IMG/VR virus record: IMGVR_UViG_2786546475_000015 | Span: 64,001-128,000 of that record | Direction: 5' to 3' (one strand) | DNA: 64,000 nucleotides | Source of the DNA: a virus | Lineage: Duplodnaviria > Caudoviricetes | Shown: one piece after another, positions 1 to 64,000 of the stretch | How positions within the stretch are numbered: position 1 is the stretch's first letter | Layout of the letters: every line of letters starts with the position of its first letter | The notes under the pieces: model-generated | The model's input: only the letters and a program-made list of their open reading frames with translations | What the model was told of the DNA's origin: nothing | Database searches by the model: none | Program-made: the position numbers and the translations under genes

Positions 1-1
1 T

Positions 2-2095
2 AAAGCGTTTAAAGCATTCTCTAGTTCACTATATACACGCAAAATTCGTGCGGTAGTACGTGAGACGATGACGAATGGGTTAGATGGTCATATCAAGAAT
101 GGGAATCCAGAAGAACCGATTAAAGTCGCCCTACCCAATAAACTATACCCACAATTTACGGTTCGTGATTATGGTACTGGTATGGAACATGATTTTATTA
201 TGAACGAATATTCTAGTTACTTTAAGTCTACTAAAGATGACAGTAACGATGAAGTCGGTGGTCATGGTCTTGGTTGTAAAAGTCCGTTCGCTTATACATC
301 ATCATTTACCGTTAAATCGTATCAGAATGGAGTTCTACGCGTTTATTCTTGTTATATGAAAGCCAACGGTGAGCCTAGTATTGATTTCCAGTTAGAAACG
401 CGTACAGACGAACGTAACGGTGTTGAAGTATCAGTACCAGTAGAGGAAAATGACTTTAATCGATTTGAAAATGAAGCGGCGTACGTAATTTCTACATTTG
501 ATGTAAAACCAGATATCAACGTAAACCCAAAATTCGAAATGGAGCATTTCATTGATTCCGTTTACGTAACTGACGTTTCTCTAGAATCTAAAGTAATGAT
601 CCGTATGGGTAATGTAATTTACCCACTATCTAATAACGATGATATTCGTGATGTTTTATGGAAAACTAATTTTCGTAGTAAAATTAATAAAACTATTATT
701 ATTGATATGCCTATTGGTGAAGTACCAGTAGCGGTTAGTCGAGAAAATATCGAATATGAACCGTGGGTAGTCGAACATATTTGCGAATACATCAATAAAT
801 TAGATGAACGTATTGATAAAATGGTTGACGATCTATATCAATCCGTGGTAGATGATGAAAACGGTTATGATATCATGAAAGAAAAGATGCCTAACTGTAT
901 CGATTATTATAAGAAAAGAGAATTTATTTGTCCTATTCCTTATACAAGAAAGCATTGTGGGATTAACGACCAAAGCGGTCATTACCATAATCTAATGAAA
1001 TCACCAATTTCAATGCTTGAACGTATCATGAACGGAGAACAAGAAACTATTTATGATACCAACAAAAATAAGGAATTCAGTGATATTGATGCGGAAAGTG
1101 AGCCGTTTTATACATTGTTCAAAGCTTATAATAGCTTTGGTAATAAACGTAATATCTATGGTCGCCCGTCATTAGCTACGACTGTAAATATGCCTAACGT
1201 GTACACTGATTGGGATAAATTTTATCTACTAGAACGTAACGCACCTATTAAGCGTTCTATCGAAAATAATATGTGTAACGATTACACGCATTATGGCAAC
1301 TATTTCATTATCGATAAAAAGGTTTTAGATGAACATAAAAAACTGATTGATTTTATGTTTGATAATCGTGTAGAATATATGAAACTTGTCGATAAAAATA
1401 AAGTTGATAAGATTCCTCGGACTTATGGTAGTTATAACATCTATGCTGTTAAAGCACGTAGATATTCATTGGATAAAAAAACTCGCGATAAAGCGGTCGA
1501 TCTAGAAGATGCACTAAACAGTCTACGTCATAGCGATTTTAGTTTTGATGGTAAAACAGTCGTTTATTGTGAACACAAAAGCGGTGGTGTTTATATCGAT
1601 GGGTTTCTTAGTAAAATAGGTATTGAGAAATTTAGTAGAAGTTTGAATGATATCGGCGTTACCGTAGTCGGACTACCTAAATGTATTATCAAACAAATTA
1701 AAGAATATGATGGTGATTATAAGTTCGTTCATTTAAAATATGTTATATTGGGTATTGTTAATAATTTATTAAAACGCTCGCGTAAAATTATTAGTGTAAA
1801 AGCTACGCCGTTGAAGTATTTGGATCAATACAAAGGCGTTGACGTTAATAAATTTAAATATAAAATGAAATGTATTAGTGATTTATCAGATTTCAAATAC
1901 GATTGGGCTTTTTGTGATAAACCAATGAAGAAAAAAATTATTAAAATGTATAAAAACATTAATAATAATGATGAAATGATAAAACATCTAAATGATAAAC
2001 TGATCGAAGAACATCCCGTATTAGAATATGTAGAAGTTGGTATTAATGACGAAAGAGATTTCAAAAAAATTATTAAAGGTATGATAAATGAGTAA
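2..2095 (+). CDS. rIIA: rIIA protein (GHKL ATPase-like N-terminus); 5' end lies before the window
   Basis: Frame is open from base 2 (KAFKAFSSSLYTRKIRAVVRETMTN), with DYGTGM and GGHGLGCKSPFAY motifs; followed by rIIB. Confidence 0.92.
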   Translation, partial: KAFKAFSSSLYTRKIRAVVRETMTNGLDGHIKNGNPEEPIKVALPNKLYPQFTVRDYGTGMEHDFIMNEYSSYFKSTKDDSNDEVGGHGLGCKSPFAYTSSFTVKSYQNGVLRVYSCYMKANGEPSIDFQLETRTDERNGVEVSVPVEENDFNRFENEAAYVISTFDVKPDINVNPKFEMEHFIDSVYVTDVSLESKVMIRMGNVIYPLSNNDDIRDVLWKTNFRSKINKTIIIDMPIGEVPVAVSRENIEYEPWVVEHICEYINKLDERIDKMVDDLYQSVVDDENGYDIMKEKMPNCIDYYKKREFICPIPYTRKHCGINDQSGHYHNLMKSPISMLERIMNGEQETIYDTNKNKEFSDIDAESEPFYTLFKAYNSFGNKRNIYGRPSLATTVNMPNVYTDWDKFYLLERNAPIKRSIENNMCNDYTHYGNYFIIDKKVLDEHKKLIDFMFDNRVEYMKLVDKNKVDKIPRTYGSYNIYAVKARRYSLDKKTRDKAVDLEDALNSLRHSDFSFDGKTVVYCEHKSGGVYIDGFLSKIGIEKFSRSLNDIGVTVVGLPKCIIKQIKEYDGDYKFVHLKYVILGIVNNLLKRSRKIISVKATPLKYLDQYKGVDVNKFKYKMKCISDLSDFKYDWAFCDKPMKKKIIKMYKNINNNDEMIKHLNDKLIEEHPVLEYVEVGINDERDFKKIIKGMINE

Positions 2096-3140
2096 AATTA
2101 ATCAAAAAACAAAAAATGCCGTAGTATCATTTTACTACGGCGATGGTGAACGTAATAAAGCTAAAACAGCACGTAAATTTAAGATTAGTTCACGTAGTGT
2201 TGGTCGTATTATCAAAACTGAAGTATTATCAAAACTGAACCCCACACCAGAATTAAGAAAATTAATGAAAGGTGAAGGTGAAGATGTACCGAATACAAAT
2301 TCATCGCCAGAAGAATGTGGAATCGATGATTTAGATACAGGTGAATATTTAGTAGCTGATAGTCCAAATTCGACTAACGCACCCGAATCGGATATTGTGA
2401 TCGAAAAACACAATTCCATTCCAAAAGATACGACTATCGTTAATTGGACTGGTGGGTTAAAATTCATTAGTTTGGTATTGAGTAACGGCGAATCTATCAC
2501 CATTAATAGCGACGACAAACGCTATGACGGTGTTAAAGAAGCGTTATGGAATGAAGATATCGATAAAGCTTTAGAAATCGCGGATAGCGCTACCGAAATT
2601 AAAAAATGGTCTAAGAATGGCGTGGTTATTAGAAACGGTCAATTGACTGTACACGGTAAATTAATGACAGGCGCAGTAGTTGATCACATCATTCAATCAT
2701 TTGAGACTGGACGCGATTTCGATAAATATGTTAACTTCTATATCAAGTTGCTACAAAATACCGATTCTGATAGTGTACGTCAATTGCTACCATTCATGAA
2801 ACATAATGATATCGATGTTGATTCAGACGGTAATATCATTGCGTGGAAAATGGTTGACCAAGACTATAAAGATCATTTTACAGGTAAAATGGATAACAGC
2901 GTGGGCGCTGAACCTTGGATGCCGCGTGAAGATGTAGTTGACAATCCCAAAAAAACATGCGAAGCTGGATTACATGTATGCGCTAAAGCATATATCGGAT
3001 TTTTCTCTGATTCGCGTATCGTAAAAGTATTAATCGATCCAGCGAACGTAGTAAGCGTACCTAACGATTATAACGGCGCTAAAATGCGTGTATGTCGTTA
3101 TAAAGTTATCGAGGATGTAACGGAGACGTTTACCAAATGA
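2088..3140 (+). CDS. rIIB: rIIB protein
   Basis: N-terminal HTH; C-terminal DHFTGKMDNSVG..MPR..V, CEAGLHVC, DPANVVSVPNDYNGAKMRVCRY. Confidence 0.92.
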   Translation: MSKINQKTKNAVVSFYYGDGERNKAKTARKFKISSRSVGRIIKTEVLSKLNPTPELRKLMKGEGEDVPNTNSSPEECGIDDLDTGEYLVADSPNSTNAPESDIVIEKHNSIPKDTTIVNWTGGLKFISLVLSNGESITINSDDKRYDGVKEALWNEDIDKALEIADSATEIKKWSKNGVVIRNGQLTVHGKLMTGAVVDHIIQSFETGRDFDKYVNFYIKLLQNTDSDSVRQLLPFMKHNDIDVDSDGNIIAWKMVDQDYKDHFTGKMDNSVGAEPWMPREDVVDNPKKTCEAGLHVCAKAYIGFFSDSRIVKVLIDPANVVSVPNDYNGAKMRVCRYKVIEDVTETFTK

Positions 3141-3421
3141 ATTTAATGAAATTTTATCAATGTTGTTTAGACGCTTGTAAAGATCCTAACACGATTACTA
3201 AAGATATTACTAAAGTATTCGATGATATGGATATGAGCGTCGATGAAGCATTGAGCATGATTCAAGCTATTCAAAATAATATTGAATACTTCAAAAATTT
3301 AGAACAAACTGATAAAATTAAAAATGAACTTGAGATTCGTACGAGGATTTCATTAGAATTGGGTATGTGGTGTGAACGTGTGGGGTATATTCACCCCACA
3401 CCAAACGGATTGTATCACTGA
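3137..3421 (+). CDS. hypothetical protein
   Basis: 94 aa ORF with ATGA overlap on rIIB stop. Confidence 0.6.
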   Translation: MNLMKFYQCCLDACKDPNTITKDITKVFDDMDMSVDEALSMIQAIQNNIEYFKNLEQTDKIKNELEIRTRISLELGMWCERVGYIHPTPNGLYH

Positions 3422-4054
3422 TTACTTAGCACGTCCTATGGTTCTTGCGTTTTGATTACAGTAGATCATTATTCTACGCTTGAAATCCGCTTTACCTGAT
3501 TCAGTGTAAGGTAGACTATCGTACCACATGTAGACAACCATACCGCTATAAATATTGTTTAGATTGAACACTGGACAACTATAACGGTAAGCCGCTTGCA
3601 TCTGTCTAGATGTGTGTACGATCCCGTTTGAACCTTCTTCTGAATACGGAGAACCTAAAACGTGTGACTGGTATTCTGGTGTTACTTTCGATACAGCCAT
3701 ACCGTAGAGATCATTTGAGGACATTCTATTAGGAAGTTCACCTTCGAACGCAACGATATCTAAATATTCGTTGATATTGATAGGTCTATATTCCAAAACC
3801 ATAACACTATCTGGATTGATAAGAGCGTACGCACTTTGTACTTGTTCTTTAACAACCGTGTTATATTTTTCTTGTCGTTTTTGTTTGATTTCTTGGTATA
3901 CAGTATCTACCCGACTGTCAAATATTCCTTGTATGATTTGTTTATGGCTTGTCCAAACGATAAATACAAATACAAGGACTATTGCTATAAACATTCGGGT
4001 TAGCAACACCTTTGGGCGATCACCGCTTAACAATTGTGATAATAATTCTTTCAT
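3422..4054 (-). CDS. t: holin T
   Basis: One N-terminal TM helix plus periplasmic domain with YSCPVFNLNNIYSG and C-terminal CNQNARTIGRAK, as in T4 T. Confidence 0.88.
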   Translation of the reverse strand: MKELLSQLLSGDRPKVLLTRMFIAIVLVFVFIVWTSHKQIIQGIFDSRVDTVYQEIKQKRQEKYNTVVKEQVQSAYALINPDSVMVLEYRPININEYLDIVAFEGELPNRMSSNDLYGMAVSKVTPEYQSHVLGSPYSEEGSNGIVHTSRQMQAAYRYSCPVFNLNNIYSGMVVYMWYDSLPYTESGKADFKRRIMIYCNQNARTIGRAK

Positions 4055-4075
4055 TTTTATTCTTATGGTTATTGT

Positions 4076-4315
4076 ATGTTTAAATCAAATCTTAAAAATT
4101 CACTAGATAATGTGTGTACTCTTATTTATGGTCGTAGTGTAGAGGATCATGTAGGCGACGACTTACCACAAGCGGTTATGGAATTTGCTTATTTAATGAG
4201 CAAAGACTACAAAATGTCGCGAACTAAGCTACCAACCGACTATAAAGTAATCAAAACAGCTTGCGAACACTACAATAAAAGTGGTAAGCTACGTACACAT
4301 TACGAGGTAACTTAA
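4076..4315 (+). CDS. hypothetical protein
   Basis: 79 aa ORF, coupled to next gene. Confidence 0.55.
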   Translation: MFKSNLKNSLDNVCTLIYGRSVEDHVGDDLPQAVMEFAYLMSKDYKMSRTKLPTDYKVIKTACEHYNKSGKLRTHYEVT

Positions 4316-4629
4316 TGAACTATAATAAATATTTAGATATTTATCTAAAAATAGGCACAATAATTAGCACGATAACAGCATCTTCTGTTTATATTAATTC
4401 AAAGCTATTTATTTTATCTGTATCAGTCTATATTTTGACTGCGTTTGCTATGGTATTTTTGGCAAGTCCGATATTAAAACAATTTAAAATACCGAAATCT
4501 CATACGTCACTAGAAAGTATGGTTAATTTATATTCTACTAATAAAGTAAATCCACTAGTTTATATGACGATTGCATTTATTATTGAAGCGCTAATTTTAG
4601 TTGGTGCGTTGAGAATTTTTTGGGGTTAA
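4315..4629 (+). CDS. small membrane protein (about 3 TM)
   Basis: Hydrophobic segments; TAATG coupling. Confidence 0.6.
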   Translation: MNYNKYLDIYLKIGTIISTITASSVYINSKLFILSVSVYILTAFAMVFLASPILKQFKIPKSHTSLESMVNLYSTNKVNPLVYMTIAFIIEALILVGALRIFWG

Positions 4630-4631
4630 TT

Positions 4632-4880
4632 ATGAAATTAGAACAAGGTTATGGTACTATCCAAGATGATTACCGTGGAATGGGATATGTACTAAAAGAT
4701 GGTAATTTGGTATTAGAACGTGTAGAATTCGAACGCGGTACACGATTATTTGCGGTAGTAGAACGAGACGAGAAAACAAGAAAAATTAGTTCTAGTCTAC
4801 GAAATGATGATACAACACAACGTGTACGCGTAAATGGAAATGTCTTTGATAAAAATAATAAAGTGAGATTAGTTAAATAA
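4632..4880 (+). CDS. hypothetical protein (weak resemblance to MotA C-terminal domain)
   Basis: ATG at 4632 after GGGG; coupled to asiA. Confidence 0.5.
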   Translation: MKLEQGYGTIQDDYRGMGYVLKDGNLVLERVEFERGTRLFAVVERDEKTRKISSSLRNDDTTQRVRVNGNVFDKNNKVRLVK

Positions 4881-5122
4881 TGAATAAACGATTAGAATTA
4901 GTTTTAGATATTGTAGCTGTTGTCAAAATTTTAATTCGTACGGAAATGGATCATATAATTGACGAGAAGAATTTATTCATAGAATTTTTAAATGAATCTG
5001 GATTTAGGACATTAGGCGGCAAAGAATTTACAGTAGCTAACTACAATATCATGATGAAAAGATTGAAACCCTACGAAATTTCAATTATTAAGGGATATTG
5101 TGAGGGTGAATTATTGGTATAA
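4880..5122 (+). CDS. asiA: anti-sigma70 factor AsiA
   Basis: MNKRLELVLDIVAVVKILI..FIEFLNESG resembles T4 AsiA MNKNIDTVREIITVASILI..FIAFLNEIG; located near t. Confidence 0.8.
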   Translation: MNKRLELVLDIVAVVKILIRTEMDHIIDEKNLFIEFLNESGFRTLGGKEFTVANYNIMMKRLKPYEISIIKGYCEGELLV

Positions 5123-5123
5123 G

Positions 5124-5145
5124 AAAGGGGCTTAACGCCCCTTTT
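5124..5145. terminator. bidirectional intrinsic terminator
   Basis: AAAGGGGC-TTAAC-GCCCCTTTT between convergent genes. Confidence 0.8.
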
Positions 5146-5398
5146 ATTTTACTTCATCGATTTTTGATTTAGTATCTGTTGTATAGAAATTGAATATAAA
5201 GCGATAGTTAAGCGATAAAGCACCGATAATACCAGTAATCGCTACACCTTCACCTATACTCGCGGGTTCACTGTTAGTAACCCATTCCAATACGTAATAT
5301 ATCATCCAGCTATTAAATATTAATCCCGATATAGAGATTAATTTCAATTCTTTTATAACCTTAGATATTGCTTTTAGTATTTTATCTAACCTATTCAA
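5144..5398 (-). CDS. small 2-TM membrane protein at end of tail fibre operon
   Basis: Two hydrophobic helices, 84 aa. Confidence 0.55.
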   Translation of the reverse strand: MNRLDKILKAISKVIKELKLISISGLIFNSWMIYYVLEWVTNSEPASIGEGVAITGIIGALSLNYRFIFNFYTTDTKSKIDEVK

Positions 5399-5407
5399 TA
5401 TACCCCC

Positions 5408-6055
5408 TTATAAACCGCCACTTGGTGTACCTACGGTTACTTGTAGGTTTACGTCTGTTGTTATTTCAGTTGATGAATTATTCAATTCACGCAAATGAAC
5501 CCTAACATTAATATCGTTTGGGAATCCTTGTGTACTATTAGAATTTAACTGTACACTCACATCACCGCTAGTTGGTCTATACCAAGAAGGCGCTCCATTC
5601 ACGTATACAGAATTTGGTGTGTTATTACCAAGTAGTTCGAAGTATAATTGAGTATTATTAGCCCTAGCAACCGAACCATCCCAACGACCAAGATTAATTT
5701 CTGAACTTTCAGTGCGTTGGTTAATTTGACCATTTTGCTTCATAATCAATTCTATTAACGTATAAGTGTTAGTAGAATTAGAACTTTGCATAAAGCTAGG
5801 AATGTCCGATAAATCACCATCCCATGTAACAACACTACCTTCTTCTGCGAATAATTGACCTAAATCAGTACCATCGGCGCGTTGATATCCCGTAGTACCA
5901 AAAGCCGATCCTTGTGAGACACGTTCAAAACGATTGGCTACGTCATTACCATTCGACATGACGTAACCAGTATCGGGTATCGGTGATGTTAACGTACGTA
6001 GTTCGAAAATATCATCAAAATCTCGACCATCATTTATTTTGTATTCAGTTGCCAT
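5408..6055 (-). CDS. gp38-position tail fibre-associated protein (putative adhesin/tip protein)
   Basis: Overlaps the end of the distal fibre gene; repeated TGY..xG.D N-terminal motifs; beta-rich C-terminus. Confidence 0.55.
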   Translation of the reverse strand: MATEYKINDGRDFDDIFELRTLTSPIPDTGYVMSNGNDVANRFERVSQGSAFGTTGYQRADGTDLGQLFAEEGSVVTWDGDLSDIPSFMQSSNSTNTYTLIELIMKQNGQINQRTESSEINLGRWDGSVARANNTQLYFELLGNNTPNSVYVNGAPSWYRPTSGDVSVQLNSNSTQGFPNDINVRVHLRELNNSSTEITTDVNLQVTVGTPSGGL

Positions 6056-8441
6056 TAAACATACCTTTTACTTTATCAATAATTAATCGAATTAAAGAAC
6101 GGTTTTTGAATTCTTCTAATTCTTTCTGTAACACGTCTAGTCGTCTTGATGTTTCAATCGAATGCAATGTACCAAGTTTACCGTAATCTACGGTTAGATA
6201 GCCATTCTCGCTTTCTGACACGACTTCTGGATATATTTTCTGTACGTCTTGGGCGATTACACCAACATCGTACTTACCAGCGTCATCTTTTTCTACATTT
6301 TTATCCCAAATCCATTGTTTTGAATTTAGTTTTCTGTTAGACTTAGGTGTATAATTGCTAATGTTGTGCTTTAATTTTTCGTCAGACGAAATTTTAAAAC
6401 CAGAAGCTTCTACATTAAACCTAAATTCCCATGTATTATTAGTGACATAGTTACGCGCTGTCCAATAATCATTACCTAGATACGTTCTATATAACGCTAT
6501 TTGGTTATCACCCGCGCCTGATAATTGGTTATTACCCGCATATTCTATACCACCACCATGTGATGTTTGACGACCTACGAATAAACGACCTGAATCTGGA
6601 CTACTGTTACCGTAAATACCTAAAAATGAATTCGACGTAGATTTAATACGAACATCTGTATCAGAACCGTTATCTACTGATAAATTAGTATTGAACTCAG
6701 AAGCGTTGCGACCAATAACAGCAAATCTAGTACCACCACGCCATAAATATAGTCCTTCACCAGCGGATGTAGCACTATCGTTATTGTCACGCAACCAAGT
6801 AATACCGTATTGGTTAGAACTAGCAGACCAACCCGGACCAGCCGCGCCACCAGAATAACTATCACCGATAGAGAATATATTACCACCCCATGTAGATCCA
6901 CTACCAGAGTTATATCCATAACCACCAGTGAAGCCATATCTCATAGCTAGTTGAGTGCTATTAAAGTTACGACTAATACGATTATCCGCTAAATATCCAC
7001 TTGATATATTGCTCGCATCTAATTGAGTAAGTTGGCTACCATTACCATTGAATGTACCATTGAACGTACCACCACTGAATGTTGATGATACGACACGATT
7101 AGCGGTTAAATCGCCGTCTAAATCAATACCCGCATTAGAATCTGAACTAGGCGCACCAGTATTGTTACTAAAATACCAAATACCATCACGAACAAATGTA
7201 CGTAAACCACTATTGTTAGTGTTATCGTCATAATCGTTAAGATAAATGTATTTACCAAGATACGAGTTTGTTGTACGTGTTACGCTATTATCTACGGATA
7301 ATGTTCTATTAGCGCTTAAATTACCGCCACCAGATAAACCAGAACCAGCGGTAATCGTTCTTGTTTGTCGAACATATCTACTATCGCTTTCTGCGATAGA
7401 GAAAACTTCTAAATTAGAACGTGCGCCCGCTACACTCGAAGCCCCTGTACCACCGTTCGGAATAGATAAATCAGTACCAGACCAATTACTGTTATTAATC
7501 GTATCTTGTGTCGATAAATCACCAAGATTTAAAGCGTTACGCGCACTTGATGAAGTTGTACCCAACGCTAATTGGTTGCTATCATCCCAAACTTTACGCC
7601 AACCATCCCAAGTACCACCACTTGACATGTTGAAATACATACTCTTAGAACCATTACGAGATATGGCTATTAGGGCATTAGCGTCATCATTATTACTAAA
7701 ACTTAGAACTCTAGATACTTCACTAGCGTAACTATTGGTTGTATTAGTATCGGTAGATCCAAATCCAGCATAACCGATATTAAAATAATCTGATATATAC
7801 GGCGAACCTTGGTTACCAATACCAAATGAACCATTCACTAATAACTCATTATTACCAGTACCTACATCATAAGTAGCCGCATTACCAAGATTTAAATTAG
7901 CGTAAACATCGTTTAAATCGGTAATATCGCTTAAATTATTGTCAGCATTTAAATATCTGTTATCTGATTCAGTTCTTGTGTATAATTGAGACGATGAATA
8001 TGTTTCCGATTTACTATATACATCTAAATTAGTACGCGCTTGAGATTTACTACCCAAGTCATTTAAATTTTGAGACGTATTTAGGTAATTATCGTCTGAT
8101 TCAGTCTTAGAATATACACCGATAGCATTTCTGAAACCGCTATCAGTTGTTTGCGTTAATACAGAACGTGTGAATGTACTTGTACGCGCATTAAAGAAAT
8201 CTGTTGTTCTCAACGCGGTCATATACACATTATCAGTACCCGCTTGAGCTTGAGCTTGTGTAGCTACTGAATAATTCTGTAAATTAGAAAGACCTACATC
8301 GGCTTGTGTAGGTTTATCAAATTCGGTATAAACTTTATGGTCGTTGTAAAACAACGAATCACCATCTGGAAGAAACGGTAAATTACCGCCGCTCCAGATG
8401 GTGTTGCCACCGATTGTTGTATTTAATTTTAAATCACTCAT
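6045..8441 (-). CDS. distal long tail fibre B: gp36-like N-terminus, C-terminal intramolecular chaperone (peptidase S74)
   Basis: MSDLKLNTTIGGNTIW..GNLP..KVYTEFDKP (gp36 N-term); SDEKLK..GVIAQDVQ..P..V..VDY. Confidence 0.85.
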   Translation of the reverse strand: MSDLKLNTTIGGNTIWSGGNLPFLPDGDSLFYNDHKVYTEFDKPTQADVGLSNLQNYSVATQAQAQAGTDNVYMTALRTTDFFNARTSTFTRSVLTQTTDSGFRNAIGVYSKTESDDNYLNTSQNLNDLGSKSQARTNLDVYSKSETYSSSQLYTRTESDNRYLNADNNLSDITDLNDVYANLNLGNAATYDVGTGNNELLVNGSFGIGNQGSPYISDYFNIGYAGFGSTDTNTTNSYASEVSRVLSFSNNDDANALIAISRNGSKSMYFNMSSGGTWDGWRKVWDDSNQLALGTTSSSARNALNLGDLSTQDTINNSNWSGTDLSIPNGGTGASSVAGARSNLEVFSIAESDSRYVRQTRTITAGSGLSGGGNLSANRTLSVDNSVTRTTNSYLGKYIYLNDYDDNTNNSGLRTFVRDGIWYFSNNTGAPSSDSNAGIDLDGDLTANRVVSSTFSGGTFNGTFNGNGSQLTQLDASNISSGYLADNRISRNFNSTQLAMRYGFTGGYGYNSGSGSTWGGNIFSIGDSYSGGAAGPGWSASSNQYGITWLRDNNDSATSAGEGLYLWRGGTRFAVIGRNASEFNTNLSVDNGSDTDVRIKSTSNSFLGIYGNSSPDSGRLFVGRQTSHGGGIEYAGNNQLSGAGDNQIALYRTYLGNDYWTARNYVTNNTWEFRFNVEASGFKISSDEKLKHNISNYTPKSNRKLNSKQWIWDKNVEKDDAGKYDVGVIAQDVQKIYPEVVSESENGYLTVDYGKLGTLHSIETSRRLDVLQKELEEFKNRSLIRLIIDKVKGMFNGN

Positions 8442-10897
8442 TTAAAAACCCTTTTTATTTTATTTATCAGAGTTTTAATTAAAGAACGGTTTTCCAGTTC
8501 TTCAATACGCTTAGTTAATTGTTCTACGGTTTCTTTTAGTTCTATCGAGTGATGTACACCTAATCGACCGTAATCTACTGATAAATAACCTGTTTCTTTA
8601 TCTTCGCTAACGCATGTTGGGTAATATTTCTGTACGTCTTGAGCGATTATACCAGTATCGTATTTTTCTCTAATAGACTTAGCAACGTATTCGCTATTAC
8701 TCCAATACCAAGATTTTAAACGAATACCGTCATTAACGGTTAAATCGGTTTGTTCATCTTTTAATCGAGTATCGGAACTAATTTTAAATGATGTAGCATT
8801 AATTCTATCCGTAAAGAATAAACCACCACTAGCCGCAGTAACTTTGATATAATCACTACCATCATACCAAGCTTGTCTAAAGTTACTTGTACTACCACTA
8901 CTAGTTCTACCGTATATATGTAATCTAGCTTTATCACCATCCTCGCTACGGGAATCCATTTGTTGGTGAGCGCTATCAGAACCACTAACATCAAATTCTA
9001 AAGTACCAGTAATAGCACCACCACTAGTTGAAATAGCCCCTATTTCGCTAGGTTTAGGTTTATTGCCTGTATGATACATTTCATACCAATCACCCCAATT
9101 ACCAGAATAATAACCACGCATAAACCAACGTGGAGTAGTACCGTATGTTTGGTATTGTTGGGTAACACCAGCCGATTTTTGTACTAATAAAGAACCAGCG
9201 TGACCGTATGGATAAGAAGAATTAGTATCCGCATTTTCATTTTGAAAATAAAAACCAACCGAGCTATCGGTGTTTAAGTTATTTAAATTCGTGGATTCTA
9301 AATCAGTAGCATTAAATGGAATAGAATTATTACTTAAATTATTATTAGATATAGTACCCGAAATATTACTTGCTTGTAAGTTTGTTATTCCAGAACCATT
9401 ACCGTTAAAACTATTTGCAATTAATTCACCAGAACTAGTCAAAGATAATAAAGTATCCCAAGATATAGCGCTACCAGAATTACCGCCGCTACCATATTTC
9501 ATTTCCCATATAGGATCGCCTGTTACACCTAAATCCCAAAAGAAAGCCTGTTCACTACTTACCAAATAAGTTTCATCGTTTCCATTTGTCGCGTTCCATT
9601 TTAATTGTATTCTACCATTACCATCTTGAACACTAAGTAAAGCAGACGAAGTACCACCCACTAACTCTATTGTATCGCTATTTTTACCAGTTCGGTTATC
9701 TCCACCCAAAGTGATATTATCGAAATCTACATTACTACTTGTATTCAGTGATTGATTTGCGAAATTAGTCATACTAGTTGTTATTGTAGGTAATCGGTTT
9801 GATACGATAGTACCGCTAACAATATCACTTGCATCGTGAGTATGACTTAAATCAGTGGTTAAATCACCATAATTCAAACGGTCTAAAATTAAAGTACCAT
9901 TACCACTACCCGAAACACCAACAATACGACCATCATATGCAGTAATCCACTGATTAACGTTAGTATTACTAAACGGTAAATTAGAATAAGAAACAGTACC
10001 AACTAAATTATCAACACTTAAATCAGTTAGACCAGAACCGTTACCAGAAAAAAATGATCCAGATAAAGCCAAAATTTCACCAGAACTGGCGATTTTTAAT
10101 CGCTTCTCTAATCCATGTTCACCTGATGATGTACCAGTTGGCGTAGTCCAAAAAGATATAGACATAGCACCAGTATTATTACTAGAAAATGTTTGTTCTG
10201 CTTCACCTATTACAGCCGCACCGAAACGAGGAACTAAAGGACTCAAATCATTATCAGTACTACCAAATTTAATCGCGGGTGTATATTTACTTGTTGTATT
10301 AGCGCCACCCATTAATAATTCTAGACCATAATCCGTACCATCAAAACTTTGACTACCATTTAAAGGGTTATTAATTTTTACAGAACCTTGAGTCACGTCA
10401 AAGTTCATTCCATTATTTACGGTCTGTTCTCCCGAAGTACGTAAGACGGTAGAATCAATACTAATAGTTCTATTCGCTTCTAGACTACCACCACCATTTA
10501 AACCATCACCAGCGGTAATAGTTCTTGTATCCAACGCATATTTATCGTCGGTTTCGGTTTTAGAATACACGCCTAAACGTGTACGCATAGCCGAATCTGT
10601 GTTATCCGTTAATAAAAGTCTTGAAAAGTTAGTTGTTTTTGATGTAAAATGATCACTAACACGTAACGGAGTCATATACAATGAATTACTTGTTCCTGTA
10701 ATCGCTTGGGTTTGATCCGCTACACCATAATTTAAGACATTAGAAAGACCTACATCGGCTTGTGTAGGCTTATCAAATTCGGTATAAACTTTGTGTCCTT
10801 CGTAAAACAAAGAATCACCATCTGGTAGTACGGGTAGATTTCCAGCACTCCAAATGGTGTTACCACCGATTGTAGAATTTAATTTTAAGTCACTCAT
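8438..10897 (-). CDS. distal long tail fibre A: gp36-like N-terminus, knob domain, C-terminal intramolecular chaperone
   Basis: Same N-terminus as fibre B; GSLLV..QQY..RGYYSGNWGDW knob motif; SDTRLK..GIIAQDVQ..VDY. Confidence 0.85.
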   Translation of the reverse strand: MSDLKLNSTIGGNTIWSAGNLPVLPDGDSLFYEGHKVYTEFDKPTQADVGLSNVLNYGVADQTQAITGTSNSLYMTPLRVSDHFTSKTTNFSRLLLTDNTDSAMRTRLGVYSKTETDDKYALDTRTITAGDGLNGGGSLEANRTISIDSTVLRTSGEQTVNNGMNFDVTQGSVKINNPLNGSQSFDGTDYGLELLMGGANTTSKYTPAIKFGSTDNDLSPLVPRFGAAVIGEAEQTFSSNNTGAMSISFWTTPTGTSSGEHGLEKRLKIASSGEILALSGSFFSGNGSGLTDLSVDNLVGTVSYSNLPFSNTNVNQWITAYDGRIVGVSGSGNGTLILDRLNYGDLTTDLSHTHDASDIVSGTIVSNRLPTITTSMTNFANQSLNTSSNVDFDNITLGGDNRTGKNSDTIELVGGTSSALLSVQDGNGRIQLKWNATNGNDETYLVSSEQAFFWDLGVTGDPIWEMKYGSGGNSGSAISWDTLLSLTSSGELIANSFNGNGSGITNLQASNISGTISNNNLSNNSIPFNATDLESTNLNNLNTDSSVGFYFQNENADTNSSYPYGHAGSLLVQKSAGVTQQYQTYGTTPRWFMRGYYSGNWGDWYEMYHTGNKPKPSEIGAISTSGGAITGTLEFDVSGSDSAHQQMDSRSEDGDKARLHIYGRTSSGSTSNFRQAWYDGSDYIKVTAASGGLFFTDRINATSFKISSDTRLKDEQTDLTVNDGIRLKSWYWSNSEYVAKSIREKYDTGIIAQDVQKYYPTCVSEDKETGYLSVDYGRLGVHHSIELKETVEQLTKRIEELENRSLIKTLINKIKRVFK

Positions 10898-10935
10898 GTA
10901 TATTCCAAATCGTTATAGTTATTTTAATTTTTATT

Positions 10936-10998
10936 ACTAAATCGAATTTTAACAGTTTCCTTTATATATAATTATTATAGGAATTACTGTTAAAAAAT
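10936..10998. repeat. 63-bp IR-flanked AT-rich element, copy 1 (candidate origin)
   Basis: ACTAAATCGAATTTTAACAG-31 nt-CTGTTAAAAAAT; also present at 52035-52097. Confidence 0.8.
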
Positions 10999-11046
10999 GC
11001 TTTAAAGCATAATGTTAATAGCGCCCTTGGCGCGTAAGCCGTAGGC

Positions 11047-12651
11047 TTACATTTCTGTATAATTTATTGCTTCTAATTTTCTAGTCGTAAACGACAATAA
11101 AGATACTTCTTTGATTACTGGTAATGCATATTTTACATCTGATGTAGTCGTGTTATCTTTATCAGAAACGTATATTTTTAATCCGTTTACACCACTAGTC
11201 ATTTGAAAAACTGAACTGTTATTAGGGTTGTCAATATCAAATTGTGATTCGTGATATCCTATTACCGAGTTTTTGAAATCGATTACATCGCCATTAGTCC
11301 ATGTATAAGGTAGAACCCAAAAATACATCAACTTATACGTATCACCAAAATCACTACTTGGTATGTTAACGGCTTCTGGATCTGTTACAGGAGAACCTAA
11401 ATCATCTAATAAATCGGCGGTGACACCATTATCAAACGCTTTAACACCCAATGAAACGCTACCAGAATCTTTAGTAGCTTTAACCCATATACCAATAAAA
11501 TAAGGTTTTGTATTATCTACTAAGCATTCACTAGCACTATTCAACGTTATAGAAGTATCTGTTTTGGTTACCGCTCTATCTTGATTATTGGTTAATACTT
11601 GATCGTTCCAATAAACATCCTCGATAACATCTTGTTCTAACTCAACACCACTATGAGCGTTGGCTTCTAAATCAGAATCTTCATACCAATCGGTATCAAA
11701 AATATCATGTCCATGTACGTTTTGTGATACTTTACTACTGTATATACCTTTTGAACTTATAATTGTATCTTCTGGTATCGGACTAAACCCATTGTGTAAA
11801 CCAATTTGGATACTATCAATTTTTGCAGTACCCGAACCTGTATGAACCGTTCTAACAACAATACGATTAGTACCTGTTGGTGTGTCGTAAATGATGTTAT
11901 AAGATTGCCACAAATCAATAGAATCACATGTAAATGACATAACATCCAATGATGTAGTATTATCAAAAAACTCTATCTCTAATGATACGATTGTGTTAAT
12001 ATCATTCTTCATAAACGCACTAGCGGTGATGTAACTATCGTTGTTTATCGCTTTATCAACTAATACCGTGTTAGATGAATATTCGGTGTCATCTTGATAT
12101 ATAGGCTTACCAAATCCGTTATCACCTAATTCGTTTATATTCTTGAACGTAGTTGATAAAGTAGCCGTAGGACTTGTTGAAGTCGTACCACTAACAGATT
12201 CATATACAAAACCGAATGTACCATGACAAATAGCTGAATAACATGTCTTAGGTTTACGATTTAAAAAGTTAGTACCTAACCATTTCCATGAACCTAGACG
12301 CTCAAATTCCGCATCAATTGATAGTGTACTACGAATACCTTTTGTACCGCCTGTCGCTAATAAAGCGATATGATCAGCGCCTAAATTTTGTAAACGACTA
12401 ATCAATGCGCTTCTAGCTGTTGTGTTATCGTAAATGTCGTATACACCGTCTGATAAAACATTCATAGACGAATCAAATACGACCATAGCTAATCCGTTTA
12501 AACTTGGATTACCATGTTCAGTACCGTTAATAAGCACTGAACGGCTACCATTCGAACCGTTCGTACCTACTACTTTTACAGAGTTGTCTATTTTGTTTTC
12601 ATCTAGTTTTACGGCTTTTATACCTGTTCTACTAAATTCTAAAAAACTCAT
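11047..12651 (-). CDS. 35: long tail fibre hinge connector
   Basis: Between 34 and the gp36-like gene; ATG at 12651 overlaps gp34 stop (TAATG). Confidence 0.75.
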   Translation of the reverse strand: MSFLEFSRTGIKAVKLDENKIDNSVKVVGTNGSNGSRSVLINGTEHGNPSLNGLAMVVFDSSMNVLSDGVYDIYDNTTARSALISRLQNLGADHIALLATGGTKGIRSTLSIDAEFERLGSWKWLGTNFLNRKPKTCYSAICHGTFGFVYESVSGTTSTSPTATLSTTFKNINELGDNGFGKPIYQDDTEYSSNTVLVDKAINNDSYITASAFMKNDINTIVSLEIEFFDNTTSLDVMSFTCDSIDLWQSYNIIYDTPTGTNRIVVRTVHTGSGTAKIDSIQIGLHNGFSPIPEDTIISSKGIYSSKVSQNVHGHDIFDTDWYEDSDLEANAHSGVELEQDVIEDVYWNDQVLTNNQDRAVTKTDTSITLNSASECLVDNTKPYFIGIWVKATKDSGSVSLGVKAFDNGVTADLLDDLGSPVTDPEAVNIPSSDFGDTYKLMYFWVLPYTWTNGDVIDFKNSVIGYHESQFDIDNPNNSSVFQMTSGVNGLKIYVSDKDNTTTSDVKYALPVIKEVSLLSFTTRKLEAINYTEM

Positions 12652-15527
12652 TATGGATTCTCTACCCAAGTAAATTTAACTGTTTCGTTTACTGGATCGG
12701 GTTCAATTCTCAAATTACCAATTTGAATATAGTTATTAACAGAGATATCATCGAATGTAGTACCAGAGATACCCGCTTTTTCATCGATTTGTTCTTGTAA
12801 TAACCTAACCACATTAGCGGTAGCCGCTTGTGTTTGGCTTGTACTGTCTACTGCGTTATTCAGTTGAACAATACCTTGTTGAGAAGTTGTAGCCGATGGT
12901 ACACTTTTCAGTTTGTTAAAATTAATTTTAGCGTCTGATTCAATAACTGTTGTACTATTAACAGCATAACCAGCGCTTGAACGTAGTAAACCACTTGTAT
13001 TAGACGAGAATAGTTCGGTATAATCCGTACCATTACTTGAATAATCAAATACAAAACGTCCATCAAAACCAATTCTAGAACGCGTGTAATGTGCGTTATT
13101 GCGATTTAAACCATAACTTGGTGTATTATCAGCAGTAGATTTAACTGACATTAAACCAGTTGTGTTTTGTACTAATAAATCACCGTTTATAGTATCGCCT
13201 TGGTTTGATACGTACGTATTATCTAGTGTTTTACCGTTTTGTGTTATTACACCACTAACTAATGTATCAGTAACGTTTAAATTACCATCTACGTCTACAC
13301 CAGTTGCGGTCGTCGCTAACCTTTGAGTACCATTGTATCGTAAGTTAACAGCACCGTTTGTGGTTACGTCGAAATTAGATACAAATGAACCTGTATTATC
13401 ATCACCAATACGGAATGTTTGACTAACGCCTGTTAGACGTACATCACCATCGGCTGAACGAATTAATGAAAATGTTTCACTATCATCGCCGTTGTTGAAT
13501 ATTAGTCCTTTGTTTTCTGTAATAGTTAACGAACCATTTAATCGGTCGTCTACATCACTACGTAAGAAACTAGTACTATCGATACCATCTAACAATTCGC
13601 TATCTACGGCTTTAGCCCCACTTGGTAAGAAGTAAGTTAAAGCGTGATTTAATGTACGCGGTGTTACCACAAATCCGCTATGATCGTAATCATCTACGGC
13701 TTGAGAACTACCGTTAACGTTATCACCGATGAACGCACCACCTTTCGTACTTGTTTGAACAGTACCACGATAAGATTGCGAACTAATCGCGTTTGTACTT
13801 GTTCTAGTCCAACGTAATAACTTAGCAGGGGTAATCGCGTTTGTGTCGTTAGTACCCGCGTCTGTTTCTGTATTATCAGCAATTTCTAATACACCCGCTA
13901 ATGTTGTTGTAGCGCGTCTTGCATCCAACTTCTTAGGTGTGATAATATGTGTATCGTTGGTATTACTATTAGCTTCTGTTTGTGTAGCTACTTCTGCTAG
14001 ACCGCGAATTGTTTCCGTAGCTTGTCTACTATTTAGCAATTCTGGTGTTACAATCGCGTCATTAGCGAAAGAACCTGATGTAGCAACTTGTAATTCCGAT
14101 GATGTAGCTAAACGTGTTAAACCACGACGAGTAGTTGTAGACGTTCTATTAGCTAGTGTTAACGGGGTTACCGCACTATCATCAATCGGACTATCTTCAT
14201 AGTTTTTATTAACTTCTGTTTGTGTAGCTAATGGGATGATACCCGCACGATTACGATAATTTTCATCAACTTTATCTATACGATAACTGATAATATCGAT
14301 AGTCCAGCAATCGTTATCCTCACAATACGTCAAACGCAATGTAGGAGAACTAAAGTCACTGACTAGAGTAATACTGGTACTTTGCGTTAATTCGCCTTCT
14401 GTTGGTACGTCAGAGAACTTATTCTTGATGTATTTGTTGATATCACCAAGGATTGTGTGTGGTGTATTCGGATCACAATTAATAGTAATCGATGCACCCA
14501 CATAACTATAAGTATTAGTCAATTCGATGAAGTCGCCATTGTTAGCGTCTTTTGGTAACGTAATGTTAATAGCACTTGTTGGTGATGTATGACGAACCGC
14601 GATATGCTCTAATGGTTTAGCGACATAATCAGACGTAATGATATTAGTACGTGTACGGATATCCGCATCAAATACACGCCAACGGTTTTGCGTTTTATCA
14701 AATACAACCGCACCCCAACCAATAGTATTAAACGTTTTTTCTGTTGTCGTACTATTATCGATTGTATGTGTACTATCTGGATGTACTTTTAAAACAGTAC
14801 CGTTAATCGAAGCTAATCCATCGATATCGTAAGTTTCAAACAAATCACCATCTTCTGCATAACGTGGTAACGTCAATACGAATTGACCAGTTGATGAACG
14901 ACGATAAAGTTTTTCGCTTGCTGTAATCTGGATGTTACCCGCATTGGCTACGCGTGAGTTACCACGATCCTGAATAGAAACTACCCATTCAGCACCATTA
15001 AAGATAAAGATATACAATGCTTTTTTCTTAGTAATAATAAACTCATTACCAAAACCATTGATCGTAATAGAACTAGTTACACTTGCTTTAAGTGTAGCGA
15101 TATCACCACCTTCATCTTGGACAGCAATAATTTCACCGTCTAATGGTGATGTAGGTAATTCAATAGTAATAGGGTTACTTTGGTTTTTGATCAAGTAACG
15201 ATTACCAGCGGTAGCCGCGATTGTTCCTTGTGTTTCTCGGATAAATGGCGTGTCTGTACGAACCGCAGACCATAAATCTGGATCAAACGCACCCGCAGGA
15301 GCGCTGATATCTGATTTAGCAGACCACAATCTGTTTTCTCGGATAATGACGAACCCGCTTTTATACGATCTAGTAGGATCGTAATCCTGAACTGTGTTAT
15401 TTTCTGTATAGTATGATACGTTAACCGCATCTTTGTTTTCGCCGTTTCGTGGATCGCCTAGATTTACTAGAGGATTGTCAGATCCATCGAAACCCGAAAG
15501 TGATTTAAAAGGTTTTTTAATAGCCAT
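12651..15527 (-). CDS. 34: long tail fibre proximal subunit
   Basis: ENNTVQDYDPTRSY..IIRENRLW..W.AVRTD N-terminus; ATQTE..VTP repeats. Confidence 0.92.
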   Translation of the reverse strand: MAIKKPFKSLSGFDGSDNPLVNLGDPRNGENKDAVNVSYYTENNTVQDYDPTRSYKSGFVIIRENRLWSAKSDISAPAGAFDPDLWSAVRTDTPFIRETQGTIAATAGNRYLIKNQSNPITIELPTSPLDGEIIAVQDEGGDIATLKASVTSSITINGFGNEFIITKKKALYIFIFNGAEWVVSIQDRGNSRVANAGNIQITASEKLYRRSSTGQFVLTLPRYAEDGDLFETYDIDGLASINGTVLKVHPDSTHTIDNSTTTEKTFNTIGWGAVVFDKTQNRWRVFDADIRTRTNIITSDYVAKPLEHIAVRHTSPTSAINITLPKDANNGDFIELTNTYSYVGASITINCDPNTPHTILGDINKYIKNKFSDVPTEGELTQSTSITLVSDFSSPTLRLTYCEDNDCWTIDIISYRIDKVDENYRNRAGIIPLATQTEVNKNYEDSPIDDSAVTPLTLANRTSTTTRRGLTRLATSSELQVATSGSFANDAIVTPELLNSRQATETIRGLAEVATQTEANSNTNDTHIITPKKLDARRATTTLAGVLEIADNTETDAGTNDTNAITPAKLLRWTRTSTNAISSQSYRGTVQTSTKGGAFIGDNVNGSSQAVDDYDHSGFVVTPRTLNHALTYFLPSGAKAVDSELLDGIDSTSFLRSDVDDRLNGSLTITENKGLIFNNGDDSETFSLIRSADGDVRLTGVSQTFRIGDDNTGSFVSNFDVTTNGAVNLRYNGTQRLATTATGVDVDGNLNVTDTLVSGVITQNGKTLDNTYVSNQGDTINGDLLVQNTTGLMSVKSTADNTPSYGLNRNNAHYTRSRIGFDGRFVFDYSSNGTDYTELFSSNTSGLLRSSAGYAVNSTTVIESDAKINFNKLKSVPSATTSQQGIVQLNNAVDSTSQTQAATANVVRLLQEQIDEKAGISGTTFDDISVNNYIQIGNLRIEPDPVNETVKFTWVENP

Positions 15528-15597
15528 TATGTAAATCCGTTTTTATTGTTAAAATGTGTGATATTATGTATCTGTATTTATTTAGTGAGGTAAATTT

Positions 15598-16500
15598 ATG
15601 CTAGACGATCTAGATGACGGAATGAAACAAGGTGTACATCTTGTCGATTTCAGTCAAATTATGATTTCGAGCGTTATGGCGGCGTTCGATGAAGGCGAAC
15701 CGATTACGGTTCAAGATATCAGAAAAGTATTTTTGAATGTCTTAAAACACAACGTCATAAAACGTAAAAAAGAATATCCTATTGTAGTAATCGCTTTTGA
15801 TGATAAACGTGGTGGTTATTGGCGTGAAAAGATTCACCCAACGTATAAAGCAACACGTAAAAATAAGCAAAAGAAAACCAAATGGGATTGGGATACGATT
15901 CACGAAGCTATGGGTACTATTCGCGATGAATTAAAAGAATATTTCCCATATATCACAATTTCAGTTCGTGGTGTTGAAGCGGATGATATCATCGCAACAT
16001 TAACTAAGACGTTATCAAGTAACCATAATATATTTATTACTGGTGCAGATGGTGATTTCGCACAATTACAAGTTTTTCCTAATGTTCGACAATGGAATCC
16101 TATTCACGAAAAATGGGTGAAACCTAAAACGGGTGATCCGCGTACTGATTTATTAACCAAATTAATTAAAGGTGATACTAAAGACTCTATCCCGAATATT
16201 AAATGTCCTATCGATTGGTATGATGTTAAAGAGGAAGGTAAACGCGCACCATCAATTACTAAAAAGTTCTTGAAGCCTATTTTTGAAGCTGATAACCCAC
16301 AAGAACTATTGGAAGGTGATGAACTGGATAGATTTCAACAAAACGAAAAATTAATTAGTTTTGAATTTATTCCAGAACATATTCAATCGGAAATTATTGA
16401 ATTATACGAAAATACTAAACCAGCACCTAAATCGAAGTTGCATAAGTATTTCGTAAAAAATAGATTGACAGATTATATGGCAGAAGCGGGTAGTTTTTAA
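15598..16500 (+). CDS. rnh: RNase H / 5'-3' exonuclease
   Basis: DFSQI, YWR..YK..R, EADDII, DGDF.QL, KGD.KD.IPNI. Confidence 0.93.
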   Translation: MLDDLDDGMKQGVHLVDFSQIMISSVMAAFDEGEPITVQDIRKVFLNVLKHNVIKRKKEYPIVVIAFDDKRGGYWREKIHPTYKATRKNKQKKTKWDWDTIHEAMGTIRDELKEYFPYITISVRGVEADDIIATLTKTLSSNHNIFITGADGDFAQLQVFPNVRQWNPIHEKWVKPKTGDPRTDLLTKLIKGDTKDSIPNIKCPIDWYDVKEEGKRAPSITKKFLKPIFEADNPQELLEGDELDRFQQNEKLISFEFIPEHIQSEIIELYENTKPAPKSKLHKYFVKNRLTDYMAEAGSF

Positions 16501-16784
16501 TGAAAACAGAAGTAGTAGTAGAAACATTTCCATTGACTAACGCGAAAAAACAACAAATTAGTCTGGAAATCGAATGTATAAAAGAAACATACGACGAGTA
16601 TACTTATATAGAATCAGTGTTAGAATGGTGTGATGTTAATGATGTTGATGTAACAGAAATTAAGAAATACATCAATGAGACATTGATTAGAAAAATTGAG
16701 GTAGAAGCTAAAGATGCAAACCTTATTAAAAATAAAGACACCGCCAAATCCAAAAAGGATGATCAATGGCTTTTCGGTGTTTAA
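16500..16784 (+). CDS. 33: late transcription co-activator
   Basis: YIE..LEWC....I.KI..EA...NL motif; synteny rnh-33-59-32. Confidence 0.8.
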   Translation: MKTEVVVETFPLTNAKKQQISLEIECIKETYDEYTYIESVLEWCDVNDVDVTEIKKYINETLIRKIEVEAKDANLIKNKDTAKSKKDDQWLFGV

Positions 16785-17358
16785 ATTATATGTTGCATTA
16801 AAAGCCCACTTTAAAGGTACATTCGACGTAGAAAAATATCATTGGAATATGAAAGTATCGGTTAATGCTTACAGAAAGAGAAAAGACCGATACTTCTTTG
16901 ATAAATTATCTGACAAATATAATATCAGAGAATTAACCATGATATTCGCGTTTAATTTCTTATCTAATGATAATGCATGGGCTGGCGACTTAGTAGATTC
17001 CGATGCTATATCATTTTTTAGAAAACGCGAAGGTGAAGTTAACAACGCTTACAACATGTTCAAAGATGATCTAGAGAACATGATATATTTTTGTCGTAAA
17101 CGTGAAATTAATTTCAAAAAAATGTTCGATTGGGATGATAATCATCCTATAATATTTAAGATGCTTCAACAAGACGCTATAAGCTATGAAACGTTTGTGA
17201 TAATCGACACCATAGGAAAATTTACCCATAAGTGGGATAACACTGATGTTATATGGAACGAATACAGAAAACGTATCGAAGCTTATAAGAAAATTTTAAG
17301 CATAAATACTAATACTTGCAGAGAATTGTTCAAGTATACACTTAAAACAGCTATCTAA
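16714..17358 (+). CDS. 59: helicase loader
   Basis: KLY..LK.HF.G.FD..KY.W, YFF.KL..KY, ISYETF. Confidence 0.92.
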   Translation: MQTLLKIKTPPNPKRMINGFSVFKLYVALKAHFKGTFDVEKYHWNMKVSVNAYRKRKDRYFFDKLSDKYNIRELTMIFAFNFLSNDNAWAGDLVDSDAISFFRKREGEVNNAYNMFKDDLENMIYFCRKREINFKKMFDWDDNHPIIFKMLQQDAISYETFVIIDTIGKFTHKWDNTDVIWNEYRKRIEAYKKILSINTNTCRELFKYTLKTAI

Positions 17359-17403
17359 CAGTATAACTAATTTTTAACTATTTTACAACTAAGGTATTAA
17401 CTT

Positions 17404-18336
17404 ATGGGATTCAAAAGAAGTAACATATCTAAAATCCAAAATCAACTAGATAACATGACTTCTAGTAACAACTACGAAGATAAAGATGAATGGAAACTTG
17501 CCACCGATTCAGCGGGAAATGGTAATGCCATTATCCGATTCTTACCAAGTAAAGATGATGACAGTCTACCGTTTGTTAAAATTTACACACACGGATTTAA
17601 TCATAAAGGTCAATGGTTTGTTGAGAATTGCCCTACCACACTTAATAAAGATGGTGAAACGCTTAAATGTCCAGTATGCGAATCTAACAGTGAATTATGG
17701 AATACTGAATTAGAAGCCAACAAAGATATTGCACGTGATCGTAAGCGTAATCTTTCTTATTGGTCTAATATCATGGTTATTAAGGATAGTAAAAATCCCG
17801 AAAACGAAGGTAAAGTATTCAAATACCGTTTTGGTTCTAAGATCATGGAAAAAATTCAGAAAGCGGCGAACCCACCAGAAGAATTAGGTGATGATCCAGT
17901 TGATGTTACTTGTGTTTTTGATGGTGCAGATTTCTTCTTGTCTACTAAGAAAGTTAGCGGTTATCAAAATTATGATGACTCGCAATTTAAATCGCCAAAA
18001 CCGATTAAGAATATCGATGATGAAGAATATCAAGATGAATTGATGAAACAAATGCACGATTTGAATAAAATTGTTGCGCCAGATCAGTTTAAATCTTATA
18101 ATGATCTTAAAAAACGATTAGACCGTGTTATTGGTGAAACTAAGTCAGCTTCAAAAGCAACGGCTGATGCGGAAAAAGAACTAGACGATTTCGATACAGA
18201 ATTAAATTCTGCTAAGAATGAAGGTAGTGTAGATGATGACGTTTTTGATGATGACGTTAGCGATTCCGTTGATTCGTCTGCTGATGTTGACGATGACGAT
18301 TTAGATGATCTATTAGATGGTTTAGACGAAGATTAA
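17404..18336 (+). CDS. 32: single-stranded DNA binding protein
   Basis: EWKL..D.AGNG.A.IRFLP, HGF..GQWF.ENC..T..CPVC, acidic tail. Confidence 0.95.
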   Translation: MGFKRSNISKIQNQLDNMTSSNNYEDKDEWKLATDSAGNGNAIIRFLPSKDDDSLPFVKIYTHGFNHKGQWFVENCPTTLNKDGETLKCPVCESNSELWNTELEANKDIARDRKRNLSYWSNIMVIKDSKNPENEGKVFKYRFGSKIMEKIQKAANPPEELGDDPVDVTCVFDGADFFLSTKKVSGYQNYDDSQFKSPKPIKNIDDEEYQDELMKQMHDLNKIVAPDQFKSYNDLKKRLDRVIGETKSASKATADAEKELDDFDTELNSAKNEGSVDDDVFDDDVSDSVDSSADVDDDDLDDLLDGLDED

Positions 18337-18338
18337 TT

Positions 18339-18362
18339 AAGGGGGCTTTCGCCCCCTTTTTT
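18339..18362 (+). terminator. intrinsic terminator after gene 32
   Basis: GGGGGC-TTTC-GCCCCC-T6. Confidence 0.85.
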
Positions 18363-18375
18363 GACCGAGGAATAT

Positions 18376-19218
18376 ATGAAAGAATATAAAGAAGTATTAG
18401 AATATACACTCAAACATGGTTCTATGAAAAATAATAGAACTGATTACAAAACTTTATCTACTAACGCATATCTAAGTAGAATGGATGTTAGTGATTCATT
18501 TCCAGCTACAACAATTAAAAAGATTGCATGGAAACCAGCGGTAGGTGAATTCCTATGGATGGTAAGTAGTTCAACAAATGTCAATGATTTACGAGAGATT
18601 ACTTATGGTAAGGGTTCTGATAAAAAGACTATTTGGGATGCTAACTACGAACATCAAGGTAAAAATTTAGGTTATGTAGACGGTTATATGGGTAAAATTT
18701 ATGGTCACCAATGGCGTAAAGGTAAATTCGATCAGTTACAACGCGTGATCGATAAGATTCGTACTATTGGCGATGATCGTAGATTATTAGTTAATTCATG
18801 GAATATCGACGATTTAGAAACGATGGTAGTACCACCATGTCACTACGCGTATCAATTTTATGTAGATGGTGATAAATTAAGCCTATCGTACGTCATGCGC
18901 TCTACTGATTTAGGTCTAGGCTTACCCTTTGATAATGTACTTTATGGGCTTCTGCTTTATGTAGTCGCACAAATGACAGGTAAAAAACCGCACATGCTGA
19001 ACTTTATTAATTCTGGCGATATTCATATTTATGAAAATCATATCGATGCGGTAAAAGAAATGTTAAAACGTGAACCTTATCCAGCACCGAAACTAAATAT
19101 TAAAACACCGTTCGATCAAAATTCTACGTTGGAAGATGTAGTAAAGAGTGGTGTAGAAAACTTTGAATTAGTTGACTATAAATGTCACCCACGTATAAAG
19201 ATGGACATGGCGGTATGA
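18376..19218 (+). CDS. td: thymidylate synthase (no intron)
   Basis: PPCH, MRSTDLGLGLPFD, HIYENH; ATG at 18376 after GAGG. Confidence 0.95.
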   Translation: MKEYKEVLEYTLKHGSMKNNRTDYKTLSTNAYLSRMDVSDSFPATTIKKIAWKPAVGEFLWMVSSSTNVNDLREITYGKGSDKKTIWDANYEHQGKNLGYVDGYMGKIYGHQWRKGKFDQLQRVIDKIRTIGDDRRLLVNSWNIDDLETMVVPPCHYAYQFYVDGDKLSLSYVMRSTDLGLGLPFDNVLYGLLLYVVAQMTGKKPHMLNFINSGDIHIYENHIDAVKEMLKREPYPAPKLNIKTPFDQNSTLEDVVKSGVENFELVDYKCHPRIKMDMAV

Positions 19219-19622
19219 CGAAAGAAGAAAAACGAAAATATACCACAAAAATTGTACTTAGAACAATTGGTGTAATCGCATTACTAGGTTATTGTTTATT
19301 ATTCCTGTATGTAAACTATAATACCGAACGTAAGGGTATTACTAGTACACATGATTGGACATACCAAGGAATCGAAATTGTTCCGCATGTCTACCCAAGT
19401 AAAGCCGAAGTGAATGAAGCGTATAAAGTATGGGTTAGTAGTCAAGGTTACAACTACGACCACCAAGAACGTGTTGGGTGGGCTACGTGGAGTGACGATA
19501 ACTATTGCGAAGTTCATTTTCCTAGAATAAAAAACGAAAACGATAAAGAAACATTAGAAATAATTGGTCATGAAATTGCCCATTGTTTCTATGGAAATTG
19601 GCATAAAGAGGTTAGTAAATGA
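19215..19622 (+). CDS. membrane-anchored HExxH protein (putative metallopeptidase)
   Basis: N-terminal TM; IGHEIAHCF. Confidence 0.55.
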   Translation: MTKEEKRKYTTKIVLRTIGVIALLGYCLLFLYVNYNTERKGITSTHDWTYQGIEIVPHVYPSKAEVNEAYKVWVSSQGYNYDHQERVGWATWSDDNYCEVHFPRIKNENDKETLEIIGHEIAHCFYGNWHKEVSK

Positions 19623-21871
19623 GAGTTACTAAAAGTTCTGGTATCACACAAGAGTATGACGAAGATAAAATTTTAAATGTTATTAAGTGGGCTTCATATG
19701 ATTGTGAAATTGACCATAACAGTATCTTAGAAGAATTAAACCAATACATGTATGATGGTGTTTCTACGAAATCAATCCACAAAAATTTAGTAAAAATCTG
19801 TGCTGATAAGATTTCAGTTAACACACCAGAATATCAATATGTTGCCGCAAGAACATTGATGTTTGGTTTACGTAAAGATGTATACGGTTGTTTTCAACCA
19901 CCTAAACTATACGACCATATTAAGCATAAAACTATTATAGGCGTATACGACAAAGAAATTTTACAAAAATACTCAAAAGAAGAAATAGATTTACTCGACG
20001 AATACATCGATCATGATAAAGATTTTGATTTAAGTTATGCGGGCGCGATGCAACTTAAAGAGAAATATCTAGTGAAAGACCGTTCTACTGGTGAAATTTT
20101 CGAAACTCCGCAGTTTGGTTATATGTTAATGTCTATGTGTTTACACCAAGAAGAAGATATTACCAAGCGTATTGAACGTGTTGTTAAGTTTTATGATGTG
20201 GTTTCTAAAAAGAAATCGAGTATGCCTACACCAATTATGGCGGGTGTACGTACACCGACCAGACAATTTAGTTCGTGTGTGTTAATTGATAGTGGTGATG
20301 ACTTAGAAAGTATTAACGAAACTTCATCGGCTATCGTTAATTATATTTCTAAACGTGCGGGTATCGGTATTAATGGTGGTCGTATTCGTGCGGAAGGTTC
20401 ACGAATTCGTTCTGGTGAAGTACGTCATACTGGTGTTATCCCATTTTGGAAATACTTTCATGCCGCGACTAAAAGTTGTAGCCAAGGTGGTGTTCGCGGT
20501 GGAGCGGCAACTATTTATTACCCATTATGGCATTTAGAAGCAGAAAAATTATTAGTTCTTAAAAATAATCGTGGTGTTGATGAAAATCGTATTCGTCAAA
20601 TGGATTATGGTGTTCAGATTAATCGACTTATGTATGAACGTCTAGTTAATAACGATTATATTACGCTATTCAGTCCTGATGTTGCGAATGGTAAACTATA
20701 CGAATATTATTTTTCTGATCCAGATAGATTTAAACAAGTATATGAAGCTCTAGAAGCCGATACAACGGTACGAAAGAAAAGAGTAAGAGCATTAGAGCTA
20801 TTTTCTAATTTAATGCTTGAGCGTTCTAGTACGGCGCGTATTTACATACAAAATGTAGATAATGTAAACCAAAATAGTCCGTTCCAAGAACCTATCTATC
20901 AAAGTAATTTATGCGCCGAAATCGCGTTACCTACATCACCTATTATGAAAGATAGTGGTGAAATCGCATTGTGTACATTGGCGGCATTTAACTTAGGCGA
21001 ATTAGAATACGACGAAATTGATGATGTAGCGCTTACAGTGGTTCGTGCATTAGATAACCTATTAGATTATCAACATTATCCAGTAAAACAAGCGGAAAGG
21101 GCTAAACTACGTAGAAGTTTGGGTATCGGTGTAATCAATTACGCATATTTCTTAGCTAAAAACTTTACTAGTTACAGCGAAGATGATTCTAAAGAATTGA
21201 CGCATGTTTGGTTTGAAAAGATTCAGTACGCATTAATTCGTGCTAGTATGTTACTTGCTAAAGAAAAAGGTAGTTGTGGTGACTTTGATAAAACTACATA
21301 CGCTCAAGGTATTTTACCTATCGACCGTTACAATAAAAATGTAGATAAATTGACCGACAATAAGCTATATTGCGATTGGGAAAGTTTACGACAAGATATC
21401 ATGCGTTATGGTATGCGTAATAGTACTTTATCCGCATTAATGCCTAGTGAGTCAAGTTCACAAGTCCATAACGCTACAAATGGTATTGAACCGCCACTTG
21501 GTAGAGTTAGTGTAAAGGGTTCTAAAGATGGTGTATTTAATCAAGTAGTTCCAGAAGTTGATACATTAGGCGATGAATATGAATATGCGTGGGAATTAGC
21601 CGCTAAGGGTAATAAAGGATATATCGAAAAAGTAGCTATCATGCAAAAATTTGTGGATCAAACGATTTCATCTAATACACGTTATGATCCGTCGATTTAT
21701 CCTGATAATAAAGTTCCTATGAATGTTATGCTTAAAGATTTATTAACATGCAACCATTACGGAGTCAAAACTTTATACTACCACAATACACGCGATGGGG
21801 CTGATGGTTCGGAAAGTACAGAAGAAGTTGAAGTCGTTAGAGATAGCGACTGCGATACATGCAAGGTGTAA
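19619..21871 (+). CDS. nrdA: class Ia ribonucleotide reductase alpha subunit
   Basis: ATP cone, TRQFSSC, SNLCAEI, C-terminal CxxC. Confidence 0.96.
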   Translation: MRVTKSSGITQEYDEDKILNVIKWASYDCEIDHNSILEELNQYMYDGVSTKSIHKNLVKICADKISVNTPEYQYVAARTLMFGLRKDVYGCFQPPKLYDHIKHKTIIGVYDKEILQKYSKEEIDLLDEYIDHDKDFDLSYAGAMQLKEKYLVKDRSTGEIFETPQFGYMLMSMCLHQEEDITKRIERVVKFYDVVSKKKSSMPTPIMAGVRTPTRQFSSCVLIDSGDDLESINETSSAIVNYISKRAGIGINGGRIRAEGSRIRSGEVRHTGVIPFWKYFHAATKSCSQGGVRGGAATIYYPLWHLEAEKLLVLKNNRGVDENRIRQMDYGVQINRLMYERLVNNDYITLFSPDVANGKLYEYYFSDPDRFKQVYEALEADTTVRKKRVRALELFSNLMLERSSTARIYIQNVDNVNQNSPFQEPIYQSNLCAEIALPTSPIMKDSGEIALCTLAAFNLGELEYDEIDDVALTVVRALDNLLDYQHYPVKQAERAKLRRSLGIGVINYAYFLAKNFTSYSEDDSKELTHVWFEKIQYALIRASMLLAKEKGSCGDFDKTTYAQGILPIDRYNKNVDKLTDNKLYCDWESLRQDIMRYGMRNSTLSALMPSESSSQVHNATNGIEPPLGRVSVKGSKDGVFNQVVPEVDTLGDEYEYAWELAAKGNKGYIEKVAIMQKFVDQTISSNTRYDPSIYPDNKVPMNVMLKDLLTCNHYGVKTLYYHNTRDGADGSESTEEVEVVRDSDCDTCKV

Positions 21872-21874
21872 TTA

Positions 21875-23014
21875 ATGACAGTATTTAATCAAGCTAACGT
21901 TGATCATTTGAATCAACCTATGTTTTTTGGTGAAGAATTGGGTATAGCCCGATTCGACACCTACAAGCATTCACAATTTGAGAAGTTAACAGAAAAACAA
22001 CTTTCATTCTTTTGGCGTCCAGAAGAAATTGATGTTTCTAGAGACGCAATCGATTATAGTAAGTTATCAGAAGCGGAACAACACGTGTTCACCGCTAATT
22101 TAAAGTATCAGACGTTATTAGATAGTGTACAAGGTCGCGCACCGAGTGTAGCGTTTTTACCTATCGTTAGTGATACTGCGTTAGAGAACTGGATCGAAAC
22201 TTGGTCTTTTAGTGAAACTATTCATTCACGCTCTTATACTCATATTATGCGAAATGTTTACAACGATCCATCAAAAGAGTTTGATAATATCGTTAGTAAT
22301 CAAGAAATTATGAAACGTGCTAGTGTAGTGACTAAACATTATGATGAATTAATCGCGGTAGCTAGGAAATGGAATGATTTAGTCGAGACGACTAATTGGG
22401 ATAAAGACGAAACGTTGACGGATATAGAAGAATTGCTACGTAGAAAGTGTAAAGAAAAACTTTACCTTACTATGATGGCTGTTAATATCTTAGAAGCTAT
22501 TAGATTCTATGTAAGTTTCGCGTGTTCGTTTAATTTCGCAGAAAATCAATTGATGGAAGGTAACGCTAAAATCATCAAGCTAATCGCACGTGACGAAGCG
22601 CTACATCTAAAGGGTACTCAATATATCTTGCAACAATGGCATCGTGGTAAAGACGATCCAGATATGCACGATATAGCAGAAGAACTTAGACCAGAAGCGA
22701 CACAATTATTCTTAGATGCTGTTAAACAAGAAAAATCGTGGGCTGAATATTTGTTTAGTTTTGGGTCTATTCGCGGATTGAGTTACAAAAAATTATGTGA
22801 ATATATCGAGTATGTCGCAGATCATCGTATGCGTTCGGTTGGTTTAGATAGTCCGTTCCAACGTAAAAAAGAAAATCCTTTACCTTGGATGCAGAAATGG
22901 TTGAATAGTGATGCGGTACAAATCGCACCACAAGAAGCCGAAATATCTAGTTATTTAATCAATCAAGTCGATCAAAACGTTGATGTGACCGATTTATCTA
23001 AATACGAATATTAA
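21875..23014 (+). CDS. nrdB: ribonucleotide reductase beta subunit (no intron)
   Basis: FFWRPEE, SETIHSRSY, EAIRFYVSF, RDEALH. Confidence 0.96.
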   Translation: MTVFNQANVDHLNQPMFFGEELGIARFDTYKHSQFEKLTEKQLSFFWRPEEIDVSRDAIDYSKLSEAEQHVFTANLKYQTLLDSVQGRAPSVAFLPIVSDTALENWIETWSFSETIHSRSYTHIMRNVYNDPSKEFDNIVSNQEIMKRASVVTKHYDELIAVARKWNDLVETTNWDKDETLTDIEELLRRKCKEKLYLTMMAVNILEAIRFYVSFACSFNFAENQLMEGNAKIIKLIARDEALHLKGTQYILQQWHRGKDDPDMHDIAEELRPEATQLFLDAVKQEKSWAEYLFSFGSIRGLSYKKLCEYIEYVADHRMRSVGLDSPFQRKKENPLPWMQKWLNSDAVQIAPQEAEISSYLINQVDQNVDVTDLSKYEY

Positions 23015-23021
23015 TTTTCGG

Positions 23022-23081
23022 AAGCCCTTGCGTAAGCAGGGGCTTTTTGTTATCATGGGTTTGTTGAAACGATTTAAGGAG
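23022..23081 (+). promoter_or_regulatory. terminator hairpin + sigma70 promoter + RBS cassette (PeSL-like), copy 1
   Basis: AAGCCCTTGC-GTAA-GCAGGGGCTTTTT; -35 TTGCGT, 17 nt, -10 TATCAT; AAGGAG. Confidence 0.8.
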
Positions 23082-23086
23082 TTTTT

Positions 23087-23293
23087 ATGACAGGTCATAT
23101 AGTTTACACGGACGACATTGTTCGTATTACATGGAATGGTAGTTCTACTTTTAACATTTACAGGCTATCATACGATGGTGCATATTGGATTAACATTGAT
23201 GTATTTACCGTTTATTTTGATGATTCTGACAAGTTAGAAAAAGCAAAAAATATTGCTAAAAATCATATGAAAGAAATTTATGAGGGTTATTAA
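23087..23293 (+). CDS. hypothetical protein
   Basis: Strong RBS; first gene after cassette. Confidence 0.65.
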   Translation: MTGHIVYTDDIVRITWNGSSTFNIYRLSYDGAYWINIDVFTVYFDDSDKLEKAKNIAKNHMKEIYEGY

Positions 23294-23508
23294 TGGGAAA
23301 TATCAAATACCGTATGTATTTAAAAGACGACAATGGGTATATCGAAGGTGATGATATCGGTGATATGATTAAGAAAGCTAATGAAATGGGTTATCGTGCG
23401 TCAAATTTCGATTTCGAGATCATTATAACCGTTCATAAACCAATTGATTATGTCGATATTAAAACGACAATTATGCCCGAAAATATTTCTTTTGAAACAA
23501 TTTCTTAA
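23293..23508 (+). CDS. hypothetical protein
   Basis: TAATG coupling. Confidence 0.6.
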   Translation: MGNIKYRMYLKDDNGYIEGDDIGDMIKKANEMGYRASNFDFEIIITVHKPIDYVDIKTTIMPENISFETIS

Positions 23509-23517
23509 TTAATTACC

Positions 23518-23586
23518 AAAAGCCCTTGCATTGCAGGGGCTTTTTTGTTACCATGTATTTGTCGGTTGGGAAAACAAACAAAGGAG
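23518..23586 (+). promoter_or_regulatory. PeSL-like cassette, copy 2
   Basis: AAAAGCCCTTGC-ATT-GCAGGGGCTTTTTT; TTGCAT-17-TACCAT; AAGGAG. Confidence 0.8.
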
Positions 23587-23592
23587 AACATC

Positions 23593-23973
23593 ATGGCTTA
23601 CGTATCCAAAGAATTGAAAAGCAAACTAGTAGCGAAACTTAAACCGCTTATGAAAGAGTATGGCGTTCGCGCTACTTATAAAGTTCTAAACCATTCTAAA
23701 TTAGATATCAATATTCGTAGTGGTAAGTTGTTTAAAATCGCCAACGAAGATTCAATGTCTGTTTATGGTATTGGTAGCGAACCAAGTAAAGGTATTATCG
23801 AATCATTTGGTAGCGATTCAAAAGAAATTGAATTGTTGAAGAAAATCTTTGATATCATTAACGAAGAAAATTATGATAATTCAGACGCTATGACTGATTA
23901 CTTCGATGTCGGTTTCTATTGGGAAATCAATATCGGTACTTGGGATAAACCTTACAAGTGGGTAGGTGAGTAA
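23593..23973 (+). CDS. hypothetical protein
   Basis: ATG at 23593 after AAGGAG; C-terminal YDNSDAMTDYFDVGF..IG.WDKPY. Confidence 0.7.
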   Translation: MAYVSKELKSKLVAKLKPLMKEYGVRATYKVLNHSKLDINIRSGKLFKIANEDSMSVYGIGSEPSKGIIESFGSDSKEIELLKKIFDIINEENYDNSDAMTDYFDVGFYWEINIGTWDKPYKWVGE

Positions 23974-24170
23974 TGAAAATCAAAATTAATGTTTTAATGA
24001 AACATCAATGGGGTGATTTCGATATAGAAATTAAAGAACCTGTTATCGCGTTTAAAGATCCAGAAGAAGCCAAGATCCAATTAGCAGAAAGAAAACAAAC
24101 CGAAACTATTAATGAATATGGCGAGAAAGACTTCTGGTATTCATTAAAAACAATTACTTTGGAGGAATAA
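23973..24170 (+). CDS. hypothetical protein
   Basis: Coupled at both ends. Confidence 0.6.
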   Translation: MKIKINVLMKHQWGDFDIEIKEPVIAFKDPEEAKIQLAERKQTETINEYGEKDFWYSLKTITLEE

Positions 24171-24382
24171 TGCGTAGAGTTAATATAGAACGTCCTAATG
24201 GCGAAGCGTACTGGTTTGATACAGCATACAAAAATGGTGTTGATATCATTCGCGAATACATCGAAGAACGTGCGACCGAAGAAGGTATTGACGAATTCGT
24301 TTCTGGTGTGTATACTGTTCACTATGACATGGGGATTGCAGAAGAAGTTGAATACACCGCCCCAAAATTTGTGTTGAAATAA
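24170..24382 (+). CDS. hypothetical protein (paralogue of 24592-25041 N-terminus)
   Basis: Shared YIEE.A...G...F.SGV motif. Confidence 0.6.
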   Translation: MRRVNIERPNGEAYWFDTAYKNGVDIIREYIEERATEEGIDEFVSGVYTVHYDMGIAEEVEYTAPKFVLK

Positions 24383-24400
24383 TTTACAAAAGGAAATATT

Positions 24401-24582
24401 ATGAAAACGTTAGTTACTTTAAAAACAACTCAAACAATATTACACTTGAATTCAATTCTACATATGAGTTGTTCATGTACGTAAAACGACACGGTATCGA
24501 TTTAAGCGGTTATTCTATTAATGCATTTGTTCGTGCGCCTGTCGCCGTAGAATGTGTTGTAATTAATACTACTATTCTTTAA
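24401..24582 (+). pseudogene. frameshifted ~60 aa gene
   Basis: ATG with AGGA RBS; a -1 shift at T-TTA-AAA (24418-24424) reads on to TAA at 24580. Confidence 0.5.
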
Positions 24583-24591
24583 GGAGATATT

Positions 24592-25041
24592 ATGCGATTA
24601 GTAGAATTGAAATTTCCAGATGATGAAAAATTTTACAAATTCCAAACTTTCGAAGTCAAGAAAGAAAAGATTCTCGAAGCGTATATCGAAGAATGTGCTG
24701 TTGTTAATGGTTTAACATCATTCCCTAGTGGGGTTGTCGTTATTAAAGACGGTGATGAATACAAATATGTATCATACAAAAAACCAGAGTTTAAATCAGT
24801 AAAGTATGGTGTTGATTTGTTTATTAATAAAATCCTATTTAACGCCGATCCAGCGAACACATGTTGTGTAGAAAATGATGTTTGGGATGAATACTTTGCA
24901 GAAGCCGTTGAATTTATGATTTCGGATGAATCTGATATAAATAATGTATTATCAGAATCATTTGGTACGGAAATCGAATTAGATGAAACTACCAGAAATA
25001 TTATCAACGGAGTAAAACGTGAAATTCAACGAGCTTTATAG
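24592..25041 (+). CDS. hypothetical protein
   Basis: AAGGAG RBS; 149 aa. Confidence 0.65.
   Translation: MRLVELKFPDDEKFYKFQTFEVKKEKILEAYIEECAVVNGLTSFPSGVVVIKDGDEYKYVSYKKPEFKSVKYGVDLFINKILFNADPANTCCVENDVWDEYFAEAVEFMISDESDINNVLSESFGTEIELDETTRNIINGVKREIQRAL
24936..24943 (+). promoter_or_regulatory. T4-type late promoter
   Basis: TATAAATA upstream of the CTS-like gene at 25019. Confidence 0.6.
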
Positions 25042-25459
25042 CGAATTATTAGAATACGTAACAGGTGGTAGTCGTTCGCCAAAGAAATACGATAAAAGTG
25101 AAGAAGCAGAAAACGCAAAGAAATCAGCACTACAAGCGACTTATTCTAGTGGTATGAAAATTGCGGTATCAACTCATGCGGGTTCACAAGCAAAAGTAAG
25201 ACGTTCAGATTTAGAGCCAAATGATTGGCGTACATATCTTAAACGAGCCACTAAAGCGTTAAAAGGTAAACCAGAGGGTGATTACCTTATCTATTCAAAA
25301 CAATTGGAACAGGGCGTTGTCATGGCGTTTTATCCCAATAATAAACTGTTACGATTGATTACAGTTTTACCTAAAGGAAAAGGATTCGCTAAAGCGGGTA
25401 CTGAAAAGGTCATGGTAGAGAGCGTAGAAGTAGAACTAGAGGTTATTGAGGTTAAATAA
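25019..25459 (+). CDS. putative internal head protein, possible BECR-fold RNase
   Basis: MKFNELYSELLE N-terminus; STHA..R and LRLITVL motifs. Confidence 0.5.
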   Translation: MKFNELYSELLEYVTGGSRSPKKYDKSEEAENAKKSALQATYSSGMKIAVSTHAGSQAKVRRSDLEPNDWRTYLKRATKALKGKPEGDYLIYSKQLEQGVVMAFYPNNKLLRLITVLPKGKGFAKAGTEKVMVESVEVELEVIEVK

Positions 25460-25722
25460 TGAGTAATTTAAGTTCGAGAAATGTGTGTAGCGAACTATTC
25501 GATATTCAGAAAATACAGGATATGTCTTTACCGCGATTGAAAAAATTCAAAACAGCTTGTTATAAAGCTATCGGTAATCGTTTTTTGCGTTGCGATTATT
25601 GTGGTGAATTGCATTGTGAATACGCAAAATACAATACAGATGACGAAATTGTGTTAAAAGAAAAAGAAATTTCGGATATTAACATGAACAATATTAACAA
25701 AGTTATGGCAAACAAATCATGA
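25459..25722 (+). CDS. hypothetical protein with CxxC
   Basis: Coupled ORF. Confidence 0.55.
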   Translation: MSNLSSRNVCSELFDIQKIQDMSLPRLKKFKTACYKAIGNRFLRCDYCGELHCEYAKYNTDDEIVLKEKEISDINMNNINKVMANKS

Positions 25723-26867
25723 AGCAAATGTATGACAATTTAAAGGCGTTGACACAAAAGAATGATATGTTTTTTAGTTCTATTCAAACAACGCCAAGTA
25801 ATAAACCAGTAGAGATTTTTAGTTACCACATCGCTAGTTATAGTGATTGGTTAGAACCCGATGCTATCGAGTGCCGTGGTATTATGTTTGATATCACGGA
25901 TAAAGAAAATCCAGTAATCCTTTCGCGCCCGATGGAAAAATTCTTTAACCTTGGTGAAAATCCTTTAGCTTTACCAGAAGATGTGTTACCGTTAGTTAAA
26001 ACCATCGAAGAAAAACGTGATGGTTCATTGATTAGTACATATTTAGACGATGGTAAGTTGTACACAAAAAGTAAAGGTTCGCTTTATAGTGACCAAGCTA
26101 ACGACTCTAATCGCTTTTTAATGCGTTCAGAGAACAAAGATTTTAAGCAAGCCCTTAAAACATTGGCAGAATTGGGTTATACCGCGAATATGGAATACAC
26201 TTCGCCCAAAAACCAAATCGTATTAAAGTATGAGAAACAAGAATTAATTGTTTTAAATATTCGTAATACCGAAACAGGTGATTATTTAACGCTTGATGAT
26301 TTGGCTGAATTAGATGCCGAAAATCCAGAACATACTATTTATACGCATATCGCGGAACGATTTGTTGATTACGAAGAAGTTGATGGTATGTCCGACGAAG
26401 ATGTTGAACGTATTCGTGATATGAAAGGTATCGAGGGTTATGTGTTAGTTGGTCAGAATCAACGAGTTAAGTTAAAAACTGATTGGTACGTTAACTTACA
26501 TCGATTGAAAGATAACATTAACAACAATCGTCGATTAGTAGAAAGTGTTGTAGAAAGTCGTACAGATGATTTACGTCAATTATTTGAACACGACCAAGGA
26601 AGTATTGACAAAATTAAAGAATTTGAGCAATACGTATTAAGTAAAATTAAGTCTTGTTTAGCCGAGGTTCGTACTGTTTATGAACGTGTAAAACATTTAG
26701 ATCGTAAACATTATGCTATCAACGCACAACGATATGTTGACTACACACCTTTGTTTAGTGTTATTATGCGTCAATTCGACGATTATAACGAAGAAAATGT
26801 AGTAGAAAATATTAAACAAATCGCATTAAAAAATGTAGACGATTTTATTCCTATGCATTATAAGTGA
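25719..26867 (+). CDS. rnlA: RNA ligase 1
   Basis: ECRGIMF, RPMEKFFN, EKRDGSLI, IEGYV, KLKTDWY..LH. Confidence 0.93.
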   Translation: MKQMYDNLKALTQKNDMFFSSIQTTPSNKPVEIFSYHIASYSDWLEPDAIECRGIMFDITDKENPVILSRPMEKFFNLGENPLALPEDVLPLVKTIEEKRDGSLISTYLDDGKLYTKSKGSLYSDQANDSNRFLMRSENKDFKQALKTLAELGYTANMEYTSPKNQIVLKYEKQELIVLNIRNTETGDYLTLDDLAELDAENPEHTIYTHIAERFVDYEEVDGMSDEDVERIRDMKGIEGYVLVGQNQRVKLKTDWYVNLHRLKDNINNNRRLVESVVESRTDDLRQLFEHDQGSIDKIKEFEQYVLSKIKSCLAEVRTVYERVKHLDRKHYAINAQRYVDYTPLFSVIMRQFDDYNEENVVENIKQIALKNVDDFIPMHYK

Positions 26868-26873
26868 GGTTAT

Positions 26874-27374
26874 ATGATTATTGGTTATGAGAAGGGTGAT
26901 TGGGTTCAATTAGCGTTAGAAGCTATCGACAACGAAGCCCCGTTATGGTTTGGTCATGGTTGTAACTGTCGAAAAACGATGGGTGCTGGTGTGGCTGAAC
27001 AAGTAAGAAAACGTATTCCCGCATTATACGAAGCGGATCAAATGACAAATACTAACTGGTTAGGTAATTGGTCATTCTGGATGCCTAGAGGTCGAGATCA
27101 TTCAATGATGTTGTTTAATCTTTATACACAGAAAAATTTGGGTGCAGACGCTCGATTAAAATCTATTTTTGATGTATTTACTAGATTAAACGATTTATAT
27201 TTAACTCTAAAACTTGCTATGAATAAAGGGTTTCCGTATAGTATTCCGACTGAAATTGTAATTCCTATGATCGGTTGCGGTATTGGTGGTTTGAAATGGG
27301 AAGATGTAGCCAAAGTCATTGACGAAGCCACACCAGATTTACCAGTACGTGTTATCGAATGGGAACGGAGTTGA
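26874..27374 (+). CDS. macrodomain protein (ADP-ribose processing, tk.4-like)
   Basis: HGCNC..TMGAGVA, NLYTQ, PMIGCGIGGL.W. Confidence 0.85.
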   Translation: MIIGYEKGDWVQLALEAIDNEAPLWFGHGCNCRKTMGAGVAEQVRKRIPALYEADQMTNTNWLGNWSFWMPRGRDHSMMLFNLYTQKNLGADARLKSIFDVFTRLNDLYLTLKLAMNKGFPYSIPTEIVIPMIGCGIGGLKWEDVAKVIDEATPDLPVRVIEWERS

Positions 27375-27375
27375 T

Positions 27376-27693
27376 ATGGATAAGAAATATGTAGCACGAC
27401 AATTAGCATTAGTAGTGAGAAATATTCAAAAGGGATTTCGCGAGCCTGTTGGTATTAATATAAAAATGGATAGCGAATTCGATATCAATAGTGATATTAT
27501 CGATATGGATGAATATTATATTTGTCTAGAAAATTATGGATATGAATTCAATTTTTTTAAATCGGTGACACATTTTAAAGGTCGGAAAATTACTTGGAGT
27601 TTAAATATATATTTGACCGACATAATCAAAAACATTCCAGATAAACGAGTAAGAGAGTATTTATGTTCTATGAACCAAAAAAATTCACAGTAA
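27376..27693 (+). CDS. hypothetical protein
   Basis: ATG after GGAG. Confidence 0.5.
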   Translation: MDKKYVARQLALVVRNIQKGFREPVGINIKMDSEFDINSDIIDMDEYYICLENYGYEFNFFKSVTHFKGRKITWSLNIYLTDIIKNIPDKRVREYLCSMNQKNSQ

Positions 27694-28118
27694 AAGAATT
27701 AGTACCGCCAGAAGTTTATGAAGCGCGTGGTGAAAAAGCGTTGGAATTGATTGATGTTAGGATCGTCATGATTCTCGATCATTTACGCGAAAAGCTTGAT
27801 AAACCGATTACGGTTAATAGTTGGTCGTGGGGTGGTCATTATAGCCAATCTGGTTTACGTGATGTTGGTCATTACGGTTCGTCTGAAAAATATTTCAATA
27901 GCTTTAGTCAACACAAATACGGTCGTGGTGTTGATTTCCGTGTAAAAGGTATGACAGCCGAAGAAGTACGTCAATATATCTACGACCATAAAGACGAAGG
28001 CGCGTTGAAATATGTTACGTTCGTCGAAGAAGATGTATCGTGGGTACACGTAGACGTACGTAATTGCGAACGAATCACGCGTTGGAGTCCAGATAGAGGA
28101 TTTTTGGAACGCTTATGA
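27663..28118 (+). CDS. peptidase M15A-like Zn peptidase (candidate endolysin)
   Basis: LDHLRE..PI.VNS, SQH.YGRGVDF, WVHVD. Confidence 0.8.
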   Translation: MFYEPKKFTVKELVPPEVYEARGEKALELIDVRIVMILDHLREKLDKPITVNSWSWGGHYSQSGLRDVGHYGSSEKYFNSFSQHKYGRGVDFRVKGMTAEEVRQYIYDHKDEGALKYVTFVEEDVSWVHVDVRNCERITRWSPDRGFLERL

Positions 28119-28348
28119 AATTAAGCTATCAACAAGAAAAATTTATCAACTATTTGTTAGATGATTTTAGATTTACTATCGGTTGTAATAGTCGAGGTTA
28201 TACTATTAAATCGGTAGTAAATTTCAATTGCACGTTATACTTGACTATGACTTTTAGATCTTTATTGAATAAAGGATTAGTTTCGGTTAGCGAAAATAGA
28301 GTTATACTAACAAACAAAGCGAGAGAACTTTATGATCCGTGTTGGTAA
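28115..28348 (+). CDS. hypothetical protein (winged-helix-like)
   Basis: SLLNKGLV..VILTNKA. Confidence 0.45.
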   Translation: MKLSYQQEKFINYLLDDFRFTIGCNSRGYTIKSVVNFNCTLYLTMTFRSLLNKGLVSVSENRVILTNKARELYDPCW

Positions 28349-28375
28349 ACACGGATTTTTTTGTATAGGTGATGT

Positions 28376-28807
28376 ATGTTAAATAATAGTGAAATTGAAA
28401 CAATAGAAAATCAAGTAAGAGAGTATAATAAAACTGTTGATACCGACGAAAATACTTCTACGCGTGTATCGATGGGTTATAGTAATGAAAAGATTCAAGA
28501 TCAACGTATCCCTAATCTTAAACATATGCGATTATGCACTGATTTAAATCAAATCGAGGATGAACGGTTAAGATTGCAAATTAAACGCGACTACGCGCTT
28601 ATGAGTAAGCGATTTAATGATATGCGAGATAAGTGCGAACATCTTAAAAATGATATCTATGATACGTTCCCTACACAGATTACTAGATTAACTAAAGATG
28701 TACGAGATCAACTTGAAAACGAAAATCGATTGTTTTATGTAAACGATGGTAACCAATATATTATTTTACCATTTCCAGTAGAGAAAATTATTGACAATAA
28801 AAACTAG
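28376..28807 (+). CDS. hypothetical protein
   Basis: AGGTG RBS; 143 aa. Confidence 0.6.
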   Translation: MLNNSEIETIENQVREYNKTVDTDENTSTRVSMGYSNEKIQDQRIPNLKHMRLCTDLNQIEDERLRLQIKRDYALMSKRFNDMRDKCEHLKNDIYDTFPTQITRLTKDVRDQLENENRLFYVNDGNQYIILPFPVEKIIDNKN

Positions 28808-28818
28808 TCGTGTATTAT
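28791..28818 (+). promoter_or_regulatory. sigma70-like early promoter
   Basis: TTGACA-16-TATTAT. Confidence 0.55.
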
Positions 28819-28846
28819 GACTAAGTAACATAACAAAGGTGATTCT

Positions 28847-29029
28847 ATGAATAACTACTTTTCTAGCGTTGGATGTATGCCACGTCATTACTTTGAAGTT
28901 GTTATCTTAAACAAATGGGCTTTTACTACGGCGATTTGCCATAGAAATGTAAAACTATCTGATGGTAGTCATTGGAATCACCTTTTTAAAGGGTTCTATA
29001 TAAAACAAAACACAAATAAGGGATGGTAA
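28847..29029 (+). CDS. hypothetical protein
   Basis: AGGTG RBS; 60 aa. Confidence 0.5.
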   Translation: MNNYFSSVGCMPRHYFEVVILNKWAFTTAICHRNVKLSDGSHWNHLFKGFYIKQNTNKGW

Positions 29030-29559
29030 TGAAATTTAATTTGATTATGGCTGTTGATTTTGCCGATAATATCGGTAAGGGCGATGGTTTACCTTGGAAA
29101 CAAAAAGCTGATATGATTCGATTCGTAGAACTTACAGACGGTCATACCGTTGTCATGGGGCGTAAGACGTTTGAATCAATCGGCAAAAAATTACCAAATC
29201 GCATTAATTTGGTTGTCACATCCGAACCAGAAAAAATGGAAGAAAAGTATGGCGACCAAGGTTTAAGTTTAATATTTCTCAATTTCGAATCGCTGAAAGA
29301 ATTTCTTGATACTACTAGTTTCACAAAAGATAAGGTATTCTTCATTGGTGGTCGTTCCATTTGGGAATGGGCTTTTGAAAATGGGTATGCGGAATGTGTT
29401 TACCTAACTACCGTATGTAATGCGCGGGTTGATTTAGGTGATATCAAATATCCAGAAATTAGCGAGCGAATAAAAGAATACGATGTTGTTTACGATTTGT
29501 TTGCAACACAAGACAAAGACAATGATTTCAATTGCCGATTCTACAAGTTGAAACTATGA
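29029..29559 (+). CDS. frd: dihydrofolate reductase
   Basis: IGKGDGLPW..DM..F, VVMGRKTFESI..LPNR.N.V, FIGG. Confidence 0.93.
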   Translation: MKFNLIMAVDFADNIGKGDGLPWKQKADMIRFVELTDGHTVVMGRKTFESIGKKLPNRINLVVTSEPEKMEEKYGDQGLSLIFLNFESLKEFLDTTSFTKDKVFFIGGRSIWEWAFENGYAECVYLTTVCNARVDLGDIKYPEISERIKEYDVVYDLFATQDKDNDFNCRFYKLKL

Positions 29560-30044
29560 AACTGATTTTATTACTATTATCATTACTATCATTCAATGCG
29601 GTCGCTTCGTGTACCGCATTTGATTTCAATCAACGTAACGTATTACAACGTGCATATGATTATGGCGTTGAATATGATATGGGTTGGTCTTTAGCGGCTA
29701 TCGCATGGAAAGAATCAAGCGCTGGTCGTAATATGGCTAATTGGAATGATCCAAGTGTTGGTGTATTTCATAACCTATTAAAGTCGGTAGCTAAACGCGA
29801 GGGTGTATACGGTAACGAGGAAAAAGAAGTTATTCTAATCGTACGTCTTATGCACGAATTTGAGTTTAGTGCTAAACACGCTGTTCTAGAATTGAAATAT
29901 TGGCAGAAACAATACGGTAAAGATTGGCGAAAAATTTGGTCAAGTTATAACGCTGGCTGGAATTGGTTCAATGGAATTAAATACAGCGATGATATCGCTA
30001 ACAAAATTCAATATTTAAAACGAAATAAATGTATTAAGGTATGA
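29556..30044 (+). CDS. vs.1: SLT-domain lytic transglycosylase-like protein with signal peptide
   Basis: LAAIAWKESSAG, EL.YW, SSYNAGWN..G.KY. Confidence 0.8.
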   Translation: MKLILLLLSLLSFNAVASCTAFDFNQRNVLQRAYDYGVEYDMGWSLAAIAWKESSAGRNMANWNDPSVGVFHNLLKSVAKREGVYGNEEKEVILIVRLMHEFEFSAKHAVLELKYWQKQYGKDWRKIWSSYNAGWNWFNGIKYSDDIANKIQYLKRNKCIKV

Positions 30045-30045
30045 T

Positions 30046-30468
30046 ATGATTAAGAATTTTATATCGAGTTACGCCCTACCTATTATAATTGGTATACTAT
30101 TATCTACTGGTGGCGCGTTGTGGTGGCAATCGTTAAAAATAGATGATTTAAACCAAACGATTAAGACTCAATCGAACAAAATTTCTGAATTAAATACCGC
30201 CAACGAAAATATGAGGGCGACTATTAATAATTTAGAATCAGATATCGAAACAGAGAAAGCTAAATTAGCTGATGTAAGCGATTTAAATCGCGAATACGAG
30301 CAAAAGTTACGTGATTCACAAGAACAGTTGGAACAAGCTAAAGGTCGTCAAGAGATTGTTTGGAAAAAACCGACATTAGTTCAACGCATGATACGTTCTA
30401 ATTATAGTGATTTCGTAAATCAACTATCATGTATAACAGGGGCTAAAGAAAAATGTTCAGAGCAATAA
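30046..30468 (+). CDS. inner-membrane spanin (Rz-like, pseT.3 position)
   Basis: N-terminal TM, coiled coil, KP.LV. Confidence 0.8.
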   Translation: MIKNFISSYALPIIIGILLSTGGALWWQSLKIDDLNQTIKTQSNKISELNTANENMRATINNLESDIETEKAKLADVSDLNREYEQKLRDSQEQLEQAKGRQEIVWKKPTLVQRMIRSNYSDFVNQLSCITGAKEKCSEQ

Positions 30469-30830
30469 TTTTAATATCTACTCTATTACTTGGTTCATGT
30501 TCTATATTAACACCAGAACCAGAAGTGATTAGAGATACAGAATACGTAGAAAAGCCTTTACTACATCCAGATATGCCTAGACCACTACGTGCGTATAATC
30601 CCGATTGGATGGTTATTACAAAAGAAACGATAGCAGAACAACCAGATAATTTTGTGGCTCAAGGTCTTGAATGGGATCAAGGACAAGAATACGCTATTTG
30701 GTTAGAAGATGTTAAGCGTTATATCAATCAATTATTATTGGTTGCTTGTTCTTATCGTGGTGAATTAGATGAACAAGTTTGTGATAACGTAAAAAAGAAA
30801 CAAAAAGAGGTTGAAAATGATTCCAAGTAA
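30453..30830 (+). CDS. outer-membrane lipoprotein spanin (Rz1-like, pseT.2 position)
   Basis: Lipobox LLGSC; DVKRYI..C.YR..L. Confidence 0.8.
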   Translation: MFRAIILISTLLLGSCSILTPEPEVIRDTEYVEKPLLHPDMPRPLRAYNPDWMVITKETIAEQPDNFVAQGLEWDQGQEYAIWLEDVKRYINQLLLVACSYRGELDEQVCDNVKKKQKEVENDSK

Positions 30831-31035
30831 AGGTACTATTATAAAAATACCAGAAAATACCATCGGTTACATTAAACGTTCTACCGACAATCGCGTTGAT
30901 TACGAGATTCAAGTAGGCAAAGATTCTTATCTATGTACCGAATTTTCTGTAAAAGGAACTACTTACATTAAAGATGGATTATTTAAAGTAGTAGGTAGTA
31001 TTGAAATTCAGAAAACTTTAAAAACAGCGAAGTGA
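30817..31035 (+). CDS. hypothetical protein
   Basis: GAGG RBS. Confidence 0.5.
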   Translation: MIPSKGTIIKIPENTIGYIKRSTDNRVDYEIQVGKDSYLCTEFSVKGTTYIKDGLFKVVGSIEIQKTLKTAK

Positions 31036-31038
31036 TAT

Positions 31039-31992
31039 ATGAATAAATTTATTATGCTTACCGTGGGTGCAAGTTCTAGCGGTAAAACTAGTGATGTATT
31101 AAGTCGGTTTAAGAAAGAAATTAAAAGCGGTGAAGTAGTAAACGTTAATCGCGACGATATTCGTTTTGGGTTGTTTACTGATGGTGAACGCGATTGGACA
31201 CGTTACAAGTTCAATAAGAAAAATGAAGCATTGGTTACTACGGAACAAGATGAACGTATCCAAAAAGCCATTGATAACGAACAAAGTATCATTATCAGTG
31301 ATACCAACTTGAATCCGAAAATTCGTCAAAAGTTCTATGAATTAGCACAAAAGCATGATTACGATATTTTTGAGTACAATTATCATGTATCATGGGATGA
31401 ATTAGTTAAACGTAATGCACAACGTTATGGTGGCGTTAACGAATCACTGTTATGGTCTATGTTCAAACGGATGTGTCGGTATACTTGCATTTATCCGTCT
31501 AAGAAAGAGCAGTTTCAGTTTGAATCATACAAAGAAGAACCAACGTTAGACAGTACTATTATTGTTGATATGGATGGTACGACTTGCGACATGACAGGTA
31601 TTCGTAAGCCTTATGAATGGCATAAAGTAAGTCAAGATCGTCCACGTCATGAAATCATCGATATGGTTCGTGGATTGGCTATGACTACTGGACATGTTAC
31701 GTTTTTGTCTGGTCGCGATGGTCAATGTTATGACGATACATGGGATTATATTGATACCCATATCATGACAGACGATATGAAACGTTTGGATATTAAATGG
31801 GATCTTTATATGCGCGAAGAAGGCGATCAACGTAAAGACGATATCGTTAAATACGAACTTTACGATGAATTTATTCGCGGTCGCTTCAATGTTAGCGCGG
31901 TATTCGATGATCGCAAAAGCGTAATCCGTATGTGGAGCGCAATCGGTCTACCGAATATAGTAGATGTTGGTTCGTATAATGTCGAATTCTGA
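31039..31992 (+). CDS. pseT: polynucleotide 5'-kinase / 3'-phosphatase
   Basis: GASSSGKT, NRDDIR, DMDGT, SGR, FDDR. Confidence 0.93.
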   Translation: MNKFIMLTVGASSSGKTSDVLSRFKKEIKSGEVVNVNRDDIRFGLFTDGERDWTRYKFNKKNEALVTTEQDERIQKAIDNEQSIIISDTNLNPKIRQKFYELAQKHDYDIFEYNYHVSWDELVKRNAQRYGGVNESLLWSMFKRMCRYTCIYPSKKEQFQFESYKEEPTLDSTIIVDMDGTTCDMTGIRKPYEWHKVSQDRPRHEIIDMVRGLAMTTGHVTFLSGRDGQCYDDTWDYIDTHIMTDDMKRLDIKWDLYMREEGDQRKDDIVKYELYDEFIRGRFNVSAVFDDRKSVIRMWSAIGLPNIVDVGSYNVEF

Positions 31993-32419
31993 TTTAGGTA
32001 ATTGTCCAGAATGTGGTGGTGAATTAGTAGAACATATTCCTAAAGAATTGGAAGATATTTCATGTTCTTGCCATATTTCACCACCATGTTCTAAGTGTGT
32101 ATCAATAGGTCGATACGGTTTATGTAAAAAATGCGACGATATCATCGATTTTATGGATAGCGATTGGGATAAACCAAAGTCAAAACCGAGTCGCGGTATT
32201 TCAGACCGATATATTAGAAAACCCCGTACTATCGACGATTTAGAAGATGGGGTATTCGACTATATCAGCGAACCAAAGTACGCACGTACTGATTATGTTG
32301 GTAAATATCCAAAAGGTATGACCGCTGACGAACTTTTGGGTAAGTTTAATACCTGTTTTGGGTATCGTGGTTTTAGTATGAAAGATGAGCGGTTTCGTTT
32401 AACTGTTCATACAGATTGA
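31979..32419 (+). CDS. Cys-rich (Zn-finger) hypothetical protein
   Basis: CPECGG, CSCHISPPC..C, CKKC; start uncertain. Confidence 0.6.
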   Translation: MSNSDLGNCPECGGELVEHIPKELEDISCSCHISPPCSKCVSIGRYGLCKKCDDIIDFMDSDWDKPKSKPSRGISDRYIRKPRTIDDLEDGVFDYISEPKYARTDYVGKYPKGMTADELLGKFNTCFGYRGFSMKDERFRLTVHTD

Positions 32420-32426
32420 GGTTATT

Positions 32427-33299
32427 ATGGAAACAAAATTTACTAAAGACGGTCGTAAAGTAGCGGTCGTCGGTCAATTGAATAAAACTGAATATATCGT
32501 TCAAGAGATTTTTGTTACCGATGATGGTGATGAAATTCCACAAGGCGAGCGGTTTACAGCTTCAAGTCTTTTAGACAAACCGTTGTTGTCTTATAAAGCG
32601 AAAGAAGAACAGCGTGTTTTAAAAAGCTTGGAAGAATTAAAGGCTACATACGATAAAAAAGAAAAACAGCTTCGTGATTTGGAACAACGTCGAAAAGGCG
32701 CGGCAGAATGGATGAAACAAATCGATTTGTCGATTAAAAATTTACCTAATTTCGATTACGACTTCTTTTGTGATTTCGTGTGTGGTAATTTTAAATACGC
32801 GATTCATGTGGATTATAAAGGTAATCCGTCTAAATATTCTAGGCGTGGTTTTATTCACGATGACATGGTTGATGTATTCCTTAGATTCGAACGTAATTCA
32901 TGGAGTGGTATAGATCAATTCGACATGGTTCGTTTGTTATCCGTAGTCGGTAAATCGGACGGAAAACTAGATTATCGTATTAATCAATACAGCGATGGTA
33001 GTGGTAGTTGCAATAATGAATACGTTTTCTTCAAAACACGCGAAGAAATGGAATCGTGGGTTCTTGAATATATCGATAAAGTCTATCAAGAAGATGAATT
33101 GGAAGAAAAACACTTCGACTTAATGGACGAAGTAGGTTTAGAAATTCCAGAACATTATGTTCAGAATTGGTATGACAAGCAAATACATCATATCCGTGGT
33201 AGCGAATTAAGTGAAATTGAAAGCGTTAGAGAACGATACAAAAATCGTAAAGAATCTATCGAGGAACGGTTAAAACGTGCCACAAACAAAAGTAGTTAA
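32427..33299 (+). CDS. hypothetical protein with coiled coil
   Basis: GAGG RBS; 290 aa. Confidence 0.7.
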   Translation: METKFTKDGRKVAVVGQLNKTEYIVQEIFVTDDGDEIPQGERFTASSLLDKPLLSYKAKEEQRVLKSLEELKATYDKKEKQLRDLEQRRKGAAEWMKQIDLSIKNLPNFDYDFFCDFVCGNFKYAIHVDYKGNPSKYSRRGFIHDDMVDVFLRFERNSWSGIDQFDMVRLLSVVGKSDGKLDYRINQYSDGSGSCNNEYVFFKTREEMESWVLEYIDKVYQEDELEEKHFDLMDEVGLEIPEHYVQNWYDKQIHHIRGSELSEIESVRERYKNRKESIEERLKRATNKSS

Positions 33300-33546
33300 C
33301 GTTAATCGCGATCAGTATGATGTATATATTGGTCGCGGTTCTATTTGGGGTAACCCATTTCGTATTGGCGTTGACGGTACTAGAAAAGAAGTTATCGATA
33401 AATATCGGATTTACCTTGAAAATAACGAAAAACTGTTGTATCATCTACAAACATTGAGAGGGAAACGTCTTGGTTGTTATTGTAAACCAAAAGATTGTCA
33501 TGGTGATGTGATAGTAAATACACTAAATAACGTTTTAGGTATATAA
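33277..33546 (+). CDS. DUF4326-like protein
   Basis: YIGRGS.WGNPF..G.R..VI, L.GK.LGCYC.P..CHGDV. Confidence 0.8.
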   Translation: MPQTKVVNVNRDQYDVYIGRGSIWGNPFRIGVDGTRKEVIDKYRIYLENNEKLLYHLQTLRGKRLGCYCKPKDCHGDVIVNTLNNVLGI

Positions 33547-33549
33547 ATA
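33542..33549 (+). promoter_or_regulatory. T4-type late promoter
   Basis: TATAAATA 27 nt upstream of 33576. Confidence 0.75.
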
Positions 33550-33575
33550 AAGGTAATAATAAAAATAGGTGTATT

Positions 33576-34264
33576 ATGTTTAAAGAATATTTAATAGAGA
33601 ACAGTTATTTATACGAAAACGCGTTACTAAAGGCAGATAAAAGAGTTAGAAATTTCGAAAAGACTAAGTTAAATATGGATGTAGGTGAAGCGGAAAAAGA
33701 AGTTGAATCTATCATACAAGATTATCAGGATGCAATTAATAAGGCGCTGAAATCATTTGAATCGTTATTAAAGAAATCCACTAAACGATATAATAACGTT
33801 AAAATTTTAACAGATGTTAAGTCAGTTTCATCTATCATCGATAAAGTAATAAGTCGTAAGAAGTCGTTTATAGGAATGTCTGACATTGTTCGCGGAGCGG
33901 TTCTTTTCGATAACCAAGAAGATTTGGATGACTTTACAAAAAGATTCCCGCGTAAATACAGTTCTTATATACAAGGTCATAAATCCAAAAAATGGGTTCT
34001 GATCCAACGTATGGTTATTATGGTTCTGAACACTTTTCATTAGATATAGAAGGGTTTACCATAGAACTACAAGCTATGACGCAAAAACTATGGCATTATA
34101 AATCATACGCTCATGACATATATAATAAAACACGTTCGAAAGGGAAAGTATCTAAAGAAGATATGTACATGTCTAAGAAATTATTTAAATTAGGTAACAA
34201 ACCCAAGTACGTTAAAGAAGATCATGAATTATTAAGCTATCAAGGATGGACAATTCTAGATTAG
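33576..34264 (+). CDS. RelA/SpoT-like small alarmone synthetase with CTS-like N-terminus, split by a -1 frameshift at A6 (33987-33992)
   Basis: ORF1: VKS..SI.DK and D.VRG; ORF2: GYYGS.H, IELQ, H.IY; one extra A joins them into about 229 aa. Confidence 0.7.
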
Positions 34265-34279
34265 CGTATAGGATGCTTT

Positions 34280-34654
34280 ATGAAAATTATTGATAATGGT
34301 TTAAGTTACAGACTTACTTACACAGAAAATGAATGGCTTTTGACTCTAATCAACACCAAAGTAGGTTCTGATTATTTAATTAAAAGGGATTTCTTCTTTT
34401 ATGGTGAAGATGACGACGAGTATGTGAGTGATGTTGATGTAAAAGCTAATGTATTTTCGTTGTCTAGAAAGGTATTAGCCGTAATTAACAAGAAAATGTC
34501 TACACAAAAACCACAATACTTTTTCTTCAAAGCATCTACGGAGCGTAAAAAGGCGATATACAAAAGAATGGCATTAAGATTAGAAAAAATGTTTAACGGT
34601 TTGTATAAGCTAGACATTAACGATTCGTACTTCTACTTTTTTAGGAATATTTAA
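34280..34654 (+). CDS. hypothetical protein
   Basis: AGGA RBS; lies between synthetase and hydrolase. Confidence 0.6.
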   Translation: MKIIDNGLSYRLTYTENEWLLTLINTKVGSDYLIKRDFFFYGEDDDEYVSDVDVKANVFSLSRKVLAVINKKMSTQKPQYFFFKASTERKKAIYKRMALRLEKMFNGLYKLDINDSYFYFFRNI

Positions 34655-34656
34655 TA

Positions 34657-34726
34657 AAAGCCCTTGCATTGCAGGGGCTTTTCTGTATAATAGGGGTTGT
34701 TGAGTTGAGAGATAACCTTTAAGGAG
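34657..34726 (+). promoter_or_regulatory. PeSL-like cassette, copy 3
   Basis: AAAAGCCCTTGCATTGCAGGGGCTTTT; TTGCAT-16-TATAAT; AAGGAG. Confidence 0.8.
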
Positions 34727-34731
34727 TTTTG

Positions 34732-35193
34732 ATGTTTCCGCATTTAGTAGATAAAGCCGTTGAGTTTGCCTTTGATCATCATTTTGGTCAGACTGATAAA
34801 GCTGGTGCGAATTACATTTTTCACCCAAAAGCAGTTGCTAAATTTGTTGAAGAAATGGGTTATGGTGATGAATACGTTACTGTTGCTTGGTTGCATGATG
34901 TAGTTGAAGATTGTGATGTAACCGTTGATGAAATCCGCGAAATCTTTGGTGATTGTATTGCCGATGCTGTTGATGCTGTTACTAAACGCAAGTCAGGAAA
35001 TGAGAAATACGCCGATTACATGGCGCGTGTTAAAGCCAATCCAATTGCTACTGTTGTTAAATTATGTGATTACAAACACAACATGGATTTGAGTCGTTTG
35101 AAAGAAGTTGATGAAGTCGCGATTAGTCGTTATGAAAAATATGCTAAGAACAGTGCGCGTCTTTGGAAACATAAATTGAAAATGGGGTGGTAA
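34732..35193 (+). CDS. HD-domain (p)ppGpp hydrolase-like protein (small alarmone hydrolase/Mesh1-like)
   Basis: H.GQ.DK.G..YI.HP..VA, AWLHDVVED, F.....V.AVT, VKL.D..HN. Confidence 0.85.
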   Translation: MFPHLVDKAVEFAFDHHFGQTDKAGANYIFHPKAVAKFVEEMGYGDEYVTVAWLHDVVEDCDVTVDEIREIFGDCIADAVDAVTKRKSGNEKYADYMARVKANPIATVVKLCDYKHNMDLSRLKEVDEVAISRYEKYAKNSARLWKHKLKMGW

Positions 35194-35402
35194 TGTTTGA
35201 AGTTAACGATCGAGTAAAAACTAAGTTCGGGAACGGTACTATTGAATATTTTGAAATATTAGCCGAGAAATGTTATTTCGTAACCAAATTGGATGATGAT
35301 ATTAAGAATTATCGTATTTGTGTTCGCCTTGATGAAGGTCATACATGGGCTTTTAAAGACCAGTTATGCTGTTTTTATGAGTCCGAATTGGAGTTGATGT
35401 GA
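35193..35402 (+). CDS. hypothetical SH3-like protein
   Basis: F.VNDRV.T..G.GTI ... ESELE. Confidence 0.55.
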   Translation: MFEVNDRVKTKFGNGTIEYFEILAEKCYFVTKLDDDIKNYRICVRLDEGHTWAFKDQLCCFYESELELM

Positions 35403-35563
35403 AATACAAAATCGTTACTATGGAAACCACAAAAATCTATAACCCGTATTTAAAAGATGTAAGTCGTACATTTGAATCATATGAACAAGCCCAAAAATAT
35501 TTCAATTCGTCTATTGCAGTAGGTAATCAGATGTATTATACTATTGTTCCTGTCAGTGATTAA
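35399..35563 (+). CDS. hypothetical protein (54 aa, not in ORF track)
   Basis: GTGA overlap, GGAG RBS. Confidence 0.55.
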   Translation: MKYKIVTMETTKIYNPYLKDVSRTFESYEQAQKYFNSSIAVGNQMYYTIVPVSD

Positions 35564-35572
35564 GGAGTAGTA

Positions 35573-35758
35573 ATGAAAGTTAATGAAAAACGTTTAAAAG
35601 CAATGATTATGGACGCTCACGCCCACGATGGTCGAATTACTTGTGATTGGGTTGACCGTTACCTTGCTGAATTAGAAAAACGTGGCGAAGTGCTTTACAT
35701 GGAAAAGCCTTGGTACGCTAAAGAATTTGCTGAGTGGGTTATTGTCCACGAAGAATAA
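35573..35758 (+). CDS. hypothetical protein
   Basis: AAGGAG RBS. Confidence 0.6.
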   Translation: MKVNEKRLKAMIMDAHAHDGRITCDWVDRYLAELEKRGEVLYMEKPWYAKEFAEWVIVHEE

Positions 35759-35773
35759 TAAAATTGTTTCTTA

Positions 35774-35810
35774 GAAAGCCTAGTGTGATAAAATTGCACT
35801 AGGCTTTTTT
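35774..35810 (+). terminator. intrinsic terminator
   Basis: AAAGCCTAGTG..CACTAGGCTTTTTT. Confidence 0.7.
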
Positions 35811-35815
35811 GTTAT

Positions 35816-36082
35816 ATGGAATATGTTATGAGAGAAGAAACAAGAAACGACTGGATAGATATGCGTGATTCAGAAGAATCCCGAACTTATCACTTTCCAG
35901 AAAGGATTTTAGAAAATGGTACTATGATTCCAGCATATAGTTACTTTATTTCTAAACCATATCGATTACGTGTAAGTGGTAGTGGTAGTCACTTCGTAGA
36001 AAATGAAGATGGATTCCATTACATTTCCAAAGAATTCGATAATATTACTTGGAAAGGCAAATACGATTTTGATGTAAAATAG
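35816..36082 (+). CDS. hypothetical protein
   Basis: ORF; start uncertain. Confidence 0.55.
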   Translation: MEYVMREETRNDWIDMRDSEESRTYHFPERILENGTMIPAYSYFISKPYRLRVSGSGSHFVENEDGFHYISKEFDNITWKGKYDFDVK

Positions 36083-36110
36083 TTAGGCTTTTTTGTTATA
36101 TAGGTTAAAA

Positions 36111-36335
36111 ATGAACGTAGACAAACAAAAATTAATTGAGTTAATGAACGTTATGACTGAAAAGGTTAGAGCGTATGATAGTAGTTTAGGTATTACTATC
36201 CAAACATCACCAAGGGGTAATTTAGATTTCCATATCGTATACCCTAATGGGATGATATATCAAACATTCGAAATGGATTTTTCCGACGAAGAATACCCTA
36301 TGTGGTATGTAGTAAGGCATAAATATGAAAAATAA
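36111..36335 (+). CDS. hypothetical protein
   Basis: ATG after AGGT. Confidence 0.5.
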   Translation: MNVDKQKLIELMNVMTEKVRAYDSSLGITIQTSPRGNLDFHIVYPNGMIYQTFEMDFSDEEYPMWYVVRHKYEK

Positions 36336-36825
36336 ACACCAAATGATGATGAATATCGCCCATGAAATGGCGAGTCAGAGTAAATGTATAAGTAAGAATG
36401 TAGGCGCGGTTATCGCTAAAGATGGTCGTATTATCAGTACAGGCTATAATGGTACACCAAGCGGTTTACCCAATTGTTGTGATGTAGCCGAAGAAATTGG
36501 TTTTGGTCGTTTATATAGTGATCCGAATACATTAACAGTATCAACGCAAATGACTGATAGACCAAAACATAGTGCTTGGTCAGATCAAAACGAAATTCAT
36601 GCGGAGCAAAACGCGATTATATTTGCCGCTAAACACGGTGTAGCCGTACAAGGTTGTGTTATGTATGTCACACATTCACCATGCCCTACATGTTGTAAAA
36701 TAATCGCACAGAGTGGTATACAGACGGTCATTTATGATGAATTATATGATCGTAGTCCTAGTAATTGGGATAAAATCTTAAAAGACAAACAAATAGCGGT
36801 GTTCTCGCTACAAGAGGTTGTTTAA
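36325..36825 (+). CDS. cd: dCMP deaminase
   Basis: VGAVI..DGRIISTGYNG, HAEQNA, SPC..C. Confidence 0.95.
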   Translation: MKNKHQMMMNIAHEMASQSKCISKNVGAVIAKDGRIISTGYNGTPSGLPNCCDVAEEIGFGRLYSDPNTLTVSTQMTDRPKHSAWSDQNEIHAEQNAIIFAAKHGVAVQGCVMYVTHSPCPTCCKIIAQSGIQTVIYDELYDRSPSNWDKILKDKQIAVFSLQEVV

Positions 36826-38498
36826 TGCAGTTAACAAATGAACAGTTAATGGAAATTATACGCTATGCGTATGTAGAAAAAATGAGTAGTAGAAAAATCC
36901 AAGCGGTTACTGGTATTAGTAAAAGTGCTGTTAACCGTTTTCTTTCTAGAAAGACTTACAAAGAGTTTTGGGAAACCTACGACGAAAAACCACATGCGGG
37001 TGTTAATATTGATCCACCAGAACAAAGGCGTTCTACCCTACCAAAAGGTCGATACGTATTCACTTCGGCACAGAATAATAGTTATGTACATTTAGGGTTC
37101 TTGAACAGTCTTAAACATTTCTTAAAACAAAAAGATGCTGAACTAATTGTAGGCACTAATCTATACAATAAGAATGGATATCAGAACTTAGGTAAAGATC
37201 CATCAATTCAAGAAGATGAACGAGTATGGTTTGATCCTCATATCAAAGATTATATTAAAGACGAACAAAGCCAAGTAGCCGATAATCTATTGTGGTTAGG
37301 CGAATTGAACATGTCACCAACTAAAGTAAATCCGTTTAGTGGATTCTACAATTATACTAAACTTGAGAGTGGTATTATCCCACATAATAAAGTAAATTTA
37401 GAATCATTACCAGTACATAAGAAAGATCCAGCAAAATTCTTATACACTACTGGTAGTATTACAAGACCAAACTTTATTCAAAAAATAGCTGGTCAAAAAG
37501 CGGAATGGCATCATATTATTGGCGCACTTTACGTTGAAGTCGATGAAGATGGTGATTGGTTCGCACGTCAGTTACAAGCTGAATCAAGCACAGGTAATTT
37601 TTATGATTTAGAATATTACTATACCCCGAATGGTATAGAAAATCATATCGGAAAAAGCGTTGAAGCTATTAATTGGGGTGATTTACATTTCGAGAAGATT
37701 GATAAACAAGTAGCAGAAAACGCTTTTGGTGTTAAAGTACATAATAACCCTATGATGACTACTTTCAGTAAAATCGAAAATAATGGTAATATGCTGGATA
37801 CGTTAAGACCACGTTATCAATTTTGTCATGATACCGCCGATTTCACAACACGAAATCATCACAACATTAAAGATCCACATTTCAGATTCGAAATGTTTGC
37901 TAAGAATTATGACAGTGTACGCAACTCATTAACTGAATGCAGTAATGGTCTTAATGCTATGTGTCGGGATTTTTCTGAAACCGTTGTTGTTCAGAGTAAT
38001 CATGACGTAGCGTTGGAACGTTGGTTGAAGTCAGCCGATTATAGATTAGATCCACCAAACGCTGTATTCTTTTTAGAACGTCAATTAGCGGCGTACAAAG
38101 CGATAGAATCTGGTGATACCGATTACAATATTTTTGGTGACACGATGACAACGTTAACGCCACAACTAAAAGACCAAAAAATTACATTCTTAGGTACAGA
38201 TGAATCATTTAGATTATTTGACGAACATACTGGTATAGAATGTGGTTATCATGGTGATTTAGGTATTAACGGTTCGCGTGGTACGGCTAATGCCTATACT
38301 AAGATTGGTATTCGTGTTAATATTGGTCATAGCCATAGTGCTAAGATTAAAGACGGTGTTTATCAAGCGGGTGTAAGTGGTTTACTTGATATGGGATATA
38401 ACAAAGGTGCTTCAAGTTGGAGTCATAGCCATATCATCACATACAGAAATGGTAAACGTTGTATTGTCACAATGAAGAACGGTAAATGGAGAGCTTAA
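36825..38498 (+). CDS. T5 A1-like nuclease (metallophosphoesterase fold) with N-terminal HTH
   Basis: TSAQNN, YNKNGYQN, AGQKAE.H, WGDLH, HD..DF..RNHH, SNHD, G.NGSRG, GHSH, LDMGYN.GASSW, matching T5 A1 as recalled. Confidence 0.8.
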   Translation: MQLTNEQLMEIIRYAYVEKMSSRKIQAVTGISKSAVNRFLSRKTYKEFWETYDEKPHAGVNIDPPEQRRSTLPKGRYVFTSAQNNSYVHLGFLNSLKHFLKQKDAELIVGTNLYNKNGYQNLGKDPSIQEDERVWFDPHIKDYIKDEQSQVADNLLWLGELNMSPTKVNPFSGFYNYTKLESGIIPHNKVNLESLPVHKKDPAKFLYTTGSITRPNFIQKIAGQKAEWHHIIGALYVEVDEDGDWFARQLQAESSTGNFYDLEYYYTPNGIENHIGKSVEAINWGDLHFEKIDKQVAENAFGVKVHNNPMMTTFSKIENNGNMLDTLRPRYQFCHDTADFTTRNHHNIKDPHFRFEMFAKNYDSVRNSLTECSNGLNAMCRDFSETVVVQSNHDVALERWLKSADYRLDPPNAVFFLERQLAAYKAIESGDTDYNIFGDTMTTLTPQLKDQKITFLGTDESFRLFDEHTGIECGYHGDLGINGSRGTANAYTKIGIRVNIGHSHSAKIKDGVYQAGVSGLLDMGYNKGASSWSHSHIITYRNGKRCIVTMKNGKWRA

Positions 38499-39157
38499 AT
38501 TACGAGGTAATACCAGTTACACGTGAACATTGCAAGCATTTTATATTGAACATCCATTACGCCAAAAGATGGTGTTCGATATCTTATGCATTCGGACTAT
38601 TTAAGGATAAAGAAATGGTGGGAGTCGTGACATACGGCACACCACCTAGTTCGACATTAAGAATTGGTATTGCTGGAAAAGAAAACGAAAAATATGTATT
38701 AGAATTAAATAGACTAGTATTGCTGAATAACCACAAGAATGAAGCGAGTATGTTAGTTGGTAGAAGTTTAAAGATGTTGCCTAAACCATCTATCGTAATA
38801 TCATATTCCGATACAAGTATGAACCATCATGGTTATGTTTATCAAGCTTGTAATTTTACTTATCATGGGTTATCAGCAAAACGTAGTGATTGGAACGTTA
38901 AAAATTCTAATAAACACAATCATACACTTACCGATGAATTTAGAGGTTTAAAAAATCGTACTGAATTGGCAAGGGAAAGGTATAAAGACGATTTTTCTTA
39001 CAAACCAAGACCAAGAAAGCATCGGTACATATACATAACAGGCTCTAAGAGTGCGAGAAAACGATTAAGAGCGGATATTAAGTATAAACAGTATGATTAC
39101 CCTAAAGGCGATAATAAACGCTATGAGGTTAAACTTAGTAACCCATTGGATATATAA
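38486..39157 (+). CDS. Mom-like DNA (adenine) modification protein, GNAT-like fold
   Basis: HY...GLF..GV.TYG.P, LELNRL, SYSD..HHG.VYQA.NF.Y.G, K.RY.Y. Confidence 0.75.
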   Translation: MESLNYEVIPVTREHCKHFILNIHYAKRWCSISYAFGLFKDKEMVGVVTYGTPPSSTLRIGIAGKENEKYVLELNRLVLLNNHKNEASMLVGRSLKMLPKPSIVISYSDTSMNHHGYVYQACNFTYHGLSAKRSDWNVKNSNKHNHTLTDEFRGLKNRTELARERYKDDFSYKPRPRKHRYIYITGSKSARKRLRADIKYKQYDYPKGDNKRYEVKLSNPLDI

Positions 39158-39900
39158 TGCAAAAGAAATTTAATAACGAAGAAGAATTGGCGGCGTATTT
39201 TCAAAACTATCTCGAAAGTAAAGGATTTGATTGTTATCCAGAGGTTGTATTTGATATATTTAGCGGTCGCCCCGATATAGTCGCAGTAAAAAATAACAAG
39301 ATTTACGTGTTCGAATGTAAAATGAACTTCGGATTGAACGTAGTAACACAAACGTTTAGATGGTTTAATAGGTATAAGCCTAGTTATGGGTTTCCAGATT
39401 ATATTTATGCGGTAACACCATACAAAAAATCAGCTAGTCGAAGAAATGAATTACTCGATTCGGTAATGAAACAAAACGGTATCGGTCATATCATGGTAGG
39501 CGATCCAAGAGTCGGACGCGCTAAAATGTTTGACGGTAGTACTCATTTTTACGAAAAGGATATACATTCAGTATTAGATGCAAAACCCCAACGTAAAGGT
39601 CAAGAGTATGGTAAAGTTCTTATTGAACAACTATACGATGACATGAAAGACGCTAACGCGGGTACTACGGGTACTGAAATAATGACACCCTTTAAGCGGA
39701 CTATGAATCGTGTCAAAGAAATTATGCAAGATGGTGTTGCACGTACACCAAAGGATATGCTACCATTGATAGAGAAAATAGGTGGACACCATTACAGTAG
39801 TAATAGTTCATTTTATTCACAAGTAAGAAAATTATACCACTTAGCAGATTTGAAAGTGGTTCAAAAGGACGGAAAAATACACTATGAACGAAGAACTTAA
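39157..39900 (+). CDS. PD-(D/E)XK endonuclease-like protein
   Basis: E.EL..YL...G..YPEV..RPDIVA..FECK. Confidence 0.7.
   Translation: MQKKFNNEEELAAYFQNYLESKGFDCYPEVVFDIFSGRPDIVAVKNNKIYVFECKMNFGLNVVTQTFRWFNRYKPSYGFPDYIYAVTPYKKSASRRNELLDSVMKQNGIGHIMVGDPRVGRAKMFDGSTHFYEKDIHSVLDAKPQRKGQEYGKVLIEQLYDDMKDANAGTTGTEIMTPFKRTMNRVKEIMQDGVARTPKDMLPLIEKIGGHHYSSNSSFYSQVRKLYHLADLKVVQKDGKIHYERRT
39399..39884 (+). CDS. hypothetical protein, degenerate P-loop-like (ORF spans 39884-40399)
   Basis: PRQMGTTT and IISDEID resemble Walker A/B; see corrected entry. Confidence 0.05.
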
Positions 39901-40399
39901 AAAGTCATTAATGAATGAAATTTTAAATTTAAAAAATAAACTTGAATTATTCAATTCATTAGATCGACCACAATTGCGGATGGTCGGTCGTGTATACGAT
40001 AATAGAGCATTTTTTACACAACAAATGTCACCATTACAAGCGACTATCGAATTTTTTAAATTCCGATTCAGTCAACCGCGTCAAATGGGTACGACTACGT
40101 TAATTAAAGAATTAGTTGGAATGTTGGGTGATACGACAATCATCACACTTAACCAACGAATCGGTAAAGAATTTTATAACGAAAAAGAATATATCAATGA
40201 TGTTAACGTTGTAAGTCAAGAAAGATTCTCAACACCAGCATTTCGATTTCATCGAAAATCGCCGCAAAGATTACATACTATCATCATTTCTGATGAAATC
40301 GATTCTATGAGTATGGAGTATAAACAATTAATGGATAATATCTTTAGTTATATTCAAGCTAAAGGATTTCCGATTTTATTATTAGATTTTAGTAGGTAA
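39884..40399 (+). CDS. hypothetical protein, degenerate P-loop NTPase-like
   Basis: PRQMGTTT and IISDEID resemble Walker A/B. Confidence 0.5.
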   Translation: MNEELKKSLMNEILNLKNKLELFNSLDRPQLRMVGRVYDNRAFFTQQMSPLQATIEFFKFRFSQPRQMGTTTLIKELVGMLGDTTIITLNQRIGKEFYNEKEYINDVNVVSQERFSTPAFRFHRKSPQRLHTIIISDEIDSMSMEYKQLMDNIFSYIQAKGFPILLLDFSR

Positions 40400-40401
40400 T
40401 T

Positions 40402-40623
40402 ATGGAAGAATATGTAAATAAGCGTATTAAATTTATTCATAGCGGTATCAGTGATCACATCACTGGTACTGTATTAGAATATATACCTTATAAGAGTAAA
40501 GGATCGTTTATCATTGACGTAGAATCGGTTAGTGAATGCGATTTAGATCCAGACGGTCGTATTCGTGTGGGTAAACCGTGTCGTTTTTATAATGTATCCG
40601 ATTACGAAATCGAAGTGTTATAA
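40402..40623 (+). CDS. hypothetical protein
   Basis: AGGT RBS. Confidence 0.55.
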   Translation: MEEYVNKRIKFIHSGISDHITGTVLEYIPYKSKGSFIIDVESVSECDLDPDGRIRVGKPCRFYNVSDYEIEVL

Positions 40624-40626
40624 ATA
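40619..40626 (+). promoter_or_regulatory. T4-type late promoter
   Basis: TATAAATA just upstream of 40640. Confidence 0.75.
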
Positions 40627-40639
40627 ATTTCGGGGTCTT

Positions 40640-40924
40640 ATGAAAACATTTAATCAATTAATTCAAGAACGTGACATGATGGGATGGTTTTCTATCCCAA
40701 AAATGGTTAGAGATAAATTAGAGTCTTTAGGGTATAGTCAAAAGAGCGTCCAACGTAATGTTAAGTACACTATCGAGGATGATTGGGGTGACATGTATGT
40801 TAAAGTCGAAAATAAAAACTCTATCCCAAGTAAAGAAATCGAACAATACGCGAATACAAATAGTAACGTTATGCTAGATAAAGATTATCCAGTAAATGGT
40901 TTTACATTAATTATTCGAATTTAG
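40640..40924 (+). CDS. putative internal head protein
   Basis: MKTFNQLIQE, compare T4 IPIII MKTYQEFIAE; late promoter. Confidence 0.7.
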   Translation: MKTFNQLIQERDMMGWFSIPKMVRDKLESLGYSQKSVQRNVKYTIEDDWGDMYVKVENKNSIPSKEIEQYANTNSNVMLDKDYPVNGFTLIIRI

Positions 40925-40926
40925 TT

Positions 40927-40989
40927 AAAAAGCCCTTGCATCGTCGAGGGCTTTTTGCTATCCTGTATCTGTAACGTCGATTAAAGGAG
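40927..40989 (+). promoter_or_regulatory. PeSL-like cassette, copy 4
   Basis: AAAAAGCCCTTG..CGAGGGCTTTTT; TTGCAT-17-TATCCT; AAGGAG. Confidence 0.75.
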
Positions 40990-40994
40990 ATTTT

Positions 40995-41327
40995 ATGAAA
41001 AAATTAAAAGATTTCGAACCAAAACTATTAGAGTCTATCGCGTCTAAAGCTAATATGGCTATGTTTGGAGCGACCGCTAAAGGTAGTCGTGGTGGTTGTG
41101 GTCGGGTGTATATCGAATTTTTAGAAACTATCCGTTCGAATTCTAAAATAAAAAAGATCTTCGAACGTTCTGGATTTAAAATGACTAAGCGACCTATGTA
41201 TAGTGGTGTTCGAATCTATGTAGGTTACGATAACGCGACTGGATACGAATTTGATATGGCTGAAAAGGCTTGCGAAGTTCTAAAAAGCTATGATATTCGT
41301 TGTTATGTAGATGGTGATGGAGATTAA
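40995..41327 (+). CDS. hypothetical early protein
   Basis: First gene after cassette. Confidence 0.65.
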   Translation: MKKLKDFEPKLLESIASKANMAMFGATAKGSRGGCGRVYIEFLETIRSNSKIKKIFERSGFKMTKRPMYSGVRIYVGYDNATGYEFDMAEKACEVLKSYDIRCYVDGDGD

Positions 41328-41328
41328 T

Positions 41329-41556
41329 ATGAAATTTGATAAACTAAAATTAGAATGTATACTTAACAATTGTTTCGCGTTAATTGCTTCTGTATTTTCT
41401 GCTTACCAAGCTTATATTAGTGAAAGCGAATTATATACCATTGCTAATTTTATTGTTTGTGTGGTATTGATTATGTATTTCATTAATTCTACCAGAATAA
41501 ACTATTTAGAAGAAAAAATAAAAATATTAGAAGAACGTATTGACACGAAAAAATAA
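41329..41556 (+). CDS. small 2-TM membrane protein
   Basis: GGAG RBS, hydrophobic helices. Confidence 0.55.
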   Translation: MKFDKLKLECILNNCFALIASVFSAYQAYISESELYTIANFIVCVVLIMYFINSTRINYLEEKIKILEERIDTKK

Positions 41557-41576
41557 TTATGAAATAATGGTGACCT

Positions 41577-41795
41577 ATCTTAATCGAATTATATAATGAA
41601 ACTGATGAATACACATTCACTTCTACATACATATACGAAAACGACGAATACACATTCATCGCCGTTGGTTTTGTTGAAGTAGACGGTGTAGACGAAAAAG
41701 TTCTTTTGATGGACGACATTGAAAGACGTAAAGATAACTATTATATGGATTTTTTAGACACAAAAACTAGAGTATTTTTAAAGAGGAAATTATGA
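41577..41795 (+). CDS. hypothetical protein lacking a canonical start (ATC?)
   Basis: 72-codon open frame ending in ATGA overlap with 41792. Confidence 0.4.
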   Translation: MLIELYNETDEYTFTSTYIYENDEYTFIAVGFVEVDGVDEKVLLMDDIERRKDNYYMDFLDTKTRVFLKRKL

Positions 41796-42163
41796 AATTA
41801 TTAAAAACAGCAGTACTAGCATTATCTATGTTAGCGACGACACCCACAATCGCTGATGAAATGCGTACAACCGAAAAAGATATGTTCGCTTGCGAAACTT
41901 TAGAACAAATGGCGACCGCATTTAAAGTTTTGTCTATGCGTAACGATGATCGTCGTAATTATTACATGAAAGCCCTTGTTACTGAATACGGTCAAGTATG
42001 TTATCCTTTATACGAAGGCTTGGAATTTGTAGTAATTGATGTAGTACCGCCATTCATTCAAATCGAAATTTGGTCTGACGGTGAACCACACCACTTTTGG
42101 AGTGTAGAACCATCATATTCAGAAGGTTTATATCAAGTAGATTTCGATAATTGGTACGAATAA
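41792..42163 (+). CDS. secreted/periplasmic hypothetical protein
   Basis: Signal peptide MKLLKTAVLALSMLATTPTIA. Confidence 0.65.
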   Translation: MKLLKTAVLALSMLATTPTIADEMRTTEKDMFACETLEQMATAFKVLSMRNDDRRNYYMKALVTEYGQVCYPLYEGLEFVVIDVVPPFIQIEIWSDGEPHHFWSVEPSYSEGLYQVDFDNWYE

Positions 42164-42402
42164 TGAATCATAATATATCAGTCAATAGTGAAACTGTTCG
42201 AACAGTATTACAACGCGCATATTGTCAATGTTGTGGACAAGAACTAACAAAAACTGGTAGAGTGTTTTATTCAAGCCCTTTACAATATGAGTATAAGTGT
42301 GATAACGAAAATTGTTCTAGTTATAATGTTGTATTCAATAGCACAGAATGTTATCCTAGAATTAGATTTATCGACGAGAACGGGAATGATATTGAAGAAT
42401 GA
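42163..42402 (+). CDS. Zn-ribbon hypothetical protein
   Basis: CxCCG..P.QY.Y.C...C. Confidence 0.55.
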   Translation: MNHNISVNSETVRTVLQRAYCQCCGQELTKTGRVFYSSPLQYEYKCDNENCSSYNVVFNSTECYPRIRFIDENGNDIEE

Positions 42403-42827
42403 CACGCGTTAACGTAGTACCAGTTGAAACATTAGGTGATAAGCATTTATTAGCAGAATTGCGTGAGATTAAACGCATACCTAATAAGCTTATTGATGGT
42501 AAGTACGTATTAAACAAAATACCAGACAGTTATGTAGAATATCGTAAAGGTCGGATGGTATTAGTCGAAAAATTTTTCGTAAATCGATTAAAATGGGTTT
42601 ATAAACGGTATAAATTACTGTATAATGAAGCCAAGTTTAGAAAATTCAATGTCAATTGGTTACTACCAGACATGAATTTACTTAAACAAAAGTATCCTTG
42701 GTTTTGGAATGACTGGACACCTAGTACCAGTGATTACGAAGCCAATGTAAGCCGATTAGCTGAACGTATCAAAGCTAATCCGTCATTAACTAAAAACAAA
42801 AGGTTTGAAATAACCAATGAATATTAA
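42399..42827 (+). CDS. denV: pyrimidine dimer DNA glycosylase / endonuclease V
   Basis: MTRVN..P...L.D.HLLAE.REI.RI. Confidence 0.88.
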   Translation: MTRVNVVPVETLGDKHLLAELREIKRIPNKLIDGKYVLNKIPDSYVEYRKGRMVLVEKFFVNRLKWVYKRYKLLYNEAKFRKFNVNWLLPDMNLLKQKYPWFWNDWTPSTSDYEANVSRLAERIKANPSLTKNKRFEITNEY

Positions 42828-43134
42828 AGCAAATCATGAGTACGTGGTTTTAGAAACCAATGCTAAACGTGCTGGCGAAGAAGATGTTAGCGAATCTGGT
42901 ATCGTACTTGGTAAACGAACTCAAGGCGAAGTCCCAGAATACGCAACCGTAGTAGCCGTTGGTGAGGGTGTAGAAAACAAAGATATTAAAGTAGGTTCAT
43001 TAGTTCCTGTTACTAATGGTCGTATGAGTAACGTACCCGATCCACGCGTAGTAGCTGGCGAACATGTTCCTAAAGATCAACTTCGTCAATTGGCAGTAAC
43101 ACATTGGAAAAATATCACGGTGATTTATGAGTAA
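42817..43134 (+). CDS. 31: GroES-like co-chaperonin for capsid folding
   Basis: AGEE.VSESGIVLGKR.QGEVP..VVAVGEGV, VPDP. Confidence 0.92.
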   Translation: MNIKANHEYVVLETNAKRAGEEDVSESGIVLGKRTQGEVPEYATVVAVGEGVENKDIKVGSLVPVTNGRMSNVPDPRVVAGEHVPKDQLRQLAVTHWKNITVIYE

Positions 43135-43414
43135 TATCCAAACATTAGCAAAACGAGTCGTATCACTTGGTCAAAAGCGTTTTAATGAAGGCGACCAAGC
43201 GAGTTACGCAAATTTAGCAGACGTTTACGCATTTTTGAAAGAATATGCTAGTAAAGGTAAAAATCAAAAATGGAAACGTTTCTTAGGGGCTGTTGAACAA
43301 CAAATCAATGCAGTTGAACAGCAATTTGATAACGGTGTTATGCAATACGCACGTCAATTATCGGAAAGTGAAAAGACGTTGGCGGTTGGTTTAGCACATA
43401 GTTATAAGGGTTAA
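43127..43414 (+). CDS. rIII: lysis inhibition accessory protein
   Basis: Synteny after gene 31; weak match (Q..FN.G, YA..L). Confidence 0.55.
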   Translation: MSNIQTLAKRVVSLGQKRFNEGDQASYANLADVYAFLKEYASKGKNQKWKRFLGAVEQQINAVEQQFDNGVMQYARQLSESEKTLAVGLAHSYKG

Positions 43415-43421
43415 TTGAGTT

Positions 43422-43925
43422 ATGGCAGGTAAAAAATCATTACGCGGTAAAGGCACATACGCCGCTTATAAAATGGAAAATCGTGTAGCGAAAAACAAAC
43501 GCCGAAAGTTAGAGCGTCATTTAAAGCGTCATCCTAACGATGGTCAAGCGGAATCCGCTGTCGCTACATCTGGTACGTACAAAGGTCGTTCAGCGCCTAA
43601 ACGTATCAATAGCCGTAAAGGTATTCAATATGATGTAGTTATTACTAAAGGTAAAAACGGTAAAACCAATACATCGTTAGTCAATCGCGGCGTAAATCGC
43701 TCTAATGGTCGTCTAAGTTCTGGCGGTCGGTTTGAGCAACAAATGATGAAGATGAAAAAATCAGTATCTAATGTGTATCAATTCTTGCAAAAGAATAAAA
43801 AACAATTAGTAGGTGATGAAGTAGTCGATTCAGTATTAGCGCCTGTACCTACCGTGAGTAGTGGCAAACCAAAACGCGTACGAAAAGGTAAGCGTAAAGC
43901 ACGAAAGCAACAAAAGCGTAGTTAA
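43422..43925 (+). CDS. very basic hypothetical protein (30.9 position)
   Basis: K/R-rich, 167 aa. Confidence 0.65.
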   Translation: MAGKKSLRGKGTYAAYKMENRVAKNKRRKLERHLKRHPNDGQAESAVATSGTYKGRSAPKRINSRKGIQYDVVITKGKNGKTNTSLVNRGVNRSNGRLSSGGRFEQQMMKMKKSVSNVYQFLQKNKKQLVGDEVVDSVLAPVPTVSSGKPKRVRKGKRKARKQQKRS

Positions 43926-43931
43926 TTAATC

Positions 43932-43984
43932 AAAGCCCTTGCGTAAGCAGGGGCTTTTTGCTATCCTGTACACAAATAAAGGAG
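43932..43984 (+). promoter_or_regulatory. PeSL-like cassette, copy 5
   Basis: AAAGCCCTTGCGTAAGCAGGGGCTTTTT; TTGCGT-17-TATCCT; AAAGGAG. Confidence 0.8.
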
Positions 43985-43990
43985 ATAAAT

Positions 43991-44224
43991 ATTAATTACG
44001 TAGTTAATTATGGCGTTAATTGGTCACATCGTCGTTATGAAAATAAAGCATTTCACCATTACCGTAACGCTGTCAAATTTTATAAGAGTCTAGATAAGTC
44101 TATCTGGAAAGCGGGTGAAATTGTTAAATTGGTGGGTAACGGTTTATTTGAACCCGCAGACGTATTAATTAAATTGGAGTGGGATAATGGAAAGGAATTA
44201 TCAAAGAAAACACGCGGTTCATAG
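43991..44224 (+). CDS. hypothetical protein, probable ATT start
   Basis: In-frame ATT 6 nt after GGAG; the upstream TTG lies inside the promoter. Confidence 0.45.
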   Translation: MNYVVNYGVNWSHRRYENKAFHHYRNAVKFYKSLDKSIWKAGEIVKLVGNGLFEPADVLIKLEWDNGKELSKKTRGS

Positions 44225-44357
44225 AACCAATAAAGATTATTGGCGCGATCAAAATGATCAAATAATTCGCCAAGAATTAGAAGAAATGACTTGCGAAGAT
44301 TTTGAAAGTCTGTATAATAGTAATTGTTCCGTTGAGAGAGAAACTAAAGGAGACGAT

Positions 44358-44564
44358 ATGAACAAGCTTGAACGCGAATTAAAAGTTACTAAGTTGGTTA
44401 AAGCCGCACGTAAAGCCGCAGAAGCCGAAAGTAACGCTTTAGACGATTTCTTAGGCGGTGCGATTAGCGAAGAATGTTACCTACACGCTATGGAACGTAC
44501 AAAAGAAGCGGTAGAACATGCTGTCGCGAATGGCGTTTCTTACAAAGACTTACCAGCGGTTTAA
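44358..44564 (+). CDS. hypothetical protein (longer form may start at 44187)
   Basis: AAGGAG before ATG at 44358. Confidence 0.5.
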   Translation: MNKLERELKVTKLVKAARKAAEAESNALDDFLGGAISEECYLHAMERTKEAVEHAVANGVSYKDLPAV

Positions 44565-44573
44565 GGAGATATT

Positions 44574-44903
44574 ATGCGTAACATCAAATCAGAAATGCTT
44601 GATATAGAATTAGCCAAATTAGAAGATGCCAACGACAACAACGAATTGTTACGTGTTATCGCTAGTGAACTAGGTTTTGACGACTTAGAAGAAAAGATAG
44701 CTCATATGAAAGCGGTTCATCGCTCTATTGGTAATATGCCGCATCATTTATACATGGAACGTGAACAATATCGAAAAGAAATTAAAGAACGTGGTGTTAA
44801 TCACCCAAATTGGGAGTCAGTAAAAAGTATGTGTAAAAATATGGAAAGTGATAAAAAAGTAGCAAAGAATTTACGCGAATGGGATAAAAATAAGCGTAAA
44901 TAA
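44574..44903 (+). CDS. hypothetical protein
   Basis: AAGGAG RBS. Confidence 0.6.
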   Translation: MRNIKSEMLDIELAKLEDANDNNELLRVIASELGFDDLEEKIAHMKAVHRSIGNMPHHLYMEREQYRKEIKERGVNHPNWESVKSMCKNMESDKKVAKNLREWDKNKRK

Positions 44904-44907
44904 TTAT

Positions 44908-44945
44908 AAAGCCCTTGCATTGTCGAGGGCTTTCGTGTATAAATA
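44908..44945 (+). promoter_or_regulatory. PeSL-like cassette, copy 6, whose -10 box is a late promoter
   Basis: TTGCAT-17-TATAAATA. Confidence 0.75.
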
Positions 44946-44969
44946 AGGATATATTTTCAAGGAGAGAGT

Positions 44970-45995
44970 ATGAGTTTTAAACAATTTTTATTTGAAAAGA
45001 TGACTACTAGCGATGCTATGAAATTATTAGGTTTATCTAATGGGTTTGATGAAACCGAACTAAAGAAAGCATACCGTAGAGCATCAAATAAAGCACACCC
45101 CGACAAAGGTGGTTCAGTAGACGCACAACAACGCGTTAATGACGCTTACAACGTACTTAAAAACGTTGAAGGTGGTGTAGATCCAATGGCGAAATATAGA
45201 CAACGCGCAGAAGAAAATAAAGAAAAAGCGCGTATCGCTGAAATTTATGTAGAACAGTTATTTAATCAGTATTTTCAACCAAGAGTGTACGCGAATTACT
45301 TTAAAGAAATGAGTGGTAAAGAATATACATTCGAACGTAATATCCGCTCTAGTTCTACATGGGGTTCAGTAGTCCATGTAAGTTATCGATTCACTAGCGA
45401 TGATAATAAAACATTTTTTGATATCGATTTCTACGCTAATATGTATTTTACAAAAGCGTTAGGCGGTGGTGAAGAATCTACTGGTTTAGATTCGTTATCG
45501 GTTAATACATCGGTATTACATGAACGCAAAAAATACAAAATGTCGCGTAGTGATTACAAACGAGAAAATTCTATCGAAGTAATTCAAAATCCAGACAAGA
45601 ATTTTCCTAAAGCTAAACTTAAAAAAGTGTTTTCAGTTAAGAAGCGTAAACCAGTAAAACGCGCTGACTACCTTTTAGCGTTCTCAAAAGAGCTAAACGC
45701 GACTAAGAACAAAGACTATATCAAAATACCGCTTAAAAATGGTTATGTGTTGGTATTTACGCGTATTGTATTCATGCGTCAAGCTCAATATCAAGGTAAC
45801 GGTCTATATACTGAAAAACCATTTAGACGCGAAAAATTGATTATTACATCGTTTATGGAAAGTAAAAATCCAGATTACCTAGATGATCTGATCGACGGTA
45901 TGAAGAAAATCCAAAATACAAGTACACCAGAAACTATCGAAAAAGATCTGGAAGTACTTAAAACTAAACTAGAAAGACGTTATATGGATGATTAA
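44970..45995 (+). CDS. J-domain (DnaJ-type) protein with CTS-like N-terminus
   Basis: MSFKQFLFE then LLGL..ELKKAYR...HPDKGG..VNDAY.VL. Confidence 0.85.
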   Translation: MSFKQFLFEKMTTSDAMKLLGLSNGFDETELKKAYRRASNKAHPDKGGSVDAQQRVNDAYNVLKNVEGGVDPMAKYRQRAEENKEKARIAEIYVEQLFNQYFQPRVYANYFKEMSGKEYTFERNIRSSSTWGSVVHVSYRFTSDDNKTFFDIDFYANMYFTKALGGGEESTGLDSLSVNTSVLHERKKYKMSRSDYKRENSIEVIQNPDKNFPKAKLKKVFSVKKRKPVKRADYLLAFSKELNATKNKDYIKIPLKNGYVLVFTRIVFMRQAQYQGNGLYTEKPFRREKLIITSFMESKNPDYLDDLIDGMKKIQNTSTPETIEKDLEVLKTKLERRYMDD

Positions 45996-45996
45996 T

Positions 45997-46019
45997 AAAG
46001 CCCCGAAAGGGGCTTTTTT
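45997..46019 (+). terminator. intrinsic terminator
   Basis: AAAGCCCC-GAAA-GGGGCTTTTTT. Confidence 0.85.
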
Positions 46020-46051
46020 GACCAAAAAATAAACAAGTCTATTTTATTTGT

Positions 46052-46059
46052 TATAAATA
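46052..46059 (+). promoter_or_regulatory. T4-type late promoter
   Basis: TATAAATA. Confidence 0.6.
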
Positions 46060-46090
46060 ATATTAAGCTAACTGGATTAGGCAAATAATA

Positions 46091-46294
46091 ATGGACATTT
46101 TAATAACAATAATTTTAGTACTTGGTATCATCGCGGGTGGTATCGATTATCTAGACTGTAAAGACAAATATATAGTAGCTACTATTAGAGCGACTACCGT
46201 AGTTTTGATATTAACCTTTTTATTGATAGGTTTATATATCGAGGTACACGGTGCTTTACTATCTAGAATGGCATCCATGATTGTCGTAAATTAA
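46091..46294 (+). CDS. small 2-TM membrane protein
   Basis: Two hydrophobic helices. Confidence 0.55.
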   Translation: MDILITIILVLGIIAGGIDYLDCKDKYIVATIRATTVVLILTFLLIGLYIEVHGALLSRMASMIVVN

Positions 46295-46299
46295 AGCTT

Positions 46300-46321
46300 T
46301 ATAAATACCATTAGAGGTATT
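46300..46321 (+). promoter_or_regulatory. late promoter overlapping an RBS-sequestering hairpin
   Basis: TATAAATA; AATACC-ATTAGA-GGTATT covers GAGGT. Confidence 0.65.
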
Positions 46322-46324
46322 ATT

Positions 46325-46834
46325 ATGAAGCAATTGATAACTAAAGAAGTTTTAAAACAGAAGGAAGATTTTTACGCCCTTCAAGGTGGTGAATGTGCTA
46401 TATGCCAAAGACCGCTAGGGGAAGATTTTTCTAAAATCCACTTAGACCACGATCATGAATTGCATGGAGACAACGCGGGTAAATGTCGCGGGGCTTTATG
46501 TACATTTTGTAACCGATTAGAAGGCGATATAAAGAAAAAGTTCATCCATAGCGGATTAGAATCGCGTGGGGTAGAACAGCTAGATTGGTTACGTTCCCTA
46601 ATATCTTACCTAGAAACTGACTTATCAAAAAGAAACATTCACCCAAATCATGTAAACGATTATTCAAAATGGGTATGTAAACAAAATAAAGATGATATAC
46701 TTAAAGAGTTTGAAAAGATAGGTTACAAACCAGATCCCAAACTAACTATAAAACAATTGAGTAAGCTATTCAAGAAAGAGTTTAGGAAATATCAAAAGCA
46801 AACGTATACAGATTATTATGAGGTAAACCAATGA
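46325..46834 (+). CDS. 49: recombination endonuclease VII
   Basis: CAIC..HLDHDH..G..RG.LC..CN..EG, IHP. Confidence 0.92.
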   Translation: MKQLITKEVLKQKEDFYALQGGECAICQRPLGEDFSKIHLDHDHELHGDNAGKCRGALCTFCNRLEGDIKKKFIHSGLESRGVEQLDWLRSLISYLETDLSKRNIHPNHVNDYSKWVCKQNKDDILKEFEKIGYKPDPKLTIKQLSKLFKKEFRKYQKQTYTDYYEVNQ

Positions 46835-47169
46835 GTGGTACTACTAATTTACAACAACTATCGGCTACAATCCTTAGTGGTTTGATTTGTAACAATAGCG
46901 GATTTAAAGACGATACGTTGATTACAAATTCTATCAGCATGGCTAAGAAAATAATCGAAGCCACTAAAGAAAAACCAAAAGTGAAACAAAAATCTATCAC
47001 GGTAGAAAAGTTCGAGGATATTCTAGAGGATATTCTAAAAGAACTGAAACCAGATTATGAATGGATGCGATTTAGAGCGACTAAATCAGACTACACTTAC
47101 AATAGAGAACGTATCAATCGCGGTGAGTTGTACGAAAAACTTAAAAAACGTATGGATGAAAATAAATGA
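46831..47169 (+). CDS. hypothetical protein
   Basis: Coupled ORF. Confidence 0.55.
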   Translation: MSGTTNLQQLSATILSGLICNNSGFKDDTLITNSISMAKKIIEATKEKPKVKQKSITVEKFEDILEDILKELKPDYEWMRFRATKSDYTYNRERINRGELYEKLKKRMDENK

Positions 47170-48554
47170 TCTTAGATATTTTGAATGAATTGGAATCGAC
47201 TAGCTCTACCAAAGAAAAAGAATCGATTCTACGTAAACATGAAGATAATGAGTTATTAAAACGCGTGTTTCAGTTGACTTATGATAAAGTCAATTACACG
47301 TTTAACGTTAAGAAAATCGATCCCGAATGGATTGAGTACGATAAAGACGTACCAGAATGTTTCACAATCGATTTAGGAATGGTACTAGAAAGTGTTGTAC
47401 TCAATCTATGTGAACATAAAATGCGTGGACACGAAGCACAGCAGTTTTTATCCGAAACCTTCATGCAACTACTACCCGATGATAGAGAAGTTCTTAAACG
47501 GGTACTCAAGCGCGATTTACGGGTAAAAACAAGTGGTTCTATCGCTAATAAAGTATGGAAAGGGTTAGTTCCTAAAGTTCCTCAAATGTTGGCACGTCCA
47601 TACAAAGAAAAGAACTTAAAAGCTATCGAATATCCAGCGATTGCACAAAAGAAAGCTGATGGTGTACGTTGTATCATCTATATCGATAATGGTAGTGTTA
47701 CAATGTTCAGCCGCAACGGTAATGAATTCGACTTACCAACGATTCGAGAGGAATTAAGTAAAATCGATACCCAATGCGTTATCGATGGTGAGTTACTTTA
47801 TAGTGGTGATTTACGCGAAGAAGATCGTCAAACAGGTAATGGTATCGTTGGTAAATCTTTGAAAGGTACTATCAAACCAGAAGAAGAAAGACGAGTTTAC
47901 ATGGAAGCATGGGATATTGTTCCGTTAGCCAAATACAAAGAAAAAGGTAAATACATTTTACCATATCTGAATCGCTTTCAAGAATTGAAAGATTTTATTA
48001 GCGATAACCAATTAAAAACTATTAGTTATATCGAATCACATGTTGTTAATAACATCGACGAAGCTAAAGAGTTATCAGCTAATTATATCGCCAATGGGTT
48101 TGAAGGAATTATTCTAAAAAACGTTGACGCACCTTGGCAAGACACACGCAGTAAACATCAAGTCAAATTCAAAGAAGTGATTGATTTTGATTTTCGTATT
48201 GTAGACGTATATCGACACGAAGAAGATCCGAATAAACTCGGTGGCGTAACTCTAGAAAGTGAGTGTGGTCAAATCCGTGTGAATTGTGGTTCTGGATTCA
48301 GAGATAAAGATACGGACGCGGAAACAGGCGAGCGTATCCCATTAGCACATAGACATGAATATGATCGCGAATTGTTATGGTCTAAAAGACACGAATTAAT
48401 CGGTAAGATTGTCGAAGGTACATGTAATGGTGTAACGACACGTAAAAATGTTCGTGAGGATGAAGCGCCTTATAAAGTATTTTTGCCAATCTTTAAATGT
48501 CTAAGATTCGACAAAGACATAGCGAATACGTTAGAAGAACTTGGTAAAAAATAA
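47166..48554 (+). CDS. 30: ATP-dependent DNA ligase
   Basis: QKKADGVR, IDGEL, EGIILKN, KFKE, NCGSGF, FLPIF..RFDK. Confidence 0.95.
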   Translation: MILDILNELESTSSTKEKESILRKHEDNELLKRVFQLTYDKVNYTFNVKKIDPEWIEYDKDVPECFTIDLGMVLESVVLNLCEHKMRGHEAQQFLSETFMQLLPDDREVLKRVLKRDLRVKTSGSIANKVWKGLVPKVPQMLARPYKEKNLKAIEYPAIAQKKADGVRCIIYIDNGSVTMFSRNGNEFDLPTIREELSKIDTQCVIDGELLYSGDLREEDRQTGNGIVGKSLKGTIKPEEERRVYMEAWDIVPLAKYKEKGKYILPYLNRFQELKDFISDNQLKTISYIESHVVNNIDEAKELSANYIANGFEGIILKNVDAPWQDTRSKHQVKFKEVIDFDFRIVDVYRHEEDPNKLGGVTLESECGQIRVNCGSGFRDKDTDAETGERIPLAHRHEYDRELLWSKRHELIGKIVEGTCNGVTTRKNVREDEAPYKVFLPIFKCLRFDKDIANTLEELGKK

Positions 48555-48560
48555 TTAAAC

Positions 48561-48621
48561 AAAGCCCTTGCGTAAGCAGGGGCTTTTTGTTATCATGGGT
48601 TTGTTGAATTGATTTAAGGAG
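48561..48621 (+). promoter_or_regulatory. PeSL-like cassette, copy 7 (47 nt identical to copy 1)
   Basis: AAGCCCTTGCGTAAGCAGGGGCTTTTTGTTATCATGGGTTTGTTGAA. Confidence 0.85.
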
Positions 48622-48628
48622 AATATCT

Positions 48629-48736
48629 ATGGGATTTAAATATAATATCAAGCAATTCTTTAAATACCTTTTCCTGTTCATAGGATTCTTTTGTGGGTTT
48701 TTTGCTTTAGGTATGTTAACAATTTATCAGTGGTGA
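48629..48736 (+). CDS. 35 aa single-TM peptide (not in ORF track)
   Basis: AAGGAG RBS; MGFKYNIKQFFKYLFLFIGFFCGFFALGMLTIYQW. Confidence 0.65.
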   Translation: MGFKYNIKQFFKYLFLFIGFFCGFFALGMLTIYQW

Positions 48737-48738
48737 TT

Positions 48739-48933
48739 ATGCAATTTGATATCGATACATTATGTCAATTGGCTAACGGTTTACAATCATTAACCAATGG
48801 CGAACCAGACGAACATATTAAAGATCATGAAGTGAATCGAGTTCATAGCGATTTACATCATGCTATTGGGTTATTAAAACGTACAGAAGAAAATCTAATA
48901 CGTTTATGCGAGAGGTACGATTATGTTGGATGA
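48739..48933 (+). CDS. hypothetical protein
   Basis: GGTG RBS before ATG at 48739. Confidence 0.55.
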   Translation: MQFDIDTLCQLANGLQSLTNGEPDEHIKDHEVNRVHSDLHHAIGLLKRTEENLIRLCERYDYVG

Positions 48934-49348
48934 TTTGATGGATGAAAAAGTTGAGAAACCTAAGCCAAAGAAAAAGACTAAAACAAAATCAAAGAAAAAA
49001 GATGAACCAAAGACTAAGGCTACAAAGAAGCCGAGAAAATCTACTAAATCGAAAACACCCAAACCCAAAAAAAGATCAACACGTAAGCCTAAAAAGAGTA
49101 CCTTACCAGACAAAGAACCCGCTGAAATTGTCGGAGATAGTTCAGGTATTCCAAATTTAATTCACGATTACCTATTGAAAAAGTACTACGTAGTAGACTA
49201 TAATCAGTTAGGTAAACCAAAAACTGAATTGACCAGAGAATTTCGTATTAGAGATACCGAGGATAAAGAAGAAGATTATATCATGTTTCTTAATATTATC
49301 CGTGGTGGTCGTAATGTAGAATTATTGGAGTTTTATAGTAATGTATAA
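48923..49348 (+). CDS. Lys-rich hypothetical protein
   Basis: K/P/T/S-rich low-complexity N-half. Confidence 0.6.
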   Translation: MLDDLMDEKVEKPKPKKKTKTKSKKKDEPKTKATKKPRKSTKSKTPKPKKRSTRKPKKSTLPDKEPAEIVGDSSGIPNLIHDYLLKKYYVVDYNQLGKPKTELTREFRIRDTEDKEEDYIMFLNIIRGGRNVELLEFYSNV

Positions 49349-49574
49349 ATTAATCGGACGCGTCATTTACGACGAAGAAATGAACATCATAGGTGTTATT
49401 AGAGAAGCTTATAACGGTGATATCAGGATTTTCTATGGAGACACCGATTTTGGTACTACTTTTAGTATGGAAAGCGTTAGCGGTGCGTACGATGAATCTC
49501 TAATCCTACTCAACAATCCAGAAAAATACGCTGAAAGCAAAGAGTCTTTACGTATACAGGGTATTTCTGTATAA
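49341..49574 (+). CDS. hypothetical protein
   Basis: Overlapping ORF. Confidence 0.5.
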   Translation: MYKLIGRVIYDEEMNIIGVIREAYNGDIRIFYGDTDFGTTFSMESVSGAYDESLILLNNPEKYAESKESLRIQGISV

Positions 49575-49580
49575 TAAATA

Positions 49581-49588
49581 TATAAATA
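49581..49588 (+). promoter_or_regulatory. T4-type late promoter
   Basis: TATAAATA heading four CTS-like genes. Confidence 0.75.
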
Positions 49589-49604
49589 AAGGAAAGGAGA
49601 ACTT

Positions 49605-50084
49605 ATGAAACAGTTTAAACAATTTTTAAATGAGAAAGACGAATCAGCGCAAGACATGAAACAGTTAGCCAATGATATTGAAACACTATTAAAACGTAAA
49701 TTTCCCAATGGTAACGTTTACGCACGATTTAGTAATAATCTAACTGAATCAATCTCGGTTTGGGTTGGTCTAGTCGGTAACACACGCGAATTAACTAGTG
49801 GTATCGCTGGTAATGATCCTTTAGCTACTGGATTTACAGTATTCAGAGATCCGAAAGGATTTATTATCGAAACACGCCGTTCAGCATTAAGCGTAAATCC
49901 CGAAGAAGGTTCTTATATGGCTATGGGTTCGGTAAAAATACCATTCCGCAAAACACGCGGCGACGAAAAGAAAATCTTAAAAGCGTTAGAACGTTGGGCT
50001 GATCGAACTATTGCCGTAGTACGTGACGAAGAAGCAAATATTTATAATCGTGCCAATTATTCGGATAAGTATTTTAAATTTTGA
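49605..50084 (+). CDS. putative internal head protein
   Basis: MKQFKQFLNE. Confidence 0.7.
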   Translation: MKQFKQFLNEKDESAQDMKQLANDIETLLKRKFPNGNVYARFSNNLTESISVWVGLVGNTRELTSGIAGNDPLATGFTVFRDPKGFIIETRRSALSVNPEEGSYMAMGSVKIPFRKTRGDEKKILKALERWADRTIAVVRDEEANIYNRANYSDKYFKF

Positions 50085-50092
50085 GGTAAAAA

Positions 50093-50395
50093 ATGATTAA
50101 GAAGTTCAAAGAATTTTTAAACGAATCGCAATTTTCTGATATTTATTTCGATACGTATACAGACGCGGTTAATTTTGCATTAGACCAAACCGAAAAGAAA
50201 GGATATCAATACGATCCAGAAGAAGTAGCGGATATTATCGGGATACATTCATCAAGACCAAAAGATGGTAAAACTACTCGATGGTCTTTGCCACTATACA
50301 AAAACGGCAAAAGACAACGAAAAGAATTGCATGTACAGGTATATGGTCGCGGTACTACAACAAACAACTTCGAGTTAAATCATTATATTCGATAA
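50093..50395 (+). CDS. putative internal head protein
   Basis: MIKKFKEFLNE. Confidence 0.7.
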   Translation: MIKKFKEFLNESQFSDIYFDTYTDAVNFALDQTEKKGYQYDPEEVADIIGIHSSRPKDGKTTRWSLPLYKNGKRQRKELHVQVYGRGTTTNNFELNHYIR

Positions 50396-50425
50396 TGGTT
50401 AATAAATAATCATTGAGGTGATTAT

Positions 50426-50701
50426 ATGAAAAATTTTAAGAATTGGCTTGCGGAAGCCGAAACTGATAGTAATCTTATCGATGATGTAATCGATGCTATC
50501 AAAGGGGCTGGTATGAAACCAAAAACCCTAGATAAAGGCGATAATTTTAACGTAGCATTTAAGAAAGGTGATACCGAGTATTACGTAAAACCTAATGATG
50601 AAGGTAAAGAATTATTTTACATAGACGCTGATGTGGATGATTTCAAAACATTTAAAGTAAAGGATATCGCCGCACTTAAATCAAAATTAAAGGATATGTA
50701 A
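50426..50701 (+). CDS. putative internal head protein
   Basis: MKNFKNWLAE; AATAAATA upstream. Confidence 0.7.
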   Translation: MKNFKNWLAEAETDSNLIDDVIDAIKGAGMKPKTLDKGDNFNVAFKKGDTEYYVKPNDEGKELFYIDADVDDFKTFKVKDIAALKSKLKDM

Positions 50702-50702
50702 A

Positions 50703-51101
50703 GTGAAGAAATTTGCCGATCTATTAGAAAATTCTAGCGAGAATGGATTTCAATTAGACGAATCTACTAGTCGTGGTCGCGGTAGCATGAAAGTAGATTC
50801 CGAATCAGGCGAAATTCAAAGTATCGAAGCTAAATTAGTAGTTAAATCCGATGCTGATATGCCTAATATCGAAATGGATTTTACTTACAAAGGTAGTAAA
50901 TTAGAAACATCATTTAGTGTTACTAAAGGTAGATTCGAAGATAAACGATTCTACAAAAAGTTTTCTAAAATGGTAGAAGGCGTGTTTGATAATGTAGATA
51001 GTTTAGAAAATATGATCTACACCGCTTCGAATAAAGATTACGCTAAAGTAGAAAAAGCATTCAGTAAAATGGGTGTTAACATCAAAACAGATATGGTGTA
51101 A
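50703..51101 (+). CDS. putative internal head protein
   Basis: MKKFADLLE..QLDE; GTG start. Confidence 0.6.
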   Translation: MKKFADLLENSSENGFQLDESTSRGRGSMKVDSESGEIQSIEAKLVVKSDADMPNIEMDFTYKGSKLETSFSVTKGRFEDKRFYKKFSKMVEGVFDNVDSLENMIYTASNKDYAKVEKAFSKMGVNIKTDMV

Positions 51102-51105
51102 AACG

Positions 51106-51173
51106 AAAGCCTTGCTTATGCAGGGCTTTTTTGTGTCTAAACGGTTGCAAATTATATCGTACTATGCGATAAT
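51106..51173 (+). promoter_or_regulatory. degenerate PeSL-like hairpin (copy 8) followed by a separate sigma70 promoter
   Basis: AAAGCCTTGC-TTAT-GCAGGGCTTTTTT; TTGCAA-17-GATAAT. Confidence 0.65.
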
Positions 51174-51202
51174 GTGTTTGTAACGTTGAGAAAGGAGATA
51201 TT

Positions 51203-51388
51203 ATGCGAAATCAAAAAGACATTAACCTTATTTGGAAACATACACATAATGATTATCGCGGTAAACTAGGCGGTAAGAAATCGATTTTAGTACTACAAAA
51301 TGGTGTGACCACACTAAGTACTATCGAAAACTTACCCGATGATGTATTTGAAGAAAAATTAAAAATGGCTAAACGTAAGGAGAGCTAA
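51203..51388 (+). CDS. hypothetical early protein
   Basis: AAAGGAG RBS. Confidence 0.65.
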   Translation: MRNQKDINLIWKHTHNDYRGKLGGKKSILVLQNGVTTLSTIENLPDDVFEEKLKMAKRKES

Positions 51389-51389
51389 A

Positions 51390-51653
51390 TTGGAATATTC
51401 CGTTTTCGATTTAACGTGGAATTTAACATTTTGTAAACGCCACCAACGTAACTTATTTGATAGTTACTTAGAAATGTTACATGAACTATTGGGTATATTT
51501 CACGATATGCGTGAAAACGATTATTTAAAGATGTACTACGATCCAGATGGTGTAAGTATGTCGAATCGTTGGACTTCTAAAACAGAAGAACAACGTAGAA
51601 AGGTAATCGCGGAATACATTTCATACATTTTAATGGAACAAGAATGTCACTAA
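51390..51653 (+). CDS. hypothetical protein
   Basis: AAGGAG plus TTG start. Confidence 0.55.
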   Translation: MEYSVFDLTWNLTFCKRHQRNLFDSYLEMLHELLGIFHDMRENDYLKMYYDPDGVSMSNRWTSKTEEQRRKVIAEYISYILMEQECH

Positions 51654-51907
51654 GCGAAAAAGAAAGATTTATCTTAAAATCTGCCGCGTTAACGAAAGGT
51701 GGTATCAAATTAGATGAATCTTTTAGACCTACTATAAACAATCTACAAAAACGTAAATTGATTTATATCGTAAATCGAATTGTTCGTATAACGTTCAAAG
51801 GATATTGTGTAGTAGGTAATTTACCTTCGTGGTGTTTAGATAATTGTGCTAAAGTACCAAAACATGCCGATAATGATTATATATCGATGTGGGTGACGTT
51901 CAAATAG
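51644..51907 (+). CDS. hypothetical protein (winged-helix-like)
   Basis: NLQKRKLI..RITFKG. Confidence 0.5.
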   Translation: MSLSEKERFILKSAALTKGGIKLDESFRPTINNLQKRKLIYIVNRIVRITFKGYCVVGNLPSWCLDNCAKVPKHADNDYISMWVTFK

Positions 51908-52034
51908 TCCATTAAACGTAATATTTGGGGTATACAAGGCTATATTATAGTTAACTTAGGCGTTCATACTAATTAATTATTTTATAGCCTTAGAATTGAT
52001 TACATAGCTTATAACTTTTTATTATATATTAATA

Positions 52035-52097
52035 ACTAAATCGAATTTTAACAGTTATTACTATAATAATTATATATAAGGTAAACTGTTAAAAAAT
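52035..52097. repeat. 63-bp IR-flanked AT-rich element, copy 2 (core inverted relative to copy 1)
   Basis: Same 20-nt and 12-nt flanks as 10936-10998. Confidence 0.8.
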
Positions 52098-52158
52098 CCG
52101 CTACGCGGTAAACGCCATAGGCGTTTAATTTTATGAACTTATATGGTATTATTAAGTA

Positions 52159-52566
52159 ATGAAAAGAGAAGAATTATTAAATGAACTAGAGCAAGATTTA
52201 AAAGTCGATACTAGACAGTTACTAAACGAAGCCGCCGACAATTCAAAGTTGTATGCTAAATGGTTACGTTATTATAGTGATGTTAAGCGGGAATGGTTAA
52301 AGGCTAATATGGCATTGTCTAGAGTCAAAAAAGAGAAACTTGACTGGTTGAACGGACGTAGTGATGAAGTATGCGAATACGCATATGAACGTAGTGAAAT
52401 AAAAACTGTATTAGAAGCTGATATTGAGTATCAAAGATCGTTTTCTAGTGTAGAGTTAGCTGGAATCAGATTAGATATTTGTAAAAGCGCCTTAGACGCT
52501 ATCAAGAGTCGTGGGTTCAGTATTAAAAATGCAATTGATATGAGAATGTTGGAGAGTGGAAAGTGA
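52159..52566 (+). CDS. uvsY: recombination mediator UvsY
   Basis: LYAKWL.YY, YERSEIK.V..AD, ALDAIKSRGFSIKN.ID.R..E.G. Confidence 0.93.
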   Translation: MKREELLNELEQDLKVDTRQLLNEAADNSKLYAKWLRYYSDVKREWLKANMALSRVKKEKLDWLNGRSDEVCEYAYERSEIKTVLEADIEYQRSFSSVELAGIRLDICKSALDAIKSRGFSIKNAIDMRMLESGK

Positions 52567-53000
52567 GTATTTTTAAAATTATCAAAGATGATCAATTACA
52601 AGCACGTAAAAATTTGGCTAAGGGTAATCGACCAGAAGATAAATTACGTGTTAAATTATTGACTACTATTATCGGTGAAGCAGATCCATTCGGTCGTAAT
52701 GAAGTTACCGATGAACAGATTACACAAAAACTGAAAAAGTTTCTGAAAAATATCGAAGATTCTATTAAGTCTTATGAACAGCGTAAGATTGATACCAGTG
52801 ATTTATTTTTAGAATCGAAATGGATTATGGACTATTTACCAAAACCAATGTCAGAAGATGAAATGATTTCGTTCTTAGAGAATAACGAATTCAAGAAAAT
52901 CGGACAAGCTATGGGTATGGTTAATAAATATAGTAAAGACCATGATTTAATGGTTGACAAAGCAAAATTCGCTGAACTAGCGATGAAATATATTAAGTGA
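52563..53000 (+). CDS. YqeY/GatB-like protein
   Basis: IK.D..ARK..L.T.IGE, YLPK.MSE.E. Confidence 0.7.
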   Translation: MSIFKIIKDDQLQARKNLAKGNRPEDKLRVKLLTTIIGEADPFGRNEVTDEQITQKLKKFLKNIEDSIKSYEQRKIDTSDLFLESKWIMDYLPKPMSEDEMISFLENNEFKKIGQAMGMVNKYSKDHDLMVDKAKFAELAMKYIK

Positions 53001-53007
53001 GGGTTGC

Positions 53008-53178
53008 ATGGAAATTTGTCCAGTATGTAAAACCGAACATGAACAATTAACAGAAACTACCGAAAGTGGTATTAAAGTATGTTGTGGCGCATGTCGAGGT
53101 TATCAAGAACATTATGAATCAACATTAAACGAAAGCGAAAGTAGTGATATTATCGCGGAAACGCAATTAATTGATTAG
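53008..53178 (+). CDS. uvsY.-2-like Zn-binding protein (not in ORF track)
   Basis: MEICPVCKT..G..C.G.C..ETQLID resembles T4 uvsY.-2. Confidence 0.7.
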   Translation: MEICPVCKTEHEQLTETTESGIKVCCGACRGYQEHYESTLNESESSDIIAETQLID

Positions 53179-53186
53179 GAAAGTAT

Positions 53187-53399
53187 ATGAAAGGTTTTAA
53201 AGATTTTATAAGTGAGAAATCAAATTCGTCTGAATGGGTAGCTTATGATGACGATACCGCTAAGGCTATAAAAATATTCAAATCCGAAAGAGCCGCTAAG
53301 ATGTGGTTGAAAAATGAAGGGTTGGGTAGTATCATGAGGCGACAAGAGTTTGATCGTACTTATTCAAGTATCAAAGATAGGTATGACGGTATTAAATAA
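53187..53399 (+). CDS. putative internal head protein
   Basis: MKGFKDFISE; no clear adjacent late promoter. Confidence 0.55.
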   Translation: MKGFKDFISEKSNSSEWVAYDDDTAKAIKIFKSERAAKMWLKNEGLGSIMRRQEFDRTYSSIKDRYDGIK

Positions 53400-53437
53400 C
53401 TAGACTTCATAAAAGTTAATTAAGAACTAAACATCAT

Positions 53438-53460
53438 AAGGGGCTTAACGCCCCTTTTTT
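53438..53460. terminator. terminator at convergent junction, same hairpin as 5124-5145
   Basis: AAGGGGC-TTAAC-GCCCCTTTTTT. Confidence 0.8.
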
Positions 53461-54967
53461 AGATCTTGATAGTTTTAATATCGTAATCGTGTTTTTCTTG
53501 ATTATAAATCTTAACACGTTCAACACCATGTTTAAGTGCGTAGTTTTGATTTTTCCATTTATTCTTAGCACCTTTTTTGGTAGGTAAAGCTAAATGGTCT
53601 ATAACATCCCACAAAACAGCAACACTTTTAGATGAATGTTTACGTAAAATACGTCCGATACTTTGAATCGTTGTAATCTTTGATTTAGTCGGATGTGCGA
53701 ATATAGCGTGATGTAATTTCTTAATACTTACACCAGTCGATAAAATACCATAACTAGCCACGACTATCACACCATCTTCACTATTGGCTATACGCTTCAT
53801 TTCATCACGATCATTTTGATGTGTGTCACCATCTGCGTATATAACCTTATCCTTACCGTAGTATCTTTGTATTCGTTTATACAAATCTTTACCATGCGCT
53901 TTATGTTTGAATAAGACTAGAACATTTTCTTTCCTATTACCCAATTTAGTAGCCAATTTAGCTACCCAATTGTTACGCTTGGTGTGTTCCTTTATAAACT
54001 TGATTTCTTTTTGATAATCTGATTTAGAAGCGACAAAATCTTTGCATTCCTCTAATGGATATCTGATAAATATACTCTTAATTTTTAATTTAGATATTTT
54101 ACCTTGATCCATCATTTTACGTGTGGTAGTCGGTTTATATGGATGACCAAAAGAACCGATGTATTGAAGCATATTAGCTTTACCATCACGTAAAGTACCA
54201 GTAAGACCTTGTTTGTATTTGGTATGGCGCATCGTCTTGATAATCGAGTCAAGTGATTTACCAGTAGAATCATGACATTCATCATTAATCAACATACCAA
54301 ATTGCTCTAGCCACCATTTAGGCTGTTTTATCGCACTTTGCCACGTACTGATATAAATTTTAGCTCTATCGTTAACTTTTGATTTACCGCTAGATATTTT
54401 ATGAATATCTTCATCGTCGAATAATCTGTAATTAACTAATTCATCGGTAAACTGATTGACTAGTAATACAGTCGGTACAACGATAAGTACTTTAGAATCT
54501 TCTAATTCGAAATGACGTTTGGCTGACAGCGCCGCGATTAGAGATTTACCACCAGACGTTGGCATTTCTGTTATACAGCGTTGTTGATTAAAGAAATTAA
54601 ATATACATTTCTTTTGTTCTTCATATGGTGTTATTCTTTTATCACCATCATAAATATCAAATTTACTGATCCATTTCTCAAATTCATCCCAAGACCAATG
54701 TGGTTTTGGTTCTAGTTGTTCGTCTATCTCTATGGTGTAATCTAGGTTTTTAGCAAACTTCTTTGCTAGTCCTACCAATCCTTGGGGTAGATTTCCTAGA
54801 TAGTCCATCGGTCTAATGTAACCATCCCATAGACCCATTTTATATTTTTTGTTAAACTTGTAGCCTTCTATACGAAACGAAAAGTAATCACGCATTTCTG
54901 ATATGATATGCTGTTCCGCTTCTACTTTGGCGTACGAATAGTCAACAAATTTTATTTTAATATCCAA
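53459..54967 (-). CDS. uvsW: UvsW helicase
   Basis: PTSGGKS, NDECH, GLTGT, QSIGRILR; likely TTG start at 54967. Confidence 0.93.
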   Translation of the reverse strand: MDIKIKFVDYSYAKVEAEQHIISEMRDYFSFRIEGYKFNKKYKMGLWDGYIRPMDYLGNLPQGLVGLAKKFAKNLDYTIEIDEQLEPKPHWSWDEFEKWISKFDIYDGDKRITPYEEQKKCIFNFFNQQRCITEMPTSGGKSLIAALSAKRHFELEDSKVLIVVPTVLLVNQFTDELVNYRLFDDEDIHKISSGKSKVNDRAKIYISTWQSAIKQPKWWLEQFGMLINDECHDSTGKSLDSIIKTMRHTKYKQGLTGTLRDGKANMLQYIGSFGHPYKPTTTRKMMDQGKISKLKIKSIFIRYPLEECKDFVASKSDYQKEIKFIKEHTKRNNWVAKLATKLGNRKENVLVLFKHKAHGKDLYKRIQRYYGKDKVIYADGDTHQNDRDEMKRIANSEDGVIVVASYGILSTGVSIKKLHHAIFAHPTKSKITTIQSIGRILRKHSSKSVAVLWDVIDHLALPTKKGAKNKWKNQNYALKHGVERVKIYNQEKHDYDIKTIKI

Positions 54968-54977
54968 AATAAATACC

Positions 54978-55006
54978 TTGACGTTCAATTTACATTACTG
55001 TATTAT
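54978..55006 (+). promoter_or_regulatory. sigma70-like promoter
   Basis: TTGACG-17-TATTAT. Confidence 0.55.
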
Positions 55007-55048
55007 TTAGTATACTATTAAATTAAAAACTAAAAACATGAGGTTATT

Positions 55049-55339
55049 ATGAGTTTACCAAGCAGAATGCACTTCATTAAAAATGGTGAAGTAGTACATC
55101 AAATTTTTGTAAATTGTGGTTGGTTTTTTGATAAAGCTAACCTAGTCGATTATATTTTAGACGCGATAAACGATAAATCTCGCGTAGAACAGGTTGATCC
55201 AAAAGAAGTACTAAAAGATGTTGATTATACTCACATCGTATTGTATAATCATGTGATACGTAAAGATATGTTGCAGAAACATTTGTTTGGTGATTTAACC
55301 ACCGAACAATTTTTAGAAACAGTAATTGAGGAAAAATAA
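55049..55339 (+). CDS. hypothetical protein
   Basis: GAGG RBS. Confidence 0.6.
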   Translation: MSLPSRMHFIKNGEVVHQIFVNCGWFFDKANLVDYILDAINDKSRVEQVDPKEVLKDVDYTHIVLYNHVIRKDMLQKHLFGDLTTEQFLETVIEEK

Positions 55340-56259
55340 TGAAATTTTTTAAGTATCCAAGTTTAGAAAACCATTATCGTAATAAATATATTCAAAAGAT
55401 CCGTTTTACTGATGCAGTAGATAAGGAATGGGTAGCGACCGAGAAATTACACGGAGCTAATTACTCTATTTATTGGGATAGTCGTAGTGGTGAAATCCGT
55501 TCGGCAAAACGTACAGGGTTTATTGGTGAAGAAAAATTCTTTAATCACGAACAGGCGGATCGCGTAGTATACCCAAAAATTAAAGAATGTCAATACGAAA
55601 ATGGTTATTTGATTTTCTATGGTGAATTATGTGGTGGTAATATTCAGAAAGGTGTTGACTATTCAGAAGAACAACGTTTTGTTTGTTTTGATATTGCCGT
55701 TGTTCGTGATGATGAACCAGACAAATTAACGTTTTTCTCATACGACGAATTAACTACATTGTGTGATGCATTGGGTATTGAACGTGCGCCAGAAATCGCA
55801 CGTGGTAGTTTCAAAGATATTCTACAATTAGACAATATTTTTAATTCTAAATATGGCGTTTTTATCGCAGAAGGTTTTGTGATGAAACCCGTTGTTACTC
55901 ATTGGTTGCCTAATGGTAGTCGTATGGCTATCAAATCAAAGAATTCTAAGTTCTCTGAAAAGGCTAAATCGGATAAAAAACCAAAGAAACCGCGTGAATT
56001 ATCAGAAAATGAAACATACTACATCGATGGTGTTGTAGACTACCTTACAGAAAATCGACTAAATAATGTTATAAGTAAAAAAGGTGAAGTTGATAAATCA
56101 ATGTTTTTCCTATTGATGGGCGAACTCATTCAAGACGCTATTGAGGACTTTGATAAAGACAACGAATCCAATTTTAAAGATTTAGATAAACCAGAACGTA
56201 AATTTATCACGAAAAGCCTACAAGAAACGGCGCGTGATATTGTTAAACGTGTAATTTAA
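55339..56259 (+). CDS. rnlB: RNA ligase 2
   Basis: KYPSLENH, EKLHGAN, YGEL.G, FDI, EGFV, IK.KN.KFSE. Confidence 0.92.
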   Translation: MKFFKYPSLENHYRNKYIQKIRFTDAVDKEWVATEKLHGANYSIYWDSRSGEIRSAKRTGFIGEEKFFNHEQADRVVYPKIKECQYENGYLIFYGELCGGNIQKGVDYSEEQRFVCFDIAVVRDDEPDKLTFFSYDELTTLCDALGIERAPEIARGSFKDILQLDNIFNSKYGVFIAEGFVMKPVVTHWLPNGSRMAIKSKNSKFSEKAKSDKKPKKPRELSENETYYIDGVVDYLTENRLNNVISKKGEVDKSMFFLLMGELIQDAIEDFDKDNESNFKDLDKPERKFITKSLQETARDIVKRVI

Positions 56260-56270
56260 AAAGGTGGAAT

Positions 56271-56933
56271 ATGTTTCCTACAAAAGAGATTGAAAACAAA
56301 GTATTAGAATTTTCGGAAACCGAGGATAAAGCAGGGTTAGACGAATACGCTAAAAGTTTTGATATTAAACTGGATCGTCGTAAAAGTTTTGATAACATGG
56401 TAGAGCAATTCGCTAAACATGTTAAAGATTTACCTAACGAAGAAGATTCTAGCGATAAGGACGAAAGTAATGAATCCGAAAAAACTGAAAACGGAAATGA
56501 TAAAGAAATCTTGGATAAAGAAGTATCTACCCAAGATGAATCAGAAGAACAATCAGAAGAACAATCAGACGGAGAATCTTCTGAAAATTTGGATTCCGAC
56601 GACAAACCAGAAGAACAACCAGACGACAAACCAGAAGTAGATGAATCAAAAATCGAATTAGAAGATTTTCGTCCTACATTCAATTTAACTTTCACCGATA
56701 AACGCTATGGTGGTGAATACGCTAATGTAGGTTATTGGGTAATCGACGAAATTCAGAATAATCGAGTAATCGAACGCGAATGGAGCGCAGAAGCGATTGA
56801 GGATTGTAAACATTCTAAAGATGTAGCGACAATCTTATACTACATCCGAAAAGATGGAAAGTGCTTAGTCCGCGAAAGTCGTAATAGCCGATTCTACAAA
56901 TTCACCGAATCAAAGGTTAAAGTAGCTGGATGA
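56271..56933 (+). CDS. inh: inhibitor of prohead protease
   Basis: L.EYA..F.IK....SFDN; YYI..DG..LVRESRNS.F. Confidence 0.85.
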   Translation: MFPTKEIENKVLEFSETEDKAGLDEYAKSFDIKLDRRKSFDNMVEQFAKHVKDLPNEEDSSDKDESNESEKTENGNDKEILDKEVSTQDESEEQSEEQSDGESSENLDSDDKPEEQPDDKPEVDESKIELEDFRPTFNLTFTDKRYGGEYANVGYWVIDEIQNNRVIEREWSAEAIEDCKHSKDVATILYYIRKDGKCLVRESRNSRFYKFTESKVKVAG

Positions 56934-57451
56934 TAATTACTGGTGTGGGTTCAAGAAATTTACCTACACGTGTAGAAAAAATAATCGTCGAATATGGTAG
57001 CCTGTACGCGAAAGAACATGATTTGCGTACAGGTGATGCCGTAGGTTCAGATCATGCGTTTACAATGGCTTGGAAAAATAGTCGTAGTAAACGCATTTTT
57101 GTATCTGAAATTAATAGAGTAAGAGACGAGTACCACGTACTAGGTAATGAGTTTCAATTTGAAAAAGCTAAATTATTAGTAGAATCCCTCAGACCGCATG
57201 TAAAGCGTTTAGATGAATACGCTAGACGGTTACACTACCGTAACGCATTTCAGGTCTTAGGATTGAATTTAGATACGCCTAGTGATGTTTTAGTGTGTTA
57301 TGCTGAACCGAAAAACAGCATTCATGTAAAAGGCGGTACTAATACGGCTGTTCAAATAGCAAAAATGTATAATATTCCTGTTTATAATTTATACTATGAA
57401 GAAGATATTAAAAAATTTATTAAAATGAGGATATTTGGTTTATGTTTTTAG
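56930..57451 (+). CDS. DprA/SLOG-like Rossmann protein
   Basis: GVGSR, TG.A.G.D.AF, RN.FQVLG, GGT..A. Confidence 0.7.
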   Translation: MIITGVGSRNLPTRVEKIIVEYGSLYAKEHDLRTGDAVGSDHAFTMAWKNSRSKRIFVSEINRVRDEYHVLGNEFQFEKAKLLVESLRPHVKRLDEYARRLHYRNAFQVLGLNLDTPSDVLVCYAEPKNSIHVKGGTNTAVQIAKMYNIPVYNLYYEEDIKKFIKMRIFGLCF

Positions 57452-57879
57452 ATAGGCTACGAGGAAATAAAAAAGAATTTATAGAATGTAAGGTGTCTAA
57501 ATTCTGGAAACGTATTTTGTATGGTGTGTATACAGTTAAATTGTCAGGAAATGAAAGGGAACGACTTACTATCAGTAGTATTATACATGATAAATCATCG
57601 TACGATTCTGTTATGTGTTTTTTAAAAACCCATACCAACGTTTATTTAATTTGTAAAGATAAACCTCATACAAACGACGAGTATTTTGATAGAATATTCG
57701 ATCTCGACGAATTTAAAATTAATTTCACAAAAAATAAGTATTACAATATACACTCACCGAGTGAAAGAAAAGATAGTGGTCGATATCAAAACGATATGTT
57801 TATTTTCTATAAAGTAGACAAACCAAATAATAGAGTATTAGACTCTTGTGGCATAAACAGACTATTACACATACAATAA
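57442..57879 (+). CDS. hypothetical protein
   Basis: 145 aa ORF before terminator. Confidence 0.5.
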   Translation: MFLDRLRGNKKEFIECKVSKFWKRILYGVYTVKLSGNERERLTISSIIHDKSSYDSVMCFLKTHTNVYLICKDKPHTNDEYFDRIFDLDEFKINFTKNKYYNIHSPSERKDSGRYQNDMFIFYKVDKPNNRVLDSCGINRLLHIQ

Positions 57880-57903
57880 AGGCTACCGTTTGGTAGCCTT
57901 TTT
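57878..57903. terminator. terminator between convergent genes
   Basis: AAAGGCTACC-GTTT-GGTAGCCTTTTT. Confidence 0.85.
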
Positions 57904-57905
57904 AC

Positions 57906-59147
57906 TTACAGAATAACTCGCTTAGAACGTGCTAATTCACATGAACCAGCCAAGTTAACCCAATCTTCACCATCAATTACTTCACCTTTATCATTATCAC
58001 TAGTATTAGAATACGGACTCGCACATAAACCATAACGAGTAGTAGAAACTAATACAGGTTGTAAAGACTTAGGATCAGTAACAGTAGCAAATGAATTCAT
58101 ACCCGTACCATCATAATTATACGGAGAAAAATACAATGGTGCAACCATATTTGTTGTTTCAGAACCATCATCATCGATTGAGATTTGTTCATCTTTAGCG
58201 CCGATAGTGTAATAATCACCTAAAGCGTATCTATCGATAATCAATTCAATACCACTAGATTCAATGTAATAGCGTGTACGACCGTTATCATCTTTCTTAG
58301 ACTTAACACCATTAAGTGTTTGTAAACGACCTACTACACTAGAACTAGCAATTACAAATGTCGGTTTGTAAGTAGTTTGTCGTGTGATAATAGCGCCTTC
58401 GGTCGAAATATCACTTAATAATTCATTAGCAGACGAGAATCTATCTGTATTACCAGAAATATCAATGGTATCTGATTTCTTGGCGATAAGATTAATCTTG
58501 TTGATAATATCAAGGTTAATTTCTTCTGCTACCGCAATAGCAATCAAATTTCTAATGATCTGATCACTATCAAGATCCTTTTGCATTTCTTTAAGTAATT
58601 CTAATGTGTGTTGCAAACGGAACTTGCGTGTTCTTACTTCACAATTCCAACGATCAAAAATAAATCCAACATCTTGAATATCTTTGTTAGGATCATCGTA
58701 ATCTGTACGACTAGCACCATCAGTAACAATTCTTAGTTGATTGTTATAAATACCGTCCATGATAAGCGCTCTAGCTTGTTCATCGTCGGTTACCGCTGTT
58801 CCTTGATACCCATCTACTAAAACTTCGATAGGACGATTAATTAATCTGAATCGTTGACCACTATTATAAGTTGTTCCTTCGTCGTAAGCGTCTAATGACT
58901 GAACATCAGTGTAAGTTAAAACACCGCCGAAAGAAACACCATCGATTACTTCAAATTCATTACCATTTTCTGTATTATAAAAATACCTAGCGCCATATAC
59001 GGTCGCAGTAGGTTTAGTTGTTTGCTGAATAGAAACCATCGATTCGTGAACTGTGTTGATAGCTCTTTTATGAATAGCTAACAATTCTGGACGAGCAGTT
59101 TCGATACTAGCATTTTCACTCAAAATTTTATCTATAAAATATTGCAT
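57906..59147 (-). CDS. 24: capsid vertex protein
   Basis: RPEL, QQT..P.A..YG, W..RTRK, EIN.DI, TRY.L..PY. Confidence 0.9.
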   Translation of the reverse strand: MQYFIDKILSENASIETARPELLAIHKRAINTVHESMVSIQQTTKPTATVYGARYFYNTENGNEFEVIDGVSFGGVLTYTDVQSLDAYDEGTTYNSGQRFRLINRPIEVLVDGYQGTAVTDDEQARALIMDGIYNNQLRIVTDGASRTDYDDPNKDIQDVGFIFDRWNCEVRTRKFRLQHTLELLKEMQKDLDSDQIIRNLIAIAVAEEINLDIINKINLIAKKSDTIDISGNTDRFSSANELLSDISTEGAIITRQTTYKPTFVIASSSVVGRLQTLNGVKSKKDDNGRTRYYIESSGIELIIDRYALGDYYTIGAKDEQISIDDDGSETTNMVAPLYFSPYNYDGTGMNSFATVTDPKSLQPVLVSTTRYGLCASPYSNTSDNDKGEVIDGEDWVNLAGSCELARSKRVIL

Positions 59148-59175
59148 AGTATTACCTTTTATTGTTCTATATGTT

Positions 59176-59183
59176 TATTTATA
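59176..59183 (-). promoter_or_regulatory. late promoter of gene 24
   Basis: TATAAATA on minus strand. Confidence 0.75.
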
Positions 59184-59201
59184 ATTCATTTGTCAGGCAA
59201 T

Positions 59202-59228
59202 AAAAAAGGCTACCAAACGGTAGCCTTT
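59202..59228 (-). terminator. terminator of gene 23
   Basis: GGCTACC/GGTAGCC stem with U-tract on minus strand. Confidence 0.85.
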
Positions 59229-59246
59229 CTTCAAGTGTAATTTGTC

Positions 59247-60863
59247 TTATAGACCTTTAACCGCTACACGACGGAAATATGAGTTACGTCCAAGACCTTG
59301 TAAAATCGAACCGTCTGAAATCTTCTGCATTGGTTTAGCAGGATCAGATAATGGATTTACTGACAACGCATAGCGTGTCTTGAAGCCCATTACAGGTTGC
59401 ATGTTTTTACTGTCAGAACCACGTAAAGGTGTTAATGGTACGTATGGAGAGTAATAGATACCAGCATCCATTTCGTCGCCACCTTTATAACCTACTGTAA
59501 AGTAGTCGTGTGTTGCGTACGCATCGATGTATACACGATAACGGTTGTTCAAGATACCAGCGAATACCGCTTGGTTAGTATCTGTATTCATTGAACCGTC
59601 TTGCATACCAAACGCTGAACTTGATACCATTGCGTCTGTTTGACTAAACGCTGATACTACGTTGCGTGATGCGATGATAAAGTTACCATTACCGCGACCA
59701 GTCTGACGACCGATTTCGTTAGCTTCTTTATCTACTTGAGCTAATAGCATTTTGTATGCTTCGCCAGCCCAACGAGCGCCTTTAACGTCTGTGCTATCGC
59801 TTAGATTGAACACACCAGCGGTTGCGCCAGTAGTATTAGTCCAACCAGTTTTTCCGGGTTGTGCTTGAGCGTTAATTGAGTTAACAACTTCACGGTTAAT
59901 CTCTAGCAATACTTCGGTTGATAGCATATTTGACAATTGAACGTCTGCGTCCATACCGTGTACAGCGCGTAAATCTTGAGCCAACTCGATTGAGTATTGA
60001 GCTTTCAATTGACGTGATTTAGCTTCTACGGTTTGTTTGTCGATACGGAATGACATTTCATTCCAAGGGTTACCAGTTGAACCGTTGAAACCTTCTTGTA
60101 ATTCAGCAACGCTTGTAGCCATACCTTCTGCGATAGGAACAACTTTTTCGTTACCAGCGGTAAATAAATCCTCAACAGGTACAGCAGTTGTAGAACCGTC
60201 TACGTCTTGTACGAATTGGAAATATTGTTTACCAGACTGTGGTACTTCTTCCGCAGTACCGAATTCACGTTGTACTACATCATAATCGACGAATACAATA
60301 TCACCTACTGTGTATGTACCGCTTGAATTGTATTCCTCAAAAGTATTTGATGGATCAGCACCAGCACCACTGTACATTGTGTCAGGAGCGTGCATTGGAT
60401 GAAACGCTTCACGTGCGCCACCAGCCAATGGATCTTTACCGTACATTGAACGGAATGTGAATACCGAACCAGTTGATTGATCTAGTGGTTGAACACCAGC
60501 TACGTCGAAAGCCATCATTTTAGGAATAGCGCGACGAACCATACCCATTACAGCGGGACCAATATTAGTTACAGCACCCGATGTTTGACCTTTAGCGATA
60601 TTGTCTGCGTCATATCCGTGATCACCACCGACAACAGCTTCGTCTAATTGATCTTCTTGACGTTCTTTGATGTAATCCGAGAAACTTTCAACCAAACCTT
60701 CATCTTTATAAACCGAATCGGTCATGGTGTCTTTTTGTTGATTCTCAAGTACTTGAGCTACGATTTCGCTACGCGAACGTCCAACAATTTCACCAGCTTC
60801 TTTCGCTTCAATAAGACCTTTCCACTTATCGGCTAATTGTCTTTTGCTTTGTTGTTTATTCAT
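59247..60863 (-). CDS. 23: major capsid protein
   Basis: GPAVMGMVRRAIP, KSRQLKAQYSIELAQDLRAVHGMDAD, PVMGFKTRY. Confidence 0.98.
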   Translation of the reverse strand: MNKQQSKRQLADKWKGLIEAKEAGEIVGRSRSEIVAQVLENQQKDTMTDSVYKDEGLVESFSDYIKERQEDQLDEAVVGGDHGYDADNIAKGQTSGAVTNIGPAVMGMVRRAIPKMMAFDVAGVQPLDQSTGSVFTFRSMYGKDPLAGGAREAFHPMHAPDTMYSGAGADPSNTFEEYNSSGTYTVGDIVFVDYDVVQREFGTAEEVPQSGKQYFQFVQDVDGSTTAVPVEDLFTAGNEKVVPIAEGMATSVAELQEGFNGSTGNPWNEMSFRIDKQTVEAKSRQLKAQYSIELAQDLRAVHGMDADVQLSNMLSTEVLLEINREVVNSINAQAQPGKTGWTNTTGATAGVFNLSDSTDVKGARWAGEAYKMLLAQVDKEANEIGRQTGRGNGNFIIASRNVVSAFSQTDAMVSSSAFGMQDGSMNTDTNQAVFAGILNNRYRVYIDAYATHDYFTVGYKGGDEMDAGIYYSPYVPLTPLRGSDSKNMQPVMGFKTRYALSVNPLSDPAKPMQKISDGSILQGLGRNSYFRRVAVKGL

Positions 60864-60898
60864 CTAATAATACCTTTTTATTATCTATTCTATAATAT

Positions 60899-60906
60899 TA
60901 TTTATA
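60899..60906 (-). promoter_or_regulatory. late promoter of gene 23
   Basis: TATAAATA on minus strand. Confidence 0.8.
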
Positions 60907-60926
60907 TTCAAAAAATTAAGGGTTGT

Positions 60927-61718
60927 TTAAATTACGTAACTAACGTTATGGTTAGTAGCTTTGGTATTGTTATTACCGTAATTCAAACCTTCGTCCATTT
61001 GTTTGTCGTCTTTGTCATCTTTCTTATCTTTTTTATCTTTTTTATCATCTTCATCGTCAGAATCTTTGTCGTTACTTTCAACGAATGACACTAAGCTAGA
61101 TAATTTAGAATCAAAGCTTTCATTAAATGGTACACTTTCCGATAATTCAGCAACACGTTCACGTTGTGATTCGGTCAAGTCTTTAGTTTTTTCGCTAATA
61201 GCGATTTTGCGATTTAATGTTTCAATTTCAGCATCTTTAGATTTATTTTCTTTTAAAAGACCATCTAAAGTAACTGATAATTCCGCTGTTTCTTCTTCAA
61301 GTTCAGCTACAACATCAACTTTATCATCTGGAACTGTGATATTATGTTCTACGAATAATTCTTTTAAGTTTTCCATTAAAGAATCAAACAATTGAACTTT
61401 AATACCATTTTCAACAGCTAACTGATTTTCTTTCATATATTCATCAGCGTTATAATCTAAATAGTCATTAAGTTGTGAACTCATTGACTCTTTAAGTTCT
61501 TTAGCTTGCTGTTCTGTATATTCATCAGCTTTTTCGATGATTTCGTTAATTTTACTTTCTGCTAATTCAACGGCACGTTTATTAACGCTAGATTCGAATA
61601 CAGTAGAAAATTGAGTTTTAACATCTTCTGAAAGATCGAAACCTTCAAACAAATCGCCTAATTCAACAGCGCCTTGTTTTTTACTTTCGTCTAGAAGCAT
61701 TTGTCTAATCTTATTCAT
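60927..61718 (-). CDS. 22: prohead core scaffold protein
   Basis: F.TVFE..V..AESK, YLD..A.E...EN.LAV, LKELFVEHN. Confidence 0.92.
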   Translation of the reverse strand: MNKIRQMLLDESKKQGAVELGDLFEGFDLSEDVKTQFSTVFESSVNKRAVELAESKINEIIEKADEYTEQQAKELKESMSSQLNDYLDYNADEYMKENQLAVENGIKVQLFDSLMENLKELFVEHNITVPDDKVDVVAELEEETAELSVTLDGLLKENKSKDAEIETLNRKIAISEKTKDLTESQRERVAELSESVPFNESFDSKLSSLVSFVESNDKDSDDEDDKKDKKDKKDDKDDKQMDEGLNYGNNNTKATNHNVSYVI

Positions 61719-61752
61719 ATTTGAATTACCTTTTTTCCAATCTCTATATTGT

Positions 61753-61760
61753 TATTTATA
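61753..61760 (-). promoter_or_regulatory. late promoter of gene 22
   Basis: TATAAATA on minus strand. Confidence 0.75.
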
Positions 61761-61761
61761 T

Positions 61762-62406
61762 TCATTTTTTTAAGGCTTCCATAATAGCCAAGAAACTGTT
61801 ATCATCTTTATTATCAGAAGATTCTTTAATAAATTCTTTATTAGTTTCTTTAACATGACTATTAGATTCTTGAACGGCTCTACCGTATGCTTCTGGCGCG
61901 GATGGTCCCCAAACAACATCAACACCAACAGTCAATTTATAACCTTCTTTAACGTATTTAGTACCGTTTCTTTCTTCTAAAACGCCTAATCCCCTAGATG
62001 AAACTCCGGGAATCCAACCAGCACGTAATAATGCCGCTGTTTTGTCACCCGCACCACCATCGCCCTCGATGACTCTTGCACGACCCATAACGTTATTGCC
62101 TTCCCACCACAATTTTTCAATAATAATTGCGGCATGGCTTGGATCAACATATGGTCTTTTTGGGTGATTAAGTTCACCTAAAGACTGTTTACTTGATACC
62201 TGTTCATTAACGTAAGAATCAACAGCTTCTTCAAGAACATTTTTTGGGTAAATACGCCCATTTCTATTCTTGACTTCGGCTTGCAAAAATATACCCTCGA
62301 TATATAATGCACCTTTACCATTATCTTTAGCTTCAACTAAAGTTTTTGATGGTGCATTAGATTCATTAAGGTGTGGGTTTGACCATGTTTCTACTAATAA
62401 TTCCAT
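61762..62406 (-). CDS. 21: prohead protease
   Basis: LYIEGIFLQAEVKNRNGRIYP, LGELNHP, GVSSRGLG, VDVVWGPSAP. Confidence 0.96.
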   Translation of the reverse strand: MELLVETWSNPHLNESNAPSKTLVEAKDNGKGALYIEGIFLQAEVKNRNGRIYPKNVLEEAVDSYVNEQVSSKQSLGELNHPKRPYVDPSHAAIIIEKLWWEGNNVMGRARVIEGDGGAGDKTAALLRAGWIPGVSSRGLGVLEERNGTKYVKEGYKLTVGVDVVWGPSAPEAYGRAVQESNSHVKETNKEFIKESSDNKDDNSFLAIMEALKK

Positions 62407-62454
62407 AGTAAACCTTATTCCTATTTCTTATACTTTTTATTTATTGTTATAATT

Positions 62455-63186
62455 TTAACTAATACCCATCGCTTTACGCTTACGTTTAGCTATTTTTGCT
62501 TTACGTGCGGCTTTACGTTGTCCAGAAGGATTTTTCTTCTTAGTACGTGCGGCTTTACGTGCTATTTGTCTACGTTTTGATTTAGATAAACCAGTAGTTT
62601 GTGTAGCGCGTCTTTTGCGAGTTTTTCTATCTTTACGTTTTGTAATTTCACCTTTAGATGAAACAGTACGTTCGATAGCTTCCGCGACTTCCTCGATGTG
62701 ACCATCGTTAGCTAACAATTCAGCTAATTCCTCGGCTACTTTTCTATCTTTAGGTTGTTTACTTTTAGCCAAAGAAACCATGATATCTACCATGTCGTCA
62801 GACGACATATTAGCTTTTTTCATAGACATGAATTGATCTTTAGCTTTTTGAGCGTAATTGGCTTCGTTAATTTCACTCAACTCGGATTCAGTAAGCGTTA
62901 AATCATTAAATAGATTTTCCGAAAGCTTTTTAACCACACTAGATGTGTCTTTACCAGCGGTAGTAGGCTGTTTAACGTTATTGTCAGTACCTTTACCTTG
63001 TGGTTCGGGAGCTTTACTAGTCGCTTTACGAGCTTTTTTATTTTCTTCGGTATCTTTGCCCGCAATAGTAGGTTGTTTATAATTATTATTAGTACCTTTA
63101 CCTTGCGGGGCTTTAACTTTACTAGTCGCTTTACGAGCTTTTTTATTTTCTTCGGTATCTTTACCAGCTATTGTTTTTTGTTTCAT
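62455..63186 (-). CDS. 68: prohead core protein gp68 with N-terminal repeat extension
   Basis: C-terminal VSSKGEIT..KDRKTR..TTGLSK.KRRQIARK; probable ATG at 63186. Confidence 0.85.
   Translation of the reverse strand: MKQKTIAGKDTEENKKARKATSKVKAPQGKGTNNNYKQPTIAGKDTEENKKARKATSKAPEPQGKGTDNNVKQPTTAGKDTSSVVKKLSENLFNDLTLTESELSEINEANYAQKAKDQFMSMKKANMSSDDMVDIMVSLAKSKQPKDRKVAEELAELLANDGHIEEVAEAIERTVSSKGEITKRKDRKTRKRRATQTTGLSKSKRRQIARKAARTKKKNPSGQRKAARKAKIAKRKRKAMGIS
62944..63183 (-). repeat. 105-bp (35 aa) tandem repeat, about 2.3 copies
   Basis: KQ.T.AGKDTEENKKARKATSK...QGKGT.NN. Confidence 0.85.
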
Positions 63187-63197
63187 AATCGTTCCAG

Positions 63198-64000
63198 TTA
63201 CCAACGTTGTTCTTCTTCGTCAGATTTGAATATAGGATCTTTTTGTTCTTCTAAAATTTTCTTTTTCTCTTGACTTATCTGTTCGTCGCTCATTTTCCAA
63301 ACATTTTTCATAACCCATTCGTTACTGAAATATTTATCGACGCTTTCACGCATTGCATCAGTCGCCCTAGCTCTACGTTCGATAATGTCAATTTCTTTTG
63401 ATTCTTCGAAGAACGAATCTTTATTAAAATCGAATCTTATTCTATTTTTATTTTTATCCCATTCTTCTTTAGTGATCGTCTTTTTAAGAACAAGATTTGT
63501 ACCTAAAGGATCACCAAAAATAGTAGAAAATCGTGTTTGAAGTCTGTCAACGAATTTAGCGAATTTTAGTTCATCGCGTGTGATTTGTTGACCACCATCA
63601 AATACTACGCCAGCCGATTCTCTTGGCATTCTACTTAATGGAACACGTAGAGATTGATAAACTTTTTGATTCAAGAATGTAATATCTTCGATATCACCTA
63701 ACGACTGTCCACTTGGTAATGTACTTACTTCGGTGGCGGTCTTACCATTTCTACGTTGTAAGTAATAATCTTCCAACATAGTCATGTTATTACTTTTAGT
63801 TTTTATAGTACCGTTGCTTGAATCGTATACAAGACGACTTTTCATATCGTTCATTACTTGTCGTACTTGTTGATTAGCACGTTTATCTGGTAAATTACCT
63901 GTATCTACATAAAATACTCTACGTTCAGGAGCGCGAGCTATACGATAAATTACTAAACTATCTTCCAACATTTTTAGTTGGTTAACAGGTTTTATCGCTC
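63198..64000 (-). CDS. 20: portal protein, C-terminal part (gene starts beyond the window)
   Basis: LED..VIYRI.RAPERRVFYVDTGNLP, EDY.LQRR.G..TEV.TLP, ITRDELKF. Confidence 0.96.
   Translation of the reverse strand, partial: AIKPVNQLKMLEDSLVIYRIARAPERRVFYVDTGNLPDKRANQQVRQVMNDMKSRLVYDSSNGTIKTKSNNMTMLEDYYLQRRNGKTATEVSTLPSGQSLGDIEDITFLNQKVYQSLRVPLSRMPRESAGVVFDGGQQITRDELKFAKFVDRLQTRFSTIFGDPLGTNLVLKKTITKEEWDKNKNRIRFDFNKDSFFEESKEIDIIERRARATDAMRESVDKYFSNEWVMKNVWKMSDEQISQEKKKILEEQKDPIFKSDEEEQRW

What the first reader, a model, noticed from the sequence alone, without database searches (positions are those of the whole stretch)
10936..11046. Non-coding element duplicated 41 kb apart with an inverted core (copy 1)
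Copies at 10936-10998 and 52035-52097 have identical directly oriented flanks (ACTAAATCGAATTTTAACAG and CTGTTAAAAAAT) containing a 9-bp inverted repeat (TTTTAACAG/CTGTTAAAA). The 31-bp cores are reverse complements (27/31; TTATATATAATTATTATAG versus CTATAATAATTATATATAA exact). Both are followed by short hairpins (GCGCC-CTT-GGCGC and AAGCC-GTA-GGCTT; CCGC-TAC-GCGG and AAACGCC-ATA-GGCGTTT). Established: T4 has ori(34) in the fibre region and ori(uvsY) at uvsY. Inference: these are cruciform-type origins, or a flippable element whose TATAAT points opposite ways. Copy 1 lies just upstream of the two alternative fibre genes.
Basis: partly seen in the sequence, partly recalled or inferred. Interest (0 to 1): 0.8.

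Follow-up and report, generated by a model that had tools for sequence, protein, structure and literature searches.

The report
Repeated promoter-hairpin cassette, one core flipped
A marine T4-like phage carries four copies of a 49-bp near-palindromic promoter-like element with paired hairpins, placed before its uvsY, tail-fibre and baseplate-hub genes much as T4's replication origins are placed; the uvsY copy has its 31-bp centre turned round, which looks like a fixed evolutionary inversion, not a working switch.

Summary
Both copies sit at the stated coordinates: the cores match 27/31 inverted against 14/31 direct, and the flanks match directly (17/20). The pattern occurs 0 times in shuffles.

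The other two lie in tandem 27 kb beyond the window, before a gp26/51-like hub gene.

Each element is part of a larger cassette: Y arm, TTTTAACAG, 31-nt core, CTGTTAAAA, AT-rich leader, two abutting GC hairpins, T-tract. The best sigma-70 match (TTAACA-17/18-TATTAT) points from the Y arm towards the hairpins. That direction is antisense to the fibre and hub genes and, judged by the flanks, sense to uvsY.

A relative (proteins 52-66% identical) has the cassette at the same three loci, with the sigma-70 face aimed at uvsY. The flipped uvsY core here is therefore derived. A 99%-identical Tara scaffold has the same orientation, and the phage encodes no invertase.

The three loci are the three least stable 150-bp stretches of the genome, and their places and directions parallel T4 oriF, oriG and oriE.

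Best reading: a PeSL-like promoter-terminator unit making a short non-coding RNA, possibly priming replication. The function is not proven. Two other first-stage notes of this scan (not followed up) had flagged the tandem pair and the uvsY copy.

The parts
10927..10946 (+). Copy A, Y arm (ATTTTTATTACTAAATCGAA; reads TTCGATTTAGTAAT.. towards the fibre gene)
   Evidence: Matches the left flank of copy B 17/20 in direct orientation, and the right flank of D 18/20 as reverse complement. The block CTGTTAAAATTCGATTTnGTTATATA is also kept before the hub gene of two relatives whose hub protein is only about 50% identical.
10947..10995 (+). Copy A, 49-bp element: TTTTAACAG, 31-nt core, CTGTTAAAA. The sigma-70-like face is on the + strand (-35 TTAACA 10949-10954, 18-nt spacer, -10 TATTAT 10973-10978). 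A TATAAT faces the fibre gene on the - strand.
   Evidence: Folds as a 10 bp + bulge + 5 bp hairpin.
10996..11020 (+). Copy A, AT-rich leader (X), including the palindrome TGCTTTAAAGCA at 10998-11009
   Evidence: Its start, AATG(C/T)TTTAAA, is shared with the matching flanks of D and C.
11021..11060 (+). Copy A, two abutting GC hairpins (GCGCC-CTT-GGCGC at 11021-11033; GTAAGCC-GTA-GGCTTAC at 11034-11050) and a T-rich tail. The second stem contains the stop codon of the gp35-like gene (11047-12669, - strand).
   Evidence: Terminator-like on the + strand; folds. The orthologous hairpin in relative L045 differs by two compensatory base-pair changes.
8438..10897 (-). First of two tandem gp36/37-like distal fibre genes, downstream of copy A on the - strand
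   Evidence: PHROG long-tail-fibre distal subunit hits; ORF list.
52026..52045 (+). Copy B, Y arm (ATATTAATAACTAAATCGAA), on the side away from uvsY
   Evidence: 14/14 identical, as reverse complement, to the Y arm of D next to the 9-mer. No - strand gene follows it.
52046..52094 (+). Copy B, 49-bp element with the 31-nt core (52055-52085) inverted relative to its flanks. The sigma-70-like face is now on the - strand (-35 at 52092-52087, -10 at 52068-52063). TATAAT faces uvsY.
   Evidence: Identical in Tara scaffold L031. Opposite orientation at uvsY in relative L032.
52098..52137 (+). Copy B, two abutting GC hairpins (CCGC-TAC-GCGG at 52098-52108; TAAACGCC-ATA-GGCGTTTA at 52109-52127) and a T-rich tail, 21 nt before the uvsY ATG
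   Evidence: Terminator-like on the + strand; folds.
52159..52566 (+). uvsY
   Evidence: PHROG 231 UvsY-like, E 1.6e-35; PF11056 in its homologues.

Best explanation
The element is the core of a conserved promoter-terminator cassette of about 110-190 bp. There are four copies at three loci of this T4-like phage, and a diverged relative carries it at the same three loci.

Read in the direction set by its flanks, the cassette is: Y arm (upstream region), 9-mer holding a -35-like TTAACA, core holding a -10-like TATTAT at a 17-18 nt spacing, second 9-mer at about +1, a very AT-rich leader of 12-65 nt, then two abutting GC hairpins with 3-nt loops and a T-tract.

I infer that host sigma-70 RNA polymerase fires from it early and makes a non-coding RNA of about 70-105 nt at copies A and D. 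That RNA is antisense to the late fibre and hub operons. At uvsY the flank-defined (ancestral) direction is sense, towards uvsY.

These are the three most easily melted stretches of the genome. Their places and transcript directions mirror T4 oriG, oriE and oriF. So the most likely use of the RNA is as an R-loop primer at promoter-plus-unwinding-element origins.

Shown: the anatomy, copy number, conservation and duplex stability. Inferred: transcription and origin activity.

The inverted core of the uvsY copy is a derived, fixed small inversion or gene-conversion patch bounded by the 9-bp inverted repeats. It is not a working switch. It now turns the sigma-70 face away from uvsY.

My confidence: about 0.55 that this is a sigma-70 promoter-terminator unit, about 0.3 that it is an origin, about 0.85 that the flip is a fixed inversion. 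The single figure given (0.4) is for the statement as a whole.
For: There are exactly four copies, each with a sharply defined orientation: 46-57 bits one way and 5-13 bits the other.

All four carry TTAACA-17/18-TATTAT (10/12) on the same face. The relative keeps a TAnnnT (TACTAT) at that place.

In A and D this face is followed by an AT leader and a hairpin pair whose T-tract lies on that strand. The D terminator is flagged on the - strand only, and no ORF of at least 60 aa lies on the - strand within 2 kb.

The Y arm is kept at copy B, where no gene follows it. It therefore belongs to the cassette and is not a late-gene leader.

Relatives:
- L045 (fibre), L036 and L037 (hub) and L032 (uvsY) carry the 9-mers.
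- They also share the Y arm, a homologous leader (GATTAGnATnAAAnATTTTAATCGAATAAA) and the same hairpin (ACCGCCTTTGGCGGTAT-ATTTT).
- This holds although their proteins are only 49-66% identical to ours.
- One hairpin differs from its orthologue by two compensatory pair changes.

In the relative the sigma-70 face points at uvsY and continues through an X-type flank and the hairpins.

Duplex stability: among 150-bp windows, ranks 1, 2 and 3 of the whole genome are C/D, B and A.

The T4 record annotates oriF with 'primer RNA is same as transcript for gene uvsY', oriG with 'opposite direction of adjacent gene 34', and oriE with 'complement of gene 5 transcript'. T4 oriF and oriG each consist of a promoter plus an AT-rich DUE (PMC3016281).

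For the fixed flip: L031 is 99% identical and has the same orientation, and there is no recombinase.
Against: A 10/12 sigma-70 match is not significant on its own in such AT-rich DNA: shuffles give 2-3 per region. It is also much weaker than this phage's perfect early promoters, TTGACA-16-TGnTATAAT.

The core is (TA)-rich and holds -10-like hexamers on both strands. A perfect TATAAT faces the adjacent gene in all four copies, so the other face could be the working one.

Copy B now has the sigma-70 face pointing away from both its hairpins and uvsY, yet it is kept in two strains.

Copy C has only a weak Y arm and no hairpins downstream of its sigma-70 face.

A terminator right behind the promoter is not a feature of T4 oriF or oriG, and T4 uses MotA-dependent middle promoters. 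Here AsiA is present, but no MotA domain was detected.

Low duplex stability partly follows from these simply being the largest AT-rich intergenic gaps.

No transcript or replication data exist. Only two relatives could be found, and their contigs break inside the core.
Confidence: 0.4

Rival explanations
1. The face that carries TATAAT is the working one. On this reading the element is a promoter for the gene it points at (fibre, hub, uvsY), possibly helped by an unknown activator bound to the 9-mer 7 nt upstream. CTGTTAAAA plus the Y arm would then be a conserved 5' leader.
For: In all four copies the TATAAT face points at the next gene, including copy B, where the flanks are reversed. TATAAT is perfect here and TATAGT in the relative. 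The 30-nt block next to the late genes is very conserved. AsiA is present, so promoters independent of a -35 could matter.
Against: There is no -35 at 17 nt and no TG extension. Late genes of this phage use TATAAATA (13 well-placed sites), and the core has none. In the relative this face points away from uvsY. The Y arm at copy B precedes no gene. Three independent loci all pointing one way has a 1-in-4 chance.
Confidence: 0.2
2. The cassette is transcribed as proposed, but the short RNAs are regulatory. They would be early antisense or trans-acting sRNAs (for example against the 3' end of the upstream late mRNA), or the promoter would act through transcriptional interference. They would not be replication primers.
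For: The predicted RNAs have an AU-rich single-stranded stretch, two terminal hairpins and a U-tail. About 30 nt of leader is conserved between copy D and the relative's fibre copy. The transcripts would be antisense to late operons.
Against: The leaders of A, B and D share only about 25 nt. The RNAs run away from the start of the adjacent late gene, so they cannot mask its ribosome-binding site. No Rfam family matches.
Confidence: 0.15
3. The element acts purely at the DNA level: a quasi-palindromic binding site for a phage or host protein, or a cruciform. It would serve as an operator, or as a preferred recombination point that shuffles modules as PeSLs do, with no need for transcription.
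For: Both 9-mers are strictly conserved in sequence between diverged phages, rather than co-varying. One compensatory pair in copy B keeps the inner stem (TTCC/GGAA becomes TTAC/GTAA). The cassettes sit at both ends of a synteny change: in T4 and in L035 gene 26 lies next to uvsY, whereas here it lies behind gp3. Leader and hairpin sequences are shared between different loci, a sign of gene conversion.
Against: The half-sites are 40 bp apart centre to centre, which is unusual for an operator. The centre is only 12-14/31 self-complementary, which is poor for a cruciform. No candidate binding protein was identified.
Confidence: 0.12
4. The core is a programmed invertible switch, like fimS or the Hin/Gin segments, that flips during infection and changes which way the promoter fires.
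For: 9-bp inverted repeats bound the inverted segment. The orientation differs between the flanks here, and between this phage and a relative at the same locus.
Against: There is no serine or tyrosine recombinase in a complete genome. The orientation is identical in an independent Tara assembly of a 99%-identical strain. The segment is only 31 bp. Copies A, C and D are consistent with their flanks.
Confidence: 0.03

Closest known systems
PeSLs (promoter-early stem-loop cassettes) of T4-type phages (Arbiol et al. 2010, PMC2839356; Comeau et al. 2014, PMC4122927)
   Same: A small conserved composite of a sigma-70-like promoter and stable stem-loops. It is repeated in the genome and flanked by AT-rich DNA, its sequence is shared between loci as if by recombination, and it lies at points of module rearrangement.
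   Different: PeSLs are numerous, lie in hyperplastic early regions and drive the ORF just downstream. Here there are four copies, at the borders of late modules and at uvsY. The sigma-70 face points away from the adjacent late gene into a terminator. The promoter lies inside a 49-bp quasi-palindrome bounded by 9-bp inverted repeats, and one core is inverted. Classical PeSL-like units also occur in this window (family D1).
T4 replication origins oriF (uvsY), oriG (gene 34) and oriE (gene 5)
   Same: Location (uvsY start, tail-fibre cluster, baseplate-hub region) and direction of the putative primer RNA: sense to uvsY, antisense to the late genes. A promoter followed by unusually AT-rich, easily melted DNA (PMC3016281).
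   Different: The T4 origins share little sequence, lie inside coding sequence (34, 5, uvsY start) and use MotA-dependent middle promoters. Here one conserved intergenic cassette is used. It has a -35-type promoter, no detectable MotA, a tandem hairpin terminator after the AT stretch, and the promoter of the uvsY copy is turned round. No activity has been shown.
Small hairpin-loop inversions flanked by short inverted repeats in plastid non-coding DNA (reviewed in PMC12371153)
   Same: A short spacer between short inverted repeats is found in opposite orientations in related genomes while the flanks stay collinear. This is a mutational event, not a regulated one.
   Different: Here the inverted spacer carries promoter-like hexamers, so its orientation may matter. 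The genome also holds donor copies in both orientations, so gene conversion is an alternative route.
Site-specific invertible promoter switches (E. coli fimS with 9-bp inverted repeats; Hin/Gin/Cin segments)
   Same: 9-bp inverted repeats bound a promoter-bearing segment that is found in two orientations.
   Different: No recombinase gene, a 31-bp rather than a 314-bp or larger segment, and one orientation in two independent samples.

Membership tests
PeSL promoter-terminator cassettes | Sigma-70-like -35 and -10 boxes at 16-18 nt | tested here: met
   TTAACA-18-TATTAT (17 nt in copy C), 10/12, in all four copies. Not significant as a single match.
PeSL promoter-terminator cassettes | Adjacent stable stem-loop acting as terminator or attenuator | tested here: met
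   Two abutting GC hairpins with a T-tract at A, B and C/D. Compensatory changes in the orthologous hairpin. Termination itself was not assayed.
PeSL promoter-terminator cassettes | Many copies in hyperplastic early regions, each ending in the SD and ATG of the ORF it drives | tested here: not met
   Four copies only, in late modules and at uvsY. The sigma-70 face points away from the adjacent late gene.
PeSL promoter-terminator cassettes | Serves as a crossover point for module shuffling | tested here: inconclusive
   Cassettes lie at both sides of the relocation of the gp26-like hub gene, compared with T4 and L035. Leader and hairpin sequences are shared across loci and phages. No crossover was observed.
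T4-type R-loop origin (oriF/oriG) | MotA-dependent middle promoter (MotA box at -30 plus a -10) | tested here: not met
   No MotA_activ or MotCF domain in the genome, and that search has weak power. AsiA is present. The promoter is of the -35 type.
T4-type R-loop origin (oriF/oriG) | AT-rich DNA unwinding element downstream of the promoter | tested here: met
   The three loci are ranks 1-3 for least stable 150-bp windows of the 166-kb genome. The D leader is 65 nt at about 15% GC by my hand count from the sequence.
T4-type R-loop origin (oriF/oriG) | Position and primer direction as in T4 (sense to uvsY, antisense to 34 and 5) | tested here: met
   Searches compared. At uvsY this holds for the flanks and for the relative, but not for the present core.
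T4-type R-loop origin (oriF/oriG) | Persistent R-loop, and autonomous replication of a plasmid carrying it in infected cells | not testable with these tools
   Needs the phage, its host and wet-lab assays.
Site-specific invertible switch | Dedicated recombinase | tested here: not met
   PF00239 and PF00589 are absent from a complete genome, while the controls ring.
Site-specific invertible switch | Both orientations present in one population | tested here: inconclusive
   Only consensus assemblies are available, and two independent ones agree. Reads were not available.
MITE-like mobile element | Terminal inverted repeats plus a target-site duplication | tested here: not met
   The 9-bp terminal repeats are present, but the bases on either side are not duplicated in any copy.

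The most novel reading that the evidence does not exclude
A clade of marine T4-like phages marks its replication origins (the counterparts of T4 oriF, oriG and oriE) with one conserved cassette kept uniform by gene conversion: a quasi-palindromic sigma-70 promoter, an unwinding leader and a tandem hairpin stop. Because the promoter lies between 9-bp inverted repeats, it can be turned round in evolution, which reverses the direction of the primer RNA at one origin.
Probability: 0.25. Interest if true: 0.75.

Novelty: new variant of a known kind. Interest (0 to 1): 0.55.

Why it matters
T4's origins share almost no sequence, and the review of the field still lists as open what defines them and whether oriE works like oriF and oriG (PMC3016281).

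This phage lineage has one recognisable cassette at the three corresponding places. That would give a sequence handle for finding and dissecting origins, or early antisense promoters, in uncultured T4-like phages. It would also offer a natural experiment, because the promoter of one copy is reversed.

Even if the cassette proves to be only a regulatory or recombination unit, it extends the PeSL idea from hyperplastic early regions to the borders of conserved late modules. It also shows concerted evolution of non-coding cassettes across loci.

Tried and rejected
- **Relatives by DNA.** Megablast and blastn of both loci against INPHARED found nothing. Pattern scans of IMG/VR and JGI metagenome contigs for the 9-mer pair, the core, or the 9-mer plus Y arm gave only chance hits, in coding or unrelated DNA. 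The search for related loci with UvsY found nothing close. With a UvsY alignment it found only phages at 49% identity or less.
- **Relatives by protein.** The usable relatives came from protein look-ups in Logan and ENA assemblies. The more distant L033, L034 and L035 have no cassette before uvsY. The gp3 search gave nothing useful.
- **Rfam.** No family matched.
- **Late promoter.** The core has no TATAAATA, although the phage uses that motif elsewhere.
- **MotA-type middle promoter.** No MotA domain was found.
- **LexA, DnaA and IHF boxes.** Checked by eye against consensus sequences recalled from memory; none fits.
- **MITE.** No target-site duplication.
- **GC skew.** It only follows the coding strand and says nothing about origins.
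- **Small ORFs.** Behind the sigma-70 face there are only frames of 2-10 codons without an SD (read).
- **Assembly artefact for the flipped core.** Rejected, because an independent Tara assembly agrees.

Full report
**Identity of the genome.** The window is bases 64001-128000 of a single 165,977-bp virus record with direct terminal repeats, 34.6% G+C. It is a T4-like myovirus:
- gp34-, gp35- and two gp36/37-like fibre genes lie on the minus strand at 5.4-15.5 kb.
- UvsY, a YqeY-like protein and UvsW lie at 52-55 kb.
- AsiA is present, but no MotA domain was found.
- No DNA-level relative exists in INPHARED.
- The nearest named phages are about 50% identical in UvsY and UvsW.

**The observation.** Both copies are exactly as described.
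- The cores match 27/31 inverted and 14/31 direct. The 20 nt left of the first 9-mer match 17/20 directly, which happened once in 200,000 random pairs.
- The 9-mer pair with a 20-45 nt gap never occurs in shuffles.
C and D are 152 bp apart and lie between a gp3-like gene and a gp26/51-like baseplate-hub gene.
- A profile of the four copies finds nothing else. It scores each copy 46-57 bits in one orientation and 5-13 bits in the other.

**Anatomy.** Aligned by core, the 49 bp are nearly identical in all four copies. Each is part of a longer unit.
- In A (read on the minus strand) and in D the order is: two abutting GC hairpins with 3-nt loops, an AT-rich spacer X (..TTTAAAnCATT), TTTTAACAG, core, CTGTTAAAA, arm Y (TTCGATTTAGTnAT..), and about 45 nt later the start codon.
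- B has the same flanks in the same order on the minus strand. Its hairpins lie next to uvsY and its Y arm faces away from uvsY. Its core is turned round.
- C has X and only a weak Y.
Equally, all four cores point the same way relative to the neighbouring genes.
- The whole element folds as a 10 bp + bulge + 4-5 bp hairpin. B keeps the inner stem through a double change, TTCC/GGAA to TTAC/GTAA.

**Promoter-like features.**
- The best sigma-70 match is TTAACA-18-TATTAT (17 nt in C), 10/12. It lies on the face that runs from Y towards X and the hairpins.
- In A that face is on the plus strand, antisense to the fibre genes. About 35 nt later come the hairpins and ATTTCTGTAT.
- In D it is on the minus strand, antisense to gp3 and the hub gene. 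After a 65-nt leader of about 15% G+C (my hand count) come CCCGC-TTT-GCGGG, ATACCGCC-TTT-GGCGGTAT and ATTTTTTAAT.
- The D terminator was flagged on the minus strand only, and no ORF of at least 60 aa lies on that strand between L026 4884 and 8584.
- The predicted RNAs of 70-105 nt fold into the two terminal hairpins with a U-rich tail.
- The other face carries a perfect TATAAT 7 nt after the 9-mer, but no -35.
- Such matches are common in AT-rich DNA (shuffle means 2-3), so the argument rests on architecture and conservation, not on the hexamers.
- The phage's own late promoters are TATAAATA (13 well-placed sites), and the core has none.

**Relatives.** Protein look-ups gave four informative contigs.
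- L031, a Tara Oceans scaffold (UvsY 98% identical), matches the window at 293 of 296 bases upstream of uvsY. It has copy B with the same flipped core.
- In a phage from SRR29340318 (UvsY 66%, hub 52%, gp35-like 58% identical) the Logan contigs break inside the repeat, but the ends can be read.
  - After the gp35-like gene come GTGAGTC-TAC-GACTCAC and GCGCC-TAC-GGCGC. The first differs from ours by two compensatory pair changes.
  - Then comes a 47-nt spacer homologous to our D spacer, then TTTTAACAG-TTTAACTATAGTATATAT.
  - Before the hub gene the contig reads ..TGAAA-CTGTTAAAA-TTCGATTTTGTTATATA. A second phage from SRR25399972 reads the same way.
  - Before uvsY it reads ATATATACTATAGTTAAA-CTGTTAAAA, then an AT-rich leader, GGGCGC-TCC-GCGCC, ACCGCC-TTT-GGCGGT, ATATTTT and uvsY.
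- The uvsY end is the exact reverse complement of the fibre end. So in the relative the uvsY copy has the sigma-70 face (-10 TACTAT) aimed at uvsY. This is what the flanks of our copy B imply for its ancestor.
- Three conclusions follow. The cassette is old and is kept at the same three loci. Copies within a genome are more alike than orthologous copies, which points to concerted evolution. The inversion of the B core is derived in our lineage.
- No serine or tyrosine recombinase is encoded.

**Comparison with T4.**
- The T4 record annotates oriF at the start of uvsY ('primer RNA is same as transcript for gene uvsY'), oriG inside gene 34 ('opposite direction of adjacent gene 34') and oriE inside gene 5 ('complement of gene 5 transcript').
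- oriF and oriG each consist of a promoter plus an AT-rich unwinding element. oriE, oriF and oriG lie near late-gene regions (PMC3016281).
- Here the cassette lies at uvsY, between the gp35-like and gp36/37-like genes, and before a hub gene. The sigma-70 face has the same sense or antisense relation, by flanks at uvsY.
- A nearest-neighbour stability scan puts C/D, B and A at ranks 1, 2 and 3 of all 150-bp windows. The ranks are 1, 2, 3 and 6 at 100 bp, and 1, 4, 5, 6 and 7 at 60 bp.
- This fits a promoter-plus-DUE origin. It is partly a consequence of these being large AT-rich gaps, and T4 origins have no terminator behind the promoter.
- GC skew is uninformative.

**Relation to PeSLs.**
- T4-type phages carry conserved sigma-70 promoter plus stem-loop cassettes that act as recombination linkers (PMC2839356, PMC4122927).
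- The present cassette has the same ingredients. It also sits at both ends of a synteny change: gene 26 lies next to 25 and uvsY in T4 and in L035, but behind gp3 here.
- It differs in copy number, in its location in late modules, in its orientation away from the adjacent gene, and in its palindromic build.
- Ordinary PeSL-like units occur elsewhere in the window (family D1).

**How the flip arose (inference).** The two 9-mers are reverse complements, so the ends of the element look the same in both orientations. Two routes would leave the flanks in place and turn the core:
- an intramolecular exchange or template switch between the 9-mers;
- a gene-conversion patch copied from C or D, which lie in the opposite flank orientation and share the GGTAAA end with B.

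Small inversions of this kind are well known in plastid spacers.

**Verdict.** The most likely reading is a conserved promoter-terminator unit that makes a short non-coding early RNA (about 0.55). Origin priming is the favoured use (about 0.3), and the flip is most likely a fixed inversion (about 0.85). A gene-facing promoter or leader, a regulatory sRNA, and a pure DNA-binding or recombination site remain open. A programmed switch is unlikely.

Noticed in passing
window 23009-23064, 23507-23562, 34645-34700, 40917-40972, 43920-43975, 44888-44933, 48549-48604: A family of terminator-promoter units (AAAGCCCTTGC..GCAGGGGCTTTTT followed by a TG-extended -10 such as TGTTATCAT, then an SD). They resemble the PeSLs described for RB49, phi1 and KVP40-type phages. 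A -35-like TTGCAT or TTGCGT sits in the hairpin loop.
   Followed up: partly
window 4880-5122 (+): An AsiA homologue (PF09010, 53.8 bits), but neither MotA Pfam domain was found in the genome. The phage may shut off -35-dependent promoters without a recognisable MotA-type activator.
   Followed up: partly
window 57875-57903 and 59203-59231: The same 29-nt hairpin (AAAGGCTACC-n-GGTAGCCTTT), 97% complementary, lies on both sides of the 413-aa minus-strand gene at 57906-59147. Each copy is terminator-like. The gene at the corresponding place in a relative carries PF07068 (Gp23).
   Followed up: no
window 51908-52025: The 127 nt between the upstream ORF and copy B are non-coding. On the minus strand, about 60 nt after the Y arm, they hold a 3-codon frame, ATGAACGCCTAA. 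This could be a relic of a gene start that once followed the cassette on that strand.
   Followed up: no
window 6045-8441 and 8438-10897 (-): Two tandem distal-fibre genes of about 800 aa share 82% DNA identity over their first 197 nt (family D2) and diverge afterwards. Both start ATGAGTGAC, as does the hub gene behind copy D.
   Followed up: no
window 62945-63154: Two (perhaps three) tandem 105-nt repeats, 83% identical, inside the minus-strand ORF at 62455-63204.
   Followed up: no
genome 131329 and 79554 (window 67329, outside; window 15554): TTTTAACAC and TTTTAACAA, preceded by ATATAACTAA-like or CACA sequence, lie upstream of a 660-aa late gene and of the gp34-like gene. They may be weak echoes of the 9-mer and Y arm, or chance in AT-rich DNA.
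   Followed up: no

Follow-up and report, generated by a model that had tools for sequence, protein, structure and literature searches.

A proposed three-gene alarmone-synthetase module with a predicted capsid-targeting leader in a marine T4-superfamily phage

INTRODUCTION

The delivered alarmone-synthetase toxins that are known use the T6SS (Tas1/Apk1), Sec export or, as predicted, fusion to MuF. In phage T4, capsid-targeting leaders are exemplified by MKTYQEFIAE. The T4 leaders are sufficient for encapsidation (PMC3012670), and the T4 internal proteins get injected (PMC3012670, PMC12373910). Apk2, IapK and Aph1 form a phage toxin-immunity cluster (PMC10083569, PMC12226406), in which Apk-type enzymes are recognized by the signature R-Y-T in Syn2, G-x-N in Syn3 and Y-H in Syn4 (PMC12226406). 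RelA/SpoT domains also occur in phage polyvalent proteins, and these are predicted to be carried into the host along with the DNA (PMC5512222).

The closest known system to the locus described here is the MuF-Apk2/IapK/Aph1 cluster of temperate phages. The original prediction, made from the DNA sequence, proposed a virion-packaged alarmone synthetase paired with an early alarmone hydrolase and added that its author knew of no packaged version. The MuF-Apk2/IapK/Aph1 cluster and the RelA/SpoT domains of polyvalent proteins are, however, conceptual equivalents associated with the head that have been described before.

RESULTS

Late promoter and leader of the synthetase gene

The window analyzed here is a 64,000-nt stretch (positions 64,001 to 128,000) of the IMG/VR virus record IMGVR_UViG_2786546475_000015. 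The features of the locus are as follows.

33542 to 33549, plus strand: T4-type late promoter octamer TATAAATA, 26 nt before the ATG at 33576.
33576 to 33599, plus strand: leader MFKEYLIE (codons 1 to 8), of the capsid-targeting type; its terminal L-x-E is a predicted gp21-type cleavage site.
33576 to 34043, plus strand: ORF A, 155 aa; residues 1 to 139 are the N-terminal part of the synthetase (helical N-domain, Syn1 K-x3-S-x3-K-x3-R and Syn2 D-I-V-R-G), and the remainder is an out-of-frame tail.
33987 to 33992, plus strand: A6 run, the frameshift site, one base short compared with the intact relative L009.
33992 to 34264, plus strand: ORF B, 90 aa, in a frame open from 33983; C-terminal part of the synthetase (Syn3 GYYGSEH, Syn4 ELQAMT and Syn5 H-x2-Y).
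34280 to 34654, plus strand: 124-aa partner gene, DUF6934-related, without a capsid-targeting leader; its product is a predicted cognate inhibitor or immunity protein.
34656 to 34691, plus strand: terminator-promoter cassette, with a hairpin at 34656 to 34682 and TATAAT at 34686 to 34691.
34732 to 35193, plus strand: gene for a 153-aa HD-domain protein, a candidate Aph1-like (p)ppApp hydrolase, without a capsid-targeting leader.

The late promoter that had been proposed before the MFKEYLIE protein was found at the expected place, and its position is conserved in L009, a relative with 78% identity. The octamer TATAAATA occurs 15 times in the window, compared with 16 times expected by chance, and is thus no commoner than chance; what counts is its position. 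In the synthetase family, an ATAAATA core lies 28 to 41 nt upstream (about 31 nt) of 11 of 20 genes and of 13 of 383 other ORFs.

The leader had been claimed to be common to other genes of this phage, and we found that other late-promoter ORFs in the genome indeed begin with MKTFNQLIQE, MSFKQFLFE and MKQFKQFLNE. The leader pattern was present in 40 of 108 family representatives (37%), compared with ~3% of shuffled N-termini, and was enriched ~10-fold in the family over shuffled N-termini and other ORFs; the strict pattern was unmatched in ~60% of the members. A gp21-type protease (Peptidase_S77) is encoded in the window on the minus strand at 61861 to 62397 (E = 4.8e-72), and Peptidase_S77 was also found in 9 of 10 other records with the synthetase family. 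These sequence comparisons support the combination of a late promoter and a predicted capsid-targeting leader as a family-wide feature. The sequence at this gene gave no support (z = -1.2) for an RNA structure that, as in T4 gene e, would mask the ribosome-binding site when early transcripts read through.

A synthetase gene split by a one-base deletion

As the original prediction had read them, ORF A and ORF B belong to a single gene; the loss of one base in the A run has split it in two. In L009 the gene is intact in a single frame of 228 aa, without an A run. A nearly identical contig from a separate marine study (run X2), otherwise one SNP apart, has A7 at the frameshift site, and the reading frame is thus restored. 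The A6 state was common to the window, the ENA and Tara assemblies and run X1, and every assembly of this genome that was compared had the frameshift; runs X3 and X4 contain the gene only in part and are uninformative about the A run. Intact alleles of the synthetase circulate.

The synthetase motifs occur in the proposed order, and ORF A and ORF B between them retain every one of the 32 family positions that vary little or not at all. Compared with L009, dN was ~0.15 and dS was saturated in both halves. The 155-aa product of ORF A lacks Syn3 to Syn5. Because the synthetase of this phage is a frameshift allele, the phage may not make the enzyme; judged from the sequence, the full-length protein is probably not made from this genome, or only rarely.

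Synthetase family and predicted fold

The predicted structure of an intact relative (pLDDT 94, with low pLDDT at residues 1 to 10) has a small-alarmone-synthetase fold. Foldseek matched it with a probability of 1.0 to CapRel, RelQ and RelP, with CapRel as the top match of widest coverage (TMq 0.65). VIA-align gave Z scores of 13.3 to 15.1 (RelQ 5ded, 15.1; CapRel, 14.3; Tas1, 13.8, with an rmsd of 2.6 Å); the scores of RelQ, RelP, Tas1 and CapRel are tied, the sequence identity is just 13 to 17%, and enzymes that make (p)ppApp, make (p)ppGpp or modify tRNA cannot be told apart by such scores. The structural model thus supports the predicted RelA/SpoT fold.

A search with the Pfam RelA_SpoT profile (PF04607), which had been suggested as a check, gave a divided answer: 123 of 144 family representatives matched at E ≤ 0.001 (best, 9.8e-12), but the halves in the window stayed below the cut-off (N-terminal half, E = 0.059), as did the intact relative P0004 (E = 0.006; 17.3 bits against a cut-off of 27 bits). 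A phmmer search with P0004 against PDB sequences returned nothing meaningful. The family profile matches the synthetase domains of Rel and RelP, and in these matches the catalytic D of Syn2 and E of Syn4 are aligned. Residues K82, S86, K90, R94, D103, G147-Y148, G150, H153, E164, Q166, H180 and Y183 show little or no variation in the family, and all of them are kept in the window. The family motifs are D-L-V-R-G-A (Syn2), G-Y-Y-G-S-H-H (Syn3) and E-L-Q-V-M-T (Syn4).

The family comprises 245 clusters at 50% identity and includes intact copies in cultured phages, namely the Sinorhizobium PhiM12 group (SmphiM12_365) and Desulfovibrio phage 7757. Some members have other N-terminal domains, such as DUF3008, and a Pfam search found MuF in 0 of 144 members. 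About 10 representatives combine the synthetase with an HD domain in one protein, at either end; where the HD domain is N-terminal, it has the Aph signature. A nucleotide search of GenBank phages returned short matches only, to the terminator cassette and a DUF4326 gene.

The 124-aa partner gene

In 20 of 23 loci, the next gene downstream of the synthetase encodes a homologue of the 124-aa protein, which makes it the most constant partner. In four loci (L019, L021, L023 and L024), the synthetase stands alone as a late-promoter gene on its strand, and the partner is encoded opposite to it, inside a block of opposite-strand genes. Three of 13 partner homologues matched the DUF6934 profile (up to 7.8e-8), the protein of the window did not match it, and DUF6934 clusters were among the neighbours of the 124-aa protein in the Atlas.

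The structure of the 124-aa protein was predicted with a pLDDT of 68.6, and no significant fold match was found in the PDB (Foldseek best E, 0.11; VIA-align wide best Z, 6.6, within the noise). The GNAT-like and RNase E-domain rows for this model were weak and not trusted, and a sub-threshold Pfam match to Dit_C (E = 5e-4) was set aside. The suggestion that this gene may be an antitoxin fits the gene order: the gene is a conserved companion of the synthetase, as an antitoxin or immunity gene would be, and the protein may represent a new family of immunity proteins for the alarmone-synthetase class.

The HD hydrolase gene and its upstream cassette

The HD gene has AAGGAG 5 nt before its ATG. 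As had been proposed, it is of the alarmone-hydrolase type, matching HD_4 above the cut-off (E = 1.2e-12; 48 bits). Its best solved relative is Aph1 (7SMG; E = 1e-23 over residues 6 to 148), compared with 3e-15 for the best Rel hydrolase. Specificity of Aph1 resides in D24, D116 and R119, with K25, A26 and N114 (PMC10083569). Residues D23/K24/A25 and N118/D120/R123 of the HD protein align with D24/K25/A26 and N114/D116/R119 of Aph1. The original prediction had left the alarmone as (p)ppGpp or (p)ppApp; the specifically Aph1-like sequence makes (p)ppApp, and not ppGpp, the predicted substrate.

The proposed pairing of synthetase and hydrolase held in part. The two are nearby or fused in a few loci, with an HD gene within 4 kb of the synthetase in only 3 of 20, but the constant companion is the 124-aa protein. 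No HD_4 match was found in two complete genomes, and some linked HD domains have a ppGpp-type R/K signature.

The cassette before the HD gene consists of a hairpin (-17.7 kcal/mol; z = -2.85), TTGCAT at 34664 to 34669 in the left arm of the hairpin, a 16-nt spacer and TATAAT, and an alignment of copies placed it at at least 8 genomic sites. The elements of the predicted early promoter are thus present, but a simple consensus scan for sigma-70 promoters and terminators gave the cassette no score, so that its early use is something we infer.

DISCUSSION

Proposed module

We propose, with a probability of roughly 60%, that the locus as a whole is best explained as a three-gene synthetase/partner/hydrolase module of a marine T4-superfamily phage. 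Gene 1 would be made late, as an enzyme of ~229 aa with a small-alarmone-synthetase fold and a leader of the T4 internal-protein type. The synthetase would be loaded into the prohead core, cut after L-x-E by the gp21-type protease and injected into the next host along with the DNA. There it would use ATP as the pyrophosphate donor, with adenine nucleotides as the most likely acceptors, producing (p)ppApp. An injected enzyme that consumes ATP and acts fast, before early gene expression, would also be harmful to the phage. The leaderless product of gene 2, which is not expected to be packaged, would most likely bind and inhibit the enzyme in the cell, and gene 3, behind a sigma-70-like terminator-promoter cassette, would supply an Aph1-like hydrolase destroying (p)ppApp. 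In this genome, gene 1 appears as the frameshift allele, with A6 in place of A7.

A wider proposal, which we advance tentatively and rate somewhat below even odds, is that T4-superfamily phages of marine and soil hosts inject a capsid-loaded synthetase that hits the adenine-nucleotide pool or translation within seconds, and that a non-packaged DUF6934-related inhibitor and, in some phages, an Aph-type hydrolase switch it off.

Alternative explanations

In this particular phage, the synthetase gene might be a decaying pseudogene and the module dead, the other two genes persisting for other reasons. The presence of the one-base deletion in the window, the ENA and Tara assemblies and run X1, and the absence of Syn3 to Syn5 from the 155-aa product, fit this idea. 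We nevertheless consider it unlikely, if the most serious of the alternatives, because the conserved residues past the break are all intact and a near-identical A7 allele exists; the lesion must therefore be very recent or reversible. Decay would be limited to this genome and is compatible with the module as the explanation for the family. The A run could also be a programmed -1 ribosomal frameshift or transcriptional slippage site that keeps the dose of a dangerous enzyme low, given that the frame change falls exactly at the A6 run, that the A-site lysine codon can re-pair in the -1 frame and that the downstream frame is fully conserved. This we regard as very improbable: the intact relative has a single frame without such a run, the A7 allele shows that the in-frame state is the ordinary one, the canonical X XXY YYZ heptamer is absent at the A run, and folding of the downstream sequence gave an unremarkable structure that does not support stimulation of frameshifting (z = -1.0).

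The same module might act by a different chemistry, on tRNA, with the 124-aa protein as antitoxin and the HD protein removing the modification or serving another purpose. CapRel is the top Foldseek match with the widest coverage, and toxSAS systems typically have a small adjacent antitoxin. Against this, the RelQ, RelP, Tas1 and CapRel Z scores are tied, the hydrolases encoded near the synthetase or fused to it belong to the Aph1 (p)ppApp type and retain the residues for adenine specificity, and the R three residues past the catalytic D of Syn2 and the G in place of S in Syn3 both resemble the Apk2 signature (PMC12226406); we judge a tRNA target improbable. Slightly less probable still is that the enzyme is not packaged at all, the N-terminal motif being a recombination relic among hypervariable late genes and the module acting inside the infected cell only, as a toxin-antitoxin, superinfection-exclusion or nucleotide-pool device. 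In its favour, many members miss the strict leader pattern, and some carry DUF3008 or other domains at the N terminus. The enrichment of the leader over shuffled N-termini and other ORFs, its co-occurrence with a late promoter at fixed spacing and with gp21-type proteases, its absence from the 124-aa partner and the HD protein, and the sufficiency of a T4 leader for encapsidation (PMC3012670) all argue for the packaged module.

If the packaged module is correct, virulent phages would join the carriers of alarmone-synthetase toxins through the T4 internal-protein route. As an enzymatic internal-protein cargo of its kind, the synthetase would be without precedent, (p)ppApp-type toxins would gain a new delivery route, and the roles of T4-type internal proteins would widen from restriction inhibition and ADP-ribosylation to nucleotide-alarmone warfare. 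Since intact copies are present in cultured phages, the idea is directly testable.

Comparison with known systems

The synthetase resembles the T4 internal proteins IPI, IPII, IPIII and Alt (PMC3012670, PMC12373910) in its MKTYQEFIAE-type leader ending in L/I-x-E and its predicted late expression. It also shares with them a gene position among early genes, a gp21-type protease in the genome and a hypervariable cargo set. In T4 itself, the known internal proteins inhibit GmrSD, and Alt has ADP-ribosyltransferase activity. To our knowledge, no alarmone synthetase has been described as T4 internal-protein cargo, and no such cargo with its own immunity gene and a hydrolase of its product.

With toxSAS enzymes (FaRel, FaRel2, PhRel2 and CapRel) and with Tas1/Apk1-Tis1, the synthetase shares the predicted small-alarmone-synthetase fold (Z scores of 13 to 15) and the pairing with an adjacent neutralising protein or small alarmone hydrolase. 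Like the T6SS effector Tas1, it would be delivered ready-made into the target cell. Those systems serve bacterial defence or competition, whereas here the owner is a phage and the proposed vehicle is the virion. The RelA/SpoT domains of polyvalent proteins (PMC5512222) are likewise predicted to trigger an alarmone-like response, but they are domains of giant multidomain proteins, while the synthetase here is small and stand-alone, with a leader predicted to be cleavable.

The MuF-Apk2/IapK/Aph1 cluster has a three-gene order like that of the module, in which a head-associated RelA/SpoT-fold pyrophosphokinase (predicted to be so here) is followed by a small protein-type immunity gene (a putative one here) and then by an Aph-type HD hydrolase (here a candidate). 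The hydrolase is a clear relative of Aph1 with the same specificity residues. Delivery in the present phages would depend on a T4 capsid-targeting leader of 8 to 10 aa and a late promoter in place of a fused MuF domain, and the phages are lytic members of the T4 superfamily rather than prophages. The 124-aa partner, a relative of DUF6934, bears no detected likeness to any solved structure. The synthetase belongs to a separate, divergent family that has R at the same Syn2 offset as Apk2 and G in place of S in Syn3, and whose Syn4, E-L-Q-V-M-T, is unlike that of both Apk2 and RSH.

Gene content of the synthetase region

The record containing the window (bases 64001-128000) is 165,977 bp long, with direct terminal repeats, 100% completeness and 34.6% G+C, and Tara Oceans marine metagenomes hold contigs identical to the window DNA. 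A prohead protease of T4 type (Peptidase_S77, E = 4.8e-72) among its genes places the phage in the T4 superfamily. Computation established the gene content of the region as a gene with a synthetase fold, one for an Aph-like hydrolase and one for a conserved partner. The observation behind the original prediction was confirmed, and its interpretation is supported in part.

33542-33549, late promoter octamer of the synthetase gene
33576-34043 (+), ORF A, 155 aa, overlapping ORF B in another frame; leader codons at 33576-33599
33992-34264 (+), ORF B, 90 aa, overlapping ORF A in another frame
34280-34654 (+), 124-aa partner, DUF6934-related
34732-35193 (+), HD protein, 153 aa, Aph1-like

Directly upstream of the synthetase, a DUF4326 protein (E = 1.5e-26) is encoded at 33277-33546, and the 3' end of its gene overlaps the synthetase late promoter. 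In other loci the synthetase is found without the DUF4326 gene.

A frameshift allele of the synthetase gene

The gene had been read through one frameshift, and this reading was borne out. A word-indexed protein search found an unbroken homologue (P0004; 228 aa, 78% identity) on Logan contig L009, and DNA alignment showed that the A-run at 33987-33992 is one base short in the window (TCC-AAAAAA-TGG in the window versus TCA-AAA-ACA-TTA-GG in L009). The six-A form is also present in ENA and Tara assemblies and in sequencing run X1, from which the window DNA may have come. In run X2, a 2025 marine metagenome from a separate study, a 1,241-nt contig (depth, 9.6) covers 33560-34196 and differs there from the window only by G>A at 34138 and an additional A behind 33986; this seven-A allele restores a single 229-aa frame. 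ORF A and ORF B together retain 32/32 invariant or near-invariant family positions. Relative to L009, dN was 0.16 and 0.15 for the two gene halves. The first half gave a dS of 1.8; for the second, saturation prevented its calculation. A recoding signal at the A-run was rejected because no stimulatory RNA structure was found 3' of the run and the slippery run is absent from L009. These results identify the break as a frameshift allele that arose recently in a homopolymer, and it is this allele that the genome carries as its own synthetase.

P0005, on a 952-nt ENA contig, has a 101-aa product that is identical to the window protein over 81 residues and diverges thereafter; it may represent a recombinant or chimeric short contig broken within the conserved Syn1 region.

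Synthetase family and fold

An exhaustive HMMER search with P0004 retrieved 245 representative clusters at E <= 0.001, 180 of them at E <= 1e-10. P0004 itself scored under the cut-off for Pfam RelA_SpoT, which was matched by 123 of the 144 aligned family members (best, 9.8e-12). The AlphaFold model of P0004 (pLDDT 94, pTM 0.86) had low confidence only in the first ten residues. Its top Foldseek matches were all RelA/SpoT synthetases (CapRel, RelQ and RelP; probability 1.0). The Z scores from VIA-align were 15.1 (RelQ), 14.3 (CapRel) and 13.8 (Tas1; rmsd 2.6 A, 162 residues); Pol-beta nucleotidyltransferases followed as the next class of folds, at about 6.5. In the family profile, D-L-V-R-G and E-L-Q-V-M-T aligned with the catalytic motifs D-x-x-G-x-R and E-x-Q-I-R-T of Rel and RelP. 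The family and model matches thus agree with the RelA/SpoT-type synthetase originally proposed. The acceptor substrate was not discernible from the Foldseek and VIA-align scores; the product is probably (p)ppApp.

Two family members, P0028 and P0036, have an N-terminal DUF3008 domain in place of the leader, possibly a further targeting or accessory module.

Signatures of the proposed delivery

The synthetase begins with MFKEYLIE, and the T4 capsid-targeting sequence is MKTYQEFIAE. The T4 sequence functions in encapsidation, and internal proteins are injected (PMC3012670, PMC12373910). Other late-promoter ORFs of the same genome start with MKTFNQLIQE, MSFKQFLFE, MKQFKQFLNE, MIKKFKEFLNE, MKNFKNWLAE and MKGFKDFISE. 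Among family representatives of 190-300 aa, 40/108 fit the leader pattern ^M.{0,3}[FYW]..[FYLIVMW]..E; the rate was about 3% when N-termini were shuffled, and 12/327 for the ORFs of this genome. Upstream of the start, at a distance of 28-41 nt, 11/20 family genes have an ATAAATA core, versus 13/383 other ORFs in the same loci. Because the count of late-promoter octamers within the AT-rich window is not above chance, the promoter argument rests on position and conservation. A gp21-type protease is encoded in 9/10 other family-carrying records, the lone exception being a 21%-complete fragment. These three independent family-wide correlates support, without proving, the inference that the synthetase is packaged and injected.

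At least seven further ORFs begin with a T4-type capsid-targeting leader, several of them behind TATAAATA:

window 40640-40924
window 44970-45995
window 49605-50084
window 50093-50395
window 50426-50701
window 53187-53399
genome 27047-27604

Their cargos are unrelated, and most fall into PHROG families without an assigned function; the genome thus seems to encode many candidates for injection.

The Aph-like HD protein and HD-synthetase fusions

The alarmone-hydrolase-like HD gene of the original prediction was recovered with an HD_4 match of 48 bits. Among solved structures, its best match is Aph1 (7SMG; E = 1e-23), a (p)ppApp hydrolase; Rel/SpoT hydrolase domains matched far more weakly (E = 3e-15 at best). 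The (p)ppApp specificity of Aph1 involves D24, D116 and R119, with K25, A26 and N114 (PMC10083569), and these align with D23, D120, R123, K24, A25 and N118 of the HD protein.

Upstream of the HD gene, a strong hairpin is followed by TTGCAT-16 nt-TATAAT, a promoter-like cassette that recurs at least eight times in the genome. The dispersed cassette, about 40 nt long, consists of a GC-rich terminator hairpin (AAAGCCCTTGCRT..GCAGGGGCTTTT) with a -35-like TTGCRT in its left arm, then a -10-like hexamer and an AAGGAG leader:

window 34656-34697
genome 7220, 27600, 87022, 87510
genome 107923, 108309, 108908, 112550

Co-occurrence of the synthetase and the HD gene was partial: 7/10 other synthetase-carrying records have an HD_4 match anywhere in the record, but an HD gene lies within 4 kb of the synthetase in only 3/20 loci (locus L033 additionally has one directly upstream), a looser linkage than that of the 124-aa partner. 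Two complete genomes among the ten records had no HD_4 match.

About ten representatives are independent HD-synthetase fusions, in both domain orders:

HD then synthetase: P0025, P0065, P0075, P0076, P0124, P0127, P0133
synthetase then HD: P0023, P0126, P0134

The N-terminal fused HD domains carry the Aph (adenine) signature, and the C-terminal ones, together with the HD gene of locus L030, the R/K ppGpp-type (guanine-type) signature. The leader also starts some fusions (P0126 and P0127), whose phages would package synthetase and hydrolase together. We speculate that the coupled reactions could net ATP -> AMP + PPi.

Immediately upstream of the P0127 gene, L032:3215-3994 also encodes a leader-like N-terminus (MALLSFRQFLVE). 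Because this gene adjoins a leader-HD-synthetase fusion, it suggests that the phage of L032 likewise has clustered internal-protein genes.

The 124-aa partner

A phmmer search and a profile from 13 homologues placed the partner directly 3' of the synthetase in 20/23 loci, including loci in which the synthetase is HD-fused (L032 and L034). The partner has no capsid-targeting leader, its PHROG family is of unknown function, and 3/13 homologues matched Pfam DUF6934. Structure searches with its mediocre model (pLDDT 68.6) matched no solved fold. In the window, the partner starts 15 nt past the synthetase on the same strand, so that late transcripts as well as early read-through can supply it. At L019, L021, L023 and L024, one strand carries only the synthetase gene, with its late-promoter core and leader, amid a long block of opposite-strand genes that includes the convergent partner. 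Judged by the orientation of the genes, with T4 as the model for expression timing, this layout fits a late-made, packaged enzyme and a candidate antidote co-transcribed with pre-late genes.

Comparison with known systems

Literature searches found no description of the T4 internal-protein route for such a synthetase, nor of this divergent family or of its DUF6934-related partner. The original statement that no packaged version had been described needs qualifying, because close systems have been described: phage polyvalent proteins and MuF fusions have been seen to contain RelA/SpoT domains (PMC5512222), and the nearest system is the apk2-iapK-aph1 cluster of temperate phages (PMC10083569, PMC12226406). 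Other delivery routes have been reviewed (PMC12691689). Apk2 is a toxin in which a MuF head-protein domain is fused to a (p)ppApp synthetase; IapK acts by blocking the acceptor site of Apk2, and Aph1 breaks down the product by hydrolysis. According to the authors who described the cluster, whether virions carry the toxin is not yet known (PMC10083569). Like Apk2, the synthetase family has an R three residues past the Syn2 Asp and a G in Syn3, whereas its Syn4 departs from the Apk2 signature (PMC12226406) in a version of its own.

Follow-up and report, generated by a model that had tools for sequence, protein, structure and literature searches.

Three overlapping ORFs on the plus strand lie directly 3ʹ of cd and code for an A1-family protein, a Mom-family GNAT and a PD-(D/E)XK nuclease, the last of which is called ORF3 here (Table 1). 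They had been noticed in a preliminary description of the window (the whole stretch of 64,000 nucleotides that was analysed), and all of the junctions given there were found: cd and the A1-like gene meet at TAATG, the A1-like gene and mom share a 13-nt overlap (ATGGAGAGCTTAA), and mom and ORF3 meet again at TAATG. ORF4 in turn overlaps ORF3 by 17 nt. The three genes are part of a nine-gene unit bounded by the two terminators listed in Table 1. No late-promoter motif was found between 33613 and 40619, and a late-type motif, TATAAATA (40619-40626), precedes the second of the two small ORFs at the 3ʹ end of the unit.

Table 1. Features of the nine-gene unit and of its flanking terminators.
Feature	Position	Strand	Description
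Terminator	35773..35809	+	Intrinsic hairpin, 17-bp stem and T run; ends the upstream unit
Two small ORFs	35816..36335	+	88 and 80 aa, without family match; first genes of the unit
cd	36325..36825	+	dCMP deaminase; 48% identity with T4 Cd
A1-family protein	36825..38498	+	557 aa; HTH and metallophosphoesterase nuclease domain
Mom-family GNAT	38486..39157	+	223 aa; presumed Gly-tRNA-dependent adenine N6 modifier
ORF3	39157..39900	+	247 aa; PD-(D/E)XK (NERD-like) nuclease domain and winged-helix
ORF4	39884..40399	+	171 aa, without family match
Two small ORFs	40402..40924	+	3ʹ of ORF4
Terminator	40928..40957	+	Hairpin and T run; ends the nine-gene unit

The overlaps among the three ORFs weigh little, because about half of the same-strand gene pairs of this phage overlap (142 of 267 adjacent ORF pairs in the whole genome, by crude longest-ORF calls), and their coupling is no greater than expected by chance. 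Searched by Megablast, the region had no match in phage records. When the A1-like, Mom, ORF3 and ORF4 proteins were searched, none had a match in PADLOC, and NCBIfam gave sub-threshold matches only. The Atlas model of ORF4 looks like one RecA-like/helicase domain whose Walker A motif is degenerate, a predicted resemblance that we treat as a lead only. A conserved 166-aa ORF downstream of ORF3 homologues was considered as a counterpart of ORF4 and rejected, the sequences being unrelated.

The genome is that of a complete 166-kb marine phage whose replication, recombination and structural core is T4-like, in agreement with the preliminary description. That description had also set the locus against the hmC/DenA/DenB strategy of T4, which held in part: gp42, gp56, a-gt, b-gt, alc, denB and ndd were not detected in the genome (tblastn, E<=0.01), but a DenA-like gene is present (tblastn, E 1.6e-10). 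The phage carries a single TS-family gene.

The A1-like protein matched phrog_1745 (‘DNA transfer protein’) at E 2.9e-179, and was 39.5% identical to T5 A1 over 512 aligned aa (residues 74-556; E 1.7e-107). Ten of ten metal-site residues (D286, H288, D336, D339, N392, H393, D394, H476, H502, and H504) are identical in T5 A1 and invariant across 27 homologues. The N-terminus, about residues 1-55, forms a helix-turn-helix. Foldseek with the structure model (pLDDT 84) returned, at modest E-values, the proofreading exonuclease of PolD DP1 (E 7.6e-4), Vps29-type phosphoesterases and Mre11. No homologue of A2 or Dmp was found in the genome by tblastn (E>2); this missing context bears on the T5-specific role in second-step transfer, and not on membership of the A1 family.

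A1 is common far beyond Demerecviridae: homologues turned up in 1134 phage records and in 422 IMG/VR stretches, and at least 683 proteins from metagenomes also belong to the family. Their neighbours are usually replication genes (topoisomerase, helicase, primase, clamp, and ligase) and genes of nucleotide metabolism. Neighbours with a MazZ-like domain were inspected as a candidate Z-genome cluster; no cluster was evident, and the neighbour of 333 aa proved to be a DNA ligase.

T5 A1 is necessary and sufficient to degrade host DNA, and by homology the A1-like protein is most likely a metal-dependent DNase that would drive breakdown of the host chromosome in the same way. Alternatively, it might not be a host-DNA degrader at all, acting instead as an exonuclease of replication or recombination or as an HTH-type transcription regulator, in which case the three genes would share their timing only. 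The best fold matches and the replication-gene neighbours elsewhere point in that direction, as do the binding of T5 A1 to RNA polymerase and the fact that the phage already encodes gp46/gp47 and DexA. We regard this role as very doubtful, however, since its identity to T5 A1 spans 512 aa and no metal-site residue has been lost, and since degradation of DNA in vivo is the demonstrated activity of T5 A1.

The second ORF matched Pfam PF25680 at E 2.5e-38 (132.2 bits; cut-off, 27.1) and PDB 8bv8 at E 2.6e-10. Six of the seven active-site residues of Mu Mom are kept: H58, Y59, R111, S124, D149, and Y159 of Mu correspond to H24, Y25, R76, S88, D109, and Y119, which are invariant in 22 homologues. 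Among them, R111 and S124 were named by Silva et al. as essential and conserved catalytic residues. The seventh, R151 of Mu, aligns gap-free with Ser111. This position, flanked by the conserved D109 and Y119, is variable across the marine Mom subfamily; R151 is essential in Mu, and this is not stated to hold family-wide. At the level of sequence, the alignment continues across the insertion region of Mu Mom, which is HTH-like and required for activity, to the conserved YPK end. It is followed by a C-terminal extension of 16 aa ending in ...NPLDI. Tails of the LDI type are found in seven of 293 ORFs of the genome, including gp43, gp55 and an N6/N4 methyltransferase, and this likeness to the tails of gp43 and gp55 suggests that Mom may be tethered to the clamp. 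The phage also encodes tRNA-Gly with UCC and GCC anticodons, which is supportive of, and would fit, Gly-tRNA(Gly)-dependent production of 6-NcmdA by Mom.

Profile matches of ORF3 were weak (NERD, Hjc, and PDDEXK_9), and its score against Pfam NERD, 21.4 bits, fell just below the cut-off of 22.1; its homologue P0003 has a precomputed PF08378 hit. The protein consists of a nuclease domain (residues 7-138) and a C-terminal winged-helix domain (residues 172-247). Sixteen homologues share E8, P39-D40, E53-C-K55, and Q65 without exception. Its model (pLDDT 79) was matched by Foldseek to 3dnx, 1y88, PaqCI and NucS, and VIA-align of residues 7-138 gave Z scores of 8.4-10.2 overall (3dnx 10.2, PaqCI 9.8, 1y88 9.4, and NucS 8.6). 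The assignment of all three genes in the preliminary description, as an A1-like nuclease, a Mom-like modifier and a PD-(D/E)XK nuclease, was therefore borne out, in the case of ORF3 through its invariant motif residues and its fold.

The family of ORF3 is small: it comprises 16 proteins in a set of 5.8 billion, SPO1 gp1.5 and homologues in Vibrio phages, and no member found here has a function that was named or tested. Metagenomes and genomes were scanned for this family with a narrower alignment (A4), and in IMG/VR neither ORF3 by itself nor the alignment of 16 sequences returned related loci. ORF3 appears to be an active nuclease of a family distributed among phages and ICE-like islands. Elsewhere its neighbours include TopB, RdgC, DUF3577 and DUF2726.

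Conservation of the neighbourhood, which the preliminary description had named as a check on its reading, was not seen. By tblastn, neither Mom nor ORF3 lies within about 10 kb of A1 in any of 80 IMG/VR A1 loci, nor does any Mom over the Pfam cut-off lie near A1 in these loci; in whole records, two of the 80 contain such a Mom, 15 to >100 kb from A1. Conversely, A1 and ORF3 were absent within about 10 kb of Mom in 80 of 80 Mom loci, for ORF3 by both tblastn and HMM. Mom was found in none of five near-complete A1 genomes, pf16 included, and A1 in one of 28 Mom records, >125 kb away. Around genes of the ORF3 family, neither A1 nor Mom was found (0/29 loci). In 160 loci, no gene neighbouring Mom or A1 was recognised by the ORF3 HMM as a distant relative, and a loose PD..ExK pattern was not commoner beside Mom than elsewhere; the neighbours of Mom are highly variable. 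Proximity in other genomes was not robustly above chance: with this window, as the prompting case, left out, P varied with the assumptions made, from about 0.02 to 0.5. As judged from these sequences, modifier and nuclease are not co-inherited across genomes. The pairing of A1 and Mom is truly unusual, as had been remarked, and the two families are almost never linked elsewhere. We found no literature on Mom-like genes in T4-like phages, or on the pairing of a phage nuclease with hypermodification.

The best homologues of Mom and ORF3 are 75% and 76% identical, respectively, each on a 7581-bp Logan contig, and that of the A1-like protein is 62% identical on a different contig (26.9 kb). If the 7581-bp contig is one and the same, as its length suggests, the nearest relative has probably retained Mom and ORF3 as a pair. 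Both Mom proteins also have the LDI extension. These observations, together with the TAATG junction shared by the two genes, raise the possibility that Mom and ORF3 alone form a restriction-modification-like or addiction-like cassette that was inserted beside an unrelated A1. We consider such a cassette unlikely, because no ORF3 homologue occurs in the 80 Mom loci and because the ORF3 family is found without an adjacent Mom in SPO1-like phages, Vibrio phages and ICE-like bacterial islands, and because the shared contig is itself an inference. Among five phage genomes with the ORF3 family that were tested, Mom is missing from three, including SPO1; the other two, both of Vibrio phages, have a Mom-family gene elsewhere in the genome.

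In Vibrio phage 501E54-1, which is unrelated to this phage, A1 is followed by an HNH-AP2 homing endonuclease, a 55-aa ORF and a divergent Mom-like gene, the last about 1 kb downstream of A1, and an ORF3 homologue lies 16 kb away. In its sister phage 424E50-1, A1 is present without these inserts. The ‘endonuclease subunit’ annotated beside A1 in 501E54-1 was considered as a relative of ORF3 and rejected, being the HNH-AP2 homing endonuclease. In addition, a Mom-like GNAT that scores below the threshold lies immediately upstream of A1 on one IMG/VR contig.

Because related phages do not keep the three genes together, they look like three separate accessory genes. We consider it probable, though by no means certain, that in this T4-like phage with cytosine DNA they are independent accessory genes, gathered in a variable early-gene region 3ʹ of cd and co-transcribed with six other small genes between the two terminators. 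The products of the A1-driven breakdown could feed the nucleotide-salvage enzymes encoded nearby (cd, TS, and RNR). Mom would most likely use Gly-tRNA(Gly) to place glycine on the N6 position of adenines in dsDNA, and the resulting 6-NcmdA-type bases would block host restriction. Its L-D-I tail probably binds the gp45 clamp, by which freshly replicated phage DNA would become modified. ORF3 would add a nuclease, and no mutual action among the three would be needed at any step. Some observations sit uneasily with independence: a phage using an A1-type DNase needs a means to spare its own DNA, and that of T5 is not known; the Mom/ORF3 pair is probably kept in the nearest relative; and A1 is close to a Mom-like gene in 501E54-1 and to the GNAT upstream of it in the IMG/VR contig.

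The preliminary description had instead read the locus as a self/non-self DNA system in place of the hmC/DenA/DenB strategy of T4. In the form considered here, virion DNA would arrive marked by Mom, the A1-like nuclease, ORF3 or both would be made early and destroy unmarked DNA of the host or of competitors, and Mom tethered to the clamp would mark new phage DNA, so that hmC, DenA/DenB and Alc would be functionally replaced. The absence of the hmC toolkit agrees with this reading, as does the placement of the three genes in one transcription unit. A clamp-type tail would confine marking by Mom to replicating phage DNA, and 501E54-1 offers a second, independent juxtaposition of A1 and a Mom-like gene. 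How T5-type A1 destroys the host chromosome yet spares phage DNA is also an open question (bioRxiv 10.64898/2026.04.02.716235). Comparative support for functional coupling, however, was not obtained: linkage is not conserved in the two sets of 80 loci or at the genome level, and proximity elsewhere is compatible with chance under part of the assumptions. T5 A1 operates with unmodified phage DNA, and the phage has two adenine/N4 methyltransferases as well. Moreover, a co-expressed Mom would mark host DNA too, because Mom acts post-replication on any dsDNA. We therefore judge a self/non-self system to be improbable, and hold similarly little expectation that a clamp-tail Mom mark enables the phage to turn an indiscriminate A1-type DNase, the PD-(D/E)XK nuclease or both on host or competitor DNA.

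In conclusion, the locus consists of known gene families in a combination that is unusual but non-conserved, and it is not proven that the three genes form a self/non-self DNA system. If they did, the Mom mark would be an adenine-based counterpart of the hmC strategy of T4, and would offer a first concrete explanation of how a phage with A1 keeps its own genome intact. The co-transcription of A1 with a DNA-hypermodifying enzyme makes this phage a convenient test case for modification as protection.

Compared with known systems, ORF3 shares with NERD/restriction-endonuclease-like nucleases (3DNX, AF1548 1Y88, the PaqCI nuclease domain, and NucS) the alpha-beta-beta-beta-alpha-beta core and the E...PD...ExK...Q motif, and differs in a C-terminal winged-helix domain of its family's own, with MTPFKRT and GGHHYSS motifs. 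The A1-like protein is about equal in length to T5 A1, and its model is similar in fold to the nucleases PolD DP1 and Mre11, a likeness that the T5 authors describe for A1 as well. Its N-terminal ~70 residues, however, are a different, HTH-type segment, and it is encoded within an internal operon of a T4-like phage, for which two-step DNA transfer is not expected, instead of in a first-step-transfer/pre-early region with A2 and Dmp. Mu Mom (PF25680; PDB 8BV8; PMC13219725) is encoded by a late gene, whereas the gene of this phage has no late promoter nearby, and the 16-aa LDI extension is missing from Mu Mom and from most of the marine homologues. With the T4 hmC system (gp42, gp56, DenA, DenB, Alc, and glucosyltransferases), the proposed logic of marking own DNA and destroying the unmarked would be common, but only a DenA-like gene is present here and the rest of the toolkit was undetected. 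T4 hmC marks the nucleotide pool, whereas Mom marks DNA after replication; therefore, marking exclusive to the phage would need targeting.

Three coupled ORFs had been described directly after cd, the dCMP deaminase gene, and their coordinates and all junctions (in order from cd: TAATG, a 13-nt overlap, TAATG) matched that description exactly. The overlaps were nothing special in this genome, because 142 of its 267 same-strand neighbouring ORF pairs overlapped. Nine tightly packed ORFs lay between two terminators, and the TATAAATA motif was absent from the + strand from 33613 to 40619; therefore, the three genes occupy the middle of a longer unit, probably of early or middle timing. ORF4, the next gene downstream, had no family match. 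Its ESM Atlas model resembled a single RecA-like/helicase domain, in which QMGTTT was similar to a Walker A motif but had no lysine, and IIISDE was similar to a Walker B motif.

Coordinates of the features discussed (window coordinates unless marked "own genome" or "record")
Feature	Position	Strand	Remark
Strong terminator	35773-35809		
cd	36325-36825		upstream neighbour; ORF1 begins at its stop codon
ORF1 (557 aa)	36825-38498	+	ORF call
ORF2 (223 aa)	38486-39157	+	ORF call
ORF3 (247 aa)	39157-39900	+	ORF call
ORF4 (171 aa)	39884-40399		17-nt overlap with ORF3
Hairpin terminator	40928-40957		
gp55	own genome 9457-9966		ends L-(G/D)-I
608-aa protein	own genome 10673-12499		ends L-(G/D)-I
N6/N4 methyltransferase	own genome 14826-15557		ends L-(G/D)-I
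gp43	own genome 20923-23493		ends L-(G/D)-I
89-aa protein	own genome 97277-97546		ends L-(G/D)-I
Mom	own genome 102486-103157		ends L-(G/D)-I
DenA-like ORF	own genome 39967-40353		about 24 kb before window start
501E54-1 A1/insert region	L177, record 111306-114766		
424E50-1 counterpart	L178, record 104422-106220		

The family assignments of the preliminary description were upheld for all three genes. ORF1, described as an A1-like nuclease, was assigned to the T5 A1 family: it matched phrog_1745 at E 2.9e-179 and T5 A1 with 39.5% identity over 512 residues, and ten metallophosphoesterase motif residues were identical between the two proteins and invariant across 27 ORF1 homologues. The AlphaFold model (pLDDT 84) predicted a helical segment of HTH type at the N-terminus, together with a phosphoesterase domain. 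The solved structures that best matched the model were the PolD DP1 proofreading exonuclease, Vps29-type phosphoesterases and Mre11, in agreement with the T5 authors' own statement on A1 (bioRxiv 10.64898/2026.04.02.716235). No homologues of T5 A2 and Dmp were found in this genome. In a 347,232-bp jumbo-phage contig from IMG/VR, three additional copies of the HTH segment (L214-L217; 233765-236306) lay shortly before the A1 gene (666-aa open frame) or at its beginning; this contig also has Mom, >125 kb from A1.

ORF2, described as a Mom-like modifier, scored 132 bits against PF25680 and matched Mu Mom (PDB 8BV8) at E 2.6e-10, placing it by sequence in the Mom family. Because the 8BV8 chain is an S124A variant without ten N-terminal residues, its positions were read as native minus 9; the substituted alanine then falls at residue 115 of the chain, where it should be. 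Mu H58, Y59, R111, S124, D149 and Y159 thus correspond to H24, Y25, R76, S88, D109 and Y119 of ORF2, all six invariant in 22 homologues, whereas the position of Mu R151 is Ser111. The Mu enzyme acts on double-stranded DNA once it has been replicated, and attaches glycine taken from Gly-tRNA(Gly) to N6 of adenine (PMC13219725). Among the homologues compared, a 16-residue C-terminal extension ending in LDI was present only in ORF2 and P0138, its closest homologue (75% identical). In this genome gp43 ends in TLGI, gp55 in GLDI and the N6/N4 methyltransferase in NLGI, and a terminal tripeptide of this type occurred in only 7 of all 293 ORFs. Six L-(G/D)-I tails are consistent with a common clamp-docking motif; the ORF1 and ORF3 proteins had no clamp-type tail. 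Positions 369-489 of phrog_3339 (536 positions, annotated "homing endonuclease") matched the Mom domain of ORF2 at E 3.5e-5, a sign that other phages encode fusions of an endonuclease with Mom. Vibrio phage 1.187.O (a partial genome) carried a Mom-family gene with one in-frame TGA (L173, record 1501-2064; E 4.5e-35) and an ORF3 homologue about 9 kb from it, and no A1.

For ORF3, described as a PD-(D/E)XK nuclease, E8, P39-D40, E53-x-K55 and Q65 were invariant in 16 homologues, and the Pfam NERD score was just below cut-off. The model (pLDDT 79) showed a two-domain nuclease, with a restriction-endonuclease-like core (Z 8.4-10.2 to 3DNX, PaqCI, AF1548, NucS and XisH) and, at the C-terminus, a winged helix (Z about 7). 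The family is small (16 proteins), found in SPO1-like Bacillus phages (SPO1 gp1.5), a few Vibrio phages and the chromosomes of Halomonas, Salinicola, Kushneria and Vibrio (L205-L212). The chromosomal neighbours were TopB-type topoisomerase, RdgC, DUF3577 and DUF2726, typical content of integrative conjugative elements, so this setting is ICE-like.

The source record is a complete 165,977-bp virus genome with direct terminal repeats, and the window spans its bases 64001-128000. Homologues of T4 gp43, 41, 61, UvsX, 45, 46, 47, 55, 32, 59, RNase H, ligase, gp49, rIIA/B, NrdA, Cd, PseT, RnlA and DexA (30-57% identity) mark the phage as T4-like. The suggestion that T4's hmC/DenA/DenB strategy is replaced here held for gp42 and gp56, which, like a-gt, b-gt, Alc, DenB, Ndd, Arn and T4 Dam, had no match at E<=0.01 in the whole genome, but not for DenA: one ORF was 36% identical to this endonuclease II over 98 aa (E 1.6e-10). 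Further genes of this phage were one of the thymidylate-synthase family, a D12 adenine methyltransferase, the N6/N4 methyltransferase, a single Mom gene and 24 tRNAs, including tRNA-Gly(UCC) and tRNA-Gly(GCC).

The preliminary description had proposed that Mom marks phage DNA and that the A1-like and ORF3 nucleases destroy unmarked host or competitor DNA. In such a model, virion DNA would be pre-marked, host DNA unmarked, and clamp tethering would confine marking to phage DNA. The model is coherent and speaks to the question of how T5, whose DNA is unmodified, spares its own DNA from A1 (bioRxiv 10.64898/2026.04.02.716235). Comparative analysis, however, gave it no support, and we regard it as improbable. 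By tblastn, Mom and ORF3 were absent from all 80 IMG/VR loci surveyed around A1 homologues (39-53% identical, flanks up to 10 kb). Mom exceeded the Pfam cut-off in only 2 of the 80 whole records, at a distance of 15 to >100 kb from A1. In another record, a GNAT that scored below threshold immediately preceded A1, and all five near-complete A1 genomes, Pseudomonas phage pf16 among these, had no Mom. A1 and ORF3 were likewise absent from 80/80 loci with close Mom homologues, whose surroundings were highly variable, and of 28 longer records with Mom, a single one also had A1, >125 kb from Mom. The A1-Mom adjacency is therefore not conserved, and linkage was near-absent across the surveyed loci.

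The recurrent neighbours of A1 elsewhere were a ClpP-like protein, topoisomerase, RNR, a RuvC-like protein, ligase, helicases, primase, beta clamp and a MazZ-like pyrophosphatase. In nine IMG/VR loci (L045, L056, L058, L059, L061, L063, L067, L069, L083), a gene for PF18909, the MazZ-like dATP/dGTP diphosphohydrolase N-terminal domain (E 4e-31; representative L045:11455-11823), lay 1-3 ORFs downstream of A1. PurZ was not seen among the neighbours in these nine loci, and a 333-aa neighbour was a DNA ligase.

Some hints of linkage remained. For both Mom (75%) and ORF3 (76%), the best homologue came from a single Logan contig with a length of exactly 7581 bp, so synteny of the two genes is probable in the nearest relative; the best A1 homologue (62% identical) was on a 26.9-kb contig. 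A cassette limited to Mom and ORF3 is somewhat better supported than the self/non-self model, and we still consider it unlikely; the ORF3-family genes of the SPO1-like phages, Vibrio phages and bacterial chromosomes had no Mom or A1 nearby. Vibrio phage 501E54-1 has the order A1, HNH-AP2 homing endonuclease, 55-aa ORF and Mom-like gene (51 bits), with an ORF3 homologue at a distance of 16 kb; in the sister phage 424E50-1, A1 is present and both inserts, the endonuclease and the Mom-like gene, are missing. The A1-Mom juxtapositions in 501E54-1 and in the phage studied here arose independently, because the Mom genes of these two phages are just 27% identical across 89 residues. The 501E54-1 gene had no close (>=60% identity) or full-length match in other cultured phage records, and the homing endonuclease may have carried this divergent modifier in next to A1. 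A rough calculation, leaving out the window as the case that prompted the test, put the chance of such proximity at P about 0.02 to 0.5, depending on the assumed accessory-gene clustering, and the signal is not robust.

We consider three independent accessory functions in one transcription unit the most likely reading, with all activities predicted from homology. The A1-type DNase would degrade host DNA and supply the adjacent nucleotide-salvage genes, clamp-tethered Mom would hypermodify adenines of phage DNA against restriction, and ORF3 would be a mobile-element nuclease. All three families are already known, and Mom-like genes have been annotated in T4-like cyanophages; the combination is unusual, as had been claimed for A1 and Mom. 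The cluster thus represents new members of known families in a non-conserved arrangement.
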